From Cyanobacteria bacterium P01_F01_bin.150 (GTDB lineage Bacteria > Cyanobacteriota > Cyanobacteriia > CAKZMO01): a stretch of 64,000 bases of DNA. Below are positions 1-64,000 of the stretch, piece by piece. Position 1 is the stretch's first letter; the number at the start of each line of letters is the position of its first letter. Below the pieces are notes generated by a model. That model was not told the DNA's origin. It searched no databases and was given only the letters and a program-made list of their open reading frames with translations. The stretch spans positions 11,807 through 75,806 of the forward strand of contig JBCCYL010000025.1 in NCBI GenBank assembly GCA_039189765.1. Reading direction: 5' to 3'. A program made the translations under genes and the position numbers.

Positions 1-248
1 TGGGCACAGAGAGGACTAATCGCCGGATCAATTTCTTGAGCTAACCCCAGCAGGACAATATCCAATTCTGCATTTGACAGACCAAAATGATCCTGGAGCG
101 ACCCCAAGGTTGAGTCCCTGGGCCAATCTATCGGTCCTAGCTTCAATGGGGTCTGATGCTCTTGAAAATAAATAAGGGATTCTTTAATGCGCTGGATGCC
201 CTGTTGGAGGACCTGATGATTGTTTTTCTGCCAGCTTGAGTTCGACAT
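1..248 (-). CDS. Afp15/Pvc15-like eCIS AAA+ ATPase, N-terminal part (runs off window start; not in ORF track)
   Basis: Manual translation from ATG at 248: MSNSSWQKNNHQVLQQGIQRIKE...LQDHFGLSNAELDIVLLGLAQEIDPAISPLCA. This aligns by eye with the N-terminus of 7092..9116 (SWQQANQQYL...LCDVFDLSTFERDILLLSAGMELDATIMSLCA). Confidence 0.8.
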   Translation of the reverse strand, partial: MSNSSWQKNNHQVLQQGIQRIKESLIYFQEHQTPLKLGPIDWPRDSTLGSLQDHFGLSNAELDIVLLGLAQEIDPAISPLCA

Positions 249-255
249 ACATGTA

Positions 256-295
256 TTCGTGCAGATTATTTCGTGCAGATTATTTCGTCTAGATT
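256..295. repeat. 14-bp tandem repeat (TTCGTGCAGATTAT x2 plus a degenerate third copy) in a divergent promoter
   Basis: Copies at 256-269, 270-283 and 284-295. Confidence 0.85.
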
Positions 296-438
296 GAGCG
301 CTGCCGTTTGTTCTAGGGTACGTCAGGTGCTAGGGAAACAGAAATTAGACCTTAGTGGGTTTTAGGTGCATTTAGCCTGTGTTATCCCAGTAAGTAGAGA
401 CGCTGGCAACGCCACACTTGCTACAATGGGAGATATTG

Positions 439-3072
439 ATGAGACGCAAACGGACCCGTGAATCCAACTTCCAAGCCTCTAGACTGCAATCATCCATTCA
501 ACGCCAACCCCAGAAGCAACACCCTACCGCCCAACCGGAATTACATCAGCAAGAGCAAGTCTTGACTCCCTCTGAACCTACACCATTAGAGCAGGCAGGA
601 AATGTTCTGAATCGAGTGTCCGAGCAACCCAGCGACACTGGCGCTCTTACCCCAGGCCAGTTAGGTGTCCAAGCCCAACTCACCGTTGGTCCGGCCAACG
701 ATCCGTATGAACAGGAAGCGGATCGGGTCGCAGCTCAGGTGGTGAGCAACATTAATCAACCAGCCAGTCAGGCAGAAAGCCAGGCAGCCAGGCAGGCAGA
801 AAGATCGTCCATAAATCAACCCATCCAGCGCGAGACAGACACGACCGATGAGGATGTGCAACGCAAACCTCTGGATGCCATTCAGCAGGGGCATGTTCAA
901 GCAAACCCTGTTCAATATAATTTTCTTCAGCGATCAACAAACGTGTCGCCTTATTCCGGGCCAGTGTCTGCGGATTTTGAACGGAATTTAAACCAAGCTC
1001 GCAGCGGTGGTCAACCCTTGGCTCCCAATTTACAGCAAAAAATGGGTAACGCCATGGGAGCCGACTTTAGCGGGGTGCGGGTGCATACTGACAACACGTC
1101 CGATCGCCTCAACCACACAATCCAGGCCAAAGCGTTTACCACGGGGCAGGATGTATTTTTCAAGCAAGGAGCCTACAATCCCAACTCTAGAGGGGGGCAG
1201 GAATTGATTGCCCATGAGTTGACCCACGTGGTGCAACAAAAAGGAGATACGGTTCAACGGCATACCGTTCAGCCCAACACCATTCAGCGGACTTTTGTGC
1301 TTAATCAGAGTGACGAAGCCCCCATTGATAGGCACTTTAAGGGGCATGGTACCGATGAGGATAAGGCAAAAAAGAAGGCAGAGAGGAAAAACTGGGCCAC
1401 ATTTATAAATAGATTGGAAGCCTGTTTTACTGGCGATGATGACAGCCCTCCTGATGATCTACGAGCTAGCCTCATCTATAATGCGATCGCAAGATATGAA
1501 AAAGATCCTCCGGCACTCACCCCGCAAAGGCTATATAGAAAGATAAAAGAAAATTTCGGCCAAGACGAAAAAGCCCTGCAGGAAAATTTACATGATGAAG
1601 CTGCGGCGACACCTGATGAACAAACCGCTCGCAATTTAACGAAATTATGTGCAGTTGCCTTGCAAGAATATAAACGTTTTGGCGAAATCACAGGAGAGTT
1701 AGCGGCATTGGGAGGAAAGCGAGACGAGGATCGAAAAGCTATTTTTCGAGCATTTCCAGGCATCAAGGGCATGGAACGGGCTGCGTTTAAGGCTGTGATC
1801 AAGAAAGGCGGAAATGCTAACCTGCTAACGGATATTTTAGCTAGCTCTATTGTTTACGATGATATTGAAGACTGTTGGAAAGGAGCTGAAAAAATAAAGG
1901 ACTGGGCCGCCAGTAATGCTGAAACCCATCAGGTTTCAATGTTTAAAAATAGGTTCAAAGAGGGAAAGCAAAAGGATGGCGAACTGCCTGCAGCCAGCTA
2001 TCGAGATATGCTAATTAACTTTACGATGCCGTCTGGAAATATGATCGAGATTCAACTACACGTCAAAGGATTATTAGACAAGAAGTCAGACGGCCATAAG
2101 GATTATGAAAACCAAAGAAATGTGGCTGAACCCTTAGCCTTTGCCCAACAATATATTCACCGATTTAAAGCACATTGGAACAGTCTTAAACATGATCCTG
2201 TTTATGGACAAAGTACCGTTCGCCTTATTTCAAGTCGCTTGCAAAAATTATCTGATGCAATCATTAATGATGGCCAACATGGCACTATAGATTCCAACAA
2301 GGCAGCAGCGCTAGAAGCAGAAGCAAACCAAATTCCTCAAGCTCTTTTACCTTTTCCAAAAGGAGATTCAGTTAATCTTTTCTTTCTTTTATGGGTAACG
2401 AATAAAGCGGAAGTGGAAGCAGCGGGGGCAGAAGTCATTCGCTTGGTTGAGAGTAGTGTTGTTGCTCAAAATGAGATTTATAACCAAGCATGGGGAGATG
2501 AACAACAGAAAATGATAGCCCAAGGCAACTACACTGCTGACAATATAGATGAACAATTAATTAAAAAAATTCAAGCTGTAGATATTCCTGTGGCAACTAA
2601 ACCAAATAGCCAAGATCCAATTGAGAAAAGTGTTAATATCAACGCTGCCTATAACCACCACTTTAACGCTGGCGGTCGTTTATTAAAACTTCACGGACCA
2701 ATGTACGAAGAGGCTAAAACCTTTGTTGACGCAAAAGTTGCAATGCGTAAAGATCTCTTGGCCTCGCCCAAATCTGCGGCTCGCATGGTAAGGGATCTGG
2801 CACGGGAAAATGATGCCTACTCAGGAGGTCTTGCTCCTGCTATCAAGAGAAGGCAATCCAGACATGATGTGGAAGATGGCAGAAATGATGCCTACTGGGC
2901 TCCCAGGGAAAAGAAAAAAGGAGGAGGTGCAAAGGCAGCAGTCGTTGATCAAAGTGACTCATCAGCAACGGAGATGGACCAACAGGATCTGGGGAACAAT
3001 AATCGCCAAAGAAAAGTTAGATTTGCGGATGAGCCGCCTGCTAAGGTTCCCCAGGATGACGCCCAGGACTAA
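439..3072 (+). CDS. DUF4157 (eCIS core domain) protein with RelA/SpoT-like nucleotidyltransferase domain; putative eCIS effector
   Basis: QAQLTVGPANDPYEQEADRVA motif. DUF4157 spans GQPL...DFSGVRVHT...AKAFTTGQDVFF...LIAHELTHVVQQ. RSH-like motifs: KGMERAAFK, DILASSIV, KNRF, SYRD, EIQLH, GHKDYE. Start at ATG 439 follows GGAG (the ORF track starts at TTG 418). Confidence 0.8.
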   Translation: MRRKRTRESNFQASRLQSSIQRQPQKQHPTAQPELHQQEQVLTPSEPTPLEQAGNVLNRVSEQPSDTGALTPGQLGVQAQLTVGPANDPYEQEADRVAAQVVSNINQPASQAESQAARQAERSSINQPIQRETDTTDEDVQRKPLDAIQQGHVQANPVQYNFLQRSTNVSPYSGPVSADFERNLNQARSGGQPLAPNLQQKMGNAMGADFSGVRVHTDNTSDRLNHTIQAKAFTTGQDVFFKQGAYNPNSRGGQELIAHELTHVVQQKGDTVQRHTVQPNTIQRTFVLNQSDEAPIDRHFKGHGTDEDKAKKKAERKNWATFINRLEACFTGDDDSPPDDLRASLIYNAIARYEKDPPALTPQRLYRKIKENFGQDEKALQENLHDEAAATPDEQTARNLTKLCAVALQEYKRFGEITGELAALGGKRDEDRKAIFRAFPGIKGMERAAFKAVIKKGGNANLLTDILASSIVYDDIEDCWKGAEKIKDWAASNAETHQVSMFKNRFKEGKQKDGELPAASYRDMLINFTMPSGNMIEIQLHVKGLLDKKSDGHKDYENQRNVAEPLAFAQQYIHRFKAHWNSLKHDPVYGQSTVRLISSRLQKLSDAIINDGQHGTIDSNKAAALEAEANQIPQALLPFPKGDSVNLFFLLWVTNKAEVEAAGAEVIRLVESSVVAQNEIYNQAWGDEQQKMIAQGNYTADNIDEQLIKKIQAVDIPVATKPNSQDPIEKSVNINAAYNHHFNAGGRLLKLHGPMYEEAKTFVDAKVAMRKDLLASPKSAARMVRDLARENDAYSGGLAPAIKRRQSRHDVEDGRNDAYWAPREKKKGGGAKAAVVDQSDSSATEMDQQDLGNNNRQRKVRFADEPPAKVPQDDAQD

Positions 3073-3210
3073 GGGCATTTGGGGAAACATACCCAGGTTG
3101 CGTAGGATGGGCAAAACGAGCGTGGCCCATCAGCCAGACGTTCTGATGGGCATTTCTTTGCGTCCTTTACCCATCCTGCTGCCGGTATTTTATTTCTTTG
3201 CGAGTCCCTT
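3071..3210. mobile_element. Degenerate MITE-like element with internal GTAGGATGGGCAAA palindrome
   Basis: Homologous over its whole length to 6894-7038; right end GGTATTTTATTTCTTTGCGAGTCCCTT. Confidence 0.75.
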
Positions 3211-4854
3211 CGCTAATTCTGTCCTTAAAGCCTGGGCCGCTGCAAATTCAGGATAAACCGATAGAGCCTTCTCAATCGATGCCCAAGCCTTGTCCAATGC
3301 CTCCAGTGCTACATAGCACTTGGCTTGGTTGTAGCGTATGCCCGGATCTTCACCGTAAAACTGGAGAGAAATATCCAAGTAGGCGATCGCCTCGTGATAA
3401 TCGCCCATCTTGTACAAGAGCATGGCACAGTGGAACGGCAGGTCTTGCTCTTCGCCCATAAAGTAATAGGTTTGCCAAATATTCTGAATGGCGTGGTAAA
3501 CCTCTTGACACAGTCGCGCAGGAGCAGATTCTACCTGGCACATCAGGTTATCAAAACATCCTAAAAAGAGTTGGTGGTCCCAGTGGCTTAAGCGGAGATA
3601 GGCCAGGATCTGTTTGAGGGTAAGGGTATCGAAATGGGGTTCGATTGCCTTTTTAAGCGCAAAAAAGTCGTCTGGACTGGCCTGTAAAATCTCATCCCAG
3701 TAAGCTTGATGGGTTTCAATATAAGTTTCAATACAGTTCTCCCAATCATCCTCGCTAGAATCACCATCGCTACAATCGCCAAACAAAAATCCGCAGATGG
3801 TAATGCTGCGACGCAGATGGTCAGGCATTAAGGCCTGTCCTCCCTGGGCAATCGTATACTGGGCGATCGCATGATAGTTCACCATTAGCGAAAATGCACC
3901 TCCATGGGATGCAGGTTCCGGGACCCCTTGTCGCTGTAAGTCGGCGTCACAGGTATGTCCCTTGTCGCTGGACAGCAGTAAGAGGCGATCGCCACTCAAT
4001 TTTCGCAGGGCATTGATGGCGGCTAACCCCACTGTGGGAAATAGGATATGGGTATGATGGAAGCCAGTTTGATAGGTGTGCAATAGCTGATTCATCACCG
4101 GGTCATCGTAATACCCAGCCGCTGTGGCCTTGGCATTGGTGTAGGTGGTGTGGAGCTGGCTAAGCTTAGGATTGGAAGCGATCGCTGTGGATGAGCGAGG
4201 GGTAAGGGTAACTAGGGTTTCAAATAATGTACTGTCTTCGACATAGAATAAATCGTTGGGAAGCGAATCAAAAAAGTAGTTGGCAATAGCAATCAGTGGA
4301 TTGTGGAGAGTATCGACCGATAAGGTTTCTCCCTGGTTGAGGAGGGTAAGGTTAGGGGACTGCTGAGTTTGAGACGTTTCACAATCGGCCACATCAAATC
4401 GAGCAAAATCAAGTAGCCCCTCGTCAACAAAGGGGCGTAGAAACGGATGGGCCTGCCAAAAATCCAGATTTTTTTGAGCCAAGTCGGTCATTACATAGGT
4501 CACCGGAATGTGCCGAAGAACGGAGTGGGGATACCACTCCCAAAACTGTTTAAGGAAGTGATAGGCAAACCGTCCCGATCCGGCTCCCAGTTCAATAATA
4601 TAAACGGGCTGATTTAGGTCCAGGGCTTGGAGGCGATCGCAATCGCGCAAATATCCCCGAATTACCTTGCCGTAGGCATTGGCGATAAAGGGATTGCTGG
4701 TGACATAGTGGGGAACGCTGCCCCCATTCCAGGCTTGGATACCTTGCTGGTTAAAGTAGTCACGCTGCAATTGCCAGAGGAGCGATCGCGAAAATCGCTG
4801 ACGCTTCTCTAGATGATTTGATTCGATTGGCGTAATAGCTAGTGGGATAGACAT
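3190..4854 (-). CDS. SAM-dependent methyltransferase (MidA/NDUFAF7-like) with C-terminal TPRs
   Basis: Motif I YIIELGAGSGRFA; IANYFFDSLP; TPR-like helices (AMLLYKMGDYHEAIAYL, YNQAKCYVALE). Confidence 0.8.
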   Translation of the reverse strand: MSIPLAITPIESNHLEKRQRFSRSLLWQLQRDYFNQQGIQAWNGGSVPHYVTSNPFIANAYGKVIRGYLRDCDRLQALDLNQPVYIIELGAGSGRFAYHFLKQFWEWYPHSVLRHIPVTYVMTDLAQKNLDFWQAHPFLRPFVDEGLLDFARFDVADCETSQTQQSPNLTLLNQGETLSVDTLHNPLIAIANYFFDSLPNDLFYVEDSTLFETLVTLTPRSSTAIASNPKLSQLHTTYTNAKATAAGYYDDPVMNQLLHTYQTGFHHTHILFPTVGLAAINALRKLSGDRLLLLSSDKGHTCDADLQRQGVPEPASHGGAFSLMVNYHAIAQYTIAQGGQALMPDHLRRSITICGFLFGDCSDGDSSEDDWENCIETYIETHQAYWDEILQASPDDFFALKKAIEPHFDTLTLKQILAYLRLSHWDHQLFLGCFDNLMCQVESAPARLCQEVYHAIQNIWQTYYFMGEEQDLPFHCAMLLYKMGDYHEAIAYLDISLQFYGEDPGIRYNQAKCYVALEALDKAWASIEKALSVYPEFAAAQALRTELAKGLAKK

Positions 4855-5065
4855 CAGCTTCTACCCGTTTCTTCCGTTAATGAACTATTTGAGGAATTCT
4901 CTTATGTTTTTAGGTTGATAACGACACGCTATTGTCGTAACCCTAACACCAATAAAAGTTGAATTGTATCCGACTTTTGTCGGACCTAAGCATATAAATT
5001 GGTGCCCATAGTTAACCAGATTAGCTTTTTACAGCCAAAACTGGAAGCCTGACAGATCATCGGGT

Positions 5066-6850
5066 TTATTCATAATTTAGAGTAGCCTTATTATTCGAAG
5101 TAATCCCTTTCGGCGTAATGAACATACCTTTCTTGATGACAATTCCAGTTTTCTTTAAAACCTTGGTTGCATAACGGGCACAGTTTATATTGTGAAGGTC
5201 TTTTTTACCGGCTATTCCGCGTCCACCAAGGGCATCGTATTGATATCTATCTGATTTTCCTTTGAATAGCTGAGAATCACCGTCTTGTTCATAGGTGACT
5301 GTGTTATTGTTTGCATTCCGTGCTCCCACCATGGGCTCACTAATCATTGACTCTGCGGCGGCAATTCCAGCTTTAATATTAGCGATTGGAACTCTTTCCC
5401 AAAGACGATGAGTTCCATCAGTCAACCTACTTAGGTTTGCGGAATTTTGAATTTTACGCACTTGAAATTTCACAAGGTCTCCATGGACCCCTCCCAGTAG
5501 ATCGGTCTTTATTGTTTGAGGAAGGCCGTTTTCAAGATACTCAAAACATACGATGGAATGTCCACCATGCTTATCTCCATCAGTAGATATTAAGGAGACA
5601 ACGCCATAGTCATCAGTTATTTTGTAATTATTGGCATATTTCCCATCTGGAGCGTAAGTAGATGCTTCATTACAAGAACTCCTATAATCATGGTTGTCCG
5701 CACTGTTTTCAAGTCTTTGCTTATTATCCATGTAGGGACTGAATTTTTCCAAAAGACTTGTATATGTATTGTTTTTGAAAGCCCGCTTTACTTTAGTGCT
5801 TGCAAATTTCTCGATTTTATTTGCTTCGTTGATAAATTCATTAACCTTTTCTCTGGTCAAGGCATTAGAGTTTACGGCGTCCTTTAGAGCTGTCATGTGC
5901 ACATCCATACCACATCCTGTTGGAAACACAGAAGCAGCACTGTCAATATCTCCGAGAATATTCTCTTTAAGGCTGGCTAAACCTTGAGTTTTAGCTGACC
6001 TGTCAATGATGCGCTGTAGAACAGGTTTTTGGCTTGAGGCATTTTCTGTTGACTGTTGTTTGGGTTGAACTGAGGTTAAGGCAGTGGTATTAGATCTAGA
6101 TTCTCTACGTGCAGTGTCGATAGCGATATCGCCAAAGTTAAAGCCCGATTGTTGTGTTGGCTTACGTTGAAGTCCAGGATTTTGGCTGGATGACGTTCTT
6201 CCATCCATTGCCAACGGTTGCCCCTTTGCAAAGCGCTCTTCATTGGCTTCGGCATTTGCCTCATGGGAGGCATTGATGGGCGTGCCAGCAACGTCAGGTC
6301 GGATATCCATGGTGGCTTGTTCTTCCACATGGGTGCCCTCATGGGCCAGGGTCTTTTTCAACTGCGCTGGGTTATTTTGAATTTTATCCTGGACGACAAT
6401 TTTGTTCCCCGTGGCGTAGGCAAGGGCATTAACGCTCTTCGTCGCTTTATCGTCCACGTGGTACTGTGCCTTAGCCGCATGATGCATCCCTGCTTCGGTA
6501 AAAGCATCTTGCATTTCACCCGGCATCGCGCGTCCGGCCCCTGTTGGAACCAGGTTTACACTTTCGTCCTGATCCCGTTGAACGGTTGCCTCAAATTTAG
6601 GCTGAAGTGCTTGTGGCGTTTTGGGGGCGGTGTCTCCGGCAAAAATGGGCAGATTGCCAAAGTCGTAGCCAGCCTGATTAGCCTGCTGCCGATGTATTCC
6701 CAAACTGGAGGCATCACTAGAAATCTCCCCTGGCGAAGAGTAATCAGTTTCCATCCCTGTTAGAACTGACGAGGCAAGCAGGCTGGTTTGGGCCTGAAGC
6801 ACGGGTAATTGCTGCTGTTCCTGAGAGCGCTTTTTCCGTTGATAGGTCAT
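5066..6850 (-). CDS. DUF4157 protein with putative permuted papain-like (His...Asn-Cys) C-terminal domain; putative eCIS effector
   Basis: Divergent DUF4157 (GRAMP...ALAYATGNKIVV...LAHEGTHVEEQ) and LQR linkers. C-terminus contains GGHSIVCFE and YDALG...INCARYATKVLKKTG. Confidence 0.7.
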   Translation of the reverse strand: MTYQRKKRSQEQQQLPVLQAQTSLLASSVLTGMETDYSSPGEISSDASSLGIHRQQANQAGYDFGNLPIFAGDTAPKTPQALQPKFEATVQRDQDESVNLVPTGAGRAMPGEMQDAFTEAGMHHAAKAQYHVDDKATKSVNALAYATGNKIVVQDKIQNNPAQLKKTLAHEGTHVEEQATMDIRPDVAGTPINASHEANAEANEERFAKGQPLAMDGRTSSSQNPGLQRKPTQQSGFNFGDIAIDTARRESRSNTTALTSVQPKQQSTENASSQKPVLQRIIDRSAKTQGLASLKENILGDIDSAASVFPTGCGMDVHMTALKDAVNSNALTREKVNEFINEANKIEKFASTKVKRAFKNNTYTSLLEKFSPYMDNKQRLENSADNHDYRSSCNEASTYAPDGKYANNYKITDDYGVVSLISTDGDKHGGHSIVCFEYLENGLPQTIKTDLLGGVHGDLVKFQVRKIQNSANLSRLTDGTHRLWERVPIANIKAGIAAAESMISEPMVGARNANNNTVTYEQDGDSQLFKGKSDRYQYDALGGRGIAGKKDLHNINCARYATKVLKKTGIVIKKGMFITPKGITSNNKATLNYE

Positions 6851-6893
6851 GGCTGGTTACTCGTTGTCTCGGCTGCTGGCTGGTTTGCTAACT

Positions 6894-7038
6894 AAGGGAC
6901 TTGCGAGAAAATAACATACCAATTTGGCGTAGGATGGGCAAAACGAATGTGTGCCCATCAGCTCAACGTTTTGATGGGCACGTTCTATCGGCCTTTGCCC
7001 ATCCTACGTCCGGTATCTTATTTCTTTGCAAGTCCCTA
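6894..7038. mobile_element. MITE-like element: imperfect terminal inverted repeats enclosing an 81-bp REPIN-like palindrome
   Basis: Ends AGGGACTTGCGAGAAAATAACATACC and GGTATCTTATTTCTTTGCAAGTCCCT. Inner CGTAGGATGGGCAAA...TTTGCCCATCCTACG at 6928-7008. Confidence 0.8.
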
Positions 7039-7091
7039 ATGTCCCAATGGAAGAGTAGGTCAATGCTTATTCGTTGGAATAAATCGCTCCA

Positions 7092-9116
7092 TCATACCCA
7101 ACCCTTGATTTCTTGATCTGTCAGACTCTTCTCCAGCTTGGCATATTCACTTCGAGCTGCAATCAGTAAATGCCTCATCTGTACAGGCTCATCGTCATCT
7201 GCGGCCAGAAAAGCCGCATTGAGGGCAATGTTGCGGATACTGCCTCCGGCAACCTGTAGGCGAGCTAGCCGTTCCATACTTAGGTCTTGGGTGGGGGTTT
7301 CCTTCGGAAAAATTCGTTTCCAGATTTCTAACCGCTGGCTTACATCTGGGAAGGTAAACTGCACTACAAACCGAATCCGCCGCATAAAGGCACTATCCAG
7401 CGATCCTTTTAGGTTTGTCGTTAGAATCGCTAAGCCTTGATAAGCCTCCATTCGCTGCAGCAAATAGCTGACTTCAATATTAGCGTGACGATCGTGGGAG
7501 TCTTTCACATCACTACGTTTACCAAATAGAGCATCAGCTTCATCAAACAGCAGCACCGCTCCGCCGCCCTCTGCGGCATCAAATACCCGCCTCAGGTTTT
7601 TCTCTGTCTCACCAATGTATTTACTGATCACTGCACTTAGATCAATCCGATATAAATCCAGGTTTAGCGACTGGGCTAAAATTTCCGCCGCCGTGGTTTT
7701 TCCGGTACCACTGGGTCCAGCAAATAGAGCACTAATACCTAACCCCCGCATATTTTTGTTAGAGAATCCCCACTGTTCATAGACCTTTACCCGCTGTCTT
7801 ACCTGAGCTGCAACGGTTTTTAGGGTTTGAAACTGAGCGTCTGGCAAGACCAAATCATCCCAGGTTGCTTTTACTGTAATCCGCTGGGCAAGATTTTCCA
7901 TTTGAGGCTGAGCTTGGGTTCGACAACCCTGCCAAAGTTGTTTTTTTAGATCTGAAGGAGATATCTCTTGATCTACTTGACCTAGCACATGGTTGCATAC
8001 CGCATCAATTTCTGGACGAGTCAAATTAAACTGGGTGACTAATGGGGGAATGATAGAAGGCATTTCTAAGCCAATGGATGCTAAATGGCGTTCCCATTGG
8101 GACTGTTGCTCCTGATGGCTTGGTTTGCCGATGTCTATATTGACAATTGCTCGGGATGGCGAATTAATGCGATCGCGCCCACTAATCATCAGCGGACTTT
8201 GAATCTGCTCCAACAGACGATCAATAGATTCACCATGCTGGGACAGATTGGTTTCCGTACAGTCGAGCATCAAAGCGCTGCGGTTAAGAATTGCTTCTCG
8301 CTCCCAAATTTGTAAAAACTGGCTCAAGTCCTTTACTGTCTTGGGCACATCCTGTCCAGCCAGACGATGGAGAGTCAACTCTAAGGCCTGACAGGTATGC
8401 CAAGCAATGTCTGTTTGGCTAGTCGGATTTGAACCCGTCAACTGGAGTATGGGTAAGGTGTCGCGATCGCTAGCCTTTGCCCAAGTATTGGCAAGTTCCA
8501 GGGCCTGCTGACGATGGGATGGCACTAAAGTCCCATGGCCTTGCACCGGTTTGACAAAATCCTGGAGCAAATCGTCAAGCTGCTGAATGCCCACCAGATA
8601 GTGCAAAGTACGTTCGTTGATCTGTATGGGCCTCTGCATCAGTCCCATGCCCTTACTCAGTTCAATTAACCGCCAACGACGCAGGGGCGCAAGGGAGGTT
8701 AATGCACTCCAGTGAGCATTATCAAATAAGCTTAGGGCTAGACCCAAGGTAGGAAAAGCTTTTTGGGGATCTCCCTGGGCAAGAGCGCACAGAGACATGA
8801 TGGTGGCATCCAATTCCATCCCTGCACTGAGAAGCAAAATATCCCGCTCAAAGGTGGAGAGATCAAAAACGTCACATAGCTGAATCAATGCTGCTGTGGA
8901 GCCCCAGGCCTCTGCCATTATTGTCTCCGCCTCGGCCATGGTTTCGTATGGATCTAAAGGCAGATTTGATTCGACCTCAGATACTCCGTTGGCTTTCTCT
9001 TGGAGGCGCTGTTTTACCAGAGCCAGAGCCCCTAAGAGATACTGTTGATTCGCCTGTTGCCAGCTTGGGGGGGATGTTGTGGGCTGTTCGGAGGGTGGGG
9101 TTGCGGTGAGAGCCAT
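7092..9116 (-). CDS. Afp15/Pvc15-like eCIS AAA+ ATPase
   Basis: Walker A GPSGTGKT, SKYIGETEKNL, Walker B LLFDEAD, family motif DRHANIEVSYLLQRME, AFMRR. Confidence 0.92.
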   Translation of the reverse strand: MALTATPPSEQPTTSPPSWQQANQQYLLGALALVKQRLQEKANGVSEVESNLPLDPYETMAEAETIMAEAWGSTAALIQLCDVFDLSTFERDILLLSAGMELDATIMSLCALAQGDPQKAFPTLGLALSLFDNAHWSALTSLAPLRRWRLIELSKGMGLMQRPIQINERTLHYLVGIQQLDDLLQDFVKPVQGHGTLVPSHRQQALELANTWAKASDRDTLPILQLTGSNPTSQTDIAWHTCQALELTLHRLAGQDVPKTVKDLSQFLQIWEREAILNRSALMLDCTETNLSQHGESIDRLLEQIQSPLMISGRDRINSPSRAIVNIDIGKPSHQEQQSQWERHLASIGLEMPSIIPPLVTQFNLTRPEIDAVCNHVLGQVDQEISPSDLKKQLWQGCRTQAQPQMENLAQRITVKATWDDLVLPDAQFQTLKTVAAQVRQRVKVYEQWGFSNKNMRGLGISALFAGPSGTGKTTAAEILAQSLNLDLYRIDLSAVISKYIGETEKNLRRVFDAAEGGGAVLLFDEADALFGKRSDVKDSHDRHANIEVSYLLQRMEAYQGLAILTTNLKGSLDSAFMRRIRFVVQFTFPDVSQRLEIWKRIFPKETPTQDLSMERLARLQVAGGSIRNIALNAAFLAADDDEPVQMRHLLIAARSEYAKLEKSLTDQEIKGWV

Positions 9117-9360
9117 GGGGATTTTGGATTTTGGATTTTAGATTTTAGATTCCTGGCTTGGCAGGGGTTGAGGAGTTATGGGGTTGGGGAGTTGGAGCGT
9201 TAGATCCCAGGGTTCTTGATAGATGATTCTGTAATTCTAAAGAGTTTTGATCAGAACCCTGGGATCTGGGCGACGGGGAGCTAGGGCGTTAGATCCCAGG
9301 GTTCTTGATAGATGATTCTGTAATTCTAAAGAGTTTTGATTAAAACCCTGTGATCTGGGC
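9117..9360. repeat. Heptamer repeats (TTTTGGA/TTTTAGA) plus a tandemly duplicated ~66-bp palindrome AGATCCCAGGGTTCT...AGAACCCTGGGATCT
   Basis: Palindromes at 9202-9267 and 9291-9356 (89-bp period); heptamers at 9121-9150. Confidence 0.85.
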
Positions 9361-9380
9361 GATGAGGGAACGGAATCTGA

Positions 9381-10838
9381 TTAGGAAATTGTGCAGCTCG
9401 GGCCAATATATTGTTCGAAGGTGGGGCTTTGGGGATTTTGGTCTACTTGTAATACGCTTTCGGCTCCGTCGACTTGGAGGCGTATTAGATATTCCCCTGG
9501 CTTTAGCCCTTGGGTTCGAAAAATCAGGGTGGGAGAGGCATCGTGGAGGCGATCGCCCTCAAATACATAAGCTTGGGGCTGATCAATACTGCGTTCGTTT
9601 AGGCAGAGCAGGGTTCGTTGGCCGACCTGTACGGGTAAATCAGTGGTGACTTCAAAAATAGCGCTGCGGGGGTCATCATCTAGACCGGGGGTTTGGTTGA
9701 CTTGGAGTCGTTGAATCGTGGGCCGCACGATAAAGGGGGTGACATTGGATTCTACGCCCCGATAGATGGTGTCCATATTTAGAAGGCTGCGATCGCCTTG
9801 GTTTCGATCGCTCTGGTCGTGATTGCCTTGATTGTGAGCATTCTGGGTGCGATCGCCTGTAGGACTATTGATCGAACTACTGCTTAGCACTGTCCCATTT
9901 CTCTGAAGGTCATTTCTCCGCATCCCATTGCCTTGAGTGGTTCTAACGGGCTGACGCTGTTCTGCCCCTCGTCGTTGCACCTGGGAATGGATGACCTGTA
10001 GACTTTGCACTCCAATTTTCAGGGCATCTGGGGGTACCGTGTTAAGGGGCAGCAGGATATCTGTATCCGTTACCTGAACTGGACGAACTTCTACTCCTGC
10101 CACTCTTACTTGCACGATCGATGCTGACAAGGCTCGACCATGGATACGAATCATACTATTGGACAAAATAGGGTCATAGCGTCCCGTTGCGGCGATGACC
10201 TGTTCCACCATCGGCTGCTGGTTAAAGGGGACTAGTCCCAAACGGCGATCGCGTACGGGTAATGCCCTCCGCCCTGGCTCTTGTCCTTCGATCATCACCA
10301 CGGTCACCTTGTAGCACACTGATAGGGCATGGGGGGTTTGGAAAAACACCGACCAAATTTTCGATAGCTCATCGGTGGAGAGCGGCAGCAGCTCAAACCA
10401 CATCATTTCTAGCTGGTCGCCCAGGTCGGAGTCCGCTAGAAAGTCATAGGTTGGGTCAGCCAGGGTTTCACGAATCATATCGCGGCTGAGCATGGAGCGG
10501 TCTTCAAATAATTGAAGCGTACTGCCCAGCAGCCGATGGGGTTCTAAGGCGCTGTCATGGCCGTAAAAGGACAACACATAATAGAGATCGATGGCTAGCT
10601 GGTTGCGACGGGCGATGTCGGCCCGACGCTGGCGGCCAGGGGTATCAGCATTGCCGTAGGCGTCGTTGCGGCGCAGATGATATAGATACAGGCAAATGCC
10701 CGTTTCTGGAATACTGCCGCCCTGGGCTTCAGGACGAGCTGAGATTACTCTGGCTCCTTCAACGCTGTTTTGTACGGACTGCTGCAACAGTCGCTGGAGA
10801 GTCGCCGTAACGGTGGCGATCGCGAGATGATTACTCAT
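9381..10838 (-). CDS. DUF4255 / Pvc16-like eCIS tail terminator protein with C-terminal beta-rich (Ig-like) extension
   Basis: MSNHLAIATVTATLQRLL, ICLYLYH, DLYYVLSFYG, DELSKIWSVF...SVCYKVTVVMIE; C-terminal GEYLIRLQVDGAES. Confidence 0.85.
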   Translation of the reverse strand: MSNHLAIATVTATLQRLLQQSVQNSVEGARVISARPEAQGGSIPETGICLYLYHLRRNDAYGNADTPGRQRRADIARRNQLAIDLYYVLSFYGHDSALEPHRLLGSTLQLFEDRSMLSRDMIRETLADPTYDFLADSDLGDQLEMMWFELLPLSTDELSKIWSVFFQTPHALSVCYKVTVVMIEGQEPGRRALPVRDRRLGLVPFNQQPMVEQVIAATGRYDPILSNSMIRIHGRALSASIVQVRVAGVEVRPVQVTDTDILLPLNTVPPDALKIGVQSLQVIHSQVQRRGAEQRQPVRTTQGNGMRRNDLQRNGTVLSSSSINSPTGDRTQNAHNQGNHDQSDRNQGDRSLLNMDTIYRGVESNVTPFIVRPTIQRLQVNQTPGLDDDPRSAIFEVTTDLPVQVGQRTLLCLNERSIDQPQAYVFEGDRLHDASPTLIFRTQGLKPGEYLIRLQVDGAESVLQVDQNPQSPTFEQYIGPSCTIS

Positions 10839-11560
10839 TGCACCAACCCCAGCCGTAGCGATCGCACGATGGCCTGGGCTCGACTTTTAACTCCCAGCTT
10901 TTCAAAAATTGAGGTGAAGTGAGATTTAACGGTGGCCACTGAAATGTAGAGTTCGTTGGCAATATCTTCGTTGGATTTTCCCCGGGATAAAAGATTAAGC
11001 AGCTCGCGCTCGCGCTTGCTTAGCCGTAGCTGCTTGCACTTTTCTGTTGCCTGCTTGGCATGGGATTGAAACAGATAAAAGAAGGTATTAACCATTTCCT
11101 GGCTAAGGTAAACATCTCCACGCTCAATGGTATGAATAGCAGTTAAGAGTTCCATGGATAGACGGTCTTTGCTGAGATACCCAGAGGCTCCAGCCTGCAT
11201 GCCTGAGAATAAATAGGCGGGTTTGAGTTCTTCGGAAATTAGTAAGACTTTGGGCGGTTTGTCGAGCTGCTGGAGTTGCTTCAAGGCATCTAGGGTGGTG
11301 TCCCAGTTCTGGTCAACGTCCACATCGATAATCATCAGGCTGGGATGTTGTTTTTGGGCCAGGTGGAGGGCTTGGGCACCGGAGGCCACTTCACCGACAA
11401 CGACGTATTGAGCTGCCCCATGTTTACTGTAGAAAGAGAGGAGCGATCGCAACCCTTGACGAAACTCTTGATTGCTATCGGCCAGCATTACAGAGCATTG
11501 TAAATCGGCACATGAATTTACAGTGTTTTGAGGCTGCAACAAAATTTGACTTGTTATCAT
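10835..11560 (-). CDS. NarL/LuxR-family response regulator
   Basis: REC domain (VVGEVASG, IIDVD, GASGYLSK) and LuxR HTH (LSKRERELL...NEDIANELYISVATVKSH). Overlaps the DUF4255 gene by 4 nt (ATGA). Confidence 0.92.
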   Translation of the reverse strand: MITSQILLQPQNTVNSCADLQCSVMLADSNQEFRQGLRSLLSFYSKHGAAQYVVVGEVASGAQALHLAQKQHPSLMIIDVDVDQNWDTTLDALKQLQQLDKPPKVLLISEELKPAYLFSGMQAGASGYLSKDRLSMELLTAIHTIERGDVYLSQEMVNTFFYLFQSHAKQATEKCKQLRLSKRERELLNLLSRGKSNEDIANELYISVATVKSHFTSIFEKLGVKSRAQAIVRSLRLGLVQ

Positions 11561-11628
11561 ATTCTGCTCCTAAAATATCGCTGTCAGTTTTTTATTGGCA
11601 ATTCAATTATTCGCAATCAAAGTTTGAC

Positions 11629-11644
11629 TATCAACTTTAAGTCG
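11629..11644 (-). promoter_or_regulatory. TAAAGTTGATA box upstream of the regulator gene
   Basis: Reverse complement reads CGACTTAAAGTTGATA; the same box occurs at 12055-12070 and 14139-14154. Confidence 0.45.
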
Positions 11645-12023
11645 ATGTCGTGGGCGTGTCGAGCCCTATCACCGTTAATCTTGTTTCATCTTAAAATAGC
11701 AACTCCAAAATTCTAGTAAAAAATAGCGAAAGTAAATCAAAATATTTCAATAATAGTTTTTAAGTAATTCTCGTATAAGCACTGAACGTATAAACACTTA
11801 GAACCCAAAATGATTATCAGTATTAAGACGGTGATGGAGGCTTGAAACTTCCTCAAAGCCACGATTTTAGTTTCACCTTGGAGCAGATCCCCTTAAAAAA
11901 AGATTTCTCGGAAATTAGGTGTAAACACACAGGTGTAGCCCTGGAGCACCCACACTATCCGACATCTTTGCTTTACTTTTAGAAAAAAGATGAGGTTTGA
12001 ACGCAAGACGGAACATAATGAAC

Positions 12024-12071
12024 GATAGGGGGAGCGCATTACGTTCCCCCTATCCGTCTAAAGTTGATACC
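12024..12071 (+). promoter_or_regulatory. Hairpin plus CG(T/C)CTAAAGTTGATACC box upstream of the sheath gene
   Basis: GATAGGGGG...CCCCCTATC stem immediately followed by CGTCTAAAGTTGATACC. Confidence 0.5.
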
Positions 12072-12318
12072 TATAAAGATGAGGTGAAAATATATTTAAG
12101 AGTGTCTGTTTTTGTTATTGAAAAAGGCCTATTGATATTCCCTAATATCTAAATAATGCTATCTATTTATATTCTTCAAAGCCATACGAAGGTCTAGTAA
12201 CTATTTCTATGGGTTGTTGCTAGTCTTGCTTCAATATTGTCTGGATATGGTCTGAACTAGGCAATCCCTAACAGATTTAGAACACAAGTTGTAAGATTGG
12301 AGGTTAGAAGTAAAGCCT

Positions 12319-14070
12319 ATGGCAAGGTTGGATTATTTTGCGCCTGGGGTTTACGTCGAAGAAGTGAATCGCGGTAGCCGCCCAATTGAGGGGTTGCCCA
12401 CTGCGATTGCTGGCTTCGTTGGCTTTACCGAAGATGTACGAGGCGGTGCTGAACTATATCGCCCTATGTTGGTGACGACATGGAATCAGTATTTAGAATA
12501 CTTTGGTAAACCCAACTCAGATGGATTTACGGATTTTGGGGCCTACCTGCCCTTTTCCGTATATGGCTGGTTTTTAAATGGTGGTGGACGATGCTGGATT
12601 ACCAGTATTGGTACCCGACTTCCAGGTACGGCAACGCCTGATATTACCGAAAGTGGAACGGATTTGAGCAATCGACGCGATCGCCCGACTCTCCGATTTT
12701 CCCTCGCTTCCGGCGCAGCATCTCTGTTGGGAGCCTCGTCCAATGGAGGGGGGCAAGCGATTCAGGTGCAGGTGTTAAATGGGGTCCCTAAAAGTGCGAT
12801 CGCCACCGCTGTTGTAGAGGTTGAAAACGAGGATGGCAGCGTTAGTCGTCCTCCATCTCCTCCATCCCATACGCCACATATGCCGATCGCCATCAACACT
12901 GGAGAGTTCTTTACAGTGGTGGTGCGTCAAGGGGATGAGACCCTGGAACGTTTCGAACATTTGACGATGAATGCCCACGTTAATCCCAACGTGGCAGATT
13001 ATGTGACAACGGCATTAGCCGAGTCAGACTTTGTCGTTGCGACGGATCTGGCTAATACCGGCAGTATCCTAGCCCGTCGCCCTGCCAATGGCCTGTACGA
13101 AATTAGTCCCCCCCCCGTAGTCTCAAGCCGTGAAGAACTACCAGGGCATTTGGAAGGGATTGGCGATGATCGTACCGGAATTCGAGGGCTGTTTGAAATT
13201 GATGAAGTCACGGTGATTGCCTGTCCCGACCTGATGCGAGTGTACGAAGAGGGGCTGATGGATATTGATCAGGTCCACTCGGTGATGGATTTGATGTTGG
13301 GGATGTGTGAAGCAGCGGCAGCTGGAGATATTCCTAATCCCCCCAATCGGATGATTGTGTTTGATCCTCCTCCAGATCGGGTCAAACCCCAGGATGTGAG
13401 CACCTGGTTAACAGAAGATTTTAACCGTCGCTCTCAATTTGCGGCCCTTTATTACCCTTGGATCGAGGTCCCGAATCCTCGCAATGGTGGCCGCCCGATT
13501 GCGGTTCCTCCCTGCGGCCATGTGATGGGCGTTTGGGCACGGACGGATGAAACCCGAGGGGTTCATAAGGCTCCGGCTAATGAGGTGCCTAGAGGCGTAA
13601 CTGGCTTGGCCTATGACTGTAACTTCCGCGAGCAAGAGCTGCTTAATCCTATCGGGATTAACTGTCTGCGGCCCTTCCCCAATCGTGGTATTCGGATTTG
13701 GGGCGCTCGCACATTAGTCGAACCTGATATTACCGAATGGCGCTATATCAACGTTCGACGGCTGATGAGCTATATCGAGAAATCCATTGAAGTCGGCACG
13801 CAGTGGGTTGTCTTTGAACCCAACGATGAAGATCTATGGCAGCGGGTCAAGCGGGTGGTCAGTAATTTCCTGACCGATTTGTGGCGACAAGGGGCACTGA
13901 TTGGTAGCAGTCCAGAGCAGGCTTTCTATGTGAAATGCGATGGTGAACTCAACACCCCAGACACTATGATTCTGGGTCGCTTATACATTGAAGTCGGCAT
14001 TGCTCCAGTCCGGCCAGCGGAATTTGTGATCTTCCGCGTTAGCCAGTGGAGTGGTCAAGACGAGGGTTAA
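12319..14070 (+). CDS. Contractile phage tail sheath protein (eCIS/tCIS)
   Basis: APGVYVEE, AALYYPWI, VPPCGHVMGVWARTD...GVHKAPAN, LNPIGINCLR, IWGARTL, WRYINVRR, VFEPND, PAEFVIFR. Confidence 0.96.
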   Translation: MARLDYFAPGVYVEEVNRGSRPIEGLPTAIAGFVGFTEDVRGGAELYRPMLVTTWNQYLEYFGKPNSDGFTDFGAYLPFSVYGWFLNGGGRCWITSIGTRLPGTATPDITESGTDLSNRRDRPTLRFSLASGAASLLGASSNGGGQAIQVQVLNGVPKSAIATAVVEVENEDGSVSRPPSPPSHTPHMPIAINTGEFFTVVVRQGDETLERFEHLTMNAHVNPNVADYVTTALAESDFVVATDLANTGSILARRPANGLYEISPPPVVSSREELPGHLEGIGDDRTGIRGLFEIDEVTVIACPDLMRVYEEGLMDIDQVHSVMDLMLGMCEAAAAGDIPNPPNRMIVFDPPPDRVKPQDVSTWLTEDFNRRSQFAALYYPWIEVPNPRNGGRPIAVPPCGHVMGVWARTDETRGVHKAPANEVPRGVTGLAYDCNFREQELLNPIGINCLRPFPNRGIRIWGARTLVEPDITEWRYINVRRLMSYIEKSIEVGTQWVVFEPNDEDLWQRVKRVVSNFLTDLWRQGALIGSSPEQAFYVKCDGELNTPDTMILGRLYIEVGIAPVRPAEFVIFRVSQWSGQDEG

Positions 14071-14107
14071 GGGATGCTTTAATCTTTTAATGTGAACCAA
14101 AACTGAC

Positions 14108-14155
14108 GGTATTGTGGGCACCTCGCGTCCATAATACCCGCCTAAAGTTGATACC
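14108..14155 (+). promoter_or_regulatory. Hairpin plus CGCCTAAAGTTGATACC box upstream of the first tube gene
   Basis: GGTATTGTGG...CCATAATACC stem immediately followed by the same box as at 12055. Confidence 0.5.
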
Positions 14156-14177
14156 CAATCCTATATGAGGTAATACA

Positions 14178-14723
14178 ATGGCCCAACCCATTTTTACTAC
14201 AACTGCGTCAAGTTACTATATTGAATTTGATGGCATTACTGAAGCAGAAATTAAAAGCATGGCCCAGCTTTCCTATGAAGCAAAAGTGACGGGGAATGCT
14301 AAACCGATCGCGTCCACTAAATCTGGAAAAACCTCCCGACAGACCACCTCTGGGGGATATGACTCCAGCCCCTCCATGACATTGGAAGTCTATATGTGTG
14401 ATGACCCCAGAAGTGCCAGTGCCTATTTGTATAACTGGTTTCAAGAATGCCTTCCCCCCAGTGATGGTGGCCGAGGCAATTGGGCTAACAATCGTAAAAC
14501 AGGCTCTGTTGTCGTGTATGACCCCGGAGGGGATGAAGTCCTGCGATGGAACCTATACCGAGCCTGGATCAAGAAATATTCGATCTCTGACCCAGATGTC
14601 ACCTCCCAAGACTTAGCCGTTGAGACCTATGAGCTAACCGCAGAACACATTGACAAAGTGTTATCGATTTCCAGTGCATCCACCAGCGCCTCTACCCAGC
14701 AGGCCCAGTTTGCGTCAATTTAG
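14178..14723 (+). CDS. Phage tail tube protein (T4 gp19-like)
   Basis: YYIEFDG, LYNWF, RKTGSVVVYD...VLRWNLYRAWIKKY, LAVETYEL; directly after the sheath gene. Confidence 0.85.
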   Translation: MAQPIFTTTASSYYIEFDGITEAEIKSMAQLSYEAKVTGNAKPIASTKSGKTSRQTTSGGYDSSPSMTLEVYMCDDPRSASAYLYNWFQECLPPSDGGRGNWANNRKTGSVVVYDPGGDEVLRWNLYRAWIKKYSISDPDVTSQDLAVETYELTAEHIDKVLSISSASTSASTQQAQFASI

Positions 14724-14748
14724 TCCTTCTTAACCCATTACAACTATT

Positions 14749-15273
14749 ATGGTCACTGCAGCAACTGATTTTGCCTACAGCACCAGTCGGATGGAGTACC
14801 TCACTACCAGCCGATTTTATTTCGAGTACGATGCCACCACTCGCCTGCTAATTTCTAAATGTAGTGGAATTTCTATCTCCATTGATCCCGCAGCGGAGGG
14901 ACAGCCCATCGGCGTAGGCAAGGGAATTGTCACCCAAACCCAAACGACCCCTGCAGGCGTCTCCTATGAAAATATGACCCTGGAATTTGTCTCCACCCGT
15001 GAAAATGACATTTTGCTGAACTGGTACTTGGATTGCCATCCCAAGGCCGCAGTTGGGGGTGGACGACCCACAATGAACAATCGCTTTTCCGGTGGTTTGG
15101 TGATTTATAAACAAAGTGGTTTTGAAGGGGCACGATGGTCGATTCGCGATGCCATGCCTGCAAAATACACTACCACTCAGGTGCAGAGTGAAAGTACCGA
15201 TTTGTTCAAAGAAACCATCGAAATTGCCCATGCTGGACTAATTCGGGTTCCGACGATGGGTACCCAACTTTAG
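14749..15273 (+). CDS. Phage tail tube protein (T4 gp19-like)
   Basis: SRFYFE, CSGI, YENMTL, LLNWY, GGLVIY...ARWSIRDAMPAKY, ETIEIAHAG. Confidence 0.85.
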   Translation: MVTAATDFAYSTSRMEYLTTSRFYFEYDATTRLLISKCSGISISIDPAAEGQPIGVGKGIVTQTQTTPAGVSYENMTLEFVSTRENDILLNWYLDCHPKAAVGGGRPTMNNRFSGGLVIYKQSGFEGARWSIRDAMPAKYTTTQVQSESTDLFKETIEIAHAGLIRVPTMGTQL

Positions 15274-15300
15274 GAGTTTGCAGAGTGATGCAGTTAGCGA

Positions 15301-15603
15301 GACCCACCCCTAGCCCCTCCCAGGAGGGGAACGTATCATTAGCGAGAGTGTTTGATGGACATTTGCGGTGAATATTCGGTGGTCCATCTTTGCCAATGTC
15401 CAGTTCCCCCTCTTGAGAGGGGGCTAGGGGGTGTGTTTGGTGGTCAATCTCTGCCAATGTCCAGTTCCCTGAGAAGAGGCTAGGAGGTGTATTTATCCTG
15501 GTGCCCAGACTCTGGCTGAGTACCTTTGAGAAGACTCTGGCTCCGCTGCATTGCCTGAGCCAGAGTCTCAGGCGGGCATTCTCAGATAGACACTGGGAAC
15601 GAG
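15301..15603. repeat. Cluster of palindromic dispersed repeats between tube genes
   Basis: CCCACCCCTAGCCCCTCC...GAGGGGGCTAGGGG inverted repeat; direct duplication of GGTGGTC(C/A)ATCT(T/C)TGCCAATGTCCAGTTCCC; GACTCTGGCT...AGCCAGAGTC...CTGGGAACGAG element. Confidence 0.75.
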
Positions 15604-15656
15604 GTAGCGAGCGTCAACACTATAAAGAACTGAACGCTAAAGGAACCTGAACCATT

Positions 15657-16184
15657 ATGGTTTATGCCCAATCTGCCTTCCAAGGGGAAAGCAGCACCAC
15701 GACGTATTATGAATACTTAACGGCATCTCGCTTTTATGTAGAACTGCACTTAAATGGCAGCGTTGCCGATGTGGATGGCCTTTTTATGGAATGTAAGGGC
15801 CTGAAATATTACCAGGACGTTATTGAATTTGCCGAATCGTTTCCAGAGAGTTGGGGCCGCAACGGTGCCTCGGTGGGACGGATCCATCGCAGCAAAATTC
15901 CGGGTCTTGAAAAAATAGACAATATTAGCTTAAGACGCGGTATGAATGCCTCTGAAACCCTGTGGCAGTGGATTGAAACGGCGCAGCAGGGCGGCTGGAG
16001 TCAAGCCTGTAAGGATGGATCGCTGACCCTGTACCGTCAGGATGGTACCACTGGGGCACGGTTTCAGTTTGAGGCTGCGTGGCCCGTTAGCTATACCGTT
16101 TCTGACAGCATGGTATCTGGCACAGATCTGACCTTTGAAGATTTGGAAATTGCCTGTGAAACCCTGACGCGGATGAAGCTCTAA
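15657..16184 (+). CDS. Phage tail tube protein (T4 gp19-like, Afp5-type)
   Basis: RFYVEL, FMECKGL, KIPG...NISLRRG, LWQW, DGSLTL...FEAAWPVSY, FEDLEIACE. Confidence 0.9.
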   Translation: MVYAQSAFQGESSTTTYYEYLTASRFYVELHLNGSVADVDGLFMECKGLKYYQDVIEFAESFPESWGRNGASVGRIHRSKIPGLEKIDNISLRRGMNASETLWQWIETAQQGGWSQACKDGSLTLYRQDGTTGARFQFEAAWPVSYTVSDSMVSGTDLTFEDLEIACETLTRMKL

Positions 16185-16254
16185 AGCAAAGAATAGTAAA
16201 TGGTTGTGGGACGCAAATGCGCCTGTGGCCTAGAGAAATTCAACCATAGAAATT

Positions 16255-16632
16255 ATGCAAACAGAATTTGAATTTACCTTACCCACTGGCTACATTGATG
16301 ACCAAGGGCAGATTCATTATCAGGGGGTAATGCGGCGATCGCGCGCCATGGATGAAATCCTGCCGATGCAGGACGTGCGAGTCCAGGCAAATCCTGCCTA
16401 TGCCACGGTGATTATCTTGGCTCGGGTTATTGTCAGATTGGGGACGATTACAGAGGTGACGCCTCTGGTTATTGAAAATATGTTTGCCTCGGATTTAAGC
16501 CATTTGCAGACGCTGTATCATCAGATTAATAGTCCAGAACAGATTAAGTCCCTTGACCTGCCGGAGTCCGTCACACATTCAGGGGAAGAAGAGGCTTCAG
16601 AAACATTGGAAAAAGAGTTGGCCCCGGTGTAG
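16255..16632 (+). CDS. Phage tail assembly chaperone
   Basis: MQTEFEFTLPTGYID..G..H..GVMR...AMDEI.P..D.RV..NPAY...ILARVI..LG...IENMFASDL..LQ.LY..IN, as in eCIS loci downstream of tube genes. Confidence 0.85.
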   Translation: MQTEFEFTLPTGYIDDQGQIHYQGVMRRSRAMDEILPMQDVRVQANPAYATVIILARVIVRLGTITEVTPLVIENMFASDLSHLQTLYHQINSPEQIKSLDLPESVTHSGEEEASETLEKELAPV

Positions 16633-16709
16633 AGAGGTAGATTCTACCTAGGCTGATAAATCTGTAGCTTTTTATCTTAAAAAAAGATGTGTGAACAATC
16701 CCTGCCCGG

Positions 16710-16806
16710 AACTCACCCCCCAACCCCTCCCGAGAGGGGAGCCGGACGTGGATGAAGACTTTAGCTACGCTCCGATCCCCCTCCTGGGAGGGGCTAGGGG
16801 TGGGTT
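16710..16806. repeat. Palindromic dispersed repeat (CCCCTCCCGAGAGGGG...CCCCTCCTGGGAGGGGCTAGGGGTGGG family)
   Basis: Same family as 15301-15436, 19284-19368 and 21375-21478. Confidence 0.75.
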
Positions 16807-16815
16807 AGTCGAGAC

Positions 16816-16959
16816 TTGAAGCACACGGCAAATTTCTACAAATTGCTTATCCTGGACTCCTCAACCTTTCATTTTCATCAGTTACGACAAGACATTCTAT
16901 CCCTGGTCCACGGTGAACGACACCACTGGATAAAAGAAATTAATTGGCTATTGGCTTAG
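16816..16959 (+). pseudogene. DUF6760-like small eCIS protein, 3' part; 5' part apparently separated by a repeat insertion
   Basis: Manual translation: FHFHQLRQDILSLVHGERHHWIKEINWLLA*, resembling the remembered family pattern YHFHW...IL.L.H.ER..W..EI. It lies at the expected position after the tail chaperone; GTAGCTTTT (VAF) is upstream at 16664. Confidence 0.6.
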
Positions 16960-16965
16960 GAGGTA

Positions 16966-18447
16966 ATGATGACATCGACCCTTGGCGAAATGGTGGCGAC
17001 GATCGCCCCCTCTATTCCACCCTCATTGATGTCGTCTGCCAATATAGAGGCGATCGCCACAGTTGCCCATCATTTTCCCCTGACCCTCGGTACGACGGTT
17101 GGATTCGAGTGTCCCTTGACCGCACCGGAGCCCGCCGCCGATTTCTTCCTGAGGGTCAGCGGTGCATGGGGGCGATCGCTCCTTGCGGGTCAGCCAGTGG
17201 CTCCTCCCATTCTTGCTCAGTTTCAAAAGGCCAACTCCCTAGAACCCCATGCTGAACCACCAGGATTTAACAAGCTCTGGTCTTGTCCCCCATGGCAAAA
17301 TATTCGTCAGATTGCTCAGCGATGGGCTGAACCCACGTCTCTGCTGCATACGGCTATTGATGATCTTTGGCTTGAATTTGATATTGGCTCCCGTTCTAGC
17401 CTTAAGCCAAATCAAGACAGTTGTGCGGACGTCTTAAGTAGGATGGGCAAAACGAATGTGTGCCCATCAGCAAGCGGCTTAGATGGGCAAAGGACGTCAG
17501 GACGTGCCCATCCTACTTTTGGCAATGGCATACCCCAGCCCAGCACGTTTCTGGGGGTTAAATCTCCTGGGTTGCCCTCTTTGGATTGGGTGGGGCAAAT
17601 TGCCTTACCGACCTTGGTTGGGTCTGTTTTATCGCCTCAAATTCAAACCACATTGCAACGCTGTTTAGCGGCTCTGCCGTCCTCTGCGCGTTTATTTCAA
17701 GTGGGGGCTTTATCTGGACGAGTATCCTCGCCAACGGACTGTCCACCCCTTCGTCTCTATATTCAAAACTTAACCGTTAGCCAGCTACCGTCCCTGCTGG
17801 AGCGACTGTCATGGCCTGGGGATAGGACGTTATTGACTCATATGTTGGCTCGCATTGGTTCCCAGAGTGAGACCTGTTCTTTACAGCTTGAACTGGAGGA
17901 GGTGAAGGAACCCCACGTATCTACCCACCCTGTTTCAGCCCTTTCTCCCAAGATTGCTATTGAATGTGCTTTTCCCGACCGGACTGCATGGCAAAAGGTC
18001 CTGAGTCGGTTGGTGATGCTGGGCTTTTGCAGGCCAGATCGGGCCAAGGCGCTGTTGGAATATCCAGGCTATGTCCGTGCTCAGGACTCTGTTAACTTTC
18101 CTCCGTTGCTTAAGGACTGGTCGGCCCAGCTTGCTCCCTATCGAGAATGTTTGTTGGTTAAACGTCTGGCTTATTTGAAGTTTACCTATGAGCCAGGGCA
18201 TCCCCTCCAGGCTAAGGCGTACTTGGGACTGTCTCCCACATGGCTTGATGCCCGTTACTTACAGTCAAACGCAGCTAATGCTGCGGCCTCAGACGATCAG
18301 GAGTCTATGGCTATTAAGGTGTGCAAAGACCTAATCCAGCAGTTGGACTATGGCGAAATTGATGTGGATGAGCTGTTTATATCCCAGCGATCGCAAAAAT
18401 CACGCTGGCTAAATCACGCATTGGAAACCATGTGTATCGGGACATAA
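16966..18447 (+). CDS. Hypothetical protein, possibly aromatic-prenyltransferase-like fold; carries an in-frame palindrome insertion
   Basis: AGGAGG ribosome-binding site; motifs GFECPL, LWLEFD, PKIAIEC, YLKF.Y...AKAYL. Confidence 0.6.
   Translation: MMTSTLGEMVATIAPSIPPSLMSSANIEAIATVAHHFPLTLGTTVGFECPLTAPEPAADFFLRVSGAWGRSLLAGQPVAPPILAQFQKANSLEPHAEPPGFNKLWSCPPWQNIRQIAQRWAEPTSLLHTAIDDLWLEFDIGSRSSLKPNQDSCADVLSRMGKTNVCPSASGLDGQRTSGRAHPTFGNGIPQPSTFLGVKSPGLPSLDWVGQIALPTLVGSVLSPQIQTTLQRCLAALPSSARLFQVGALSGRVSSPTDCPPLRLYIQNLTVSQLPSLLERLSWPGDRTLLTHMLARIGSQSETCSLQLELEEVKEPHVSTHPVSALSPKIAIECAFPDRTAWQKVLSRLVMLGFCRPDRAKALLEYPGYVRAQDSVNFPPLLKDWSAQLAPYRECLLVKRLAYLKFTYEPGHPLQAKAYLGLSPTWLDARYLQSNAANAAASDDQESMAIKVCKDLIQQLDYGEIDVDELFISQRSQKSRWLNHALETMCIGT
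17437..17517. repeat. 81-bp REPIN-like palindrome inserted in frame in a CDS
   Basis: AGTAGGATGGGCAAAACGAATGTGTGCCCATC...TGCCCATCCTACT, translated as SRMGKTNVCPSA...AHPT. Confidence 0.85.
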
Positions 18448-18456
18448 TCCAGAGCG

Positions 18457-18490
18457 ATACACCAGCGACATACACCAGCGACATACACCA
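18457..18490. repeat. 13-bp tandem repeat (ATACACCAGCGAC, about 2.5 copies) upstream of the giant DUF4157 gene
   Basis: Seen directly. Confidence 0.7.
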
Positions 18491-18516
18491 GAGCGATAAG
18501 CCAGGGGGATAAACCA

Positions 18517-21500
18517 TTGAGTAAGCCATCGACGACTAGAGCGAAAACCCAGGTTTCAGCTACGCCCACGCCCACTGCTACAGCGAGTGTAGATGGGGGA
18601 CAGGCATTGTTTGACAGCCAAGAGTCCCAACTGGATTCTGATGATGCTCTAGAGTACGATGGTGTTCAACGGTTTGCGGCCAGTGCGGACCCACCCGATG
18701 ATGGCTTGATGCGATCGCCTCTCCATCAGCTCCAGCGAGCGATCGCTCAGGGGCATCAGTTTGACGGGGTGGCGATCGCCACCCATATTCCTGCTACAGT
18801 TCACTCTCCTAAATCACATCAATCCCAAGCACATCAATCGTCCAATGCAGGGGCTCCAATCCAGCGAATGCCCTATCCCTTCACCTATGGGCGTTCTTCT
18901 GCTAGCAACGTAACGGTCACTGGAGAAAAGTGGGAAGAGGGGATGGTGACGTTAAAACCTCAGCCCGGAGCGGAACCACAGATTGCTCAGGAGCAAATTA
19001 CCCAAACCGGAGAGCGATGGAAAGACGGGGCGGTGACCTTAAAGCCGGAATCGACTCCAGCAAAATCATCACCCAAATCGTCACGTAAATCGTCACCAAA
19101 GCAAACACCTCACATCCAGCGACAGGCTCTAAGTTTGGTAAAAGAGCGCTGGGAAGGAGGAGCTGTAAGTTTAAAGACCGACCCGCTCGCCGCTAAGGTT
19201 TCGCCCACAGGCGAAAGATGGAAAAACGGCATGGTTACGTTAAAGGCCGACTCCACCCACCCGTCTCGAAAATCAAGGGGGAACCCCACCCCAGCCCTCC
19301 CCTTACTGAGGGGAGGGAGCTTAAAGGCAGGCCCCACCCCAGCCCTCCCCTTATCAAGGGGAGGGGGCAATGTTCCTGTCCAAACTAAAGGTGGGGATGG
19401 GTCGTTTGATGCTGGACGCAAAATCGAGGGCCAGCTTAAAAACAGTCGAGGAGGTGGGCAACCGCTCCAGGATGGGACCCGCAATTTTATGGAGTCTCGA
19501 TTTGGAAATGACTTTAGCAAAGTCAGAGTCCACACCAATGCTGAATCAGTGCAAATGAATCGGGACCTTAGTGCCCAAGCCTTTACCCACGGCAACGATA
19601 TTTACTTTAATTCTGGGAAATATAGTCCTGAGTCCACTTCTGGTAAACGATTACTGGCCCACGAGCTGACCCATACGATTCAGCAAACAGGGCCTTCGGC
19701 GGTGAGTCCAAAGAGATTGGATAAAAAGGCCAGCAAGGGGAATAAACATACCGTTAGCCGCAAGCCCCAAGCGATCGCGGCAAAGGTCGCACCCAAGATT
19801 CAGACTCAGCTAATTGTGGGGGCAGTGGGCGATCGCTACGAACAGGAAGCCGATCGGATGGCCGACCAGGTGATGCAGCTCCAAGATCCCCCCCCGATTT
19901 CCCGTAGGATGGGCAAAACGAACGTGTGCCCATCAGCCGATTCTTTTGAGAACCAGAGCGTTGTGGAGTTGGGAGATTCTTTTGATGGGCACGTCCTTAC
20001 GTCCTTTGCCCATCCTACGCAAGGTGCTGTGCAGCGTTCCATTTCTCCGGTGAAAGACCTGCGGGTGCAGAGAGGAGAAAAAGCCGATATCAAAAAGGAT
20101 GTCCAAAAGGGGCTTAAGGGCATCAACGACGAAATTGAAAGTAAAAGTACTCCTGAATCGGAAGATAAAGAGGCGGATAAAGGAGCCGATGCTGGGCGGG
20201 ATCTGGCGAAGGATGCGGAAAATGAGTTAGGCAACGCTAAAAGTAAAAATAAGGCTAAAAAGGCGGCAAAGAAGCTTAAGAAAAAGAGCGAGGATAAGTC
20301 TAAGCAGGTCAGGGAAGAGGCGGACAAAGCTAAGGAAGCTGAGGCCACTAAGGAAGAAACGGATAAGAAAAAAGCTAAGGAACAAGAGCTGGTCGAAACG
20401 GAAAAGCAAGCTCAGGAAACGGTTGATGCCCTAACCAAACAGGGGGAAGGGGAGGGGGAGGCAAACCCAGATGGGGAGGGTACCGCTGAAGGCGCGGCAG
20501 AAACGCCCCAGCCGTCTGATGAAGCGGCAGTGGGTATAGACAAGCTCATTGCGCCAGAGAAATTACCCGATCCAGGGCTAATCGTGGCACCGGAGGTTCG
20601 CCAGGATAAGGCTCCGGTCTCTGCCGATGAGGACCCGGCCTTTGCGGCGGTGGTCAGCCAGACGGAACATGTGGCAGCGGAGCAAAGTGCCCATAAACCC
20701 GCCGAGACAAAGGCCCAAGAAGCCCAAGATTCCGCTGAGGACCCCAGCCAGCAACTACGGAGCAGTCAGTCCACCCAGTCTGAGGAAGCAGGGGAGAAGG
20801 AGCCCCAACTGTTTGACCGAGAAGCCTTTGTCAGCGGTCTGTTAGCCGTTCTGGAGTCCAACAAACCCAGCTCCCAGAAGGATGTGGAAGAAGGCAAGGG
20901 GATGGACGGAGCCTCGGAAGGGATGCAGGCGGAGATCGATAAGGCCAAGGAGGGGGCAGGGGGTGACCTGTCCAATTCGGCAACCCGCGCTCCAGATCCA
21001 GAGGTGGAGGAACCCAAGGTGGTGGTTCCGGCCCCTGATGCCATTACGGAAACCGGGGAAATGCTCCCGGATGGTCTGGTAGACGCCGCTGCGGCTATCC
21101 CTAAACCTAAAACTGAATCCGAAATTGAAGCGCCCTTGGCGAAAACGGCTGAGGCGATCGAAAATTTAATTCCCAAAAATTCCAGCAAGCTCCCCCCGAT
21201 TCAGACCCAGCTGATGGTGGGGGCTCCAGGGGATAAATACGAGGTCGAAGCTGACCATATGGCGGACACGGTGATGTCCATGGCTGAGCCTGCGGTTCAG
21301 CCGGAAGCCGCAACTGAGCCTCCTGCTACTGTGCAAGCATCGCCGGAGCAAGATGTATCGCTAGAGCTTCAGACCCCTCCCCAGCCCTCCCCTTGCCAAG
21401 GGGAGGGGGCCGATCCGGTCTCCCCCTACGTCTTACAGACAGGCTTCGCCAAAACCAAGGGGGGACTAAGGGGGGTGAAGCAGACTCCTGATGAACCCCA

Positions 21501-24500
21501 ATCGCAGTCGCTTCAGCGTCAGTCTGAACTCTCGCAGCTCCCCGATATTCAACTGATGCCGGGGCTGTTTCTTCAGCGGAAGGTGGCGCTGGACGGGGAC
21601 GCACCCAGCCAGGAAGGAAATGCGGTGCCCTTGGACCAGCACCGTATGGAGCAATATGAAAAGGAGGCTGGGGTTAATGCAACGGGAGCGATAAAGGAAG
21701 GGAAGGAGCACTTTGGCGGAGCAGCCCAGGCCCAATTTCGGCAGGCGGAAGCCAGTCAGCATGCAGAGGCCCACAGCGCCCAGACTGACACCATCGCCAG
21801 CACAAATCAGGATATGTTTTCGGCGCGGATGACGGAGTTTACTAACGTCCAAACTAGCCAGGAAACTGCCAAAACAGAGGATGAAGCCTCCCGCGATCGC
21901 GTCACCCAAGAAGTTCAGGCAATTTACGACACCACTAAGCTTAACGTCAACACTACCCTGGCGCGGATGGACTCGCGGGTCAATGCGGAATTTGCCGCCA
22001 CCGATAAACGAGCCAAGGCGGTTTTTGAGCGTCGCCAGAAGCAGCTATTTAAGGCGTGGAAAGAGGACTACTACGGTAAGCGTCATCCCCTCTATATTCC
22101 CTGGATGGAGGTGAAAACGGGCTGGGCCTATGTGAAAATTCGCTTTTATCTCAAGCCGTTTTTTAATACGCCCCTGTGGCTGGTCAACAAGATTTTTACC
22201 GGGCTGCCGGACGAGGTCAATCAGATTTATGAGATTGCCCGTGAAGATTATCTGGCGGTGCAGCGGGAAGGGGTGCATCGCATCGCCGATATTGTCGAAG
22301 AGGAAATGGCGATCGCCAAACAGCAGGTGGATGAAGGGCGACAGCAGGTGCAGGACTACGTTGCCACCCTCCCCCAGGAACTCCAGTCTGTCGGTGCGGA
22401 AGCCGCCGCCAGCGTGCAGGCTCAGTTTGACAGCCTGGAGCAGAGCATTAAGGATAAGCAGGGTTCCCTGGTTGAGGACCTTAAGGCCAAGTATGAGGAA
22501 TCCCTCTCGGAAATCGACGAGCGGATTGAAGAATTAAAAGCGGCCAACGCCAGCTTGGTAAGTAAAATCGCCAGCGCGATCGCCGATATTGCCAAGTGGA
22601 TTTTGCGTCAGGTGATTCGGGTGCTGGAACCGCCTCTGTCTCTGATTCCCGGCATTGGCTCTAAGATTGGCAAATTCCTGGATGCCTTTGTGGATGACCC
22701 CGGTGGGATTATGAGCACTTTCTTTAAGGGGCTGGGCAAAGGGTTTGAAAACTTTGGCAAAAATATTATGAAGCATGTGGTCAATGGCCTATTTGAATGG
22801 CTGTTGGGCACTGACATCCCGATTACCTTCCCTAAGAAATTTGACCTCCAGGGTGTGATTGATATCGTGCTGCAAATTTTAGGGATGTCAAAGGATGCCA
22901 TTTTCTACCTGGCCTCCAGCTTTTTACCCAGTTGGGCTGTAGAGCTGCTGCAAATGCTGATGGAAAAAGGCATGGGGGCATTATCCAACCTGAGGGAAAC
23001 CCTGGAGGAGTTGGGCGTACCGGACTATGTGATGGCCTTTTTTGAGGCGATCTCTGACTTCCCCAAGAAAGGCATTATGGCCCTGTGGGACTTTATCAAG
23101 ACTATTTTCTCCTCCCTTAAAGGCCAGTTTATTACCACCATTATTACCACCCTAATTATTCCCGAAATCGTTATTGCCGGGATTCAATGGCTGGTGGGAC
23201 TGCTAAATCCCGCTGCTGGTATTGTCAAAATCGTTAAGGCGATCGTCGATGTGATTATCTTTTTAATCGACAATCGGGCAATGATTTTTCAGGTCTTGCA
23301 GGCAGTGGCCGATACCTTTTCCGCTCTGATTGATAAATCCTGGTCACCCGTTGCCGTGGCAGTGGAATATGCCCTGGCTAAAATGATTCCCCTTGCCCTG
23401 GGTCTGTTTGTCTCCCTATTGGGATTGGGGGGAATATCCAAGAAAGTTTCCAAAGCAACGGATAAGCTCCGTGCCCCCGTAGACAAGGGATTTGAGAAAG
23501 TATTCAAAAAAATGGGCTTTTTGCTTGACCCCGTCGGAACGATTCAGGGTGGCGTTTCGGGACTGCGAGACCGGGCCAAGAGCAAGAAGAAAGGGAAAGA
23601 TGATGACGCCCCGTCCTCTAAAAATACCAAGAAGGACAAAGATAAAGATGGTAAAGATAAGGACAAGAATAAGAACGCTAAAACCGAGCAGGATGACTCC
23701 GTTAAGCGCCTAAAGTCTGCCATGAATGCGGTGGACAATACGACGGAGAAAAAACGTGATCCGAGTTCTGTGGACAAAGAACTGGGTGGAATTAAGAAAA
23801 AGTATGATCTGGACACCCTCACCCTTAAGAAAAAGGGCAAAGAAAAATACGTTGTCACCGGTAAAGCGAAGGCAAAAACCTCTTCATCCAAATCTAAAAA
23901 GGTTCAGCGTAAGTCTTCCAAGTCTAAGGGCGTGGACTGGAACGATAAGGCCAATGATATCAAGGTTAAAACCAAGCTAAAGGCCAAAAAGAAAAAAGGC
24001 GGGCAGTTTACCGTGGATGCCCAACTGGTGGAAGAAGACAAGATTATGGATGAGGTGGAGCGCAAGCTCAAATTCCGCATGAAAATTAACGGCAGCCTCA
24101 CCTCCATTCGAGCCTATGCCGCCCGCCTCAAGACCCAGTACAAGCTCAAGAAGCTGGAGGTAAAGGGCAATCGCAAGCTCTATTCGATTAGGGGCGAGAT
24201 GAGCAAGCGCTCGGCCCAACGGCAGGCAACAACGGGAGCAAGTTCTGCTCCAGCCATCAGCTCTAGAGTTGAAACCGATATTCAACGGGCGGAAGGTCGG
24301 GGAGAGGCGATCGCCCCCACAGTCCGGACCCCGATGGAGAATGCCTTTGGCATGGACTTTAGCCCCGTGCGGATCCATGCTGATAGTGAGGGCGATCGCC
24401 TCAGCCGCTCCCTAGAGGCCAAGGCATTTACCACCGGACAGGATATCTTTTTCCGACAGGGTGCCTATGCCCCTGACAGTCTCCAGGGCAAGCATTTATT

Positions 24501-25722
24501 AGCCCATGAGTTGACCCACGTAGTCCAGCAGTCCGGCGAACGCCCCAGCATTATTCCCCAGAAAGTGCAGCGCCAAGGGGCCGAGCCACCCACCATTCAA
24601 CGGGTCGCTGAGTCTGCATCATCCGCCAGTGGCTTGGACCTCTGGGTCCAGCGAGAAGCCGAAGACGGTGGGGGTGACGCGATCGCGCCATCTGAATCTG
24701 TGGCAGATACCGGAGACACTGCATCCGCCAGTGATGCAGCGGCAGGGATGGGCTCGATGGGAGCAGGGATGGCGGGTGCAGCGGTAGGCGGTATGGTCAA
24801 ACAGGCCGGAGTTGCTGCGGTGAAGAAGGGCATTGAAAGCTTTATCCCCACGGGTAAGGTGCTCTTTTCTAGGGTCAGTAATAACAATACCCAACTCTCC
24901 ATGAAGGTCTTGGTTCAAGACCGGGATTTAGACGGAAAGGACTCCACCGTCGCTAAGGAAGATGCCCAACCGGAGGAGGGATTGCCCAATAGCTTACTCG
25001 GGGATATCGTCGATGTGATTATGGATATCGTCCGCCAAGACCCCGACCCTGACGTTGTGGCCCGTAAGCTTAACAAAGTACGGGTAATGTTTGAGATGAA
25101 CCTGATTAAGCTGATTACCTACGGTGAAATCGGGGACTCCTTTGAATATATTGTCAAAATTAATGGACGGGCTAAGTTTTTACGGGCCAGCAAAATTGCC
25201 TCATTCCTTAAACGATTGGGCACCGGGGGGAAAAAGAAAACTGGAGCCGCCATATCCAATTCTCCCTCCAAAGTCAGTGATGATCCATCCGCCCAAGATC
25301 CTTCCCAAGATACGTCCAAAAATACTGCAACTGGCAAAAGCGCTAGCTTTGGCGACGACAAGCCCAGAGCCAAAGCCCCAGCAATGACCGAACCCCAAAA
25401 AGATATTGGAGCATCCGAAACCCCATCCTCTACTGGCAAAAAATCTAGCGTCCTACCCCAATCTCCAACCAAGGATAAGGAGGCCGACTCTGGGGCCGAT
25501 ACCGCCCCCGATAAAGCGTCCCAGAATTCCCCATCGTCCACCAAAGCAGAGCAGTCAGATAAGGAAACCACACCTTCGTCTACTGGTAATCAAAAGGAGT
25601 CTGCGCCACAGTCTAAGGCAGTATCCGACCGGACAATGAAGATTACCTCTAAATTCCGCCGCATTGATGCTGAAACCGTTGATGTAATTATCCGCGCGAC
25701 CCCTCAAAGTACAACCCATTAG
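18517..25722 (+). CDS. Giant protein with two DUF4157 domains and a central tape-measure-like helical/hydrophobic region
   Basis: Two ...RVH...AFT.G.DI.F..G.Y.P....GK.LLAHELTH..QQ domains, coiled-coil and amphipathic segments, and Lys-rich tracts. The TTG start is uncertain. Confidence 0.85.
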   Translation: MSKPSTTRAKTQVSATPTPTATASVDGGQALFDSQESQLDSDDALEYDGVQRFAASADPPDDGLMRSPLHQLQRAIAQGHQFDGVAIATHIPATVHSPKSHQSQAHQSSNAGAPIQRMPYPFTYGRSSASNVTVTGEKWEEGMVTLKPQPGAEPQIAQEQITQTGERWKDGAVTLKPESTPAKSSPKSSRKSSPKQTPHIQRQALSLVKERWEGGAVSLKTDPLAAKVSPTGERWKNGMVTLKADSTHPSRKSRGNPTPALPLLRGGSLKAGPTPALPLSRGGGNVPVQTKGGDGSFDAGRKIEGQLKNSRGGGQPLQDGTRNFMESRFGNDFSKVRVHTNAESVQMNRDLSAQAFTHGNDIYFNSGKYSPESTSGKRLLAHELTHTIQQTGPSAVSPKRLDKKASKGNKHTVSRKPQAIAAKVAPKIQTQLIVGAVGDRYEQEADRMADQVMQLQDPPPISRRMGKTNVCPSADSFENQSVVELGDSFDGHVLTSFAHPTQGAVQRSISPVKDLRVQRGEKADIKKDVQKGLKGINDEIESKSTPESEDKEADKGADAGRDLAKDAENELGNAKSKNKAKKAAKKLKKKSEDKSKQVREEADKAKEAEATKEETDKKKAKEQELVETEKQAQETVDALTKQGEGEGEANPDGEGTAEGAAETPQPSDEAAVGIDKLIAPEKLPDPGLIVAPEVRQDKAPVSADEDPAFAAVVSQTEHVAAEQSAHKPAETKAQEAQDSAEDPSQQLRSSQSTQSEEAGEKEPQLFDREAFVSGLLAVLESNKPSSQKDVEEGKGMDGASEGMQAEIDKAKEGAGGDLSNSATRAPDPEVEEPKVVVPAPDAITETGEMLPDGLVDAAAAIPKPKTESEIEAPLAKTAEAIENLIPKNSSKLPPIQTQLMVGAPGDKYEVEADHMADTVMSMAEPAVQPEAATEPPATVQASPEQDVSLELQTPPQPSPCQGEGADPVSPYVLQTGFAKTKGGLRGVKQTPDEPQSQSLQRQSELSQLPDIQLMPGLFLQRKVALDGDAPSQEGNAVPLDQHRMEQYEKEAGVNATGAIKEGKEHFGGAAQAQFRQAEASQHAEAHSAQTDTIASTNQDMFSARMTEFTNVQTSQETAKTEDEASRDRVTQEVQAIYDTTKLNVNTTLARMDSRVNAEFAATDKRAKAVFERRQKQLFKAWKEDYYGKRHPLYIPWMEVKTGWAYVKIRFYLKPFFNTPLWLVNKIFTGLPDEVNQIYEIAREDYLAVQREGVHRIADIVEEEMAIAKQQVDEGRQQVQDYVATLPQELQSVGAEAAASVQAQFDSLEQSIKDKQGSLVEDLKAKYEESLSEIDERIEELKAANASLVSKIASAIADIAKWILRQVIRVLEPPLSLIPGIGSKIGKFLDAFVDDPGGIMSTFFKGLGKGFENFGKNIMKHVVNGLFEWLLGTDIPITFPKKFDLQGVIDIVLQILGMSKDAIFYLASSFLPSWAVELLQMLMEKGMGALSNLRETLEELGVPDYVMAFFEAISDFPKKGIMALWDFIKTIFSSLKGQFITTIITTLIIPEIVIAGIQWLVGLLNPAAGIVKIVKAIVDVIIFLIDNRAMIFQVLQAVADTFSALIDKSWSPVAVAVEYALAKMIPLALGLFVSLLGLGGISKKVSKATDKLRAPVDKGFEKVFKKMGFLLDPVGTIQGGVSGLRDRAKSKKKGKDDDAPSSKNTKKDKDKDGKDKDKNKNAKTEQDDSVKRLKSAMNAVDNTTEKKRDPSSVDKELGGIKKKYDLDTLTLKKKGKEKYVVTGKAKAKTSSSKSKKVQRKSSKSKGVDWNDKANDIKVKTKLKAKKKKGGQFTVDAQLVEEDKIMDEVERKLKFRMKINGSLTSIRAYAARLKTQYKLKKLEVKGNRKLYSIRGEMSKRSAQRQATTGASSAPAISSRVETDIQRAEGRGEAIAPTVRTPMENAFGMDFSPVRIHADSEGDRLSRSLEAKAFTTGQDIFFRQGAYAPDSLQGKHLLAHELTHVVQQSGERPSIIPQKVQRQGAEPPTIQRVAESASSASGLDLWVQREAEDGGGDAIAPSESVADTGDTASASDAAAGMGSMGAGMAGAAVGGMVKQAGVAAVKKGIESFIPTGKVLFSRVSNNNTQLSMKVLVQDRDLDGKDSTVAKEDAQPEEGLPNSLLGDIVDVIMDIVRQDPDPDVVARKLNKVRVMFEMNLIKLITYGEIGDSFEYIVKINGRAKFLRASKIASFLKRLGTGGKKKTGAAISNSPSKVSDDPSAQDPSQDTSKNTATGKSASFGDDKPRAKAPAMTEPQKDIGASETPSSTGKKSSVLPQSPTKDKEADSGADTAPDKASQNSPSSTKAEQSDKETTPSSTGNQKESAPQSKAVSDRTMKITSKFRRIDAETVDVIIRATPQSTTH
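19284..19368. repeat. Two tandem CCCCACCCCAGCCCTCCCCTT.....AGGGGAGGG hairpin elements, in frame in a CDS
   Basis: Encode PTPALPLLRGG and PTPALPLSRGG. Confidence 0.8.
19903..20019. repeat. REPIN-like palindrome (81 + 36 bp) inserted in frame in a CDS
   Basis: CGTAGGATGGGCAAAACG...TTTGCCCATCCTACG with internal direct repeat GATTCTTTTGA at 19939 and 19975. Confidence 0.85.
21375..21478. repeat. Palindromic element with a nested short repeat, in frame in a CDS
   Basis: CCCCTCCCCAGCCCTCCCCTTGCCAAGGGGAGGGG...TCCCCCT[ACGTCTTACAGACAGGCTTCGCCAA]AACCAAGGGGGGACTAAGGGGGG. Confidence 0.7.
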
Positions 25723-25736
25723 GGAGACCCTAACCC

Positions 25737-27410
25737 ATGCTGCTATCCTCTGTTGACCCGCCCCTTGAGTTCACCACTGATCAGTGTCATACCCTGCCGC
25801 TGAATTGTCCCATCACCTTATATTGCCCTGACGGCGATAACGATGCCGATGCTGATGCTTTTACTGCGATCGCCCACCACCTAACCCTTATTAAAAAGAC
25901 CAGTGGTCCAACGCCAAGACATAAGCCAAAATCCCCTCAGGCTCAAACGGCAGATGTTCAGGCAGATGTTCAGGCAGATAATCAGTTAAATAGTCCAACA
26001 ACACGGACAGGGACAGCGACTGTAACTCCCACCAATATTTCCCCAACCGCGACGGTTAAGCTCAATCAGAACATTGGTTTAAAAGACTGTCATTTGATAC
26101 TGTCCATATCCTTGGACCAGTATCAGCATATTCTCGATCGCGAGTTATTCCATCTAAAACCCGAAGTCCGGGGTCCCCTCCATCAGGTGGACTTTTTACC
26201 CGATAGCCCAATTCTGCTTGAGCTGGGACTCCAACCCTATATTTTTCAAGACAACGATCTCGACACCCTTGGTGAAGCACCTATTTCTATTGCCGAAAAA
26301 GAACGAGCGATCGCCCTCCTCTCCAACCTTCTGAATCAACTCAATACTGAAGAAAACGCTGAAAATACAGATAATACAGACACTGATTCATCCCCTCAAA
26401 ACCTGAGTCTAAAATCCAGTCAATTTATTCAGGCTTTACTCACGGACTCCTTGCCCACCGACCCGGCCCCCTGGCAAACCACCGATGGCTGGCTATGTCG
26501 TTCCGTTCAACAACGCCAAGCCAATGAAACGGTAGGATATGCAACCCTATGGGCCTACGCCACACCGGAACAAACCGAACCCGTAATGCAATCGGGACAG
26601 TCGGCGTTAGAGGCGATCGCCACCCTACTGCAACATACCAGCGATGCCGTCCAATCCGAGCTGGACCAACATCTCCCCCAGGTAAAACAGAGTCTTTCGG
26701 TATTCTCAGATGAACTGATTATCGCCCTCGAACAGGTAGACTGGGAAACCCTTTTGGCTACAGATGACGAGCAATTAGGTGAGGATGAGAAGGAGGGCGA
26801 TCGCCCTGTCTCCCAAATAGTCAAACAGTTTTTTGATGAGGATGATTGGCCTTACATTATTTTGGAGGAGATGGAAGGAGTTAAACCCAGATCCCGGGGT
26901 TCTGAGGCAAACTCGTTAGCATCGCCAAATGATTTTCAAGAACCCCGGGATCTAACGCCCCAACACCCCAACACCCCAACACCTTCTCCAAAACCCAAAA
27001 TCCAAAATCCAAAATTGTTTCAGCTAGCTTTCCAAGGCGACGCCGGGCGCTGGACCTGTCTAGCCCAAACCGATGATACAGCCCACCAAGTGGTCTTTTA
27101 TTCTCTCTGTCCTATCTCGGTGCCTGACGATCGCTATGGATCGATTGCCGAATTTATTCTGCGGGTTAATGACAGCCTACTTATTGGCAACTTTGAGCTG
27201 GATATTGACCAGGGTGATATTCGCTATAAAACCAGTTTAGATACGGAGGGCGATCGCCTTACCTCAACCCTAATGCAGCGGCTTGTGTATGCAAATGTGC
27301 ATACGATGGATACCTATTTGCCGGGCATTATCGCGGTGCTGGCTGGAGATTGTAGTCCGGTGGAGGCGATCGCGTCTATTGAACAAACACTTGAATCATC
27401 CCATGCCTAA
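25737..27410 (+). CDS. YbjN-domain (CesT/T3SS-chaperone-like) protein
   Basis: C-terminal FF..DDW...FQG..G.W.C....VVFYS.CP...IAEFI.R.N....GNFELD...G.IRYKTS. Confidence 0.8.
   Translation: MLLSSVDPPLEFTTDQCHTLPLNCPITLYCPDGDNDADADAFTAIAHHLTLIKKTSGPTPRHKPKSPQAQTADVQADVQADNQLNSPTTRTGTATVTPTNISPTATVKLNQNIGLKDCHLILSISLDQYQHILDRELFHLKPEVRGPLHQVDFLPDSPILLELGLQPYIFQDNDLDTLGEAPISIAEKERAIALLSNLLNQLNTEENAENTDNTDTDSSPQNLSLKSSQFIQALLTDSLPTDPAPWQTTDGWLCRSVQQRQANETVGYATLWAYATPEQTEPVMQSGQSALEAIATLLQHTSDAVQSELDQHLPQVKQSLSVFSDELIIALEQVDWETLLATDDEQLGEDEKEGDRPVSQIVKQFFDEDDWPYIILEEMEGVKPRSRGSEANSLASPNDFQEPRDLTPQHPNTPTPSPKPKIQNPKLFQLAFQGDAGRWTCLAQTDDTAHQVVFYSLCPISVPDDRYGSIAEFILRVNDSLLIGNFELDIDQGDIRYKTSLDTEGDRLTSTLMQRLVYANVHTMDTYLPGIIAVLAGDCSPVEAIASIEQTLESSHA
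26886..27014. repeat. Palindrome plus heptamer-repeat composite, in frame within the YbjN domain
   Basis: 15-bp perfect inverted repeat AGATCCCGGGGTTCT/AGAACCCCGGGATCT, followed by CCCCAACA repeats and AAATCCA repeats. Confidence 0.85.
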
Positions 27411-29988
27411 GCTACCTTCCCGACGTCCTGATACGTCGTCTAAAAAATCCTCCAGCACCGTCAGGGCAGTTCGTGACCTGGGTACTGCTCGCCTGCATAA
27501 CCAGACCTCCAGGGTACGAGGGCAGCTTTTGTTTGGGCTGTTCCATCGCATCCCTTATCCGATTATTCAGGTGCTGCCCTTTATTCGGGAGGATCTCAAG
27601 TCCCTTATTCAGCGGCGATGGCAGGGACAAGAGGATCTGACTGCGGATAGCTTAAGCGAAGAGGAACAGCTCCAACCATCCCAGACCGCAGAGGCAACCT
27701 CTGAATCATCTCAATATCTACAGTATTGCTGTTCCGACCAGTCCTCCAATTGTTCTGCCCTCCAGCAGGGACAAATAGCGAAAACCGCCGCCGATCCAGA
27801 GCGGCCCCAGGGACATTGTGTTTACTGCGATTTTCCCAGTGTGTTAGCCGACGGATCAGAACTCCAGGGGCAGCGGGGACGATATCAGGTGGGTCAATTT
27901 ATCGCGAAACGAGGATGGGGTCGGCTCTACCAGGGGCAGGACGTTAATCGCCGGACGGCGGTGGTGATTCGAGAATATCTGCTGCCGCGTCAGTATTTTA
28001 GCCCCACGGACCAGCGTCTGATTCGTGACACCTTTGAAAATGTGGCGGGGCTGAGGTTAGCGGATGGGCGAGAGCAAGACTTTCGGTTGATGAAGCCCTA
28101 CGATGTGATGGGCGATCGCCACGACCCAGAGCGATGCTATTTAATTACCACGGCGGGAGTTGACCAGCTACCAACGCTACGAACGGTGCTGACCCAAGAG
28201 GGTGCCTTATCTCCTATCCAGGTCCGGGCTGTCCTTAACCAGGGGCTGCAAACCTTAACATCGCTCCATGGCCAAAAATATGCCCTCCCTGCGGGCCAAA
28301 TCCAGACGGGTCTGGGCCACGGCAATATTAGTCTAGACAGCATTGTGATTCAGCCGGATGCGGCTAGCTATTACGAATCCCCCCAACTTCTAATATTTTT
28401 AAGGGATCTGGCGCTTTGGGACAGTCTGTTTATTCCACCCTCTAGTTCCACCCATCGGCCACCCCCGACTCCAACCGTGGCAAATGATTTGGTGGCGTTG
28501 GGGCAAGTGGGGCTATATGCGCTGTTGGGGCGCTGGACCGATCATTATGGTCGTGCGCTTAAACCCCGTAGCTTTCATGAGTGGCCCCAGCAGGACCGCT
28601 TTCTTGAGCAATACCTGCGTCAGCTTTTGGGGATGGAAGCCCCCACTTTTGATACTGCGGCAGATGCTCGTCGGGCCTTACTCCAGCTGCCGCCGATGGC
28701 GATCGCACCCACGTCACCACCGCAAACGCTTCAACCGCCAGCGTCCACAAAAGACGCTCGACGGACTGTTCCAAAGTGGCTATGGTTGCTGCTGCTGTTT
28801 GGCCTAGGAGCCTTATCGGCAGGCTTGCTATTTCGATGGTTGAATCGCCCCGCCCTGTCCACCGCTCCCCCCGATGTGTGCTGTATTGGCAACGTTGCGG
28901 CGGTTCCCCCCGGCGATTATCACTATGCTTCTGCCGATCCCGGCACCTGGTATCCCCTGTGGCACAGCCGTAATCTGGTCACCCAAAATAAAACCCTGGA
29001 GCAGCTATTGGAAACACTACAGCCAGACTTAAATTTACAGCTTAATCCGGTGGCAACCAATATCCAGGCGATCGCGCAGGTGACCCAGGACCGGGTGGAT
29101 TTTGCGATCGCCCCCCACGTCCCCCCCCTCTCTCCCGATCTCACCATTGCCCCCATTGCCTATGATGGGCTTGCGGTATTTGTGGCTTTTAGCTATGTGG
29201 AACGCCAGCAGGGGCTACCCCACCATCTCCAGGGTCAACTAAGCGTTGACCAGTTGCGTCAGCTCTATACGGGGGAAATCCAAAACTGGAGCAGCCTTGG
29301 CGGACCGGATCTGGTGGTTAAGCTCTATTTGCCTAATCAGGCCGAATTAATTCAGATATTTGAACAGCGGGTGTTAAAAACCCCAGAGGCGATTCAATCG
29401 TTCCGGCGTCAGTGGGGTCTGGATGGATGGGATAAGGATAGTCGCGATGGAGGTGTTGATACTGCTGAATATGGCTTTAAATCCAGGTCAAATGGGCTGT
29501 TTCTAAGCCGCTCGGCGTCGGAGATTAATGGTGAAATTCACGCACCGTTGGATATGTTAAAGGCAATTTTGCAGGATTTTGAGGCGATGCCCAGGGCTGG
29601 CAGTATTGGGTTTACCAGTTTGAGTCAAATCTACAATCAGTGTTCGGTGTATCCGTTGGCGATCGCCCCTGAATCCAGTCAGTCTGCGGTCCAACCGCTA
29701 TACCAGACCAATGGCACCCCCATTTCCCCTGCGGTCGATCTCTGTGCGGATAAGGGAAACTATGGCCCCAAGCAGTCTTTATTTGTAGGTCCATCGCTTT
29801 CTCGCGGGCATGGGTCCAAGGCTGAAGCTACGCCAGCGTATCCGTTGGCCTACCCGCTGGCGGTGCTATATCGCCAAGACAATAGCCGGGTTCCGGTGGG
29901 GTCTGCGTTTGCAGAAATGATGACAACGGATGAAGGGCAGGGGTTATTGAAAAAGACGGGGCTGATTCCTCTTTACACGACTTGGTAG
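27403..29988 (+). CDS. Ser/Thr pseudokinase, transmembrane helix and PstS-like periplasmic binding domain
   Basis: Degenerate kinase motifs (GWGRLY, VVIRE, HGNISLDSI, DLA), TM WLWLLLLFGLGALSAGLLF, and PBP motifs IAYDGLAVFV, YTGEIQNW..LGGPD, YPLAYPL. ATG 27403 overlaps the upstream stop (the ORF track starts at 27283). Confidence 0.8.
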   Translation: MPKLPSRRPDTSSKKSSSTVRAVRDLGTARLHNQTSRVRGQLLFGLFHRIPYPIIQVLPFIREDLKSLIQRRWQGQEDLTADSLSEEEQLQPSQTAEATSESSQYLQYCCSDQSSNCSALQQGQIAKTAADPERPQGHCVYCDFPSVLADGSELQGQRGRYQVGQFIAKRGWGRLYQGQDVNRRTAVVIREYLLPRQYFSPTDQRLIRDTFENVAGLRLADGREQDFRLMKPYDVMGDRHDPERCYLITTAGVDQLPTLRTVLTQEGALSPIQVRAVLNQGLQTLTSLHGQKYALPAGQIQTGLGHGNISLDSIVIQPDAASYYESPQLLIFLRDLALWDSLFIPPSSSTHRPPPTPTVANDLVALGQVGLYALLGRWTDHYGRALKPRSFHEWPQQDRFLEQYLRQLLGMEAPTFDTAADARRALLQLPPMAIAPTSPPQTLQPPASTKDARRTVPKWLWLLLLFGLGALSAGLLFRWLNRPALSTAPPDVCCIGNVAAVPPGDYHYASADPGTWYPLWHSRNLVTQNKTLEQLLETLQPDLNLQLNPVATNIQAIAQVTQDRVDFAIAPHVPPLSPDLTIAPIAYDGLAVFVAFSYVERQQGLPHHLQGQLSVDQLRQLYTGEIQNWSSLGGPDLVVKLYLPNQAELIQIFEQRVLKTPEAIQSFRRQWGLDGWDKDSRDGGVDTAEYGFKSRSNGLFLSRSASEINGEIHAPLDMLKAILQDFEAMPRAGSIGFTSLSQIYNQCSVYPLAIAPESSQSAVQPLYQTNGTPISPAVDLCADKGNYGPKQSLFVGPSLSRGHGSKAEATPAYPLAYPLAVLYRQDNSRVPVGSAFAEMMTTDEGQGLLKKTGLIPLYTTW

Positions 29989-30372
29989 TTTTTGAATTTT
30001 CAGCCAATATATCAATTCACCACAAACTGTAACGCATTGATATGGCCAACGCACCTAGACAACAGTCGCAACGATGCTCATTAGCTGGGTAACATCACCT
30101 CCATCATTTGGTCCAATTGATGTCCAGCGATATAAACTACCAAGTCTTGTGAGAGAGCCGTTAGGGGCGAGTGACAGGGCGCTAATGACTCTCTCACTTA
30201 GGCAACCAGCCCCTTATAGAGGCTCAGATGTGTTTTTCGCACTCGGGCAAAAAAGATTTTTTAGGGTAATGCTGCGAAAAATGGTTTTCTGGTCCTATAA
30301 ATGCATATACACAGATGTTGACCTTCCTGCATCTATGTCTATTGTCCAACTGACCTAACTGGTCTCAAGGTT

Positions 30373-31023
30373 ATGAGTGGTGATTTAAATATAAAGCTCA
30401 AACAATTGATTGCTCTGGCTTGTGCGTCTGCGCCTCAAAGTTCAGAGCGGCAAAGCCATCTCCAAGAACTGCATTATTTAGTAACCACGTCTAATCGATT
30501 GTGGAAGGAGGCCGTCCCTTATTACAATGACGCAGTCCAGGATATGTGGGTTCACTGCTTCCAGAATTTAGATCAGTACGATTCGGATATTGCTGGGGTG
30601 TTCACATGGCTAGATGCCAATCTGAAACGCATCTTGCGACGATATCGAGATCGCCAAAATCGCGATAAAAATCGTCACATTACGACTTTATCCATCGGGG
30701 ATGATATTCCTCTCAGTGCAGTGGAAAGTCTTCCCTCACGACCTGACGTAATTCCACTCCTGGATATGTGGGAGAGAACCTTAGAGTGGGTCCAATCCGA
30801 TCCGGACGGAACTCTCAAGAAAACTTATTTTCGTAACCGCCCAGACATAAACGCTCAAGTCCTTATTCTCAAACAATTTCCAGACAAAATTCCATGGAAG
30901 ACGATCGCTGCCGAATTCAATTTATCCTTCTCGGAAGCCACCGACTTGCCCAAGTACTATAGCCGTCGTTGTCGTCCTTTGCTCAGAGCCTTTGGGAAAG
31001 ATCAGGGCTACCTTGATTCCTAA
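30373..31023 (+). CDS. ECF-like sigma-70 family factor
   Basis: Region-2-like DAVQDMW....NLDQYD......FTWL...LKR; C-terminal HTH PWKTIAAEFN. Confidence 0.75.
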   Translation: MSGDLNIKLKQLIALACASAPQSSERQSHLQELHYLVTTSNRLWKEAVPYYNDAVQDMWVHCFQNLDQYDSDIAGVFTWLDANLKRILRRYRDRQNRDKNRHITTLSIGDDIPLSAVESLPSRPDVIPLLDMWERTLEWVQSDPDGTLKKTYFRNRPDINAQVLILKQFPDKIPWKTIAAEFNLSFSEATDLPKYYSRRCRPLLRAFGKDQGYLDS

Positions 31024-31056
31024 AATAAAACTAATATACTAAACCAAGAAAAGCCG

Positions 31057-32064
31057 GTGAGAACTGCTGTTATGACTAAATCGTCAACCTCCCAACACCC
31101 GATTATTCCAATGCTAGTTCCCTCTGAATCAGTGCAATTAGCCAAACAATTGGCTCAACAAATTCCTACATCTAAACGTGCTGAACAAACTTATCACAAC
31201 TTACTAGCAGTGTTATCGGTCAAACACTATCTCACAATGTTAGGAATTGCGACGGATTTAGGACAGTGCGATTGCTGGAATCCGTTTCTACGTATGACGA
31301 CTAATGTGGCAGACATTGAGATCACTGGTTTTGGTCGATTTGAGTGTTGCGTGGTTTCTAGTTCTGAGATAGAAAATCCGCTGGCAACTTGGCCAGTTCC
31401 TATAGAAGTGCAAGAGGAGCGGGTGGGCTATATTGCAGTCCAAGTTGATGGGGATTTAGATACTCCGGTACCAACGGTTCATTTGCTTGGTTTCTCCAAT
31501 CAAGTCAAAGGGGGAGAATTATCGCTAGATCAATTGCGATCGCTCTTTGAACTTCCCCAGTTTTTGGAGCAACTTAAGCCGACGCGCCTGAGTGATTGGC
31601 TGAAAGAAATAGTAGAAGGTCCTTGGTCTGCATTGGACGCGGTATTATCGCCTCAAGTATGTCGGGTTCTACAACTTCAGACCCGGTCCCAATCTACACT
31701 AACGCCACTTTCTGTTATTCAAGCCAAACCGTTAATCCTTTCTGCTCAGGCTACGACTCCTGATGCAACTGACTTGCCAGAGCTTGATAGAAGTGAATCT
31801 TTTGTATTGGTGGCTGAGGTGATTGATCAACCTGGAGACCATCTGGATGTAGAACTAAAGATTTGTCCAGTAGAGGGAGCCACCTTTTTGCCACCCTGTT
31901 TGGAAATGACGATTTTGGATACTTTGGGTGAAACGGTGATGCATGTGCAGGCACGGGCCGATAATAAAATGATGAACTTGGGCTTTCATGCTGATATGGG
32001 CGATCGCTTTCAGCTCCAGGTACGCTTAGATGATGATGTTCTGGTTGAATCATTTATAGTGTGA
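31057..32064 (+). CDS. DUF1822 family protein
   Basis: Y.N.LAV..V..YL...GI, GYIAVQ, LLGF, TRLSDWL....W, and a C-terminal beta domain FLP..L....LD..G...Q....N......F.....G.RF...V.L....E.F.V. Confidence 0.85.
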   Translation: MRTAVMTKSSTSQHPIIPMLVPSESVQLAKQLAQQIPTSKRAEQTYHNLLAVLSVKHYLTMLGIATDLGQCDCWNPFLRMTTNVADIEITGFGRFECCVVSSSEIENPLATWPVPIEVQEERVGYIAVQVDGDLDTPVPTVHLLGFSNQVKGGELSLDQLRSLFELPQFLEQLKPTRLSDWLKEIVEGPWSALDAVLSPQVCRVLQLQTRSQSTLTPLSVIQAKPLILSAQATTPDATDLPELDRSESFVLVAEVIDQPGDHLDVELKICPVEGATFLPPCLEMTILDTLGETVMHVQARADNKMMNLGFHADMGDRFQLQVRLDDDVLVESFIV

Positions 32065-32077
32065 GGGCAACGGAGCA

Positions 32078-34468
32078 ATGGCTGAGAATCGAGTCGTCGT
32101 CTTAAAGCTGGAAGGGGATCTGAAAAACAATGGGTTTGCCGTCACGCTGGAGGTGGCAACGGAAAGTCCATTGGCTCCAATTACATTTCCTGAATTGGCT
32201 AAACGGGGGGCGTTACCGCCTAACCCAAAATTGGCGAACTCACTTAAACAGTGGCAACAAGGATACACCGCATTGACCCAACCATCTCGTTCTGCCCGTG
32301 CGCTTACGCCCTATAAAGTCCAAACCAGTGGGTCGATCAATCCATTAATTGACATTTGTCAGTCAGCGTCTGAGGAATTGGACCAACTGTTTCAAGAATG
32401 GCTCCATACCGAATCATTTCTTGACCTGGAAGGAGTACTACGAGGTGCCGTTGATCCTCTTAGTACTGTACGGGTGCTTGTTCAAACGTCTGAGGATGAA
32501 CTGCACTCACTACCATGGAATCAATGGTCTTTTATTAAAGACTATGGCAATGCAGAAATTGCGATGGGGGCCAGTGAATTTAAGGGTAATGCCTCTACCA
32601 AAGCAGTGAGAGCAATAAACGATAAAGTTAACATTCTTGCTGTTCTGGGCAGTGATGAACATATTGATCTTAAGGCGGATCAACATGTTCTCAAGTCATT
32701 GCCTGGGGCAAATATCGATTTTTTACACCAACCTAGTCGGCAAGAATTTCACGAGAAACTCTATGAGCAAGGTTGGGATATCTTATTTTTTGCAGGGCAT
32801 AGTGACACGGTTGATGGGGAAGGGATCATCCAACTGAATCCTTCCACTGCACTCACTATTAAGCAAGTTGAAAATGCAGTGAAGAAGGCGATCGCCAATG
32901 GTCTCCAGATAGCGATCTTCAATTCTTGTAAAGGCTTAGGCTTGGCCCATGCGCTAACCCAGCTACAGCTTCCGCAAATCATCGTGATGCGAGAAGTTTT
33001 ACCGGACTATGTGGCCCACCGATTTCTGAAAGCGTTTCTGACAGCATTTGCGGACGGTTTACCGTTTTATCAGGCTGAGCGAGAGGCGCGAGAACAATTG
33101 CAGGGCATGGAAGATGAGTTTCCTTGTGCCAGTTGGTTGCCTCTGATTTATCAACATCCTGCTAAGGTTCCTCCTAGCTGGCAAGAGTTACAATATCCGT
33201 CTCAACAACCGCCATCGTTACCAGCCACTTCTCCTCCCCTTTCTTTACACCAAATTTCCAGAAGAAAGAAGATCACAACAATGGCAATCGCCAGTATTCT
33301 CGTTGCTGGCTTAGTAGTCGGGATGAGAACCTTGGGGATATTACAGGGGCTTGAGCTAAAAGCTTATGACCAGATAGTTCTTGCACAGCCTAAGCTCTTG
33401 CCTCCTGATCAACGCTTCATCATTATTGGAATTGATGAACAAGATATTCAATTTCAAGATAATCAAGGATTAGATAGAATAGATTCTCTTGCTGACAGCG
33501 CATTAGAAACTTTGCTTCAAAAAATTTCACCATATAATCCCAAGTTAATTGGACTAGATATTATTCGAGATCGTCCTTTGAGTGTTCAAACAGTAAAGCA
33601 GTTAGAAAAACAAAAATTTATTGGTATTTGCCAACAAAAAGGGCGTAACCTAGATAGCGTTCCACCGCCAGATAATATATCACCTGAATACATAGGCTTT
33701 AACAGTTTCCCAGGTGATAAGGATGGTGTGATAAGACGACAATTCTTGGGAAATGGCGGAGGTAACTTAATTTGTCCAGTTCATGAATCATTTAGTTTTA
33801 GAGTTGCCCAAATCTATCTTCAAAATACGCATAATATTAAGTTAGAGTGGGTTCTTCATCCATTTGAAGAAAAAAGGAGTCACATCCGTTTAGGAAAACA
33901 TACCTTCAAGCGCTTAGAATCGAATAGTGGAGGCTATCAGCTAGCAGAAGGAGAGACCAACGGATATCAGGTGTTGATAAATTACCGTAGATCTGAACCC
34001 CAAATTGTCCATCTCAGAAATATTCTCAGTGGAGCAATGGATACTCAGTTAAAACAACTGATCACAAATAAAATTATCCTTATTGGAGTTGTGGATGAAC
34101 GAGATCATAGTGCAACCCCTTATAGTCGAGGACTTGACTCAGTTCCTGGAGTGATTATTCATGCCCAAATGGCAAGTCAAGTGATTGATGCGGCATTAGG
34201 CGATAAGCCCCTTCTTGCTTGGTGGTCAGAATGGGCTGAAATCCTTTGGATAACGGGTTGGTCTTTCATTGGCGCAGGAATCATAGTTTCATTGCGATCG
34301 CCTCGTATTATCGTCCTAAGTATCCTAATCGGATCAAGTATATTGTGGGGATTGTCCTTTTTCTTATTTATTAGAGGATGGTGGATTCCTTTTATTCCCG
34401 CCCTTATATCGCTTCTATTAGCAGGATTATGCATTATTATCTTGCCCAAATCTTATTGGTCTAATTGA
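32078..34468 (+). CDS. CHAT (caspase-like) protease-CHASE2 membrane sensor fusion
   Basis: LPW; ILFFAGHS (His); IAIFNSCKG (Cys); TM helix; CHASE2 (LELKAYD, IGLDIIRD, DGVIRR, PGVIIHAQM.SQ); three C-terminal TM helices. Confidence 0.9.
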   Translation: MAENRVVVLKLEGDLKNNGFAVTLEVATESPLAPITFPELAKRGALPPNPKLANSLKQWQQGYTALTQPSRSARALTPYKVQTSGSINPLIDICQSASEELDQLFQEWLHTESFLDLEGVLRGAVDPLSTVRVLVQTSEDELHSLPWNQWSFIKDYGNAEIAMGASEFKGNASTKAVRAINDKVNILAVLGSDEHIDLKADQHVLKSLPGANIDFLHQPSRQEFHEKLYEQGWDILFFAGHSDTVDGEGIIQLNPSTALTIKQVENAVKKAIANGLQIAIFNSCKGLGLAHALTQLQLPQIIVMREVLPDYVAHRFLKAFLTAFADGLPFYQAEREAREQLQGMEDEFPCASWLPLIYQHPAKVPPSWQELQYPSQQPPSLPATSPPLSLHQISRRKKITTMAIASILVAGLVVGMRTLGILQGLELKAYDQIVLAQPKLLPPDQRFIIIGIDEQDIQFQDNQGLDRIDSLADSALETLLQKISPYNPKLIGLDIIRDRPLSVQTVKQLEKQKFIGICQQKGRNLDSVPPPDNISPEYIGFNSFPGDKDGVIRRQFLGNGGGNLICPVHESFSFRVAQIYLQNTHNIKLEWVLHPFEEKRSHIRLGKHTFKRLESNSGGYQLAEGETNGYQVLINYRRSEPQIVHLRNILSGAMDTQLKQLITNKIILIGVVDERDHSATPYSRGLDSVPGVIIHAQMASQVIDAALGDKPLLAWWSEWAEILWITGWSFIGAGIIVSLRSPRIIVLSILIGSSILWGLSFFLFIRGWWIPFIPALISLLLAGLCIIILPKSYWSN

Positions 34469-34532
34469 TAGAATAATCAAGTTTTCTTACTGACTATAGT
34501 TTTTGTTTTTTATTTTTGATAATTGGTGCAAA

Positions 34533-35300
34533 ATGGTCACATATCATTATTCTAAAATTAGCTTGGGTATCATACTAGTGAGTACGTTTGCCGTTGGCAA
34601 TACTGTACAAGCTACACAAGTTATTCCAATTCTAAACGTTGAGACAAAGGAGCAAAGTAATTCAGATAGTCAGCCTCAACCCGATTGGGGACCAGTTCAC
34701 GATGGCGATCATGTCCCTGGAGGAATACGTGACGGTTGCGCTGAAACAGAGTATTCTTTTACGGCCCTGATACCTGTGGGCGTCAATTGGAGTTTAACCA
34801 CTCAAGCTCATCCAACATTCTGGTTTTATGTTCCCTATGGTGCCAGTGAAGTGGTGTCAGCATCATTAATTTTGGAAGAGAAGTCAAACGATATTTACCA
34901 TACGTTGCCCGTTACGCTGCCAAAGCAGGCAGGATTTGTGAGTTTGACTATCCCATCAACTACTACAGCCTTAGTGGAAGATATAAATTACAACTGGACC
35001 TTTGAGTTGTATTGTTCCGAAGAATCGATTACCCCTCTTTTTGTGCATGGATGGGTTAAATTTTCATCCGCCAGCCAGTCATTATCCCCGGATTATCAAA
35101 CCTATTTGGACCATCGAATTTGGTTAGATGCTGTTAATGAATTAGCGTCACAACGGATCCAAAAGCCTGAGAACCTGGCCTTAGTGGAAGAATGGCAACG
35201 TTTACTCCAGGATGGTGGTATTGACACAGATACCCTTCCGGTGGGGCCAATTCTTGGGGCTGGAATAGTCTCTGGGCCAGTTTCTACTGAGTCGTTATGA
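34533..35300 (+). CDS. DUF928 domain protein (exported)
   Basis: Signal peptide; GG.RD.C, T...HPTFWFYVPY, Y.W.F...C, GWV, IWLDA, W..LL...G. The ORF track starts at 34503. Confidence 0.9.
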   Translation: MVTYHYSKISLGIILVSTFAVGNTVQATQVIPILNVETKEQSNSDSQPQPDWGPVHDGDHVPGGIRDGCAETEYSFTALIPVGVNWSLTTQAHPTFWFYVPYGASEVVSASLILEEKSNDIYHTLPVTLPKQAGFVSLTIPSTTTALVEDINYNWTFELYCSEESITPLFVHGWVKFSSASQSLSPDYQTYLDHRIWLDAVNELASQRIQKPENLALVEEWQRLLQDGGIDTDTLPVGPILGAGIVSGPVSTESL

Positions 35301-35307
35301 GGATTAT

Positions 35308-38300
35308 CTAGAGCCAATTGCCAACGACGATATAGGAGGACCAGTAGGAGGGATGCTCAAATCTTGGCTGAGCACGTAATTGCAGTTGGGCCTGCTGTAG
35401 AGCTTGGGAGCGGCTAATGTCGGGTTGTTCGGCAAGTTGTTGATAAAACAGTTGCATAAGCATTGCGGCGGGTTCATCATAGACTGACCACAGAGTGGCT
35501 AGAGTGCTACGGGCACCAGCGCGAACTGACAGACCAGCAATGCCTAGGGTTGCTCGGTTGTCGCCTTGGGCCGTAGTGCAGGCACTAAGGACCAACAGGT
35601 CAATCGGTCTACTGTCGATGGAGCGATCGCGCAATAGGGCATCCAATTCGTTGGCAAAAAGTGCGTTGGGTTGTTCATTGGCTTGTTTATCCGTTTGTTC
35701 ATTTTGAGTGGCCAAATCGTCTGCAGAGTCATCGCCACGGGTAACAACCTGGGCATCTTCAGGGACAGGTGTGTTGTCTGTTAGGTCACTGCCTTCACCA
35801 TTGGAGATGGCAATAAATGTTCTAGAGGGTTCAGAGCTAAATACACCGTGGGTGGCAATATGAACAATGGAAAAGACACCTTCCTGAATCTTGGTTGCCA
35901 AGTTGGGTTGGGTAAAGTTGCTGTCTAGAAGTATCTCTGTTCTGAGAAGACTATCAATGGTTTCCAGTTCTGCTTTTACGTTTTGAAGAGCAGTAAATTT
36001 AATGGGTTTAAGGGGGTGATCCAGGGCTTCAGTGGTGCCTGCTGCCAATACTCGAATAGGGTGACTCATTTTTTGGGGATCAACTAGCTGCATGCTGGGG
36101 GAAACGGCGATCGCATATTGGTCAAGCAGATATTCTTCCTTCTCTTGATCCCATAGAGCAGACATTGGCAGGTTGCGCAAGTTGCCATCTAAGACGAAGG
36201 CTAAGGTTTGAATAGTTTTTCCTGTTTCAACCGCCTTAAAGGCATTTATCTCATCCTTGACGGGTCGAATCAGCCACTCATATAGCTGAGTTGCTTTTTG
36301 CAGCCTATCTTTATCCCGACTCTTGGGTCTGGCTAAGTCGCTACGCAAACCAGAGATTATTTCTTCAATTTTGTCCTTAGAGATGTCTCTTGCCGGGAAT
36401 TGATAGAATCGCTGCTTGCGAGTATCCTCTGGATTGGGCAGGGCAAGAATAACTTCTAATCGGTCTTGAAGAATGACCGGATATAAGATGGCAGCCTCTG
36501 GATCGACGACTTTTTGGGCTAACGGAATCGGATCAATATTGCATCCTAGGAAATTTTCTAATTCTGCTAACTGTAAGGCATCAATTAAGGCTGTCGCTTT
36601 GCCTAGGTGCTTTTTTAATTGATCAGCATTTCTTGTAGGATGCTGCAATAATAAATCGACATACTCGCGGTAGAGGGGTTCGACGTTATCTCGAAAAGAA
36701 AATTGAACATTAGATTTAATAAAGAGGAAATTATTCCTCACATCGTCGAGAAGATTAACCGCTAGTTCATAGGAGCATAAGGCGTTATCTGTGTAGAGGA
36801 TCTCTTTAGAGGGTCCGCCTGAACCCTCAGATTGAGTTTTTTGATAACACTCGGCAGTATGGGGGGGGGCATAGTGTTGGAAAATTCGTCCCAACTGCCA
36901 AATCCAACGATACTCGATATCAGGAGCATTGAGGTTTTTGGTAAGGGCGATCGCTTTAATTGCCTCATCGGTTAACTGTTTGGCCTTGCTCCACTCTTCT
37001 TGTTTTTCATAAATATGCCCTAAGTACCCCAAGGATAAGGATTCTGAGCGTTTATCGTCTAAAGATTGAGCATGCTTAAGAGTTTGTTCTAGTTGGGTTT
37101 CAATATCTTGCCAAGTTATCAAGGAGTCCTGGTTACCTTGCTCAGCAGCAGCACTTCTAAATTTAATCAGACTATTAATGACATTTAGTTTTACCTCAAG
37201 GCCAGGCTGGCTCAAAAGCAGGTCCCTAAAATCAGCATTTTGGAAATTTGAGTTGATCTGATCCCATTGGTTAATAATCTGACTATCAATATTACTGGTA
37301 AAAGAATCAGTAGTTAGATTTAGTTCTGTTTGTTGGGATTTATAAATATTAATTAATAAGCCCAGCAGGTTTGCTTGAGCTTGAAGAGTCTGTAGTTTAG
37401 TGGATGCATTAGTAATGGAGTCCTGATAACTTTTTAGAGCAATCGTTTGGTATTCGTTTTGTTCGGGGTTTAATTTTAAGGCTGTTGCACGTTCCCATTG
37501 GGCGCGTTGAGTATTTCCGAGGTCGAGGAAAAGGGAACTCTTGAGAGTTGGAGATGCTACAACAACTGTGTTTGTATCTGAAGCATTTTCGGAGACTAGA
37601 ATACCAAGGGCTTGTTGTAAGATTTTCTCGGATTGCTCTAGTTCCCCGACGCGTCGGAGAGCGTTGCCTAAATGACGTAAGCCTTTGATTTGAAGGGTTG
37701 GGTTTGTTTCTTGTTCTAGGACCGTTTCTAATGTTCTAAGCTGCTGTAAGGCTTCTGTACTCAGCCCCAACGCTTGCAGGACTTTGGCTTGATTAATTTG
37801 GCTACCCACTATGCCAGGTAGATGATGGGCTTGTTTATAGGCATAAGTGGTGTCTTTCCAGGTTGTCAAGGCTGATTCTGGTTGACCTTGTCGCCATTGC
37901 AACCATCCTTGAGTATTGAGGGCTTTGGCGTAGTATTCCCAATCAGTAGGAGACCAAGTAGATTGATTGTGTTGCTCAAATATGGCTAAGCTTTGGGCTA
38001 TGTGCATTTCTGCCTGTTCTAATGCCCCAAGATGTTGGGATGCAAGGGATAGATTGCTCAGAATAAGGGCACGGGTAAAATCCTGATTGTTGAGGTTGGG
38101 ATAGTTTAGGGCTTCTTGCCATGTGCGGATCGCGTCTTCAAGATCATTCGTCTCAAAGTACTCAATGCCAGCTTGTAATAGTTCTTCAGCCGACAACGCA
38201 CTATTCAATTCCAACGGTGTAAGATCGTCAACAGCTTGGGAAGGGAGCCAAGGATACAGAAGCGAGAATGAAACGGCTAGGAGGCACCCTATACAAGCCA

Positions 38301-38370
38301 AGGCCAACAAACGAAAGAGGCGCTTTTGGAAAAGGGGAAATCGTTGGAGGCGAGTGAGACGGTCGTTCAT
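35308..38370 (-). CDS. TPR-CHAT domain protease with N-terminal TM/signal segment
   Basis: TPRs; FSFRDNVEPLYREYVDLL; LQLAELENF; VHIATHG.F (His); LLVLSAC.TA.G (Cys); LATLWSV; HP.YWS.Y..VGNW. Confidence 0.92.
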   Translation of the reverse strand: MNDRLTRLQRFPLFQKRLFRLLALACIGCLLAVSFSLLYPWLPSQAVDDLTPLELNSALSAEELLQAGIEYFETNDLEDAIRTWQEALNYPNLNNQDFTRALILSNLSLASQHLGALEQAEMHIAQSLAIFEQHNQSTWSPTDWEYYAKALNTQGWLQWRQGQPESALTTWKDTTYAYKQAHHLPGIVGSQINQAKVLQALGLSTEALQQLRTLETVLEQETNPTLQIKGLRHLGNALRRVGELEQSEKILQQALGILVSENASDTNTVVVASPTLKSSLFLDLGNTQRAQWERATALKLNPEQNEYQTIALKSYQDSITNASTKLQTLQAQANLLGLLINIYKSQQTELNLTTDSFTSNIDSQIINQWDQINSNFQNADFRDLLLSQPGLEVKLNVINSLIKFRSAAAEQGNQDSLITWQDIETQLEQTLKHAQSLDDKRSESLSLGYLGHIYEKQEEWSKAKQLTDEAIKAIALTKNLNAPDIEYRWIWQLGRIFQHYAPPHTAECYQKTQSEGSGGPSKEILYTDNALCSYELAVNLLDDVRNNFLFIKSNVQFSFRDNVEPLYREYVDLLLQHPTRNADQLKKHLGKATALIDALQLAELENFLGCNIDPIPLAQKVVDPEAAILYPVILQDRLEVILALPNPEDTRKQRFYQFPARDISKDKIEEIISGLRSDLARPKSRDKDRLQKATQLYEWLIRPVKDEINAFKAVETGKTIQTLAFVLDGNLRNLPMSALWDQEKEEYLLDQYAIAVSPSMQLVDPQKMSHPIRVLAAGTTEALDHPLKPIKFTALQNVKAELETIDSLLRTEILLDSNFTQPNLATKIQEGVFSIVHIATHGVFSSEPSRTFIAISNGEGSDLTDNTPVPEDAQVVTRGDDSADDLATQNEQTDKQANEQPNALFANELDALLRDRSIDSRPIDLLVLSACTTAQGDNRATLGIAGLSVRAGARSTLATLWSVYDEPAAMLMQLFYQQLAEQPDISRSQALQQAQLQLRAQPRFEHPSYWSSYIVVGNWL

Positions 38371-38432
38371 GGATCGATTTTTGGAAAAAAGCGTTAGGGA
38401 TATCGGACTGGAGGTAATTAATGAGAATCCAG

Positions 38433-41400
38433 TTAGAATTGGCAGGTGAGATGGAATGCGTCAGGGTTGGATTCGGAGTGGAGAACGATCTGACCGTCTT
38501 CTTTGATATGCCAAGTTTCGGCTTCGATGATAGAAGTAGGTTCGGTGGATGTGCCAGGAGGATGAATGTCTTCCCAGGCATCATCACTGGCGATCGGGTC
38601 GTCGGGACTAGACGGAATGCCTCCCCGCTCAGTATTAATAAATCTACCCTGACCATCAATACCTGGTTGACAGCCCTGGCTTAAATCTGGTGGGGCAGTG
38701 TCTACAGGTAAATCGGCTGCGGCTTGCACTGGATCAATGCCGAGATCGTTCACAGCGACGTTACCGCTGGTGCCAAACTCAGAGCTAGCGCTGATGTCGT
38801 TGGTGGTGTTATCCAGCAACTCATCTCGACTGCCTGAACGTTCCTCAATCCCAAAAACATCGAAGGCTGTGAGGTTAATGTTGCCACCATCGCCTTCTCC
38901 AGCCGTGGCAATAATGTCGCTATTTTCAAAAACGTCGGCAATAATAAAGCCGTTGGCGGCATTGATGGTGATATTTCCTGCATTGGCATCGGATTCGGCA
39001 TCAGCATCTAAGCTGGCGTCAGCAGAGATTAAACTCCCGTTTTGTAGGCGAAGGCTATCGTCTAATCCAGTCAAGGTCAGGCTAACATTAGCCGATCTCG
39101 TTCCATCGTTGGGATTTCGACCTGTTGTCGCTTCGATATCTCCATCATTGAGCACAATAGTGCTGGCTGTGATGTTAATGTTCCCTGCTTGTCCTTGGCG
39201 ACTTTCAACCGAAATGCGAGAGTCATCACTCACGTCTAAGCTGTTAGTTTCAATAGAGAGGTCTCCTGCAATGCCGAAGTCATTATCACCATTTGCACGA
39301 TGGAGAATACGGCTGGTGGATGAAGACGTTGTATCGTTATCAATTTTGGCTGCAACTGACAGAGTAGAGCCGTTTGAGACGCTAATTGAGTCCTGAGCAA
39401 CGATATCAATAGTCCCCGCTCTGCCTATCTGAGTGGTTGCTTCAATACGGCTGTTATCTCTCACCTCAAGGCTCGCTAAATCCTGTAAATCTATATCTCC
39501 ACCTTGACCAGCGACTGTTTCAGCGGTGATGCTCGCACGATCGGTTAATGATACGGTCGTGGCATTAATGTTGATGTCTCCTGCATCATTATCGTCTTGG
39601 CTACGAGCAGAGATTGTAGCCCTGTTTTGAATATCTAAATTACCGATATTTCTCAGCTCAATAGTTCCACCATCACCTGTTGCACCTTGTAAAACTTCTG
39701 TAGAAATTTCACTGTCACTATCTAAATCAATACGTGTCGCATCTTGAATTCGGATGGTTCCAGCATCACCGATGCCTGCGGTACTGGAGGTTATGCTTGC
39801 ATTCTCGCTAAGAAAAAGGCGATTGCCCCGAATCCGAATATCACCCGCAGTCCCTTCCGCATTACTCTCAACGGCTGTAGAAATTTCGCTCCCTGTATCT
39901 AACCGAATGCGAGTTGCATCAGTGATGTTAATCGTTCCGGCATCACCAATTCCTGCTGTGCTAGAGGTAATTTGAGCATTGTTGTTAAGGAAAAGGCGAT
40001 CGCCCCGAATCCGAATACCACCAGCAGGACCACGACCTGCTGTGGAAGCTGAAATTTGGGCATCATCAATATTAAGACGCCCAATATCATTCAAGATAAT
40101 TTGCCCACCGTCTCCCCTCGCACCATTCTCTACTGCTGTGGAAATTTCACTGCTAGTTTCTAAATTAATACGTGTTGCTTCTCGAATGCGGATTGTTCCT
40201 GCATCACCAATTCCTGAGGTACTAGATGTGATTTTGGCATTTTCGCTAAGAGAGAGGCGATCGCTCTCAATCAAAATATCACCCCCTTGTTGAGATAACT
40301 TAGGATCAAGGTTCGCCGTTGCTTCAACTGCGGAGGAAATGGTGCCTTCGTCCAAAGTTATATCTCTTGCTTCTTGGATGGAAATATCTCCAGCTGATCC
40401 AGTTCCAGCGGTAGATGCGTTAATTTCACCACCATTCGTGATATTGAGAGTGTTGACGGTAAGGGTGATATTGCCAGCAGGATCGGATGAGTCTTCTAAA
40501 GCAGATGAAAAAATTCCGCTAGGGGTGAGGGGGCGATCGATATCATCGGTATTGTCAGAGGCGATCGCCTCACCCCTGATATTAATACCGTTAGCTCTGA
40601 TAAATATATCCCCTCCCTGTCCTGCACTCGCGGTAGAACTCCCAATCCGTCCACCTCTTCGTAGGTTAATTTGATCCGCAGTAATGGTTACATCCCCTGC
40701 GTTACCATCTGTGGTGGCAGGACTATCAGCAATAATGGAACCGCCTCTTGCTAGGGTAAGTGTTTGGGCTACAGTCATGGTCAAATCACCAGCATTTCCA
40801 GGGCCAAGGGGACTGGTGACAATTCCAGCACGATTTCTGAAGAGAACGGAATCAGCCACGATAGTGATTGATCCACCGTTCGTGATAGGGATGGAGTCAT
40901 CATTATCAGCACTAAAATCCCGGAGTAATGGACCTGCTCCCATGCCGACGCGATCGCGCATAATCAACTCCCCCACCTCCATCATGATGTTCCCTGACTG
41001 GCCCTCACCCGCTGATGACGAAAGAATGCCGGTGGGAACAGTGGCCACCTCTAATACACTTGCTGGATCAGCCGGATCTGCATTAAACGGAGTTGAGTCA
41101 TTACCAACAATTTTTAGCCGCTCAGTTACAGTGATATGGATATCTCCCCCATCGCCCGTACTTCCGGGGTTAGTATTCGTGCCTAGTCCGGTAAATTCTC
41201 GCTCTGTAAATCTGTCAAGAATCAAATTATCAGCCGTAAACTCATCGCCCTCAAAATCATTGGGAGTAAGTTCTGGTCCTGGAACAAGACTGTTGTGGAT
41301 CAAAAGCTGCCGAGCTTCCACAATCATATTCCCTGCTTGACCTGAACCGCTAGTTTGGGACAACACCCGCCCACCATCTAAAAGGTGGATCGTATCGGCC

Positions 41401-44400
41401 CTCAATAAAACCCCTCGCCCGTTTCCATCCCCTGTCGTTGTGGCGCTAATATCGTCGCCCTCCACTTGCAAAAGGTCGCCTGCTATTAAAATAATTTGTC
41501 CGCCTCTTTCTCCTGATGCCTCAATCGGTCCTAAGCGCAAATCTTGGGCGGCTATTAGATTAACCATGCCACCATCTCCGGTCCTTAAGCTAGAGCGAAG
41601 CAGTCCAGCTGTGGTGTCAATACTGCCGTCAGTACTGTTAAGTTTGATGATCCCCCCCAAACTTTCAATTCCCTGAGTGGTGATGTCGCCAATTGCATCA
41701 ATGCGTAACTGCCCCTGCACCTGGGATTCAAGTAAACTAATGCTACTGATATCGTTGATCTTAACTTGGTTGCCTCCCTCAATCATTAGTTGACTTAAGT
41801 CGTTAGCTTGGGACAACAAAATATCTTGACTGCCAGCATTTAAAGTGGTCATACCTATAATTTGAATTGGAGATGATTGGCTGAGCCCACCACCGGAGTT
41901 AATGGTCAGATCGCCGCCTACATTGAGGTCGCCAAGTTGAGTATTCTGTAAGGTGTTGGTCACTGCTACATCACTTTGTCCTACGGTGGATAAACTAATG
42001 GAGCCACTGAACTGATTGGGGTGCCTGAGTGTTATCGGGGCATCAGGAGCTAAACTATTAAATTGCGATGGGCCATTCGCCACAAGGGAGCCATTTTGGC
42101 GAATGGCACCGTTGGCCGTGAGAGACAATTGATCAGTTGCGGTAGAGGCCAACAGATCTGTAGCATTTCCCTCCCGAATGGACACCTGCCCGCTGTTAAA
42201 CGTAAGACTATCAAATGTATTGTTAGGACGATTTAAAGTAATCGTACCGTTTTCAGCCGTGAAACTCGCTCTGCCAGGAACTTGAATCGCTCCCGTTTGG
42301 GTAATGCTGGGAACGCTTGATTCAGCCACCACAGTAGGTGCGTCGGTGGTGAAACTGACAGTTCCATCGAAAGTATTATTAGCATTCAGGTCAATGGCAA
42401 GAGCAGTATAAAGCACTCCATCGAGAAATTCCAGACTCTCGGCAAGGCTAATAACAGTGAGATTTCCAGCGAAGTTTTCTGATGCTAGAGTAATTGGACC
42501 TACAGTTGTAATAACGACATCACCGTTGGGCAGATTAAGGCGTGGAATGATATTGCCGCTGGTGTCAAGGCCAGGATTTTCAGCAGGATTAAGAATGGTG
42601 GTTTCACCTGCAACTTGCAAGAGACTACCGGGTCGCTGGGAGATAGTACCGCTGGAATCAATGATCAAGTCGCCACCGATAAGAGAGGTATCCAGCACAG
42701 TCGCTCCCTGATTTCGCAATCTAACCGTGCCTGATTGAGGTAAATCTGTTGTGACATTAGTGTTACCAGAAATGCGAAGTGGGCCTGCTTGTTCAACTAA
42801 TCCACCTGAGGTTAAATTAAAGTTACCTATTGCGGTAGATCGTTGTAGCTGCGTATTATCTTGCTCCGCTAAGCTTATATCTCCACCGGAAAACGCAATG
42901 GACTCAAAAAGATTGTTGATATCATCAAGAACGATCGGACCACCATTCGCGTTAAATGTGGCTAGCCCATTAATAATTTGGGAGCCATTTTGAGTGATCC
43001 CTGGTGTGACTTCTACTACGTTGGCTCCATCTAAGTTGGTACGGAATCGCAATGTTCCGCCAAATTGGTTAGCCTGATTGAGAATGATAGCTGGATCAGG
43101 TTGGACTTTAATGAACTCGGCGACCCCAATGGGCAAGCTGTTTACAGTCAGATTGCCTGTAATCGTCTGAGAGGTTAGGATAATTGGCCCAACTTCGGTA
43201 ATAACGACATCCCCATTGGTTGACGTTTGACGAATAGATGGTAGCCCCTCAGAGTTCTCTAGCGGCTGGCTATCACCGCCGTTGACAGCAATATCGCCAG
43301 CCACTTGTAGGGGTTCACCTGGCGCTTGAGCAATAGGAGTGCTGGAGTTGAGACTAAAATTGCCACCAATAATAGAGTAACCGATGGTGGAAGGTTGGGT
43401 GTTGGTGACAATGACGCTCCCTGTATTAGCTTGATTGCTAGTAAACGTGGCATCTCTACTGATGGTTAAAGTACCATTACCAATGACTCGACCCGCAGAT
43501 TCCACCGTTAAGGTTTCGGCCTGGATGTTGTTGAGGGTGATATCTCTTTCTGTGCTGAGTAAAGCAACGTTGCCGCCAGTGATGGTACTGGTTGGGGTTT
43601 GGCTAATTTGACCACCCTGAATGGTTAGATTGGCGTTGCCTGTGCGGATGTTGTTATCAATTTCGACTGTGCTGCCAGCGTTGAGAGTTAGGGGATGGTT
43701 GGTGGTAGCGATCGCTCCCCTCGTGATAATATTCCCCCCCGCTGCCGGAGCTTGAATCACCGTTGGATGATTGAAGGTATCGGCAAGTACGGTAATTTCG
43801 CCGCTACCATTCTCTCGACCAATCACCACCTGAGTGAACGTGTCTGCAATTTGCGCTAGTTCACTGGAATCTAGATGGAGGCGATCGCCAATCGTTCCCC
43901 CGCCAATCGTAATATCTCTATCAGGATCAAGAGGTTGTAACTGAAGACGGTTGAATCCGCTGACTCCTTGTGAATCATCTCTTAGGGTGATGTCGTTGGC
44001 GGTGAGGGTAATATTTCCGGTTCCAGTAGTAGCGATCGCTCCCCCATCAATAATATGGAGTCCCACACTGTTATTGTTAGCACCAACCACTCTGCCTTCC
44101 AATGTAACGTTACCAGCACCCGCTGCTTGGATTAAGCCACCATCCCCGCTGCCAAACCAAATGCCAAAGTGATTATCACCAACCCCTCGTCCCGTTCCTC
44201 TCAACGTAATATCACCATTGGCAGTTGTGATGGCTGCGCCTTGTTCTCCGATGTAAATACCTTGATTTCCATCAGATTCGACCCCATTAGTGCCAGAGAT
44301 GCCGGAAATATCAATTGAACCTGTACCTATTGCCTCAATTCGACCACGCAGAATTGAGATGCCTTCATTCCCAAAACCGTTAACTGTACTTGTTTCCGAA

Positions 44401-46319
44401 GTGCCTGAGATTTGAATGTTTCCTGAGTTGTTTGCTTGAACTAAACCATCAACAATCGAAAAACCATGGCTATTATCACCGCTACTACCATTGGCAAGAC
44501 CATTGATCAAAATATTTCCACTATCTGCACGGACTGCTGAACTAGCATCCACTATTTGAATACCATGACTGCCAGAATTTCCAGCTCCACCTGTACCGTT
44601 CAAAAAAATATTACCGAATTGACTTGTTACTTCAACCGTATCTTGGAAAGAACTAGACTCTATTAATATTCCTATGCTGTTGCTACCAGTGCTTTCACTA
44701 TTGCCAACTATATTAACATCTCCATTTATACTTGATACTATCGCACCACCCGCAAGTGGTGTTCCATCAATATCAAATTTTTGACCAATTTGAATTCCTC
44801 GATTGTCATTACCTGTTCCACTACCACTACCTGTTAAATTGAGGTCTCCATCAATTGTTGTTACGCGGCCATTGCGTTCAATCAAGATACCAGTATTATT
44901 GTTTGTACCATTGCCACTTATGCCATCTAGGGTGATAGATCCTGAGTCTAATGTTTCAATCACACCTGGCGCATTTCTAAACTGTTCCCGAATGCGGATA
45001 CCATAATTCCCAAACCCCGTACCGTTACTTGTTCCTTGAATGATGATGTCTCCACGATCCGTGGTACGGATTGTACTCCCGTCCCGGATTTGCACACCCC
45101 AACCATCATTAACGCCACCACCAGTACCGATAATTTGAATATTTCCGTTTTCTGTACTGATGGTTGAAAACTCCACAATATCAACACCAATGGCAAGATC
45201 ACCAGATGTTCCACCACGACCATTTAAGGCAATACTTCCGTCACCTGTAGTAATCAGTTGACTACCATCAATTAAGCCAATGCCTCTATTATTAGTAGTA
45301 ACCTGCCCTACACCAAGTAGAGTAATATCGCCCCCACTTGCATTGATAGTACTGTTTCTAATATCGAAGCTTAAGCCAGGATTACCATAGCTAAATCCAG
45401 TAAAGTCTCCACCGTTTGTGTCAATATTTGCCCCGGAAATACCAATACTTCCTGCACCACTGTTATCACTGTCAGCTCTTAGTTCAATATTCAATTGGCC
45501 ACTATTTGATGTAATATCCTGATTAAGAAGAATATTATTAGCCGCCTCCATCCGCAGGGCAGCATTGCCTCCTGATTTTTTATCGACGGGGGCATTTTGA
45601 ATAATATTACCTGTCCCTGTTCCGTTATTATTGGTTGCCAACAAAACATCTAACCCAAAATCCAATGTTGGGTTAATGAAATTTACCATCAATGGATCAA
45701 TTGTGATATCTGCCGGATTGCTCACCCAAAGGCCATTTCCGGTACGAGAAGCACTGCCGTATTGCAAGCCTGTGGGCACATTAATCGTCAGCAAGGCGGA
45801 AGGCTCTGGAGCAATGGCACTAAATGTCTGATTATCTGAGAACAGAATGCGATCGGCGGTGCTGGCGACGAAGGTTCCTGCAATATCCAAACGGACATTA
45901 GGACCAAAGACAATGCCATTAGGATTAAGCAAAAACAGATCGGCAGGGCCATCTACCCCCAACGTTCCCAAAATATTGGAGGCATTTGCTCCAGTGACGC
46001 GGCTTAAAATTCGATCAATCCCGACTGGATTGGCAAAGTAGGCACTGTGTCCATCTTCTACGTTAAATTCTGAAAAACTGTGAAATAAGTTTGTGTTTCG
46101 TATGGCACCGCCTTCAATGCGATCGCTCAACGTATCTTGAGGGGTGACTTGCGATCGCTCTCCTACGTCCAAGGTTGCATCAGGGATAGGACGCGCACCA
46201 ACGGTAGTCGTAGTAACCTCAGTCGTCATCACTACTGCTATCAGAACAGCAATGCGAAAAAGAGGGGAAATGAGCAGCTTTGTGGGACTGTCCGCCGTAC
46301 TCCGATTCATGAGGCTCAA
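38433..46319 (-). CDS. Filamentous haemagglutinin-like (TpsA) beta-helical exoprotein
   Basis: TPS domain NLFHSFSEFNV...NPNGIVFG; G.AG.I.I repeats; C-terminal NDISASS..G..G.V...C...F..T.RGG.P..P...IIEA..W. Confidence 0.92.
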   Translation of the reverse strand: MSLMNRSTADSPTKLLISPLFRIAVLIAVVMTTEVTTTTVGARPIPDATLDVGERSQVTPQDTLSDRIEGGAIRNTNLFHSFSEFNVEDGHSAYFANPVGIDRILSRVTGANASNILGTLGVDGPADLFLLNPNGIVFGPNVRLDIAGTFVASTADRILFSDNQTFSAIAPEPSALLTINVPTGLQYGSASRTGNGLWVSNPADITIDPLMVNFINPTLDFGLDVLLATNNNGTGTGNIIQNAPVDKKSGGNAALRMEAANNILLNQDITSNSGQLNIELRADSDNSGAGSIGISGANIDTNGGDFTGFSYGNPGLSFDIRNSTINASGGDITLLGVGQVTTNNRGIGLIDGSQLITTGDGSIALNGRGGTSGDLAIGVDIVEFSTISTENGNIQIIGTGGGVNDGWGVQIRDGSTIRTTDRGDIIIQGTSNGTGFGNYGIRIREQFRNAPGVIETLDSGSITLDGISGNGTNNNTGILIERNGRVTTIDGDLNLTGSGSGTGNDNRGIQIGQKFDIDGTPLAGGAIVSSINGDVNIVGNSESTGSNSIGILIESSSFQDTVEVTSQFGNIFLNGTGGAGNSGSHGIQIVDASSAVRADSGNILINGLANGSSGDNSHGFSIVDGLVQANNSGNIQISGTSETSTVNGFGNEGISILRGRIEAIGTGSIDISGISGTNGVESDGNQGIYIGEQGAAITTANGDITLRGTGRGVGDNHFGIWFGSGDGGLIQAAGAGNVTLEGRVVGANNNSVGLHIIDGGAIATTGTGNITLTANDITLRDDSQGVSGFNRLQLQPLDPDRDITIGGGTIGDRLHLDSSELAQIADTFTQVVIGRENGSGEITVLADTFNHPTVIQAPAAGGNIITRGAIATTNHPLTLNAGSTVEIDNNIRTGNANLTIQGGQISQTPTSTITGGNVALLSTERDITLNNIQAETLTVESAGRVIGNGTLTISRDATFTSNQANTGSVIVTNTQPSTIGYSIIGGNFSLNSSTPIAQAPGEPLQVAGDIAVNGGDSQPLENSEGLPSIRQTSTNGDVVITEVGPIILTSQTITGNLTVNSLPIGVAEFIKVQPDPAIILNQANQFGGTLRFRTNLDGANVVEVTPGITQNGSQIINGLATFNANGGPIVLDDINNLFESIAFSGGDISLAEQDNTQLQRSTAIGNFNLTSGGLVEQAGPLRISGNTNVTTDLPQSGTVRLRNQGATVLDTSLIGGDLIIDSSGTISQRPGSLLQVAGETTILNPAENPGLDTSGNIIPRLNLPNGDVVITTVGPITLASENFAGNLTVISLAESLEFLDGVLYTALAIDLNANNTFDGTVSFTTDAPTVVAESSVPSITQTGAIQVPGRASFTAENGTITLNRPNNTFDSLTFNSGQVSIREGNATDLLASTATDQLSLTANGAIRQNGSLVANGPSQFNSLAPDAPITLRHPNQFSGSISLSTVGQSDVAVTNTLQNTQLGDLNVGGDLTINSGGGLSQSSPIQIIGMTTLNAGSQDILLSQANDLSQLMIEGGNQVKINDISSISLLESQVQGQLRIDAIGDITTQGIESLGGIIKLNSTDGSIDTTAGLLRSSLRTGDGGMVNLIAAQDLRLGPIEASGERGGQIILIAGDLLQVEGDDISATTTGDGNGRGVLLRADTIHLLDGGRVLSQTSGSGQAGNMIVEARQLLIHNSLVPGPELTPNDFEGDEFTADNLILDRFTEREFTGLGTNTNPGSTGDGGDIHITVTERLKIVGNDSTPFNADPADPASVLEVATVPTGILSSSAGEGQSGNIMMEVGELIMRDRVGMGAGPLLRDFSADNDDSIPITNGGSITIVADSVLFRNRAGIVTSPLGPGNAGDLTMTVAQTLTLARGGSIIADSPATTDGNAGDVTITADQINLRRGGRIGSSTASAGQGGDIFIRANGINIRGEAIASDNTDDIDRPLTPSGIFSSALEDSSDPAGNITLTVNTLNITNGGEINASTAGTGSAGDISIQEARDITLDEGTISSAVEATANLDPKLSQQGGDILIESDRLSLSENAKITSSTSGIGDAGTIRIREATRINLETSSEISTAVENGARGDGGQIILNDIGRLNIDDAQISASTAGRGPAGGIRIRGDRLFLNNNAQITSSTAGIGDAGTINITDATRIRLDTGSEISTAVESNAEGTAGDIRIRGNRLFLSENASITSSTAGIGDAGTIRIQDATRIDLDSDSEISTEVLQGATGDGGTIELRNIGNLDIQNRATISARSQDDNDAGDININATTVSLTDRASITAETVAGQGGDIDLQDLASLEVRDNSRIEATTQIGRAGTIDIVAQDSISVSNGSTLSVAAKIDNDTTSSSTSRILHRANGDNDFGIAGDLSIETNSLDVSDDSRISVESRQGQAGNINITASTIVLNDGDIEATTGRNPNDGTRSANVSLTLTGLDDSLRLQNGSLISADASLDADAESDANAGNITINAANGFIIADVFENSDIIATAGEGDGGNINLTAFDVFGIEERSGSRDELLDNTTNDISASSEFGTSGNVAVNDLGIDPVQAAADLPVDTAPPDLSQGCQPGIDGQGRFINTERGGIPSSPDDPIASDDAWEDIHPPGTSTEPTSIIEAETWHIKEDGQIVLHSESNPDAFHLTCQF

Positions 46320-47349
46320 ATGTAATGTTCCTAAGATTTAAACTTCCCAGTATTTTGCTGCAAGGGCGTTTGCCTTTTCCACTAAGATTTCATTAAAAAC
46401 ACTAACTTTGTGCATGGCGTCATGAGGATGGTTTATTCTGCTGTCGATGCCCCTTATGCTGACGCCAATGCCATCTGAGGCGCTATCGCTATCGTTCTTA
46501 CTAGTTAAAAACACCTGATTGCGTTGAGTTTTTGTAACGAAGCTACATTCCCCTGCAAAAAACAAGTTGCACCCCAATAACAGAGCATCACATCATTGCT
46601 AACTACAGCATTATGCGCTTTATCTTCCAGTTCCCAGCTATTTGACGAGTTATGTAACGAAATATATCTATCTGCGAAAAATCAGTTTGAGCCTCTACAA
46701 CAGATCATCACACGTTGTTATCGTGCCTCATTGTTAGCCTCCAGTGATGTTCGTAGTGTTAGTTGCTCATAGTTGAGAATGAAGAATGTAGCTTACGTCC
46801 GATCAAAGCCCCTCTAGATTTAATTGGGGAAGGAAAAAGCCCCTTCTACTGATAGGCAAAGCATTACAGTTTTGTGGCAAGAGACTTTGCTCTTTTGCTC
46901 ATGAATGCGATCGCCTAATCGAATGTCAATGTTGCGTCTACTTAGTCAAAAGTGACGACAATTTGTAGTGTCCAAAAAGGTAGATTCCAAATAAAAGTGT
47001 TGAATCTTAAAGTTTTTCAGTCACACAGAAATATGAAATCATGCTTAGCTCTATCAATTCCAGTTTTGACAATATTTTGACTAGTGTTTTCTTGGAAACT
47101 AATAGTAAATCACAACAAGCGATCGCTCCTCATCACCCAATCAAAATTTCCCATAAGCCACTGATGATAACTATGCGATAATAACCGCTCCTCAATCATT
47201 TTCTTTTTCAATTCCAAACCTCCATCAATTCTATTCCTTCGCCAAGAGGGTTGAGAAGTGGATCAAGCTTGCATGGCAATGGTAACAACTATCGCACAGA
47301 TTAAGCATCAAATTTTCATGTATTTTTGTAATTTTTATTAACTTAGGAG

Positions 47350-50300
47350 ATGCGAATTATGGCTGATTTCAACTTTGATAAAGTACTAGACCAAGCTATT
47401 GAAGATGGAGGAAAAACTTATCTGGTTTATATGAATGGAATCAGGACAACAGAAGAGCAATATCAAACTAGAGACATTCAAGGTTTCAATAGTATTTGGA
47501 ACCTTTATCATAACCTAATCAACCCTTCAGGAAAACAAGATTTTCTTGGAGAAGGTAGTGATTCGATTTCTCGTGGTTCGATTGAGTTAGATACTCAATA
47601 TCGAAATACTACAGATAGTACAGGTAGCGACTGGGGTGATATCGGAATATTTGCTATTAATTTTTTATTCAACTACGCTCTTGATAAGTTCTCACTCTTT
47701 GAAGTCTTAGAACAGGTTAATAAAAGCAAGGATCTCAAGAAAAAAATAGATGGTTTGACAGAAAAGCTTAATAAGCTAGTCAATGACAATGCAGATCCGG
47801 CAGATATCAACAGAGTTCAAGATGAAATTAGCTTAGTTGCGAAAGATTTGGACTCACTTAAGGATATCGTTGATTTCTTCGATACAATAAAAGTGAGTTG
47901 GGAATTTATTTCGTCCTTAGTTAAAACTCCACCAGATCAGTGGCATACAAATGATGAATTTACAGATAAATCTTTTTTCTTTTTGAAAGAAGTGGCTAGC
48001 TTTATTCCAGGATTTGGTGAGATATCTTCAGTTATTGATGCTGCTATTGATGCAGCACCCGCTGACTTGAAAGAGGCTCTTAAGCAATATTGGTATAAAG
48101 AACCCCAATTCCAAGATATAAACACTTGGATTGAGCCAGCAGAAGAATGGCTAGCTAGTAATGATTCAAACTCTGTAATTTTAGTTGGTCATTCCCAAGG
48201 AAACTTCTTTATTGAAGATGGATTGATAAATATAAATCAAGATAAATCTAATGTTAGCGTACTTTCTTTAGCTTCGCCAACAAGCTATTTATTCGCAGAT
48301 GGAATTGATTTTTACAGGACTGAAAATACTCTGAATAACGATGTAGTTTACGGAAACGATCCAGTCACTAAACTTAGGTTTGATTCTGAGCCAAATGTTT
48401 GGGATAAAATCTACAATATGGTTTTACTAGTAGGCAATATATTTAGTTTAGGAGATCATGCGATTGAAAATTATTTCACAGATGACAACGCTAAGTCTTT
48501 CTTAACGTCAACCTTTTATGATTTGCATCCTGAAGGATACTACTTCCCTGTAGGAGGTAGTTTGAACATTGGTGAACAGTCTAATGATGATGACTGGATT
48601 GAAGGTAGTGGGACTCTTGAAGGTGAAGGCCGTAATGATGTTCTTAGAGGTCAAGATGACTCTGAAGATACCCTCATTGGAGGTGAAGGCTACGACATCC
48701 TTGATGGTAGGGGGGGGGAAGATACGGCTGACTATTCCAGTAGTCCAGACCGCGTGATCGTCAATGCTGCGCAATATGGTGGTTCAGATGTTTATCGTAT
48801 TGAAGATGGTTTTGGCACAATCGATACTGTTGGTGATGTCGAGACTATCGTGGGTTCTCCTGGTGATGATGAAATGTATGGTGGAAACTACACCGATCAC
48901 TTCATAGGTGAGGATGGAAAAGATGACCTTCGCGGCGGCGGCGGGGATGATCTGTTATCTGGTGGCAATGATAACGACACAATTCACGGTGATGATGGCA
49001 ATGATGAAGCCTGGGGTGATGACGGAAACGACACGATCCATGGTGGTACAGGCGAAGATACCTTGCATGGCGGTATCGGTGACGACACCATTTACGCCGA
49101 TGCAGACAACGACACCGTTTATGGAAATGAAGGCTTAGATACCATTCATGGTGGTATAGGCGAAGATACTCTGCATGGTGGCACTGAAGATGACACTATC
49201 TATGGTGATGAGGATAACGACACCATCTACGGTGATGAAGGCATAGACGCTATCTACGGTGGATCGGGTGCAGATATCATTGATGGCGGCACGGAGGACG
49301 ACTACATCGAAGGCGGTACTGAAGGCGATACCATCTATGGCGATGACGGTGCTGACACGATTTGGGGTCAAGCCGGAAGCGATATCATCTACGGTCAGAC
49401 AGGCTGGGATTGGATCAGTGGCGGTGATGGTAATGATGCCATTTACGGTGGTGATGGAGGTGACCAAATCTATGCTAATGCTGGCGATGACTATGTAGAA
49501 GGCGGCACCTACGGCGACTATATCGAAGGGGGTAGCGGCAACGACACCATCTTGGGTCAGTGGGGCAACGATCGCATCCGGGGTCAAGACGGCAACGATA
49601 CCATTAATGGCGGCACTGGCAAAGATGACATTCATGGTAATGCGGGTGCAGATAGCATTTATGGTGCCGAAGATAATGATCTGCTAATTGGCAACCAAGG
49701 CAACGACCAAATTGATGGCGGTCAAGATATCGACACCGTAGACTACCAACAATCCCCCAGCAGCGTTGTGGTGAATATCCTTGAAGGCCAGGGATTTGAA
49801 CACGATCGCCTCCAACGATTCAACAGCCACGTCGATGACACCAACCCCAGCGAATACTATACCGACCTCGAAATCGATTTTTCCCTTGCCGCTGGCAGGG
49901 CCATCGATGGTTACGGCACCATCGACAGCCTCCTCAATCTGGAAAATATCATCGGTAGCGTCTGGGATGACGTCCTCATCGGCAACCGCACTGAAAACCA
50001 AATTTTGGGTTTAGCGGGGAACGACCTGATCATCGGTCATCGCGGAAACGATACCCTCGATGGTGGCGACGGTATTGATACCGTCAGCTACCGCCGCGAT
50101 AGTGGGGGCGTTACTGTCAACTTAGCCACAGGCACCGCTACTGATGGTTGGGGCGACCAGGACACCCTCAGTAACTTTATCCATGTGGTCGGGTCACGCT
50201 TTGATGATGACCTGGCAGGCGATGCCCAGGATAATATTATTACTGCTGGCGATCGCAACGATATCGTAGATGGCGGTCTTGGTAACGACTTTCTCTACGG

Positions 50301-53300
50301 CGAATTCGGCAACGACATCCTCATTGGTGGTTTTGGTTTTGACCATCTCTACGGTAACCAGGGTCGTGATGTCATCTGGGGTGACTTGATTAACAACACC
50401 GACCAAGGCGACGTAGACATCATTCGCGGTGGCGATGGCGACGACGAAATCCATGCTGGTGGTGGTGATGACTGGGTCCGGGGTGACAGTGGCTCCGGTG
50501 ATGATGACATCTGGGGCGATGCGGGTAACGACCTACTCGAAGGTGGCGCAGGTAACGACACCATTCGGGGCGGCACAGGCAACGATGAGATCTATGGAAA
50601 TGACGACAACGATGTTCTAGAGGGTAATGAGGGTATTGACCAAATCTACGGTAACGACGGCGATGACGAAATTGATGGTGGATCTGGCTCTGATACCATC
50701 CATGGCAATGATGGTAACGACACCATCAGCGGCGGCACGGAAGATGATACCCTCTTTGGCGATGCAGGTAACGACTCTATTGCCGGAGACGATGGAGCTG
50801 ACTATATCGACGCTGACACAGGTGATGATATTGCCGATGGCGGCAACGGCAGCGACGAGATCTATGGTCGTACCGGAAACGATATTCTGGATGGTGGTGC
50901 CGATGCTGACTTTATCTACGGTGAAAGCGGCGACGACACCCTCCTAGGATCCGCTGGCGAAGACTACATTGATGGCGGCTTGGGCAACGATACCGCTGAT
51001 GGCGGCGACGATGTAGACTTGATTTACGGTCGCGTTGGTGATGACATCTTGGATGGCGGTGCTGGCGATGACCAGATTTATGGGGAATCCGGCCATGACA
51101 CCTTACTGGGGTCTGCTGGCGATGATTATCTAGATGCTGGAATTGGCAACGATACCGCTGATGGTGGTGAGGGCACTGACGAAATTTACGGTAGTGAAGG
51201 CGAAGATAACCTCGATGGCGGCGCAGGAGATGATTTCGTCTACGGTGAAGCAGGTGACGACAGGCTGTCTGGTTCCGACGGAGAAGATTATCTTAGCGGC
51301 GCAGAGGGCAATGACAACCTTGATGGTGGTGCTGACAATGATCTGCTGGATGCTGCCATTGGCGATGACAGTCTCTACGGTGGGGCTGGCAATGATACCC
51401 TCAATGCGGCTGAAGGAGACGATCTACTCTATGGTCAGGAGGGGAACGACTTACTCAACGCTGGTACAGGCAACGATTACCTAGATGGTGGTAAGGGTGA
51501 GGATATTCTTAATGCTGACAATGGGGATGACATTCTTTTCGGTGGTGATGGTGACGATTTCCTCAATGCCGGACTTGGGGATGACATTGCCAATGGTGGT
51601 GCAGGGGATGACGATATCCTCGGTGCAGAGGGCAATGATGAACTCTCTGGTGGTGACGGTAATGATTTCATAGACGCGGGTGTTGGTGATGATGTAGCAG
51701 TCGGTGGCGCTGGTAACGATGACCTCCTCGGTCGCACAGGTGATGATGAACTATCAGGGGAAGATGGTGAGGATCTGCTGGAAGGCCATGAAGGCGACGA
51801 CATCCTTGATGGCGGTGCTGGCAATGATATTCTCCGGGGCGGCACTGGCGACGACGTGCTTATGGGGGGCAAAGGGGACGATTCTCTGGACGGCGGTGAC
51901 GGCAATGATGTCCTTGATGGCGGTGCTGGGATTGATAGCGTTACCTACAAAGACTCTTCCGTTGGGGTTTTCATCAATGCCGATGATGAGAATAGTCATC
52001 AGGACCATGACCTGGACTGTAGCTGTGACGATTGTGATGTCACGGCTACAAACACCGAGCCAGAGTTTTATCTCGCTCCCGGTGAGGTTTATGACGAGTC
52101 AGGATCTAGCGATACCTTAACGAATATCGAAAATATTGAAGGATCCGATTACAACGACGTCATCATCGGTGGTAAGGAAGATAATCTGCTGGTAGGCGCA
52201 GGGGGCGATGACTTTTTGGAAGGGAATGGTGGTCGCGATACCCTAGATGGCGGCGAAGGCAATGATACAGTCAGCTACCAAGATGACCCCAGCGGGGTTC
52301 GTGTCAACCTGTTCGACAATCATGCCACTGATGGCTACGGTAAGGACGATCGCCTCCTATCCATTGAAAACGCCACTGGTTCTGAGCATCGAGACATTAT
52401 CAAAGGTGACGTTCAGGCCAATATTCTCCATGGTGCTGGTGGCAACGATGATATCTACGGTCAAGATGGCGATGACCAAATAATAGGCGACAAAGGTAAT
52501 GACAAACTCTACGGTGGTGATGGCAATGATAAATTGCTAGGTCAAGAAGACAACGATACCTTGTATGGCGATGATGGAGAGGATCATCTCTGTGGAGGAC
52601 AGGGGGATGACAAACTCTACGGTCACAAAGACAAAGACACCTTAGCAGGCGGAAAAGGCAATGACACCCTTGATGGAGGAGCACATAAGGATACTCTTAA
52701 CGGCGATGATGGAAATGATGAGTTATTTGGAGGTAAAGGCAACGATATCCTCTTTGGTGGAGCAGAAAACGATACTCTCAACGGCGGCAGCGGCGATGAT
52801 GACCTTGATGGCGGTAATGGCAATGATTTCTTAAACGGCCAAGATGGAGATGATTTCCTCAACGGTCAATCTGGCAACGACAGGCTTTATGGAGCTTACG
52901 GAGAAGACACCATTTACGGTGGCGCTGGAGACGATCTTATCTATGGTGAAGATGCCGACGATCGCCTCCTTGGAGGCGCTGGGGATGACACCCTATCGGG
53001 CGGATCTGGCAGCGATCGCCTTGCTGGTGATGCGGGGAACGACCACATTACCGGAAACACAGGTACTGACATTATAGAAGGCGGACAGGGCAACGATACC
53101 CTCAACGGTGGGGATGGTCAGGATAGTCTGACAGGCGACGCTGGAAATGATGAACTGCTTGGAGAAGCTGGCGCAGACGAACTGACGGGTGGCTCTGGAC
53201 ACGACACCTTAAAAGGCGGTTCTGAGAATGACATCCTTATCGGTAATAACGGTAATGATGTGCTAATGGGTGGCTCTGACTACGATACCCTTGATGGAGG

Positions 53301-53952
53301 CATGGGGGATGATACGTTAAATGGCGGCACTGGCGACGATATTCTGACGGGTGGCTCAGGTGCGGATGAACTTGTGGGCGATCGCGGCCGGGATGACTTA
53401 GATGGTGGGTCTGGAAACGACACCCTTTATGGAGGAGACGATGCTGATATTCTGCATGGACAATCTGGTCACGATACATTGGATGGAGGTAGTGAGGATG
53501 ACCAACTCTTTGGTGGCACTGGCGACGACACCCTGCTGGGTGGCAGTAGTGGGGAAGATTCGTTAAGTGGTGGTGATGGCAACGATTTCCTAGATGGTGG
53601 GAAGGACGACGACTTCCTGTTAGGCGATCGCGGCACCGATACTCTGTTGGGTGGTAATGGAGATGATCTGCTGAATGGCGGTTCAGGTAACGATATCCTC
53701 ACAGGTGGGAACGGCGACGATACCTTTGTCTTAGCTTCGGGCTTGGGCGTAGATACCATTACCGACTTCACCATTGGAGAAGACCTGATTGGCCTATCAG
53801 GGTTGACCTTTGGGGATTTGACCCTTACCCAAGGCCAAGGCGATCGCACTGACCATACTCTGATTCGCCTGATATCCACAGGCGAAACCCTAGCCATTCT
53901 AGAGAACACCCAGGCCATCGACCTGACGTCTAACGCCTTTAAAGTGGTCTAG
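47350..53952 (+). CDS. RTX (GGxGxD Ca-binding repeat) protein with N-terminal alpha/beta-hydrolase-like domain
   Basis: Dozens of GGxGxDxLx nonamers; C-terminal GVDTITDF..GED.I.L; N-terminal VILVGHSQG, NDPV, GDHAIENY. Confidence 0.9.
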   Translation: MRIMADFNFDKVLDQAIEDGGKTYLVYMNGIRTTEEQYQTRDIQGFNSIWNLYHNLINPSGKQDFLGEGSDSISRGSIELDTQYRNTTDSTGSDWGDIGIFAINFLFNYALDKFSLFEVLEQVNKSKDLKKKIDGLTEKLNKLVNDNADPADINRVQDEISLVAKDLDSLKDIVDFFDTIKVSWEFISSLVKTPPDQWHTNDEFTDKSFFFLKEVASFIPGFGEISSVIDAAIDAAPADLKEALKQYWYKEPQFQDINTWIEPAEEWLASNDSNSVILVGHSQGNFFIEDGLININQDKSNVSVLSLASPTSYLFADGIDFYRTENTLNNDVVYGNDPVTKLRFDSEPNVWDKIYNMVLLVGNIFSLGDHAIENYFTDDNAKSFLTSTFYDLHPEGYYFPVGGSLNIGEQSNDDDWIEGSGTLEGEGRNDVLRGQDDSEDTLIGGEGYDILDGRGGEDTADYSSSPDRVIVNAAQYGGSDVYRIEDGFGTIDTVGDVETIVGSPGDDEMYGGNYTDHFIGEDGKDDLRGGGGDDLLSGGNDNDTIHGDDGNDEAWGDDGNDTIHGGTGEDTLHGGIGDDTIYADADNDTVYGNEGLDTIHGGIGEDTLHGGTEDDTIYGDEDNDTIYGDEGIDAIYGGSGADIIDGGTEDDYIEGGTEGDTIYGDDGADTIWGQAGSDIIYGQTGWDWISGGDGNDAIYGGDGGDQIYANAGDDYVEGGTYGDYIEGGSGNDTILGQWGNDRIRGQDGNDTINGGTGKDDIHGNAGADSIYGAEDNDLLIGNQGNDQIDGGQDIDTVDYQQSPSSVVVNILEGQGFEHDRLQRFNSHVDDTNPSEYYTDLEIDFSLAAGRAIDGYGTIDSLLNLENIIGSVWDDVLIGNRTENQILGLAGNDLIIGHRGNDTLDGGDGIDTVSYRRDSGGVTVNLATGTATDGWGDQDTLSNFIHVVGSRFDDDLAGDAQDNIITAGDRNDIVDGGLGNDFLYGEFGNDILIGGFGFDHLYGNQGRDVIWGDLINNTDQGDVDIIRGGDGDDEIHAGGGDDWVRGDSGSGDDDIWGDAGNDLLEGGAGNDTIRGGTGNDEIYGNDDNDVLEGNEGIDQIYGNDGDDEIDGGSGSDTIHGNDGNDTISGGTEDDTLFGDAGNDSIAGDDGADYIDADTGDDIADGGNGSDEIYGRTGNDILDGGADADFIYGESGDDTLLGSAGEDYIDGGLGNDTADGGDDVDLIYGRVGDDILDGGAGDDQIYGESGHDTLLGSAGDDYLDAGIGNDTADGGEGTDEIYGSEGEDNLDGGAGDDFVYGEAGDDRLSGSDGEDYLSGAEGNDNLDGGADNDLLDAAIGDDSLYGGAGNDTLNAAEGDDLLYGQEGNDLLNAGTGNDYLDGGKGEDILNADNGDDILFGGDGDDFLNAGLGDDIANGGAGDDDILGAEGNDELSGGDGNDFIDAGVGDDVAVGGAGNDDLLGRTGDDELSGEDGEDLLEGHEGDDILDGGAGNDILRGGTGDDVLMGGKGDDSLDGGDGNDVLDGGAGIDSVTYKDSSVGVFINADDENSHQDHDLDCSCDDCDVTATNTEPEFYLAPGEVYDESGSSDTLTNIENIEGSDYNDVIIGGKEDNLLVGAGGDDFLEGNGGRDTLDGGEGNDTVSYQDDPSGVRVNLFDNHATDGYGKDDRLLSIENATGSEHRDIIKGDVQANILHGAGGNDDIYGQDGDDQIIGDKGNDKLYGGDGNDKLLGQEDNDTLYGDDGEDHLCGGQGDDKLYGHKDKDTLAGGKGNDTLDGGAHKDTLNGDDGNDELFGGKGNDILFGGAENDTLNGGSGDDDLDGGNGNDFLNGQDGDDFLNGQSGNDRLYGAYGEDTIYGGAGDDLIYGEDADDRLLGGAGDDTLSGGSGSDRLAGDAGNDHITGNTGTDIIEGGQGNDTLNGGDGQDSLTGDAGNDELLGEAGADELTGGSGHDTLKGGSENDILIGNNGNDVLMGGSDYDTLDGGMGDDTLNGGTGDDILTGGSGADELVGDRGRDDLDGGSGNDTLYGGDDADILHGQSGHDTLDGGSEDDQLFGGTGDDTLLGGSSGEDSLSGGDGNDFLDGGKDDDFLLGDRGTDTLLGGNGDDLLNGGSGNDILTGGNGDDTFVLASGLGVDTITDFTIGEDLIGLSGLTFGDLTLTQGQGDRTDHTLIRLISTGETLAILENTQAIDLTSNAFKVV

Positions 53953-54209
53953 CGCGACAATATGGAGCATACGGTTGTTTCTTGCCCCCACTTCTGATAC
54001 GCTTTGCTGTCAAGCGTCCAATTACGCGAAAAGCGTCCCCTAGATGTGTGACACCACAGCTAGAGGACTAACCACCCCATCTGAGCGAGCAGACGGACTG
54101 GCTATCAGGTATTATGACATCCCTGAACGCCATCCCACCTTGTAATGCAACATTTTTGGGATGGCGTGTTGTTTGGGCGGACCTAAAACAACAAAACAGG
54201 AGTGTTCTA

Positions 54210-54446
54210 ATGACAACATCCACTAACCCAGCCCAGCGGCTTGGCGACTTTGTGCATCCCGATATTCCGGAACATGAAGGAGCTGATATTCTGCGCGTTA
54301 TGGCGATCGGCTCCCTGAGAGCGGTCAATCAGCACGTAATGAAAATGTATCAGCTTGGCTACGCTGAACCCCATGAGTGGTCCCGTGTTTTGCCTACCCC
54401 CAATCCTAATGAGGTGATGCGGGTTTTAACCAAACGCATTGTTTAA
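54210..54446 (+). CDS. Small conserved cyanobacterial hypothetical protein
   Basis: AGGAG ribosome-binding site; IGS..AV......Y.LGYAE..EWS...P pattern. The ORF track starts at 54114. Confidence 0.7.
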   Translation: MTTSTNPAQRLGDFVHPDIPEHEGADILRVMAIGSLRAVNQHVMKMYQLGYAEPHEWSRVLPTPNPNEVMRVLTKRIV

Positions 54447-54545
54447 AGGCAGAAGGATGAAGGCAGAAGGCAGAAAAAAGGAGGAAGGCGGCTTGCCCTG
54501 AGCGAAGCCGTTGGCGTAGCCGCCCCAAAGGGGCTAGGGAAGTGG
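54447..54545. repeat. AGGCAGA heptamer repeats and nested short dispersed repeats
   Basis: AGGCAGAAGG...; GCCCTGAGCGAAGCCG followed by TTGGCGTAGCCGCCCCAAAGGGG. Confidence 0.6.
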
Positions 54546-54710
54546 GGGGCGATACGTGCGAGCACGGATAAATTAACGCTTATCCTAGACGACTTCAAGT
54601 CTCAAGCAGGTGGCATGACCTGAGCATCCGCTATGATAAATGTCAAAACATCTTTCCTGGCGGATGCCCCACAGACTCTCTTATACCTTACTTCAATCCC
54701 AACATTTCCC

Positions 54711-55289
54711 ATGACGGCCTATACTATTGACCTCAGTCCTATTCTTACTCTCAACACTCACCAATTCGAACAGTTATGTCAGGCTAATCCTGAGGTTAAA
54801 TTTGAACGCACCCCCACAGGAGAGTTGATTATTATGCATCCTACAGGTGGCGAAACTGGAAATCGGAATATTGAACTTGCTGCCGATTTCGTCATTTGGA
54901 ATCGTCAAGCTCAGTTAGGTGTTTTATTTGACTCTTCTACTTGCTTTCGCCTGCCTAATGGAGGCGATCGCTCCCCTGATGTTGCCTGGGTAGAACAATC
55001 ACGATGGGATGCACTGCTCCCCGAGCAACAACGCAAATTTCCCCCCATTTGCCCTGATTTTGTTTTGGAGTTGCGTTCACCTAGCGATCGCCTCAGTCCT
55101 ATCCAAGCAAAAATGCAAGAGTATCTTGTGAGCGGTGCCCAGCTCGGCTGGCTCTTAAATCCAGAAGGCAAGCAAACCGAAATTTATCGGCCAGGAAAAT
55201 CTGTTGAAATTTTGCAAGCGCCTACCGTTCTTTCTGGTGAATCCGTTCTCCCTAATTTTTCACTCAACGTAAGCTGGTTGTGGCGTTAA
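54711..55289 (+). CDS. Uma2 family (DUF820) endonuclease
   Basis: FERT..GELI.M.PTG, FDSST.F.LPNG..RSPD.AW, PDFVLEL.S, KMQEY...G..LGWL. The ORF track starts at 54633. Confidence 0.93.
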   Translation: MTAYTIDLSPILTLNTHQFEQLCQANPEVKFERTPTGELIIMHPTGGETGNRNIELAADFVIWNRQAQLGVLFDSSTCFRLPNGGDRSPDVAWVEQSRWDALLPEQQRKFPPICPDFVLELRSPSDRLSPIQAKMQEYLVSGAQLGWLLNPEGKQTEIYRPGKSVEILQAPTVLSGESVLPNFSLNVSWLWR

Positions 55290-55310
55290 TCGAGGCAAGA
55301 AGGATTAGAA

Positions 55311-55501
55311 AAGGCAGAAGGCAGAAGGCAGAAGGCAGAAGGATGAATTAAAAGTGGGGGGCGATCGCGTCCTATCGCCGCAATTCCAGCCAATCCGTCT
55401 GCATTGGGCGCGGAAACCGCTCCCCTACGGGCAATCGGGCGAATGTAGGGGTCAGGTCTCCTGATCCAATGCCGTATACAGAGAGGGGGCGATCGCGTCC
55501 T
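55311..55501. repeat. AGGCAGA heptamers and a GTAG-type REP-like pair flanked by a 17-bp HIP1-containing direct repeat
   Basis: GGGGGCGATCGCGTCCT at 55357-55373 and 55485-55501; CCCCTAC...GTAGGGG between them. Confidence 0.7.
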
Positions 55502-55801
55502 CGCATTGATGTCTTAGTCGTGAATAGATCTGGGAATCAACCGATTTGGCTAGCGGTCATTGAATCCAAACGGAGCGACTTTGCCGCTACCCGTGCTCTG
55601 GCCCAGACTCTTGCCTATATGTTGGCCAACCCCGATCCAGCACTATCGACCTTTGGTCTGATCACCAACGGTTCCGAGTTCACGTTTCTTAAGGCCCAGC
55701 GACAGCCCCAAGCCCAATACGCGACGTCCAAACTCTTTTCCCTATTCAATCCCAGCAACGAACTCCACCAGGTTCTTACCATCCTTAAACATCTCGCGTA
55801 A
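55469..55801 (+). pseudogene. 5'-truncated PD-(D/E)xK restriction-endonuclease-like (HsdR N-terminal-like) fragment
   Basis: RIDVLVV...WLAVIESKR...Q.LAYM...FGLITNG..F.FLK begins directly after a HIP1/repeat junction. Confidence 0.65.
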
Positions 55802-55885
55802 ATCTTATCCCGATTAAGTTTCATCCCGTTAATATCGCTAAGCTCACACATTATTTTGCATTGTTTTTACGGCTGTGTGCCCCTA

Positions 55886-56590
55886 TCAAACGCTCTGAGG
55901 CCAAAACCGACTGGCATACACCGCTGCTTGGGTGCGATCGCGCAATTTCAACTGGCTCAGAATACTGGTGACATGGTTCCGTACTGTCCGCTCAGCGATA
56001 AAGAGGGTTTCGCCAATTTCGCGGTTGCTGAGTCCAGCTACGATGAGCTGGAGGACTTCCTGTTCTCGGGGGGAGAGCGATCGCAAGTTTTCCGGCAGCG
56101 CTATTTCCTGGGAATGGGTCGATGCTCCTGGTGTTTGAGCCGTCCCTAATGTTTTTTCAAACAGCCCCGGTCCCATATGGGTATAGCCTTGATAAACCGC
56201 TCGAATGGCCGTCACTAATTCTTCAATTGGCGTTTGCTTGAGCAAATACCCCTTAGCGCCCCACCTCATCGCTTGCTGTACATATTCGGTATCGTCAAAG
56301 GTGGTCAGCACCAGGATTTTCACCTCTGGAAAGTCTGCACAGATTTGCTTGGTTGCGGCAACCCCATCCACCACGGGCATTCGCACATCCATCAGAATCA
56401 CGTCCGGTTGTTTGAGAGTACTGTAAAGCGTTGAGACCCGATCGATGGCCTGCTGACCGTTGGCAGCATCGCCCACCACCTGTAAATCCGGTTGACTTTC
56501 CAGCAGGTTGGCCAAGCCCTGGCGAATAATGGGCTGGTCATCAACTAATAAGACGCGAATCATTGGTTTTGTCTCCTTCGCTTTTCCCAT
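55886..56590 (-). CDS. NarL/LuxR-family response regulator
   Basis: VLLVDDQ, PDVILMDVRMP..DG, LTTFDD, GYLLK, and HTH LSPREQEVL...TVRNH. Confidence 0.95.
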   Translation of the reverse strand: MGKAKETKPMIRVLLVDDQPIIRQGLANLLESQPDLQVVGDAANGQQAIDRVSTLYSTLKQPDVILMDVRMPVVDGVAATKQICADFPEVKILVLTTFDDTEYVQQAMRWGAKGYLLKQTPIEELVTAIRAVYQGYTHMGPGLFEKTLGTAQTPGASTHSQEIALPENLRSLSPREQEVLQLIVAGLSNREIGETLFIAERTVRNHVTSILSQLKLRDRTQAAVYASRFWPQSV

Positions 56591-56594
56591 CCGT

Positions 56595-57893
56595 TTAAGC
56601 AGGATACTCCAGAGGGGAGGGCAGGGGTAGCGTCACTCGAATACAACAGCCAGCCCCTGGTGAACTTTGGATTTGGCAGGTTCCCCCCAGGGCGATCGCC
56701 CGTTCTCTCATCCCCCGTAAGCCAAACCCTGTGGTGTTTTTACTGGGTTCAAACCCCATTCCATTGTCCTCCACCTGCACCTGAAGACTGGGCTTTTGAT
56801 GGGATGGATGAGGGGACAATTTAGCCAATACTTTGACCGACAGTTCAGTGGCTTGGCTGTGTTTTACCACATTGGTCAGGGCTTCTTGCACAATTCGGTA
56901 GGCGGCTAAACTAAGGTCATCGGATAGGGCCGTAGAGATATAAATGTCACAGGTTGGGATGATGGCGGACGATTGGCAGATTTTATTGACTAAGTCAGGA
57001 ATGCTAGTCTGCAAAGGTTTATCGGTTTGGGGAGAGTCACGCAGAGCAGTGACGGCACGTGAAACCTCTTTAAGTGCCTGATAGGATGAGTCTTTGGCTT
57101 TGAGGAGATAGGATTTTGCCTGCTCTGGATCGGGGTCCCAAAACAGCAAGACGTTTTCTAGCAAAATCGTTTGCGCCGTAAGGGAATGCCCGAGGGAGTC
57201 ATGGATTTCGCGGGCGATGCGATTACGTTCCTGAAGGGCCGCTTGGCCCTCGACCTGGAGGGCATATTGCTGTAGCTGGGTGTGGGCGATCGCCAGTTTT
57301 TGTTGACTTCTATGGACGCTGAGCAGGGCATCCACCAGGAGGAAAACAAACAGCAATGCCAAGCTAAACAGTATGATGGCGTTAGTCTGAAATACATTCA
57401 TCTGCCAGGCTTCAGGGCTGGAGAGTATCCGAGAGATATTCTGGCGGATGGCCGTTTGCCCCAGAGTTAGGGAGACAAATAAATGCAGCCCAAAGGTAAT
57501 GCTAGCGATTACGAGTCGTCCTTGGGTTTGAAAGAGCTGGCAGCTGCGAATCATAATGACTAGGCCCAGCAGCGGAATTATTCGCAGCATTAGTGGGTTA
57601 TCAAGGCAACGCAGCACTAAAAGGCCGAAGAGGACTAGCTCGATCGCGGTGTAGAAAATCTTGGTTCGCAGTTGCCTAAGGGGCAAATATAGTCCCATAA
57701 GGCCAATCAATCCAAACAGGAGCAGTTCTGGCCAAAGGATCTGAAAGCCTTGATGGAGAACCATTGCGGTAATGCTTACCAGTAGACCCATGCTGAGTAA
57801 GATCCATTCGACATACAGCAGTAGGCGTAAGGGGCGGGTGGCGGTGCGTTCTGGGGATAGGCGGGTGGGTGGGTTTAGCAACATTAACTTCAA
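56595..57893 (-). CDS. Membrane sensor histidine kinase (HisKA_3/NarX-like)
   Basis: Multiple TM helices; ERNRIAREIHDSLGH; QEALTNVVKHS; DNGMGF; GFGLRGMRER. Confidence 0.95.
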   Translation of the reverse strand: MKLMLLNPPTRLSPERTATRPLRLLLYVEWILLSMGLLVSITAMVLHQGFQILWPELLLFGLIGLMGLYLPLRQLRTKIFYTAIELVLFGLLVLRCLDNPLMLRIIPLLGLVIMIRSCQLFQTQGRLVIASITFGLHLFVSLTLGQTAIRQNISRILSSPEAWQMNVFQTNAIILFSLALLFVFLLVDALLSVHRSQQKLAIAHTQLQQYALQVEGQAALQERNRIAREIHDSLGHSLTAQTILLENVLLFWDPDPEQAKSYLLKAKDSSYQALKEVSRAVTALRDSPQTDKPLQTSIPDLVNKICQSSAIIPTCDIYISTALSDDLSLAAYRIVQEALTNVVKHSQATELSVKVLAKLSPHPSHQKPSLQVQVEDNGMGFEPSKNTTGFGLRGMRERAIALGGTCQIQSSPGAGCCIRVTLPLPSPLEYPA

Positions 57894-57955
57894 CTCTCAG
57901 CACAAGGACATCCCTGTAGTTTGGAAGGGGGCTGTTTGCAGTCGTTTCTACTCTA

Positions 57956-58039
57956 TCGTTGTGCAATGGACGCTGCCCAGTCACGCAAGTCCCAATTTTT
58001 GATAGCGTGCAGTAGGACAATCCTCCTATTGAGGTTTAA
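57956..58039. repeat. 84-bp direct repeat, copy 1
   Basis: 76 of 84 positions identical to 59001-59084 by manual comparison. Confidence 0.9.
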
Positions 58040-58141
58040 GAGATGATTATGCCTGCAAGGTGGAGGATTATGCCTTGTTGAGGTTGCCAGAAAAGACATT
58101 GGGATAAATTTTAGAGATGGTTTCAGGATGCTTTGCTCACA

Positions 58142-58489
58142 TCATAATGGTAGGTATCGAACTGAATTTGCCAAGTCTTCTGGTTCGCCCACCTGGGTAA
58201 TCAGCTCTAAATCACGAATGCAGTTCCCGATAGATACCAGCATTTGATGACCATAAATAACACCGGGAAAATCAATTCTCTGCTGCTGCCGACGATTGGC
58301 TTCCACGAGGAAATCGTCATCCTGGGTGAATAATACTTGCTAAAGCGTAGTGGCGCGATCGAGCACCTCAGGATCAGAAATTCCGGCCAGTCCATCTTCT
58401 TGGAGCGTTAAACCATCAACATTCCGTAGTCGCAATCCGAGGGTGATGGCTCGGTGGACATGCTCATCCATATACAAAGCAAGACTCAT
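58142..58489 (-). pseudogene. DUF5615 PIN-like toxin with in-frame TAG at codon 50
   Basis: MSLALYMDEHV...LR.R.VD..T.QEDG....SD.EVL.RA..L*QVLFTQD.DF...GVIY...YLPL; TAG at 58340-58342; ATGA overlap with the DUF433 gene. Confidence 0.85.
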
Positions 58490-58803
58490 TTTAAGCGGCC
58501 CTGTTCCCGAAGTTTAGCGGCAAGGGGAAACGGTTCAGCCGATTGTTGTAGTTGCTTGACGGTGTCCAGTCGTTGTTCGATATCCGCATCAATATCCGCT
58601 TTGTAGTCCCAGTAGTAGGCCAAGGCGGAGTAAATTTGACTCATGGACAGGTAAGGGTGCTGAAAATGGATCTCTTCGGGACTCCATCCATATGCTTTAT
58701 GGGCGATGATGAGTTCCACTACTTTCATCGTGGTTCCCACAATTATGGGCACTCCAGCATCATTGACCTGGATATATTTATGTTCAGAGGTAGTGAAGGT
58801 CAT
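58486..58803 (-). CDS. DUF433 antitoxin
   Basis: G.PII.GT.MKV..L......G.SPEEI..Q.P.L...QI.SALAYY. Confidence 0.9.
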   Translation of the reverse strand: MTFTTSEHKYIQVNDAGVPIIVGTTMKVVELIIAHKAYGWSPEEIHFQHPYLSMSQIYSALAYYWDYKADIDADIEQRLDTVKQLQQSAEPFPLAAKLREQGRLK

Positions 58804-58924
58804 TACGCCTCGATTAAATCGGTGAGTGCTTAGTGTTCTTTATTATGAAGTATTGGCTCAGATTTAGAGCACCTCAGAAACAAGCTTTATCGAACCGGGA
58901 GAAGAAGAGATGGTGAAAGTCACA

Positions 58925-58998
58925 GTAGTGTGCGTGGCAACGCACCATATTCATCAGATATCAGCCGGAAGCGGTGCGTGATAACCCACCTATTACTA
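58925..58998. repeat. GTAG-type REP-like inverted pair
   Basis: GTAGTGTGCGTGGCAACGCACC...GGTGCGTGATAACCCACCTATTAC. Confidence 0.55.
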
Positions 58999-59000
58999 CT

Positions 59001-59084
59001 TCGTTGTGCCATGGACGCTGCCCAATCACGCAAGTCCCAATTTTCAATGACGTACAGTAGGACAATCCTCCTATTGTGGTTTAA
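59001..59084. repeat. 84-bp direct repeat, copy 2
   Basis: See 57956-58039. Confidence 0.9.
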
Positions 59085-59118
59085 ATAATGTGATGATTTG
59101 GATCGATCGCCAACTCCC

Positions 59119-59250
59119 TTACTCTCTACCCTCATTCTTGTCCGAGCGATCTTTTTCTAAATCAGCCAGGAGCCGAGATGCGATCGCGTCCTGCTGCTCG
59201 TCTGAGAGCTTAGACACTTCTGCAATAGCCTTTTGAAGGAGTTCAGTCAT
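59119..59250 (-). pseudogene. Truncated small antitoxin-like protein
   Basis: MTELLQKAIAEVSKLSDEQQDAIASRLLADLE, then diverges near GATCGC and stops after 43 aa; no toxin gene follows. Confidence 0.55.
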
Positions 59251-59964
59251 AGTTTCAAACAGCTACCAACTGTAGTGAATGGTCCGCCTGCATTATACCC
59301 AAGTCATTATTCCGTACTGCTTCAAAGTTCTTTATTCGGCCCATTCATTCACGCACTGCTTTTTCGATTGAGGATGTTGCATCGAATTGAGGTCACAATG
59401 CTTTCGGCAAGGGTTTCAGGGATAGCGATCGCCACTTCCAATTCTTCTTTGGGGGCATCTGGAGCAATATTTTGTGCGAGGGTAAAGCTTGGACCGATGA
59501 TCCCTGGCAAAAACACGTCGCTACACAGTAGCCGTCCACAGACATAGGCCCGATTAGGGTTCCACGCCAAAACCTGTTGCGAACTTGTGGATAGGGTCGA
59601 AAACGGAGAGAGTTGTGGAGGTGGCCGTGCCGAGTATCAACAGACAACTCAGCACGCTAGCAATAACCTATCGAAAGAGTGATCGTGACAGCATGGAAAA
59701 CCGCACCATAACGGGCTGAGAATTTGAATCGCCTATTAGCAAGTATGAGCCTTACCCAACAAATTATTGAGGTCAAGCGAACTTTAAGAGCGTGCTGTTT
59801 CTCTATAAAGGCAAGGTTTCAAAGATAACGGAAAAGAACGACATAGCAACGACTATGATCCCGATGGCCAATGAGAAGGCGAGGTGAATCGATATGTTTT
59901 ATCCAAAACATTAAACTCTTGTGAAGATGAACTCACAAATAAAGTGGTGTAGGCTCTTCAGCTT

Positions 59965-62175
59965 TTATTCAACAACATTGATTGTAACTAGATGATCACC
60001 ACGAGAAACTGGATTGTCTAATTTAGGCACCCCACACTTTTCAAGCTTAAGGATCGTTTTGTTCTTTGTTCCAGGCGGTATTTGCAATGAGGTGGCTCCG
60101 TCAAGAGTTTTAACCTCAATATTACAGCCCAAATCTGCCTGATTTTTACTAATTTCAACGGATGATAGAATGTCTAACTCATTTCTCTTTAACTCTGAGT
60201 CTTCATTAACAGATAAACGAACGTAAAGATCGCCAGGGGGACCGTCTAACTTTCCTGCATCGCCTTCCCAAGGAATTCTAAGACTGGTGCCAGTGTCTAC
60301 ACCCGCAGGGATGGCTATCTTTAATTTTTTCGTTTCAGCCTTTCTTCCAATGCCATCGCAAACATCACATTTTTGCTCACGTATTTGTCCAGTTCCATCA
60401 CACGCCGAGCACTTGCAACGTTGGGTAAAACTGCCGAATGGTGTTCGCGTTAAACGTTGAACCTGACCAGATCCATTACAAGTCGAACAGCTACATAAAC
60501 TCGTACTAGGTTTAGCTACTGCACCGCCACACTTATAGCAGGTTGTTAAGTGTGTGACTTTAATGGTCTTGTCTCCACCAAATGCAGCCTCTTTGAGATC
60601 CAGCGATAGATCTATCGTCAAATCATCTCCACGTTTTGCCTTTCCTCGATTTAACCAGCTTAACCAGCTCTGTTTGTTTGTTTTGTCTTGAGCTAATTGT
60701 CGTCGATCAGCTTCTTGCGGCTCTTGCTGTCGTCGATCAGCTTCTCGCGGCTCTTGCTGTCGTCGATCAGCTTCTCGCTGCTCTTGCAACTGCTCTTGAT
60801 ATTTTGCTTCTCGTAATGGTTTCTCCAGAGCAGCAATATCATCCTCCTTTAACCCAAGCTGTTGCTGGTAGTTTCTAAGACCATCAATTACATACTGACT
60901 AAAAGGGTACTCTACATCAATTGCACGCATGAATTCCTGTTCATAGCGCTTCAAGTTCTCGGCATAGGCAGCATTTTTCTGTTCTATCTGTCGTTTTTCT
61001 GCTTCTTTTCGTTGGCGTTCTTCTTTGGCCCGCTGGCGTTCTAGTTGTTGTTTTGACTTGGCAATTTGCTCTTCTTGGGTTGCATTAACCTCGCTTTGAA
61101 TTTTAGCAACATCGCTATCTTGTAGACCTAAAACTTCTTGTTGCCACTCCCGCAGGTCTGCCAGCATCAATTCACCAGGTGGATACTGCTTTTTTACCTC
61201 AACCTCATATTCTTGCCGATAACGTTCTAAACTTTTGAGTCGCCGACGAGTTGGCTCTAAGACGCTTGCGACAATGGATTGCCTTTGTTCAACTGTAATG
61301 CTCCATTGCTGAGCTCGTTTAGCTAAAATTTCTTGTGAGCGATGGCTACGAATCTCGCCCCGCGAATGGTCAACATATTGCTCCACAAGCTTTCTAAACC
61401 GTGATTCAGCATTAATTTTGACTTTGCTCAAAATGATGTCATAACCTTCATCATTTGCAACAATGATGTCAGGCTTCATTTTGGGCTTGACTTCCTGTAC
61501 CTTTTGCCTGGCATAGTTGTGCACTTCTCGCACAGTTACGATGCCATCTTGATTTTTATCCGCCGTACCTTCCTCAATCCCTTCGATAAAATATTGTGTA
61601 TAAAGCGATAAGTCTGAACTCTCTTGCTGAAACGATACTTGAGTTGATGATGATGACGTTAGCACCACGCGACCTTCTTTACCGAGTTCTTGCTCTAGCT
61701 CAACTTTGACATTGCCTTTTCGCTGCCACCCCTCTGCAAACGCACCGCTATAGCAACAGTCGAGAATAATCACCTGGCGCTTCGCATAGATATCATCCGA
61801 TAAGTTTTGAATAAAGCTGGCAGGCACAGAGCGTGATCGATAAAGACGTTTAGACGTGTGTTTGGTCGTTAAATAGAGACGGTTACTATCATCAGTAATG
61901 CCATGCCCTGAAAAATAGAACAGCACTAAATCCTGCTTAGTCGAACGCATAAATAGCTCTTCAATCCTTTCACGCATCTCTGCCAAATCAGGATTGATCA
62001 ACGCTGTGATGTTAGCCGGATCAAAGCCACCCAGCTCAGGATTTTCCAACACACGCTTAACAGCCGCCACATCCTTTGGCGGAGCACTGAGAACCTCTAA
62101 ACCCTCACCATACTCACTAACCCCAATCAGCAACGCGAGCTTTTTAGAGTCCGGCACTATATTCTCCACCTGCAC
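59965..62175 (-). CDS. Caspase-like (peptidase C14) protein fused to DnaJ zinc-finger and C-terminal domains (no J domain)
   Basis: ALLIGVSEY; YFSGHG; ILDCCYSG; coiled coil; four CxxCxGxG-like motifs; IPAGVDTG..LR...EGDAG...GDLYV. The start may be GTG 62157. Confidence 0.9.
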   Translation of the reverse strand: MQVENIVPDSKKLALLIGVSEYGEGLEVLSAPPKDVAAVKRVLENPELGGFDPANITALINPDLAEMRERIEELFMRSTKQDLVLFYFSGHGITDDSNRLYLTTKHTSKRLYRSRSVPASFIQNLSDDIYAKRQVIILDCCYSGAFAEGWQRKGNVKVELEQELGKEGRVVLTSSSSTQVSFQQESSDLSLYTQYFIEGIEEGTADKNQDGIVTVREVHNYARQKVQEVKPKMKPDIIVANDEGYDIILSKVKINAESRFRKLVEQYVDHSRGEIRSHRSQEILAKRAQQWSITVEQRQSIVASVLEPTRRRLKSLERYRQEYEVEVKKQYPPGELMLADLREWQQEVLGLQDSDVAKIQSEVNATQEEQIAKSKQQLERQRAKEERQRKEAEKRQIEQKNAAYAENLKRYEQEFMRAIDVEYPFSQYVIDGLRNYQQQLGLKEDDIAALEKPLREAKYQEQLQEQREADRRQQEPREADRRQQEPQEADRRQLAQDKTNKQSWLSWLNRGKAKRGDDLTIDLSLDLKEAAFGGDKTIKVTHLTTCYKCGGAVAKPSTSLCSCSTCNGSGQVQRLTRTPFGSFTQRCKCSACDGTGQIREQKCDVCDGIGRKAETKKLKIAIPAGVDTGTSLRIPWEGDAGKLDGPPGDLYVRLSVNEDSELKRNELDILSSVEISKNQADLGCNIEVKTLDGATSLQIPPGTKNKTILKLEKCGVPKLDNPVSRGDHLVTINVVE
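60695..60790. repeat. 30-bp coding tandem repeat x3 (QE(P/Q)(R/Q)EADRRQ)
   Basis: Seen in both DNA and protein. Confidence 0.85.
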
Positions 62176-62563
62176 TCATTTTTTCGAGTAGAGAACTTGC
62201 CACTTCTTCAATTTGAGCCAATTCAGCTTGACTGCGGGCTTCTAACTCAACCTCCTGTTCTCCAACTTTTACTTTCACTTTCATGGGTTTATCAGAGAAG
62301 CGATCGCCCATCCAAACCGTAAATTCCTTTAAGTTGGACAGAGTGACATCGGCAGTCAAAAATCCTACCAAAGTAGCAAAGCCTTTCTCTCCAGATTCAG
62401 AAGATTCCTTCTCAGTGCGTTCTGCACGCTCTACTTCATCGAGATCGCGTAGCTCAGGCAACACCCGCTTTGCAAATTTCAGCCGTTCGTCATCTTCTAA
62501 GTCAGGATTGCTCAGTCCAAAGGTAATTTGAATGCTGGGAGGCGCAGTCATGGATCTAGTCAA
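62144..62563 (-). CDS. EACC1-like small protein coupled to the caspase gene
   Basis: Pattern L..ELR.LD...V.R......G.KG....G.L...V.......F..W.......K.K......E.E; overlaps the caspase start. Confidence 0.7.
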   Translation of the reverse strand: MTRSMTAPPSIQITFGLSNPDLEDDERLKFAKRVLPELRDLDEVERAERTEKESSESGEKGFATLVGFLTADVTLSNLKEFTVWMGDRFSDKPMKVKVKVGEQEVELEARSQAELAQIEEVASSLLEKMSAGGEYSAGL

Positions 62564-62692
62564 GATATACGTCTAATTAATTATATACACAACGCATTGT
62601 GAGATAACAGAATGCCTCTGTACTGATCCTGCAGCATGGATTATATGCATAGCAACACTTCCCACTCCTGTGAGTTATTTAAGTAAGTGCAA

Positions 62693-63739
62693 TTAGTTCT
62701 TGCGCTTATCCCCACTCTCCAATAATCGCCTCAACTCCGCTTTCAAAACCTCCACATCCGGCAAATAGAGCTGATACCGCGACACAAACAACTGATTCGA
62801 AATCGAGCCCATCGCATACTCCACCATAATTTCATCCCGATCCGTCGCTAGCACAATCCCAATCGGGTCATTGTCATCCTCCACATTTTCCTCAGCCTTA
62901 AAATAGTTGAGGTACATATTCATCTGGCCGATATCCTGATGACTGACCGATCGCGTCTTCAAATCAATCAGCACAAAACACTTCAGGATCCGATGATAAA
63001 ACACCAAATCCACATAAAAATGCGTGTTATTCAGCGTGATTCGGTACTGCTGCCCAATAAACGCAAACCCCTTCCCCAGCTCCAGCAAAAACTGCTCCAG
63101 CTTGGCAATAAGCTGATTCTCCAGCTCACTTTCCCGATAATTCTGCTCCGGCAACTTCAAAAACTCAAACACATAGGGATCCTTCACCACATCCCTTGCC
63201 TCAGTGGGCATCTGCCCCTGTTGCGACAAAGCCAAAATCTCTCCTTTATCCCTGCTTAGTGCCACCCGTTCAAACAGCGCCGAATTCTTCTGGCGTTTTA
63301 GCTCCCGTACGCTCCAGTTTTCCCGGATGCACTGCTGCGCATAAAACGAACGGGCCAAATCATCAGAAATGGCCAGCAGCTCTGTGTAATGAGACCAGCT
63401 CAATTTTCCAGACAGTGTCTGGAAAATTGGGTATCGAAGATAGAAAAGCCGCATATAGTGAGCATTGCTTTTACTAAAACCCTTGCCATGTTGCTGCTTC
63501 AAATCCTTGGAGAGTCGAGCTAGCAATCGCGAACCATATTCTGCTTTTTCCTGTCCCTGTTGCTCAAACTCCACGATATAGCGACCAATATTCCAATAGG
63601 TCTCCACCAACGTTCGATTAACCTGCTGCACCGCCGACTGTTGCCCATTCGCCAAGCAATCGCCGATACTCTTAATCAACTGTTGGTATTGCCCATTCGT
63701 TAGATCGCTCACCGAATCCCCACCCATTTCAAATGGCAT
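62693..63739 (-). CDS. YhcG/DUF1016 PDDEXK nuclease domain protein
   Basis: YWNIG..IVE.EQ....A.YG, LSWSHY, WSVREL.RQ, KDPY.FEFL, FLLELGKGF.F...Q, DLVFYHR.L, IDLK, GQMNMY. Confidence 0.95.
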   Translation of the reverse strand: MPFEMGGDSVSDLTNGQYQQLIKSIGDCLANGQQSAVQQVNRTLVETYWNIGRYIVEFEQQGQEKAEYGSRLLARLSKDLKQQHGKGFSKSNAHYMRLFYLRYPIFQTLSGKLSWSHYTELLAISDDLARSFYAQQCIRENWSVRELKRQKNSALFERVALSRDKGEILALSQQGQMPTEARDVVKDPYVFEFLKLPEQNYRESELENQLIAKLEQFLLELGKGFAFIGQQYRITLNNTHFYVDLVFYHRILKCFVLIDLKTRSVSHQDIGQMNMYLNYFKAEENVEDDNDPIGIVLATDRDEIMVEYAMGSISNQLFVSRYQLYLPDVEVLKAELRRLLESGDKRKN

Positions 63740-63798
63740 CCCGTAGGACGTTGCCTTAGGATACCAGAGTTATAGAGCAGTTGTATTAAAACCAGACA

Positions 63799-64000
63799 TC
63801 AAGATCTTAAGACAGTGCCATCCCGAAAGGTGATAGTGCGGCGACAGCGCTGGGCCACTTCTGGATCGTGGGTGACCATGACCAGAGTCATCCCCTGCTG
63901 GTTTAGCTCCGCAAAAATATCCATAATTTCCTGACTCATCTGGGTATCCAACGCCCCCGTCGGTTCATCAGCTAGGAGGAGCTTGGGCTGATTCACAATG
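63799..64000 (-). CDS. ABC transporter ATP-binding protein (LolD/MacB-like), C-terminal end
   Basis: LLLADEPTGALD and MVTHD; runs off the window end. Confidence 0.92.
   Translation of the reverse strand, partial: IVNQPKLLLADEPTGALDTQMSQEIMDIFAELNQQGMTLVMVTHDPEVAQRCRRTITFRDGTVLRS

What the first reader, a model, noticed from the sequence alone, without database searches (positions are those of the whole stretch)
439..3072. DUF4157 eCIS cargo carrying a RelA/SpoT (toxSAS/Tas1-like) domain with no adjacent antitoxin
Seen at about 1762-2110: KxxxRxxxK, DILASSIV, KNRF, SYRD, EIQLH and GHKDYE in the order expected for the RSH synthetase fold. The DNA after the DUF4157 part is visibly more AT-rich. 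Known: T6SS Tas1 and toxSAS enzymes kill by making (p)ppApp/(p)ppGpp or by pyrophosphorylating tRNA. No HD hydrolase or small immunity gene follows. Inference: an injected alarmone or tRNA-modifying toxin delivered by a cyanobacterial contractile injection system, a combination I do not recognise as characterised.
Basis: partly seen in the sequence, partly recalled or inferred. Interest (0 to 1): 0.85.

Follow-up and report, generated by a model that had tools for sequence, protein, structure and literature searches.

The report
Injection-system cargo with alarmone-synthetase toxin domain
A cyanobacterial gene next to phage-tail-like injection machinery encodes a three-part cargo protein whose end is a divergent relative of the bacterial killing enzyme Tas1; papers have listed this kind of fusion, but nobody has tested one.

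Summary
ORF 439-3072 (+) encodes 877 aa. It has a very hydrophilic N-terminal region, a DUF4157/eCIS_core domain (aa 193-269, E 1.9e-31) and a C-terminal RelA/SpoT-type synthetase domain (core aa 431-575).

- **Own sequence:** the RSH domain is too divergent for Pfam (13.7 bits, cutoff 27).
- **Family:** phmmer finds 301 relatives. A profile of 42 relatives without DUF4157 scores the window protein at E 2.3e-30. The 51-sequence profile hits Tas1 (6ox6) at E 7e-24.
- **Fold:** AlphaFold2 models match only RSH synthetases in Foldseek; SaEAS is best (E 1.6e-7, TM 0.53-0.55).
- **Catalytic positions:** the family's invariant Lys, Asp, Tyr and Glu positions are kept. The acceptor loop is unusual, with a 7-residue insert and Gly to Ser.
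- **Immunity:** no immunity gene or HD hydrolase was found.
- **Host and context:** HIP1 counts (78 against 0.7 expected) show a cyanobacterium. Sheath, tube, cap and AAA+ genes lie 4-13 kb away; no baseplate or spike gene is in the window.
- **Novelty:** an mBio 2025 survey already lists seven DUF4157-annotated Apk1/Tas1 homologues, two of them cyanobacterial, none tested.

This is a new member of a known kind. Product, target and self-protection remain open.

The parts
439..3072 (+). Whole gene: 877-aa DUF4157 cargo protein with a C-terminal Tas1/Apk1-like RSH synthetase domain (P0001)
   Evidence: ORF list, translation, GGGAGA 7 nt before the ATG at 439
439..1014 (+). N-terminal region, aa 1-192: very hydrophilic, Q/S/P/A-rich, basic at the extreme N-terminus. 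Inferred loading signal.
   Evidence: Kyte-Doolittle sum of the first 50 aa is -77.9; net charge +5 in aa 1-21; 70% polar or disorder-promoting residues. The AlgoCIS cargo NTD is required for loading (preprint 10.64898/2026.05.27.728243, passages). No disorder predictor was run.
1015..1245 (+). DUF4157 / eCIS_core domain, aa 193-269, with intact HExxH (HELTH, aa 259-263, nt 1213-1227)
   Evidence: PF13699 E 1.9e-31, 108.5 bits; motif position
1336..1728 (+). Helical lead-in, aa 300-430. Its last ~40 residues form the helices that precede the synthetase core in the family.
   Evidence: AF2 helices; pLDDT 41-66 for aa 300-390, then 83-92. Aligned with relatives in A1 and A3.
1729..2163 (+). RSH (toxSYNTH) catalytic core, aa 431-575: five beta-strands with helices. 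Carries K443, R447, K451, D465, K503, R505, Y521, R522, D523, E537, Q539, H541, H553, Y556.
   Evidence: Leave-out HMM E 2.3e-30; conserved columns; AF2 pLDDT 83-96; Foldseek hits only RSH synthetases; Pfam RelA_SpoT on its own sequence only 13.7 bits, E 0.078
1975..2007 (+). Unusual acceptor (G-) loop: 7-residue insert DGELPAA (aa 513-519), then SYRD where 49 of 51 family members have GYRD
   Evidence: Column counts on A1; pLDDT dips to 61-66 here; role of the G-loop Tyr from PMC11782079 (passages)
2164..2718 (+). C-terminal helical extension, aa 576-760. A low-confidence helical insert (aa ~576-665) is followed by the family's C-terminal helix (NEIYNQAW, aa 678-685). Function unknown.
   Evidence: AF2 pLDDT 52-75, then 84-95; shared with P0002 and P0003; P0011 matches aa 571-680; no Pfam hit at E <= 10; lowest GC3 in the gene, 0.27
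2719..3069 (+). Charged, alanine-rich tail, aa 761-877, probably disordered
   Evidence: Composition; not covered by any relative or 37
7092..9116 (-). AAA+ ATPase with winged-helix N-terminal domains (Afp15/Pvc15/Alg15-type by architecture). Inferred cargo loader.
   Evidence: PF00004 E 1.4e-26 and PF22977 E 2.1e-20. Equating this architecture with Afp15/Pvc15/Alg15 is recalled, not tested. Alg15 and Pvc15 load cargo (passages; search listing and abstract of PMC11495950).
9381..10838 (-). Pvc16_N (tail terminator / cap) protein of the contractile injection system
   Evidence: PF14065 E 1.3e-40
12319..16184 (+). Sheath gene (12319-14070) and three tube-family genes (14178-14723, 14749-15273, 15657-16184)
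   Evidence: Phage_sheath_1C and Phage_sheath_1; Phage_T4_gp19 three times; weak CIS1/CIS5 family matches
3..248 (-). N-terminus of a second AAA+ (WHD) ATPase paralogue, transcribed divergently from the toxin gene and cut by the window edge
   Evidence: BLASTP to the 7092-9116 protein: 33% identity over 94 columns, E 2e-9; PF22977 E 6e-4

Best explanation
The gene encodes a modular cargo or effector protein of a cyanobacterial contractile injection system.

**Shown**
- The domain order is: hydrophilic basic N-terminal region, DUF4157/eCIS_core domain with HExxH, then a C-terminal domain with the RelA/SpoT synthetase fold.
- The C-terminal domain belongs to the Tas1/Apk1-like family of polymorphic 'exported alarmone synthetase' toxins.
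- The positions that are invariant or nearly so across the family alignment are kept.

**Inferred**
- The N-terminal region is recognised by the neighbouring AAA+ ATPase, and the protein is threaded into the tube lumen.
- After sheath contraction the C-terminal domain refolds in the target cell. There it transfers pyrophosphate from ATP to the 3'-OH of a purine nucleotide, making (p)ppApp and/or (p)ppGpp.
- If it turns over as fast as its characterised relatives, it drains ATP and blocks purine synthesis and growth.
- My split for the product: about 45% mainly (p)ppApp as in Tas1, about 35% (p)ppGpp or both, about 10% tRNA, about 10% inactive or something else.
- No immunity gene is needed, because the toxin is kept unfolded or sequestered in the particle, or is made only in cells that are about to lyse.
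For: **Family and fold**
- DUF4157 matches at E 1.9e-31.
- phmmer of aa 300-760 finds 301 relatives at E <= 1e-3, with a shared core at aa 439-564.
- I gave 60 of the 149 listed relatives to Pfam. The 7 dropped from the first 68 were very long or repetitive. RelA_SpoT matched 18 of 60 at E <= 1e-3, and 6 reached the 27-bit cutoff. eCIS_core matched 7 of 60. Others are fused to VgrG, PT-HINT, MuF, Mu portal or polyvalent-protein modules, the pattern of a polymorphic toxin domain.
- The leave-out HMM scores P0001 at E 2.3e-30.
- The family profile hits Tas1 6ox6_A at E 7.2e-24, YwaC at 1.2e-6 and RelA at 8e-6.
- AF2 models: pLDDT 74.9 and pTM 0.71 for aa 300-760; pLDDT 84.7 and pTM 0.78 for aa 390-600.
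- Foldseek gives 63 PDB matches at E <= 1e-3, and all 27 listed rows are RSH enzymes. SaEAS 8vx3_A is best (E 1.6e-7, TMq 0.53, TMt 0.55); Tas1 scores E 1.4e-5.

**Active site**
- 23 of 26 columns conserved at 80% or more are kept, including invariant K443, K451, D465, D523 and E537 and the G-loop Tyr Y521.

**Context**
- AAA+, Pvc16_N, sheath and three tube genes lie 4-13 kb away. Two further DUF4157 proteins are in the window.
- The first 50 residues are very hydrophilic and basic, the pattern Danov et al. describe for eCIS signals (PMC11297309, passages).

**Literature**
- DUF4157 proteins were found by mass spectrometry in Anabaena CIS particles (PMC8894136, passages) and in the AlgoCIS tube lumen (preprint, passages).
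- Apk1 homologues without an immunity gene exist and are toxic in the cytoplasm (PMC12691689, abstract and sections 3, 5, 9).
- Most validated eCIS toxins lack an immunity gene (PMC8213781, passages).
Against: - On its own sequence the domain fails Pfam's RelA_SpoT cutoff (13.7 bits against 27, E 0.078).
- phmmer of aa 301-877 against PDB finds no RSH enzyme.
- A profile of the window protein plus its two closest relatives finds only RelA, at E 0.23. The link to Tas1 therefore runs through the wider family.
- Three conserved positions differ: A468 (Arg in 41 of 51), G509 (Pro in 41 of 51) and S520 (Gly in 49 of 51). A 7-residue insert sits just before the acceptor-binding Tyr. Activity or substrate could be altered.
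- No spike, baseplate or tail-fibre family was found among the 29 ORFs scanned in the 64-kb window.
- The one related genomic locus recovered (L001, Ca. Uabimicrobium amorphum) has the same fusion but no CIS gene within 8 kb.
- DUF4157 itself was dispensable for loading in AlgoCIS, so its presence marks cargo only by association.
- Characterised homologues make different products (PMC12691689), so the product cannot be read from homology.
Confidence: 0.62

Rival explanations
1. The domain is a tRNA 3'-CCA pyrophosphokinase of the FaRel2/CapRel/PhRel type. The injected toxin would then stop translation rather than deplete ATP.
For: Foldseek also lists CapRel: 7ztb E 1.3e-3 and 9.6e-5, TMq 0.48. 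The acceptor loop is atypical, with an insert plus Gly to Ser. The helical lead-in before the core (aa ~390-430) could in principle provide an RNA-binding surface, as the N-terminal helices do in FaRel2 (PMC11782079, passages).
Against: The family profile finds Tas1 at 88 bits but neither CapRel nor FaRel2 among the 17 PDB sequences at E <= 1. CapRel ranks below SaEAS, RelP/RelQ and Rel in both fold searches. There are no PADLOC hits. No pZFD-type antitoxin or fused antitoxin domain was detected. The family's fusion partners (VgrG, PT-HINT, MuF) are those of the Apk1/Apk2 nucleotide pyrophosphokinases (PMC12691689).
Confidence: 0.1
2. The protein acts in the producer, not in a target. With no immunity gene, its induction would shut down or kill the producing cell. 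That could be part of the stress-induced lysis or ghost-cell programme that releases or exposes CIS particles.
For: There is no immunity gene or hydrolase nearby. Geller et al. raise this possibility for eCIS toxins that lack immunity genes (PMC8213781, Discussion passages). Anabaena CIS fire only on lysis or ghost-cell formation and affect ghost-cell membrane integrity (PMC8894136, passages). The gene is its own transcription unit, divergent from an ATPase paralogue.
Against: The NTD-DUF4157-CTD layout is that of cargo shown to sit in the tube lumen. The same toxin domain is fused elsewhere to delivery modules that export it (VgrG, PT-HINT, LXG, Sec, PMC12691689). There is no direct evidence of any kind here.
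Confidence: 0.13
3. The RSH domain is a degenerate, catalytically dead remnant, kept as a scaffold or decaying.
For: Three conserved positions are changed and there is an insert at the acceptor loop. The sequence is sub-threshold for Pfam. The absence of any immunity gene would be explained trivially.
Against: The ORF is intact over 877 codons. All five invariant family positions and 23 of 26 conserved positions are kept. At position 468, Gly or Ala occurs in 10 of 51 family members, and the column aligns with the Gly of the canonical DxxG motif in YwaC. The core is modelled with pLDDT 83-96.
Confidence: 0.1

Closest known systems
Tas1 / Apk1 (Pseudomonas aeruginosa T6SS effector, (p)ppApp synthetase; PDB 6ox6)
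   Same: Nearest solved relative by sequence: the family profile scores E 7.2e-24 (88 bits) over the whole synthetase domain. It has the same fold (Foldseek E 1.4e-5, TMt 0.51). It sits in the same position, as the C-terminal toxin module of a protein carried by a contractile phage-tail-like machine.
   Different: Tas1 is carried on a T6SS spike through PAAR/Rhs-type modules and is encoded next to its immunity protein Tis1 (PMC12691689, PMC11782079, passages). Here the carrier module is NTD + DUF4157 and no immunity gene is adjacent. The window protein has SYRD with a 7-residue insert where Tas1 has GYSG in the alignment. Its product is untested.
Exported alarmone synthetases (EAS: SaEAS, VpEAS, AaEAS), including the seven DUF4157-annotated sequences in PMC12691689
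   Same: Homologues of Apk1 attached to an export module, often with no immunity gene. SaEAS (8vx3) is the best structural match (E 1.6e-7, TMq 0.53). That paper explicitly lists DUF4157 as one of the export-associated domains. Its jackhmmer table names two cyanobacterial entries, UBA9273 (a fragment) and Spirulina sp. SIO3F2.
   Different: The window protein's own strings SYRDMLINF and DILASSIVY do not occur in the six supplementary files held (long files may have been cut when stored). None of the DUF4157 members was tested experimentally. The characterised EAS use Sec or T7SS, not a CIS. SaEAS is a 200-residue secreted enzyme; this is an 877-residue protein with about 300 extra C-terminal residues.
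AlgoCIS cargo Cgo1/Cgo2 and Anabaena tCIS proteins Alr3311/Alr3312 (DUF4157 cargo)
   Same: Disordered or hydrophilic NTD, then DUF4157, then a variable C-terminal domain, encoded beside CIS genes that include an AAA+ ATPase.
   Different: Their C-terminal domains are not reported as RSH enzymes in the passages read. Loading of the window protein has not been shown. The window's NTD shows no clear similarity to those of the two other DUF4157 proteins in the window.
MuF/Apk2 phage polymorphic toxins with adenosine 3'-pyrophosphokinase domains
   Same: The same toxin family joined to another phage-derived packaging module. Relatives P0010 and P0037 carry Phage_Mu_F and P0036 carries Portal_Mu.
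   Different: Those toxins are packaged in capsids of temperate phages and are encoded with immunity genes (PMC12691689 passages; PMC12226406, search listing and abstract only).
toxSAS of toxin-antitoxin and defence systems (FaRel, FaRel2, CapRel)
   Same: RSH toxSYNTH fold. CapRel appears in both fold searches.
   Different: No sequence-profile match at E <= 1, no antitoxin gene or fused pZFD, and no PADLOC hit. The genomic context is a secretion machine, not a TA pair.

Membership tests
RelA/SpoT homologue synthetase domain (Pfam PF04607; SYNTH/toxSYNTH fold) | Matches the Pfam RelA_SpoT model at or above its gathering score (27 bits) | tested here: not met
   13.7 bits, E 0.078, seen only when aa 401-587 are scanned alone. 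There is no hit for the whole protein. 6 of 60 relatives reach the cutoff.
RelA/SpoT homologue synthetase domain (Pfam PF04607; SYNTH/toxSYNTH fold) | Nucleotidyltransferase-type alpha/beta fold of RSH synthetases | tested here: met
   The AF2 model of aa 390-600 has pLDDT 84.7. Foldseek against PDB gives 63 matches at E <= 1e-3; all 27 listed rows are RSH enzymes, the best at TMq 0.53 / TMt 0.55. The longer model gives the same result.
RelA/SpoT homologue synthetase domain (Pfam PF04607; SYNTH/toxSYNTH fold) | Catalytic and substrate-binding residues kept: basic residues for the donor ATP, the Mg-binding Asp, the G-loop Tyr and the catalytic Glu of the ExQ motif | tested here: met
   K443, R447, K451, D465, Y521 and E537-x-Q539 are kept. 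All five invariant family columns are kept. The alignments put D465 on the Asp of YwaC's DIAG. Assigning roles to these residues rests on recalled RSH literature and on PMC11782079 for the G-loop Tyr. The Gly before the Tyr is Ser here.
RelA/SpoT homologue synthetase domain (Pfam PF04607; SYNTH/toxSYNTH fold) | Pyrophosphate transfer from ATP to a 3'-OH acceptor | not testable with these tools
   Needs an enzyme assay.
Tas1/Apk1-like exported alarmone synthetase (polymorphic toxin) family | Significant sequence homology to Apk1/Tas1 | tested here: met
   Met through the family. P0001 against 42 family members scores E 2.3e-30, and the family profile against Tas1 scores E 7.2e-24. It is not met directly: phmmer of aa 301-877 finds no Tas1, and the 3-sequence profile finds none.
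Tas1/Apk1-like exported alarmone synthetase (polymorphic toxin) family | Joined to an export or delivery module | tested here: met
   An N-terminal DUF4157 domain. Relatives carry VgrG, PT-HINT, MuF and Mu portal modules.
Tas1/Apk1-like exported alarmone synthetase (polymorphic toxin) family | Cognate Tis1-like immunity protein or Aph1/SAH hydrolase encoded alongside. This defines toxSAS-type members such as Apk1 and Apk2, not the Sec-type EAS. | tested here: not met
   No same-strand ORF of 50 aa or more begins within about 250 nt after the stop, other than one lying wholly inside the convergent minus-strand gene. There is no HD-domain hit in the 29 ORFs scanned. A Tis1-like protein has no model in the libraries used, so one elsewhere in the genome cannot be excluded.
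Tas1/Apk1-like exported alarmone synthetase (polymorphic toxin) family | Product is (p)ppApp and/or (p)ppGpp | not testable with these tools
   Characterised homologues differ in product (PMC12691689, abstract and section 7).
DUF4157-type CIS cargo (Cgo1/Cgo2-like) | DUF4157/eCIS_core domain between a disordered NTD and a variable C-terminal domain | tested here: met
   PF13699 E 1.9e-31 at aa 193-269. The NTD has mean hydropathy -1.07 and 70% polar residues. Disorder is inferred from composition only.
DUF4157-type CIS cargo (Cgo1/Cgo2-like) | Encoded in or beside a complete contractile injection system locus | tested here: inconclusive
   AAA+, Pvc16_N, sheath, three tube genes and a chaperone-like gene are present. 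No spike, gp25, baseplate-J, PAAR or fibre family was found in the window. A second ATPase paralogue runs off the left edge.
DUF4157-type CIS cargo (Cgo1/Cgo2-like) | Physically present in particles; loading depends on the NTD and the AAA+ ATPase | not testable with these tools
   Needs mass spectrometry or cryo-EM of purified particles.
tRNA-pyrophosphorylating toxSAS (FaRel2/CapRel/PhRel) | Closer to these enzymes than to nucleotide pyrophosphokinases, with a pZFD-type antitoxin | tested here: not met
   They are absent from the 17 PDB profile hits at E <= 1. CapRel is only a lower-ranked fold match. There is no PADLOC hit and no antitoxin gene.

The most novel reading that the evidence does not exclude
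The remodelled acceptor loop (a 7-residue insert, and Ser in place of the family's Gly before the base-stacking Tyr) and the lack of any immunity gene may mean this is not a Tas1 copy. It could be a CIS-loaded pyrophosphokinase with a different acceptor or a different target. One version is aimed at eukaryotic grazers of cyanobacteria. Another is used on the producer itself to drive the ghost-cell or lysis programme that exposes thylakoid-anchored CIS. Either way, it would give a molecular activity to a cyanobacterial CIS cargo, which the tCIS paper read here did not have.
Probability: 0.15. Interest if true: 0.75.

Novelty: new member of a known kind. Interest (0 to 1): 0.45.

Why it matters
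The DUF4157 proteins of the one cyanobacterial contractile injection system read about here (Anabaena tCIS, PMC8894136) have no assigned activity, and that system's target is unknown. A DUF4157 protein whose C-terminal domain can be assigned with confidence to the Tas1/Apk1-like alarmone synthetases gives such a system a testable biochemical output: nucleotide pools or tRNA ends in target or producer cells.

It is also a concrete case for the open question of how eCIS producers survive antibacterial toxins without an immunity gene.

Expectations should be modest. The DUF4157-synthetase fusion was catalogued in 2025, the enzyme family is well studied, and nothing here shows activity, loading or a target.

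Tried and rejected
**Direct searches with the window protein alone gave little**
- Pfam on the whole protein finds only DUF4157.
- NCBIfam, PHROGs and PADLOC find nothing for the C-terminal part.
- phmmer against PDB gives only a chance nanobody hit at E 0.083.
- The word-indexed homologue search returned only the protein itself.
- A profile of the three closest sequences (A3) did not reach Tas1; RelA scored E 0.23.

**Related loci**
- With A3 it returned one locus, L001. The window's own genome did not turn up in the species-representative collection.
- The listing of cluster members could not be run because the database was switched off. Source names and accessions of relatives P0002-P0150 are therefore unknown.

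**Other negative or weak results**
- megablast of window 1-12000 against plasmids: no match.
- Rfam on the whole window: no family, so no alarmone riboswitch.
- The promoter/terminator scan gave numbers equal to chance, 8 against 7.2 and 6 against 6.1, so no transcription signals are claimed.
- Alignment of the three DUF4157 N-terminal regions in the window showed no convincing shared loading motif beyond a basic start, and it misaligned the second protein.
- HIP1 depletion in the toxin gene alone is not significant (1 against 3.2 expected, P 0.17). For both toxin genes together P is 0.029, chosen after looking. I do not rest a horizontal-transfer claim on it.
- The FastTree of 155 domain copies has weak backbone support (65 of 152 branches open). 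It is used only to say that DUF4157-linked domains cluster but are not one clade.

**Not run**
- Complex prediction, because no binding claim is made.
- bioRxiv supplements were closed.

Full report
**What is in the sequence**

One ORF runs from 418/439 to 3072 on the + strand. The ATG at 439 sits 7 nt after GGGAGA and gives 877 residues (P0001). Pfam finds one domain in the whole protein, eCIS_core (the former DUF4157, PF13699), at aa 193-269 with E 1.9e-31. Its HExxH motif is intact (HELTH, aa 259-263).

- KGMERAAFK, aa 443-451
- DILASSIV, aa 465-472
- KNRF, aa 503-506
- SYRD, aa 520-523
- EIQLH, aa 537-541
- GHKDYE, aa 552-557

Together they span nt 1765-2109.

The compositional step is real. 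GC is 0.53 and GC3 is 0.47-0.62 for aa 1-269. For aa 300-760, GC is 0.39-0.45 and GC3 is 0.27-0.40. The second DUF4157 gene of the window (5066-6850, minus strand) shows the same step, with GC3 of 0.47 falling to 0.34. The CIS structural genes have GC3 of 0.47-0.57. Several unrelated genes in the window sit at 0.36-0.39, so only aa 576-760 (0.27) is outside the local range.

**Is the C-terminal part a RelA/SpoT-type synthetase?**

On its own sequence the evidence is weak:
- Pfam RelA_SpoT appears only when aa 401-587 are scanned alone, at 13.7 bits (cutoff 27) and E 0.078.
- phmmer of aa 301-877 against all PDB sequences finds no RSH enzyme.
- ESM Atlas look-alikes pointed to clusters that partly carry RelA_SpoT, at scores of 0.88-0.89. 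These are leads only.

The exhaustive phmmer search of aa 300-760 against 1.84 billion representatives settled the matter. It found 301 proteins at E <= 1e-3 and 13 at E <= 1e-10, sharing a core at aa 439-564.

I gave 60 of the 149 listed relatives to Pfam. From the first 68 I left out P0006, P0009, P0021, P0032, P0052, P0054 and P0059 as very long or repetitive. The results:
- 18 of 60 match RelA_SpoT at E <= 1e-3, and 6 reach the curated cutoff.
- 7 of 60 carry eCIS_core.
- Others carry VgrG (P0035), PT-HINT (P0048), Phage_Mu_F (P0010, P0037), Portal_Mu (P0036), ART-PolyVal (P0063) or Acb1 + InPase (P0062).

A toxin domain hung on many different delivery modules is the signature of a polymorphic toxin family.

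An HMM was built from 42 members without DUF4157. It left out the window protein and its eight closest relatives, seven of which have a Pfam DUF4157 hit, plus P0002. This HMM scores P0001 at 122.7 bits, E 2.3e-30 at a library size of 1.84e9. The 51-sequence profile (A1) hits these PDB entries:
- Tas1, 6ox6_A: E 7.2e-24, 88 bits
- YwaC: 1.2e-6
- RelA: 8e-6
- SaSAS/SaEAS: 3e-4

In all, 16 of the 17 PDB sequences at E <= 1 are RSH synthetases. A profile of only the window protein, P0002 and P0003 does not reach Tas1 (RelA at E 0.23). The link is therefore transitive, but each step is strong.

**Structure**

AlphaFold2 with A1 gave pLDDT 74.9 and pTM 0.71 for aa 300-760, with 83-96 across the core. 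A crop of aa 390-600 gave pLDDT 84.7 and pTM 0.78.

Foldseek against the PDB returned RSH enzymes only. With the long model, 7 matches had E <= 1e-3 and all 26 listed rows were RSH. With the crop, 63 matches had E <= 1e-3 and all 27 listed rows were RSH:
- SaEAS 8vx3_A is the top hit: E 1.6e-7, TMq 0.53, TMt 0.55.
- RelP/RelQ, Rel and SpoT follow.
- Tas1 6ox6_A: E 1.4e-5, TMq 0.47.
- CapRel 7ztb: E 9.6e-5.

**Is the active site intact?**

Of the 26 alignment columns conserved at 80% or more, the window protein keeps 23. These include all five invariant ones (K443, K451, D465, D523, E537) and R447, K503, R505, Y521, R522, N527, Q539, H541, H553, Y556 and R560.

It differs at three positions:
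- **A468**, where 41 of 51 have Arg. In the alignment this column falls on the Gly of the canonical DxxG of YwaC, and 10 of 51 family members have Gly or Ala there.
- **G509**, where 41 of 51 have Pro.
- **S520**, where 49 of 51 have Gly.

S520 directly precedes the Tyr that stacks on the acceptor base in RSH enzymes (PMC11782079, passages). It follows a 7-residue insert, DGELPAA, which almost no relative has and where model confidence dips. I read the enzyme as probably active. Its acceptor site is unusual enough that the product should not be assumed.

**Which subfamily, and what product?**

By sequence the family is nearest to Tas1/Apk1, the T6SS (p)ppApp synthetase. CapRel and FaRel2, the tRNA pyrophosphokinases, are not among the profile hits at E <= 1. 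PADLOC finds nothing.

The mBio 2025 paper PMC12691689 (abstract and sections 3, 5, 7, 9 read) shows that homologues of Apk1 make (p)ppApp, (p)ppGpp or both, and are toxic when they fold in the cytoplasm. I therefore commit to 'nucleotide 3'-pyrophosphokinase that makes (p)ppApp and/or (p)ppGpp' and give the tRNA alternative about 10%.

**Context and delivery**

The window is cyanobacterial. The HIP1 octamer occurs 78 times against 0.73 expected (that HIP1 marks cyanobacteria is recalled knowledge). Domains typical of filamentous cyanobacteria abound, including DUF1822, CHAT-CHASE2, DUF928 and Uma2 (their typicality is also recalled).

The gene's neighbours are:
- **Upstream, divergent:** a second AAA+ ATPase paralogue cut by the window edge (3-248, minus strand; E 2e-9 to the ATPase below).
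- **Downstream, convergent:** a Methyltransf_28 + TPR gene (3190-4854).
- **On the minus strand after that:** a second DUF4157 protein (5066-6850), an AAA+ ATPase with winged-helix domains (7092-9116), a Pvc16_N cap protein (9381-10838) and a LuxR-type response regulator (10835-11560).
- **On the plus strand:** a sheath gene (12319-14070), three tube paralogues, a tail-assembly-chaperone-like ORF, a 493-aa unknown and a 2401-aa protein with two DUF4157 domains.

No spike, gp25, baseplate-J, PAAR or fibre family was found among the 29 ORFs scanned. The machine is therefore incomplete within these 64 kb. Its type, extracellular or thylakoid-anchored as in Anabaena (PMC8894136), cannot be decided.

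The cargo reading rests on four points:
- The NTD-DUF4157-CTD layout matches AlgoCIS Cgo1 and Cgo2, which sit in the tube lumen and need their disordered NTD and the AAA+ Alg15 for loading (preprint 10.64898/2026.05.27.728243, passages).
- DUF4157 proteins Alr3311 and Alr3312 were found by mass spectrometry in Anabaena particles (PMC8894136, passages).
- The window protein's first 50 residues are extremely hydrophilic and basic (Kyte-Doolittle sum -77.9, +5 charge in aa 1-21).
- That pattern is the one reported for eCIS signals (PMC11297309, passages).

DUF4157 itself was dispensable for loading in AlgoCIS, so it marks cargo by association only.

**The missing antitoxin**

The only + strand ORF of 50 aa or more beginning within about 250 nt after the stop (3198-3461) lies wholly inside the convergent minus-strand gene. 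No HD-domain protein is in the window.

The one related genomic locus I could fetch is in Ca. Uabimicrobium amorphum (L001). It encodes a 639-aa DUF4157 + RelA_SpoT protein, has no obvious immunity gene and has no CIS gene within 8 kb.

Lack of an immunity gene is the rule rather than the exception for validated eCIS toxins (PMC8213781, passages) and for Sec-type exported alarmone synthetases (PMC12691689). So it is an open question of the field, not an anomaly of this locus. Three explanations are possible and none was tested:
- unfolding and sequestration by the ATPase and tube;
- expression only in cells committed to lysis;
- an Aph1/SAH hydrolase or Tis1-like protein elsewhere in the genome (Aph1 family: PMC10083569, abstract).

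**Evolution**

In a FastTree of 155 domain copies the DUF4157-linked domains are clustered (0 of 500 shuffles as low). They still need at least 5 changes on well-supported branches. The window's domain groups with P0003, P0002, P0005, L001 and P0007 at supports of 82-88. The backbone is weak.

This tree, the GC3 step and the low HIP1 count in the two toxin genes (1 in 4.4 kb against 5.4 expected; P 0.029, chosen after looking) all fit exchange of C-terminal toxin cassettes. That is an inference, not a demonstration.

**Novelty**

Two full-text searches found one paper that links contractile injection systems with alarmone synthetases, PMC12691689. It reports the DUF4157 domain in seven of 1,369 Apk1 homologues. 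Its supplementary jackhmmer table names them:
- Cyanobacteria bacterium UBA9273 (a fragment)
- a deltaproteobacterium
- Chitinophaga agri
- a Microscillaceae bacterium
- Deinococcus sp. HMF7620
- Spirulina sp. SIO3F2
- Burkholderia gladioli

None was characterised. The window protein's own strings are not in the six supplementary files held. The two eCIS toxin surveys do not mention ppGpp, ppApp, Tas1 or alarmone in their main texts. Their supplements were not searched.

The finding is therefore a new, divergent, full-length member of a catalogued but untested class, seen here beside part of its machine. I score interest at 0.45.

Noticed in passing
window 5066-6850 (-): A second DUF4157 protein (594 aa; eCIS_core at aa 109-179, E 4.2e-7). 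Its C-terminal ~300 residues match no Pfam, NCBIfam, PHROGs or PADLOC family. It shows the same GC3 drop as the first (0.47 to 0.34). Atlas leads are weak: an unnamed cluster at 0.90, TseH-like at 0.78, and DUF2459 by structure at TM 0.37-0.48. It is probably a second, unidentified toxin cargo.
   Followed up: partly
window 18517-25722 (+): A 2401-aa protein with two eCIS_core/DUF4157 domains (E 1.7e-64), directly after the tube genes and a 493-aa unknown. It could be a giant cargo or a tape-measure-like component.
   Followed up: no
window 3-248 (-): The N-terminus of a paralogue of the CIS AAA+ ATPase (33% identity over 94 columns, E 2e-9), transcribed divergently from the toxin gene and cut by the window edge. 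So there are two ATPase paralogues, and possibly a second gene set to the left.
   Followed up: partly
window 256-283 (+): Two exact tandem copies of the 14-nt unit TTCGTGCAGATTAT, in the 190-nt divergent intergenic region between the ATPase paralogue and the toxin gene. This may be a regulator site or chance.
   Followed up: no
whole window; toxin genes 439-3072 and 5066-6850: The HIP1 octamer GCGATCGC occurs 78 times against 0.73 expected. The two DUF4157 toxin genes together hold 1 copy against 5.4 expected (P 0.029, chosen after looking), while the neighbouring methyltransferase gene holds 6.
   Followed up: partly
window 7092-30000: The CIS gene set in the window has an ATPase, a cap, a LuxR-type response regulator, a sheath, three tube paralogues and a chaperone-like ORF (phrog_508). 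It has no recognisable spike, gp25, baseplate-J, PAAR or fibre gene. YbjN-domain (25737-27410) and PBP-like (27283-29988) proteins follow the giant DUF4157 protein.
   Followed up: partly
window 3190-4854 (-): A Methyltransf_28 (putative SAM-dependent methyltransferase) fused to C-terminal TPR repeats. It is convergent with the toxin gene, 118 nt from its stop. There is no evidence that it is an immunity factor.
   Followed up: no
window 31057-38370, 38433-46319, 47350-53952, 59965-62563: Other conflict-type or cell-surface genes: a DUF1822 / CHAT-CHASE2 / DUF928 cluster; a CHAT-TPR protein; a 2628-aa two-partner-secretion exoprotein (TPS domain, DUF5649 repeats); a 2200-aa RTX protein with 55 nonapeptide-repeat matches; and a caspase-DnaJ fusion next to an EACC1 (effector-associated constant component) ORF.
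   Followed up: no
L001 7065-8984 (+) (NZ_AP019860.1, Candidatus Uabimicrobium amorphum): A planctomycete genome encodes a 639-aa DUF4157 + RelA_SpoT protein of the same subgroup. It has no CIS gene and no obvious immunity gene within 8 kb. Its neighbours are an FHA protein, a Ser/Thr kinase and housekeeping genes.
   Followed up: partly
proteins P0004, P0006, P0024, P0052, P0059, P0136: Six relatives carry two copies of the Tas1-like domain in one polypeptide. P0006 (3127 aa) also scores as DUF4157-positive with my local HMM.
   Followed up: no

What the first reader, a model, noticed from the sequence alone, without database searches (positions are those of the whole stretch)
59965..62563. 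EACC1-like gene coupled to a caspase fused to the substrate-binding half of DnaJ
The caspase dyad is intact (SGHG, DCCYSG). It is followed by helical repeats and a 10-aa tandem repeat, then a DnaJ zinc finger and C-terminal domains with no J domain or HPD motif. Known: EACC1-caspase pairs are predicted conflict systems with variable C-terminal domains. Inference: the DnaJ part is a sensor or decoy that binds unfolded or phage proteins, or dimerises, to activate the protease.
Basis: partly seen in the sequence, partly recalled or inferred. Interest (0 to 1): 0.7.

Follow-up and report, generated by a model that had tools for sequence, protein, structure and literature searches.

The report
Suicide protease carrying a chaperone's client-binding half
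A cyanobacterial two-gene cell-death module (a latent pore-forming toxin and the caspase-like protease that should unlock it) uses as its sensor the client-binding half of the chaperone DnaJ, and bacteria have made this fusion more than once.

Summary
On the minus strand, a 135-aa EACC1 gene (62144-62551) overlaps a 736-aa gene (59965-62175). That gene encodes an EACC1-type caspase with an intact His/Cys pair, a helical region, a disordered linker holding a 30-nt x3 repeat, and a DnaJ zinc finger plus CTDI/CTDII. It has no J domain, no HPD motif and no C-terminal tail.

The module is a known kind: the EACC1-caspase system of Kaur 2020. In Evans 2025 the caspase cleaves EACC1 into a pore-forming toxin, and the variable C-terminus is the sensor. 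What is new is the sensor. DnaK-like fusions are published, but I found no mention of DnaJ fusions.

The fusion is rare: only this genome among 401 sampled, and none of 16 same-family genomes. It is also recurrent: 12 of 265 fetched proteins and 13 Streptomycetaceae loci carry it. In the tree, each phylum's fused DnaJ part groups with that phylum's own DnaJ, and a single origin is rejected (AU p 2.4e-6). The same trimmed DnaJ also sits behind TIR and LRAT-type heads.

The closest caspase relatives (67-84% identical) carry FGE-sulfatase, GUN4 or Hsp70 instead, so the DnaJ part is a recent cassette swap at the linker.

The likely mechanism is inferred: DnaJ-client binding activates the protease, EACC1 is cleaved, and the membrane is permeabilised. 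Verdict: a new variant of a known kind; interest about 0.6.

The parts
62144..62551 (-). EACC1-family gene: 135 aa from the ATG at 62551 (a TTG at 62563 would give 139 aa). Predicted latent pore-forming effector.
   Evidence: Pfam EACC1 scores 23.6 bits, equal to the cut-off. 55 homologs at E<=1e-5; 6 carry a precomputed PF19953 and one is named EACC1 by JGI. Homologs lie directly upstream of 13 other cyanobacterial EACC1-type caspase genes. hhalign to the Streptomyces upstream-ORF family gives 95.9% probability, E 5.7e-9.
62363..62413 (-). EACC1 residues 47-63: a low-confidence loop between an N-terminal beta-alpha-beta unit and the C-terminal unit. Candidate cleavage loop. It holds the conserved basic residue K56 (62384-62386).
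   Evidence: AF2 model: pLDDT <50 at residues 49-57. A basic residue sits at this column in 14 of 14 cyanobacterial and 10 of 10 Streptomycetaceae homologs. That it is the cleavage site is inference.
59965..62175 (-). Caspase-helical-linker-DnaJ(ZnF+CTDI+CTDII) fusion gene: 736 aa from GTG 62175. The start is more likely GTG 62157.
61423..62145 (-). Caspase (Peptidase_C14, EACC1-associated type) domain, residues 11-251. Catalytic H91 is at 61903-61905 and C141 at 61753-61755. D139 lies two residues before the Cys.
   Evidence: Pfam and NCBIfam. SGHG and LD[CAST]C are conserved in the aligned caspases. AF2 pLDDT is mostly above 90, and Foldseek hits MALT1 at 1e-10 and metacaspase 4.
60754..61410 (-). 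All-helical middle region, residues 256-474, with two 'YP...LGL' repeats (at 331 and 423) and a 69-residue helix (353-421). No Pfam family.
   Evidence: AF2 secondary structure. Motifs. 242 of 265 fetched proteins match this region, including the TIR-DnaJ protein P0126.
60628..60787 (-). Disordered charged linker, about residues 464-516, containing a 30-nt x3 tandem repeat (TRF 60698-60787; EADRRQ.. at residues 468, 478 and 488, each copy with an Arg-Arg pair). This is the swap point for the C-terminal cassette.
   Evidence: TRF. pLDDT <50 at 471-516. The nearest relative, L088, is 67% identical up to residue 485 and then diverges. Logan contigs break here. The repeat's 20-mers occur only at this locus in the genome.
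60250..60621 (-). DnaJ CTDI (residues 519-545 and 611-642) with the inserted zinc finger (546-610; 60346-60540; four CxxC motifs).
   Evidence: Pfam. Motifs. Canonical near-invariant columns kept: CTDI 32 of 42, ZnF 35 of 45. Foldseek: 6jzb DnaJ 1e-20, Ydj1 1nlt 1e-15.
59968..60249 (-). DnaJ CTDII, residues 643-736. The protein ends here, with no C-terminal tail.
   Evidence: Pfam DnaJ_C matches profile positions 2-150 of 152. pLDDT is above 90. 42 of 57 canonical near-invariant columns are kept. 19 of 22 fused proteins have at most 2 residues after this domain, against 35-46 in 23 of 23 canonical DnaJs.

Best explanation
This is a self-contained two-gene abortive-infection or stress-suicide module of the EACC1-caspase kind.

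**The effector.** The small upstream protein (EACC1) is a latent, autoinhibited pore-former.

**The switch.** The downstream protein is a caspase-like protease, probably Arg/Lys-specific. It is tethered through a helical stalk and a flexible charged linker to a sensor.

**The sensor.** It is the client-binding half of the host's own class-A DnaJ: zinc finger plus CTDI and CTDII. The J domain and G/F region that talk to DnaK have been removed. So has the C-terminal tail.

**Proposed sequence of events (inferred).**
1. In healthy cells the DnaK/DnaJ system keeps free clients scarce, and the protease stays idle.
2. Non-native or otherwise DnaJ-recognised proteins accumulate. Candidates are mass production of phage proteins, phage takeover of chaperones, or heat and other proteotoxic stress.
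3. The J-less DnaJ modules bind these clients. Several fusion molecules are brought together on them, or autoinhibition is relieved.
4. The caspase becomes active and cuts EACC1 in its exposed loop. My candidate for P1 is the invariant basic residue K56.
5. The freed C-terminal fragment oligomerises in the membrane and kills or arrests the cell.

**What is shown and what is inferred.** Shown here are the architecture, the family memberships, the conserved pairing, the recurrent independent origin and the retention of DnaJ core residues. Shown by others, for a different EACC1 system, are caspase cleavage of EACC1 and pore formation. The trigger, the activation mode and the cleavage site in this system are inferred.
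For: **The module**
- The caspase passes the curated EACC1-associated model: 169 bits against a cut-off of 140. H91 and C141 are intact.
- The upstream ORF belongs to the EACC1 family and overlaps the caspase gene.

**Published mechanism of the kind**
- In the K. racemifer EACC1-KrAvs12 system, the C-terminal Avs module senses a phage protein.
- The caspase cleaves EACC1 there, only the C-terminal fragment is toxic, and cleaved EACC1 permeabilises liposomes (Evans et al. bioRxiv 10.1101/2025.11.14.688446, passages read).
- The same preprint reports lid-less DnaK-like fusions and suggests they sense misfolded proteins.

**The EACC1 model here**
- It has the same two-part layout, with a low-confidence loop at residues 49-57. 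That leaves an N-terminal part of about 50 residues, comparable with the 5.7-kDa N-fragment in the preprint.

**The DnaJ part is under constraint**
- It is 60% identical to canonical cyanobacterial DnaJ over 228 columns.
- It keeps 109 of 144 canonical near-invariant columns. In other fused members CTDI is the best-kept part, at 34-39 of 42 in 9 of 11.

**Recurrence**
- 12 of 265 fetched proteins are caspase+DnaJ fusions.
- 13 Streptomycetaceae loci carry the fusion, and 10 of the 11 examined have an EACC1-like ORF upstream.
- Fused DnaJ parts group with the DnaJ of their own phylum (supports 100/100 and 100/97). One origin is rejected (AU p 2.4e-6).

**Parallel trimming**
- No J domain was found in the fused proteins scanned.
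- 19 of 22 end within 2 residues of CTDII.

**Portability of the module**
- It also sits behind a TIR domain (P0126) and an LRAT/NlpC-P60-type domain (P0127), and next to Hsp70 on a caspase (P0057).

**Sensor-slot logic**
- The window's caspase domain clusters (98/88) with GUN4- and Hsp70-fused caspases. It is 84% identical to P0003.
- The nearest same-family relatives carry FGE-sulfatase.

**Protease specificity**
- Orthocaspases cleave after basic residues (abstract of PMC6426788).
- The D-C-C motif matches the RR-binding pocket in a docking model (D132, C133, C134; PMC8283722).
Against: - There is no experimental or expression evidence for this locus. No RNA run holds it.
- No client, trigger or binding was shown.
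- The Pfam EACC1 score is only at the cut-off. 0 of 10 Streptomycetaceae upstream ORFs hit the Pfam model at E<=0.01. That link rests on profile-profile similarity and gene position.
- The preprint places the cleavage of its EACC1 at Asp49, from an AlphaFold model plus fragment sizes. My K56 proposal differs and is untested.
- Some fused relatives have lost the inner two CxxC motifs (P0015, P0023, P0197, P0128, P0127) or all but CTDII (P0093). Full DnaJ-type client binding is therefore not required in every lineage.
- The window's DnaJ branch is long (0.55 against a median of 0.15). That could mean a changed specificity rather than general client binding.
- Adjacency of EACC1 to the other cyanobacterial DnaJ-fused genes could not be examined (one search returned only non-DnaJ relatives).
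Confidence: 0.55

Rival explanations
1. Specific decoy or guard. The J-less DnaJ copy does not sense unfolded proteins in general. It mimics host DnaJ so as to catch a particular phage or plasmid factor that recruits or inhibits DnaJ. Binding of that factor activates the caspase.
For: - The module was copied from the host's own DnaJ in each phylum, as expected of a decoy.
- The window's copy and the fused clades have long branches, and CTDII has diverged more than CTDI in most fused members. Both fit adaptation to a counterpart.
- The tested EACC1 system responds to one class of phage protein.
- The module is an accessory gene: it was not found in 3 same-genus and 13 other same-family genomes.
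Against: - No candidate phage factor is known for cyanobacteria, and none was tested.
- The client-binding CTDI is the most conserved part, which fits generic client recognition at least as well.
- No sign of hypervariation could be assessed, because there are no close orthologs.
Confidence: 0.2
2. Released effector (the original Kaur 2020 reading of the variable C-terminus). The caspase cuts its own Arg-rich linker and frees a J-less, tail-less DnaJ. This acts as a dominant-negative holdase and poisons the DnaK system. EACC1 would be the membrane sensor or regulator.
For: - Kaur et al. 2020 (section 33, read) proposed that C-terminal domains are effectors deployed by autoproteolysis.
- The disordered linker carries three Arg-Arg pairs in its tandem repeat. 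These are plausible sites for a protease that prefers basic residues.
Against: - Experiments in the 2025 preprint show that EACC1 is the toxic effector and the C-terminal module is the sensor.
- Most other domains in this slot (GUN4, FGE-sulfatase, TPR, WD40, Hsp70) are binding modules, not toxins.
Confidence: 0.08
3. Non-lethal quality-control protease. The DnaJ part recruits misfolded proteins to the caspase for degradation, and EACC1 plays a minor regulatory role.
For: The DnaJ CTDs are client-binding domains, and they are fused to a protease.
Against: - The pairing with an EACC1 gene is conserved across the family, whatever the C-terminal domain.
- The rare, patchy distribution is typical of conflict systems, not of housekeeping proteostasis.
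- Caspase-type enzymes make limited cuts rather than degrading substrates (general knowledge).
Confidence: 0.07
4. Assembly chimera. The caspase half and the DnaJ half were wrongly joined at the 30-nt repeat in a metagenome-assembled genome.
For: - Logan's contigs of the only holder run stop on both sides of the repeat, and none bridges it with 31 letters on each side.
- The genome is a 350-contig assembly with 4.7% estimated contamination.
Against: - All 20-mers of the repeat occur only at this locus in the genome, so there is no second copy to mis-join.
- Depth is alike on both sides: 38.5 and 42.5.
- The frame stays open for 736 codons.
- The DnaJ half is only 61% identical to the genome's canonical dnaJ. 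It starts where the fused homologs start, with no J domain.
- The same architecture occurs in independent data sets, including a complete Streptomyces chromosome.
Confidence: 0.03

Closest known systems
EACC1-caspase two-gene conflict system ('System 4' of Kaur, Burroughs, Iyer & Aravind 2020, PMC7159879). Mechanism shown for K. racemifer EACC1-KrAvs12 by Evans et al. 2025 (bioRxiv 10.1101/2025.11.14.688446).
   Same: A small EACC1 gene lies 5' of, and overlaps, a gene whose product starts with a caspase domain of the EACC1-associated type and ends in a variable domain. The pair occurs in filamentous or multicellular-type bacteria.
   Different: The variable slot holds a J-less DnaJ. 'DnaJ' does not occur in the main text of the preprint. 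It occurs once in the main text of Kaur 2020, in an unrelated system. It occurs nowhere in the 2 supplementary files of Kaur 2020 that are held. Figures were not visible to me.
EACC1-caspase fused to a DnaK-like (lid-less Hsp70) domain (Evans et al. 2025, discussion read)
   Same: A component of the Hsp70 chaperone system is recruited as the C-terminal module of an EACC1-type caspase and trimmed of a functional part. The window's caspase domain clusters with two Hsp70-fused caspases (P0007, P0008).
   Different: A different chaperone protein is used: the co-chaperone's client-binding domains rather than Hsp70. One relative (P0057) carries a DnaJ_C-like domain and Hsp70 together.
Class A (type I) DnaJ/Hsp40, e.g. 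the genome's own dnaJ on contig C6
   Same: It has the zinc finger with four CxxC motifs, CTDI and CTDII. It is 61% identical to the host DnaJ over residues 513-734. Its fold matches solved DnaJ and Ydj1 structures.
   Different: It has no J domain or HPD motif, no G/F region and no C-terminal tail. It scores below the DnaJ equivalog cut-off (231 against 377 bits). It is fused behind a protease.
Cyanobacterial orthocaspases (survey of 473 in 132 strains, PMC8283722; MaOC1)
   Same: It has a p20-type caspase domain with a His-Cys dyad and a D-C-C motif, no separate p10, and accessory C-terminal domains.
   Different: The passages of that survey's accessory-domain text and table shown name WD40, AAA_16, FGE-sulfatase, GUN4 and others. 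Its main text has no 'chaperone', and no paper with both 'orthocaspase' and 'DnaJ' concerns this. That survey did not consider the EACC1 partner (my reading of the passages seen).

Membership tests
EACC1-caspase two-gene system | A 5' gene encoding an EACC1 domain | tested here: met
   The Pfam PF19953 score of 23.6 bits equals the cut-off, which is borderline. Support comes from 55 homologs, 6 with PF19953 and 1 named EACC1, from the same position upstream of 13 other EACC1-type caspases, and from hhalign 95.9% to the Streptomycetaceae upstream family. The genome-wide Pfam search found nothing.
EACC1-caspase two-gene system | A 3' gene starting with a caspase domain of the EACC1-associated type with an intact catalytic dyad | tested here: met
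   NF047832 scores 169 bits against a cut-off of 140. H91 lies in SGHG and C141 in LDCC.
EACC1-caspase two-gene system | A variable domain C-terminal to a constant caspase | tested here: met
   Relatives carry GUN4, FGE-sulfatase, Hsp70, TPR, WD40 and DnaJ. On the caspase tree the DnaJ label needs 7 changes, and starred branches force at least 4.
EACC1-caspase two-gene system | The caspase cleaves EACC1, and the C-terminal fragment forms membrane pores | not testable with these tools
   This is known only for the K. racemifer system. The complex prediction gave no verdict.
Class A DnaJ chaperone (TIGR02349 / PF00226+PF00684+PF01556) | An N-terminal J domain with an HPD motif | tested here: not met
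   No PF00226 at E<=0.1. No 'HPD' in the 736 residues. The TIGR02349 alignment starts at profile position 60.
Class A DnaJ chaperone (TIGR02349 / PF00226+PF00684+PF01556) | A zinc finger with four CxxCxGxG motifs inserted in CTDI, followed by CTDII | tested here: met
   PF00684 E 5e-11 and PF01556 E 3e-37. Four CxxC motifs are present; the first reads CYKCGGAV, so its last Gly is replaced. Foldseek hits 6jzb at 1e-20.
Class A DnaJ chaperone (TIGR02349 / PF00226+PF00684+PF01556) | A C-terminal tail after CTDII (the dimerisation region in E. coli DnaJ; its role is recalled, not checked) | tested here: not met
   The protein ends at the end of CTDII. 23 of 23 canonical DnaJs compared have 35-46 more residues.
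Class A DnaJ chaperone (TIGR02349 / PF00226+PF00684+PF01556) | A whole-protein score over the curated equivalog cut-off | tested here: not met
   231.5 bits against a cut-off of 377.2.
Orthocaspase / metacaspase-like Arg/Lys-specific proteases | An acidic S1 pocket and cleavage after basic residues | tested here: inconclusive
   D139-x-C141 is conserved. It corresponds to D132-C133-C134 in the RR-docking pocket of PMC8283722. No activity data exist, and the preprint infers an Asp site for its own EACC1.

The most novel reading that the evidence does not exclude
The J-less, tail-less DnaJ is a portable proteostasis sensor of bacterial immunity. Multicellular-type bacteria have repeatedly cut the client-binding half out of their own DnaJ and wired it to suicide effectors. 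DnaK has been used the same way, and sometimes both are used together. The effector heads include a caspase with the EACC1 pore, TIR domains and NlpC/P60-LRAT enzymes. An overload or hijack of the chaperone network, as in phage infection or severe stress, would then be read directly as a death signal. That would be a bacterial counterpart of unfolded-protein-response-triggered apoptosis. Activation would work by client-driven clustering of monomeric sensors.
Probability: 0.35. Interest if true: 0.8.

Novelty: new variant of a known kind. Interest (0 to 1): 0.6.

Why it matters
EACC1-caspase modules were shown only recently to be protease-gated pore-forming death switches. What most of their sensors detect is unknown.

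A sensor made from DnaJ's client-binding domains gives a concrete, testable trigger: non-native or DnaJ-recognised proteins. It also extends the published DnaK-like fusions to the second arm of the Hsp70 system.

The fusion arose independently in cyanobacteria and Streptomycetaceae. It was trimmed the same way each time, and the module also sits behind TIR and LRAT-type heads. Together these argue for a general design principle that links proteostasis surveillance to programmed cell death in bacteria. It would also offer a natural J-less DnaJ for studying DnaK-independent client recognition.

Tried and rejected
- **Complex prediction.** Two copies of the caspase domain plus EACC1 gave no verdict: score 0.23, below the mark of 0.32. 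I do not use it either way.
- **Expression.** No RNA holder is listed. The single DNA run may be the source of the assembly.
- **Pfam EACC1 over the whole genome.** 0 matches. 0 of 10 Streptomycetaceae upstream ORFs matched at E<=0.01. I replaced this route with profile-profile comparison and homolog searches.
- **DnaJ tree.** The careful PMSF tree did not finish in two runs, so only its quick version was seen. I used a careful LG+G4 tree instead. I named the group for the AU test after seeing the quick tree.
- **Foldseek of the EACC1 model against the PDB.** Nothing at E<=0.001; the weak hits are generic ferredoxin-like folds.
- **Metagenome scan with the DnaJ-fused P0124**. It gave 4 loci, none with a DnaJ part. 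The two close ones (79-81% identical in the N-terminal ~512-539 residues) do have an EACC1 homolog upstream. EACC1 adjacency for other cyanobacterial DnaJ fusions is therefore still unchecked.
- **Plasmids.** 0 of 82 matching records cover 80% or more of the query.
- **Own-genome paralog** (caspase+FGE-sulfatase, contig C48). Its upstream ORF is not EACC1-like (hhalign 0.5%).
- **Earlier notes of this scan.** Nothing on DnaJ-caspase fusions.
- **Literature.** 'orthocaspase'+'DnaJ' found 1 irrelevant paper. 'caspase'+'DnaJ C-terminal'+'cyanobacteria' found 0. 'zinc center I/II'+DnaJ found 0. The separate roles of the two DnaJ zinc centres (Linke et al. 2003) are recalled. I saw only a secondary statement that the Cys-rich domain contributes to DnaK-independent holding (PMC5818400).
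- **Chimera idea.** Considered and rejected; see the rival explanations.
Full report
**Observation**

The downstream one (59965-62175, 736 aa) matches three Pfam families: Peptidase_C14 (residues 11-230, E 5e-21), DnaJ_CXXCXGXG (546-609, E 5e-11) and DnaJ_C (520-735, E 3e-37). No J-domain family appears at E<=0.1.

NCBIfam places the N-terminus in NF047832, 'caspase, EACC1-associated type', at 169 bits against a cut-off of 140. The DnaJ equivalog TIGR02349 reaches only 231 of the 377 bits required and aligns from profile position 60 onward.

The sequence has SGHG (H91) and LDCC (C141), no HPD, four CxxC motifs and two 'YP...LGL' repeats. It also has three EADRRQ.. units, which match TRF's 30-nt x3 repeat at 60698-60787.

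A GTG at 62157, with GGAG six bases upstream, fits the N-termini of the homologs better than the GTG at 62175. It would give a 14-nt overlap with the EACC1 stop codon (my reading).

**The upstream gene**

By Pfam alone the EACC1 call is marginal: 23.5-23.6 bits against a cut-off of 23.6. A genome-wide search with the model finds nothing. The family context settles it:
- tblastn finds homologs directly upstream of 13 other cyanobacterial EACC1-type caspase genes.
- A database search gives 55 homologs at E<=1e-5. Six carry a precomputed PF19953, and one is named 'Effector Associated Constant Component 1' by its source.
- Many of these sit on contigs of the same length as the closest caspase relatives. 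This suggests they are paired, but I did not verify it locus by locus.
- The 14-member cyanobacterial alignment matches the small ORFs upstream of the Streptomycetaceae fusions by hhalign at 95.9% probability, E 5.7e-9. None of those 10 ORFs hits the Pfam model.

An AF2 model (mean pLDDT 74) gives a beta-alpha-beta unit at residues 7-46, a low-confidence loop at 49-57 and a beta-alpha-beta-beta-alpha unit at 64-127. This layout resembles the description by Evans et al.: an autoinhibitory N-fragment of 5.7 kDa and a toxic C-fragment.

**A constant caspase with a swappable C-terminus**

A search of 5.8 billion proteins returned 755 hits. The best share the caspase and helical parts but end in GUN4, FGE-sulfatase, Hsp70, TPR, WD40 and other domains.

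On a caspase-domain tree of 44 rows, the window groups (98/88) with two GUN4-fused and two Hsp70-fused proteins. It is 84% identical to P0003. The DnaJ label needs 7 changes on that tree.

In the window's own taxonomic family, the nearest relatives carry FGE-sulfatase (L089-L091). The closest of all, L088, is 67% identical from residue 4 to 485, through the charged linker. Its tail then diverges into what looks like the start of an FGE-sulfatase domain, before the contig ends (the tail reading is mine). The DnaJ cassette therefore replaced another sensor recently, at the linker.

**What was kept and what was lost from DnaJ**

The fused part is 61% identical to the genome's canonical DnaJ over residues 513-734.

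Of the columns that are near-invariant in 17 canonical cyanobacterial DnaJs, the window keeps 32 of 42 in CTDI, 35 of 45 in the zinc finger and 42 of 57 in CTDII. Most other fused members keep CTDI best, at 34-39 of 42.

The parts removed are the J domain, the G/F region and the C-terminal tail. 19 of 22 caspase-fused proteins end within 2 residues of CTDII, while all 23 canonical DnaJs compared run 35-46 residues further.

One fused subgroup (P0015, P0023, P0197, P0128 and the LRAT fusion P0127) has also lost the two inner CxxC motifs. From memory (Linke et al. 2003, not read), these form the zinc centre needed for cooperation with DnaK, while the outer centre supports DnaK-independent holding. 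Here I verified only a secondary statement that the Cys-rich domain contributes to holding activity.

The AF2 model of the whole protein has mean pLDDT 82.7. It shows a confident caspase (12-251), a helical region (256-474, with a 69-residue helix), a disordered stretch at 471-516, and confident CTDI and CTDII with a low-confidence zinc finger. Foldseek matches DnaJ and Ydj1 structures (1e-20 to 1e-15), MALT1 at 1e-10 and metacaspase 4 at 3e-09.

**Rare but recurrent**

Among 401 genomes sampled across the phylum, only the window's genome has a full-length match. Only two candidates per genome were scored there. Among 31 relatives with all candidates scored, again only the window's genome has it. 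The 3 same-genus genomes (85-97% complete) and 13 other same-family genomes show only canonical dnaJ and other caspases.

The architecture nevertheless recurs:
- 12 of the 265 proteins fetched combine the caspase and the DnaJ part.
- A search with the DnaJ part alone found further caspase fusions. Among them are Streptomyces proteins that NCBI already names 'caspase, EACC1-associated type'.
- The same search found a TIR-helical-DnaJ protein (P0126), an LRAT/NlpC-P60-type-DnaJ protein (P0127) and a DnaJ_C-TPR protein (P0131).
- P0057 carries a caspase, a DnaJ_C-like domain and Hsp70 together.
- In species genomes, 13 Streptomycetaceae loci carry the fusion. An EACC1-like ORF lies just upstream in 10 of the 11 examined.
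- The flanks of five such loci share no third gene and hold no DnaK, GrpE or J protein.

**Origins**

I built a tree of the DnaJ parts: 54 rows, 230 columns, LG+G4, with ultrafast bootstrap and SH-aLRT support. A quick mixture-model version agrees on the points below.
- The 12 Streptomycetaceae fused parts form one clade (98/96). It lies inside a 100/100 clade with one of the two Streptomyces DnaJ paralogs.
- All cyanobacterial fused parts fall inside the cyanobacterial DnaJ clade (100/97).
- Within that clade, P0005, P0011 and the TIR fusion are nested deep among canonical DnaJs (100/99, inside a 99/97 clade).
- Eight others form a separate clade (99/94).
- The window's part is unresolved at the base, outside the canonical clade (98/92).
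- Holding all 22 caspase-fused parts together costs 383 log-likelihood units (AU p 2.4e-6). I named that group after seeing the quick tree.

At least three captures of host dnaJ are therefore implied, each trimmed in the same way.

**Is the junction real?**

The only public run holding the stretch is a DNA run that may be the source of the assembly. Logan's independent contigs of it end at 60746 and restart at 60749, inside the 30-nt repeat. Only 58- and 32-nt unitigs lie between, and depth is similar on both sides, at 38.5 and 42.5. A de Bruijn break at a tandem repeat of about k length is expected.

The repeat's 20-mers occur nowhere else in the genome, so no second copy exists that could cause a mis-join. 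The DnaJ half is not the canonical gene. The frame is open throughout, and any whole number of 30-nt units keeps the frame. I put the chimera risk at about 3%. The repeat copy number remains uncertain.

**Mechanism**

By analogy with the tested system, EACC1 is the effector, the caspase is the switch and the C-terminal module is the sensor.

The caspase has D139-x-C141. This corresponds to D132-C133-C134 in the Arg-Arg docking pocket of a cyanobacterial orthocaspase model. Orthocaspases cut after basic residues (abstract).

In EACC1's exposed loop, the one conserved basic position is K56. It is K or R in 14 of 14 cyanobacterial and 10 of 10 Streptomycetaceae homologs. I therefore propose it as P1. 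The preprint infers Asp49 for its own protein, so this point is open.

The loss of the J domain means the module cannot drive DnaK. The loss of the tail suggests a monomeric sensor whose clustering would depend on bound clients. That is my inference for how the protease is switched on. The three Arg-Arg pairs in the linker could alternatively allow self-processing.

**Novelty and limits**

The system is known. DnaK-like fusions are published and are discussed as a link between defence and stress. DnaJ fusions are not mentioned in:
- the preprint's main text;
- the main text of Kaur 2020 in connection with EACC1, or its two held supplementary files;
- Kaur 2021;
- the orthocaspase survey;
- two further full-text searches.

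Figures and the preprint's supplements were not visible to me. NCBI's naming of the Streptomyces fusions shows that they are annotated, though I found no discussion of them.

Everything about trigger, binding, cleavage and phenotype in this system is inference.

Noticed in passing
window 62693-63739 (-): A YhcG/DUF1016 PDDEXK nuclease gene lies directly upstream on the same strand, 130 nt from the EACC1 ORF. It matches PADLOC candidate defence family PDC-S02 at E 1.6e-139. With the Uma2 and DUF433 genes nearby, this hints at a small defence or TA neighbourhood.
   Followed up: partly
window 58486-58803 (-) and about 59120-59250 (-): A DUF433 protein (E 1e-9) and, by eye, a roughly 43-aa antitoxin-like ORF (MTELLQKAIAEV...). 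About 700 nt downstream of the fusion gene has no ORF of note.
   Followed up: no
window 38433-46319 (-) and 47350-53952 (+): Two giant genes. One is a 2628-aa protein with a TPS secretion domain and DUF5649 repeats. The other is a 2200-aa protein made almost wholly of RTX calcium-binding repeats (48 matched stretches).
   Followed up: no
G000 contig C48, locus L002 205-2178 (-): This is the second caspase in the genome above the EACC1-type cut-off. It is fused to FGE-sulfatase. Its upstream 239-aa ORF shows no similarity to EACC1 (hhalign 0.5%). The genome has 22 matches to the caspase model in all.
   Followed up: partly
L087 1430-4390 (+) (Actinacidiphila genome G403): A 986-aa protein with a 725-residue N-terminal part that has no Pfam match, followed by a J-less DnaJ zinc finger and DnaJ_C. 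Its DnaJ part groups with the Streptomyces DnaJ paralog.
   Followed up: partly
proteins P0126, P0127, P0131, P0057: The J-less DnaJ module appears behind other heads: TIR plus the same helical 'mid' region (P0126), an LRAT/NlpC-P60-type domain (P0127), DnaJ_C followed by TPRs (P0131), and a caspase with a DnaJ_C-like domain plus Hsp70 (P0057).
   Followed up: partly
G308:C55:31023-31424 (-): A 584-aa open frame in another cyanobacterial genome matches only CTDII of the query (51%, residues 601-734). It may be another partial-DnaJ fusion like P0093.
   Followed up: no
window 60754-61410 (-), residues 256-474: The helical region with duplicated 'YP...LGL' repeats is conserved in 242 of 265 fetched proteins but has no Pfam family. 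Its role (stalk, dimeriser or adaptor) is unexplained.
   Followed up: partly
L092, L093 (metagenome contigs): Caspases 79-81% identical to the DnaJ-fused P0124 over their first 512-539 residues have EACC1 homologs upstream but no DnaJ part. This is another example of C-terminal cassette exchange between close relatives.
   Followed up: partly
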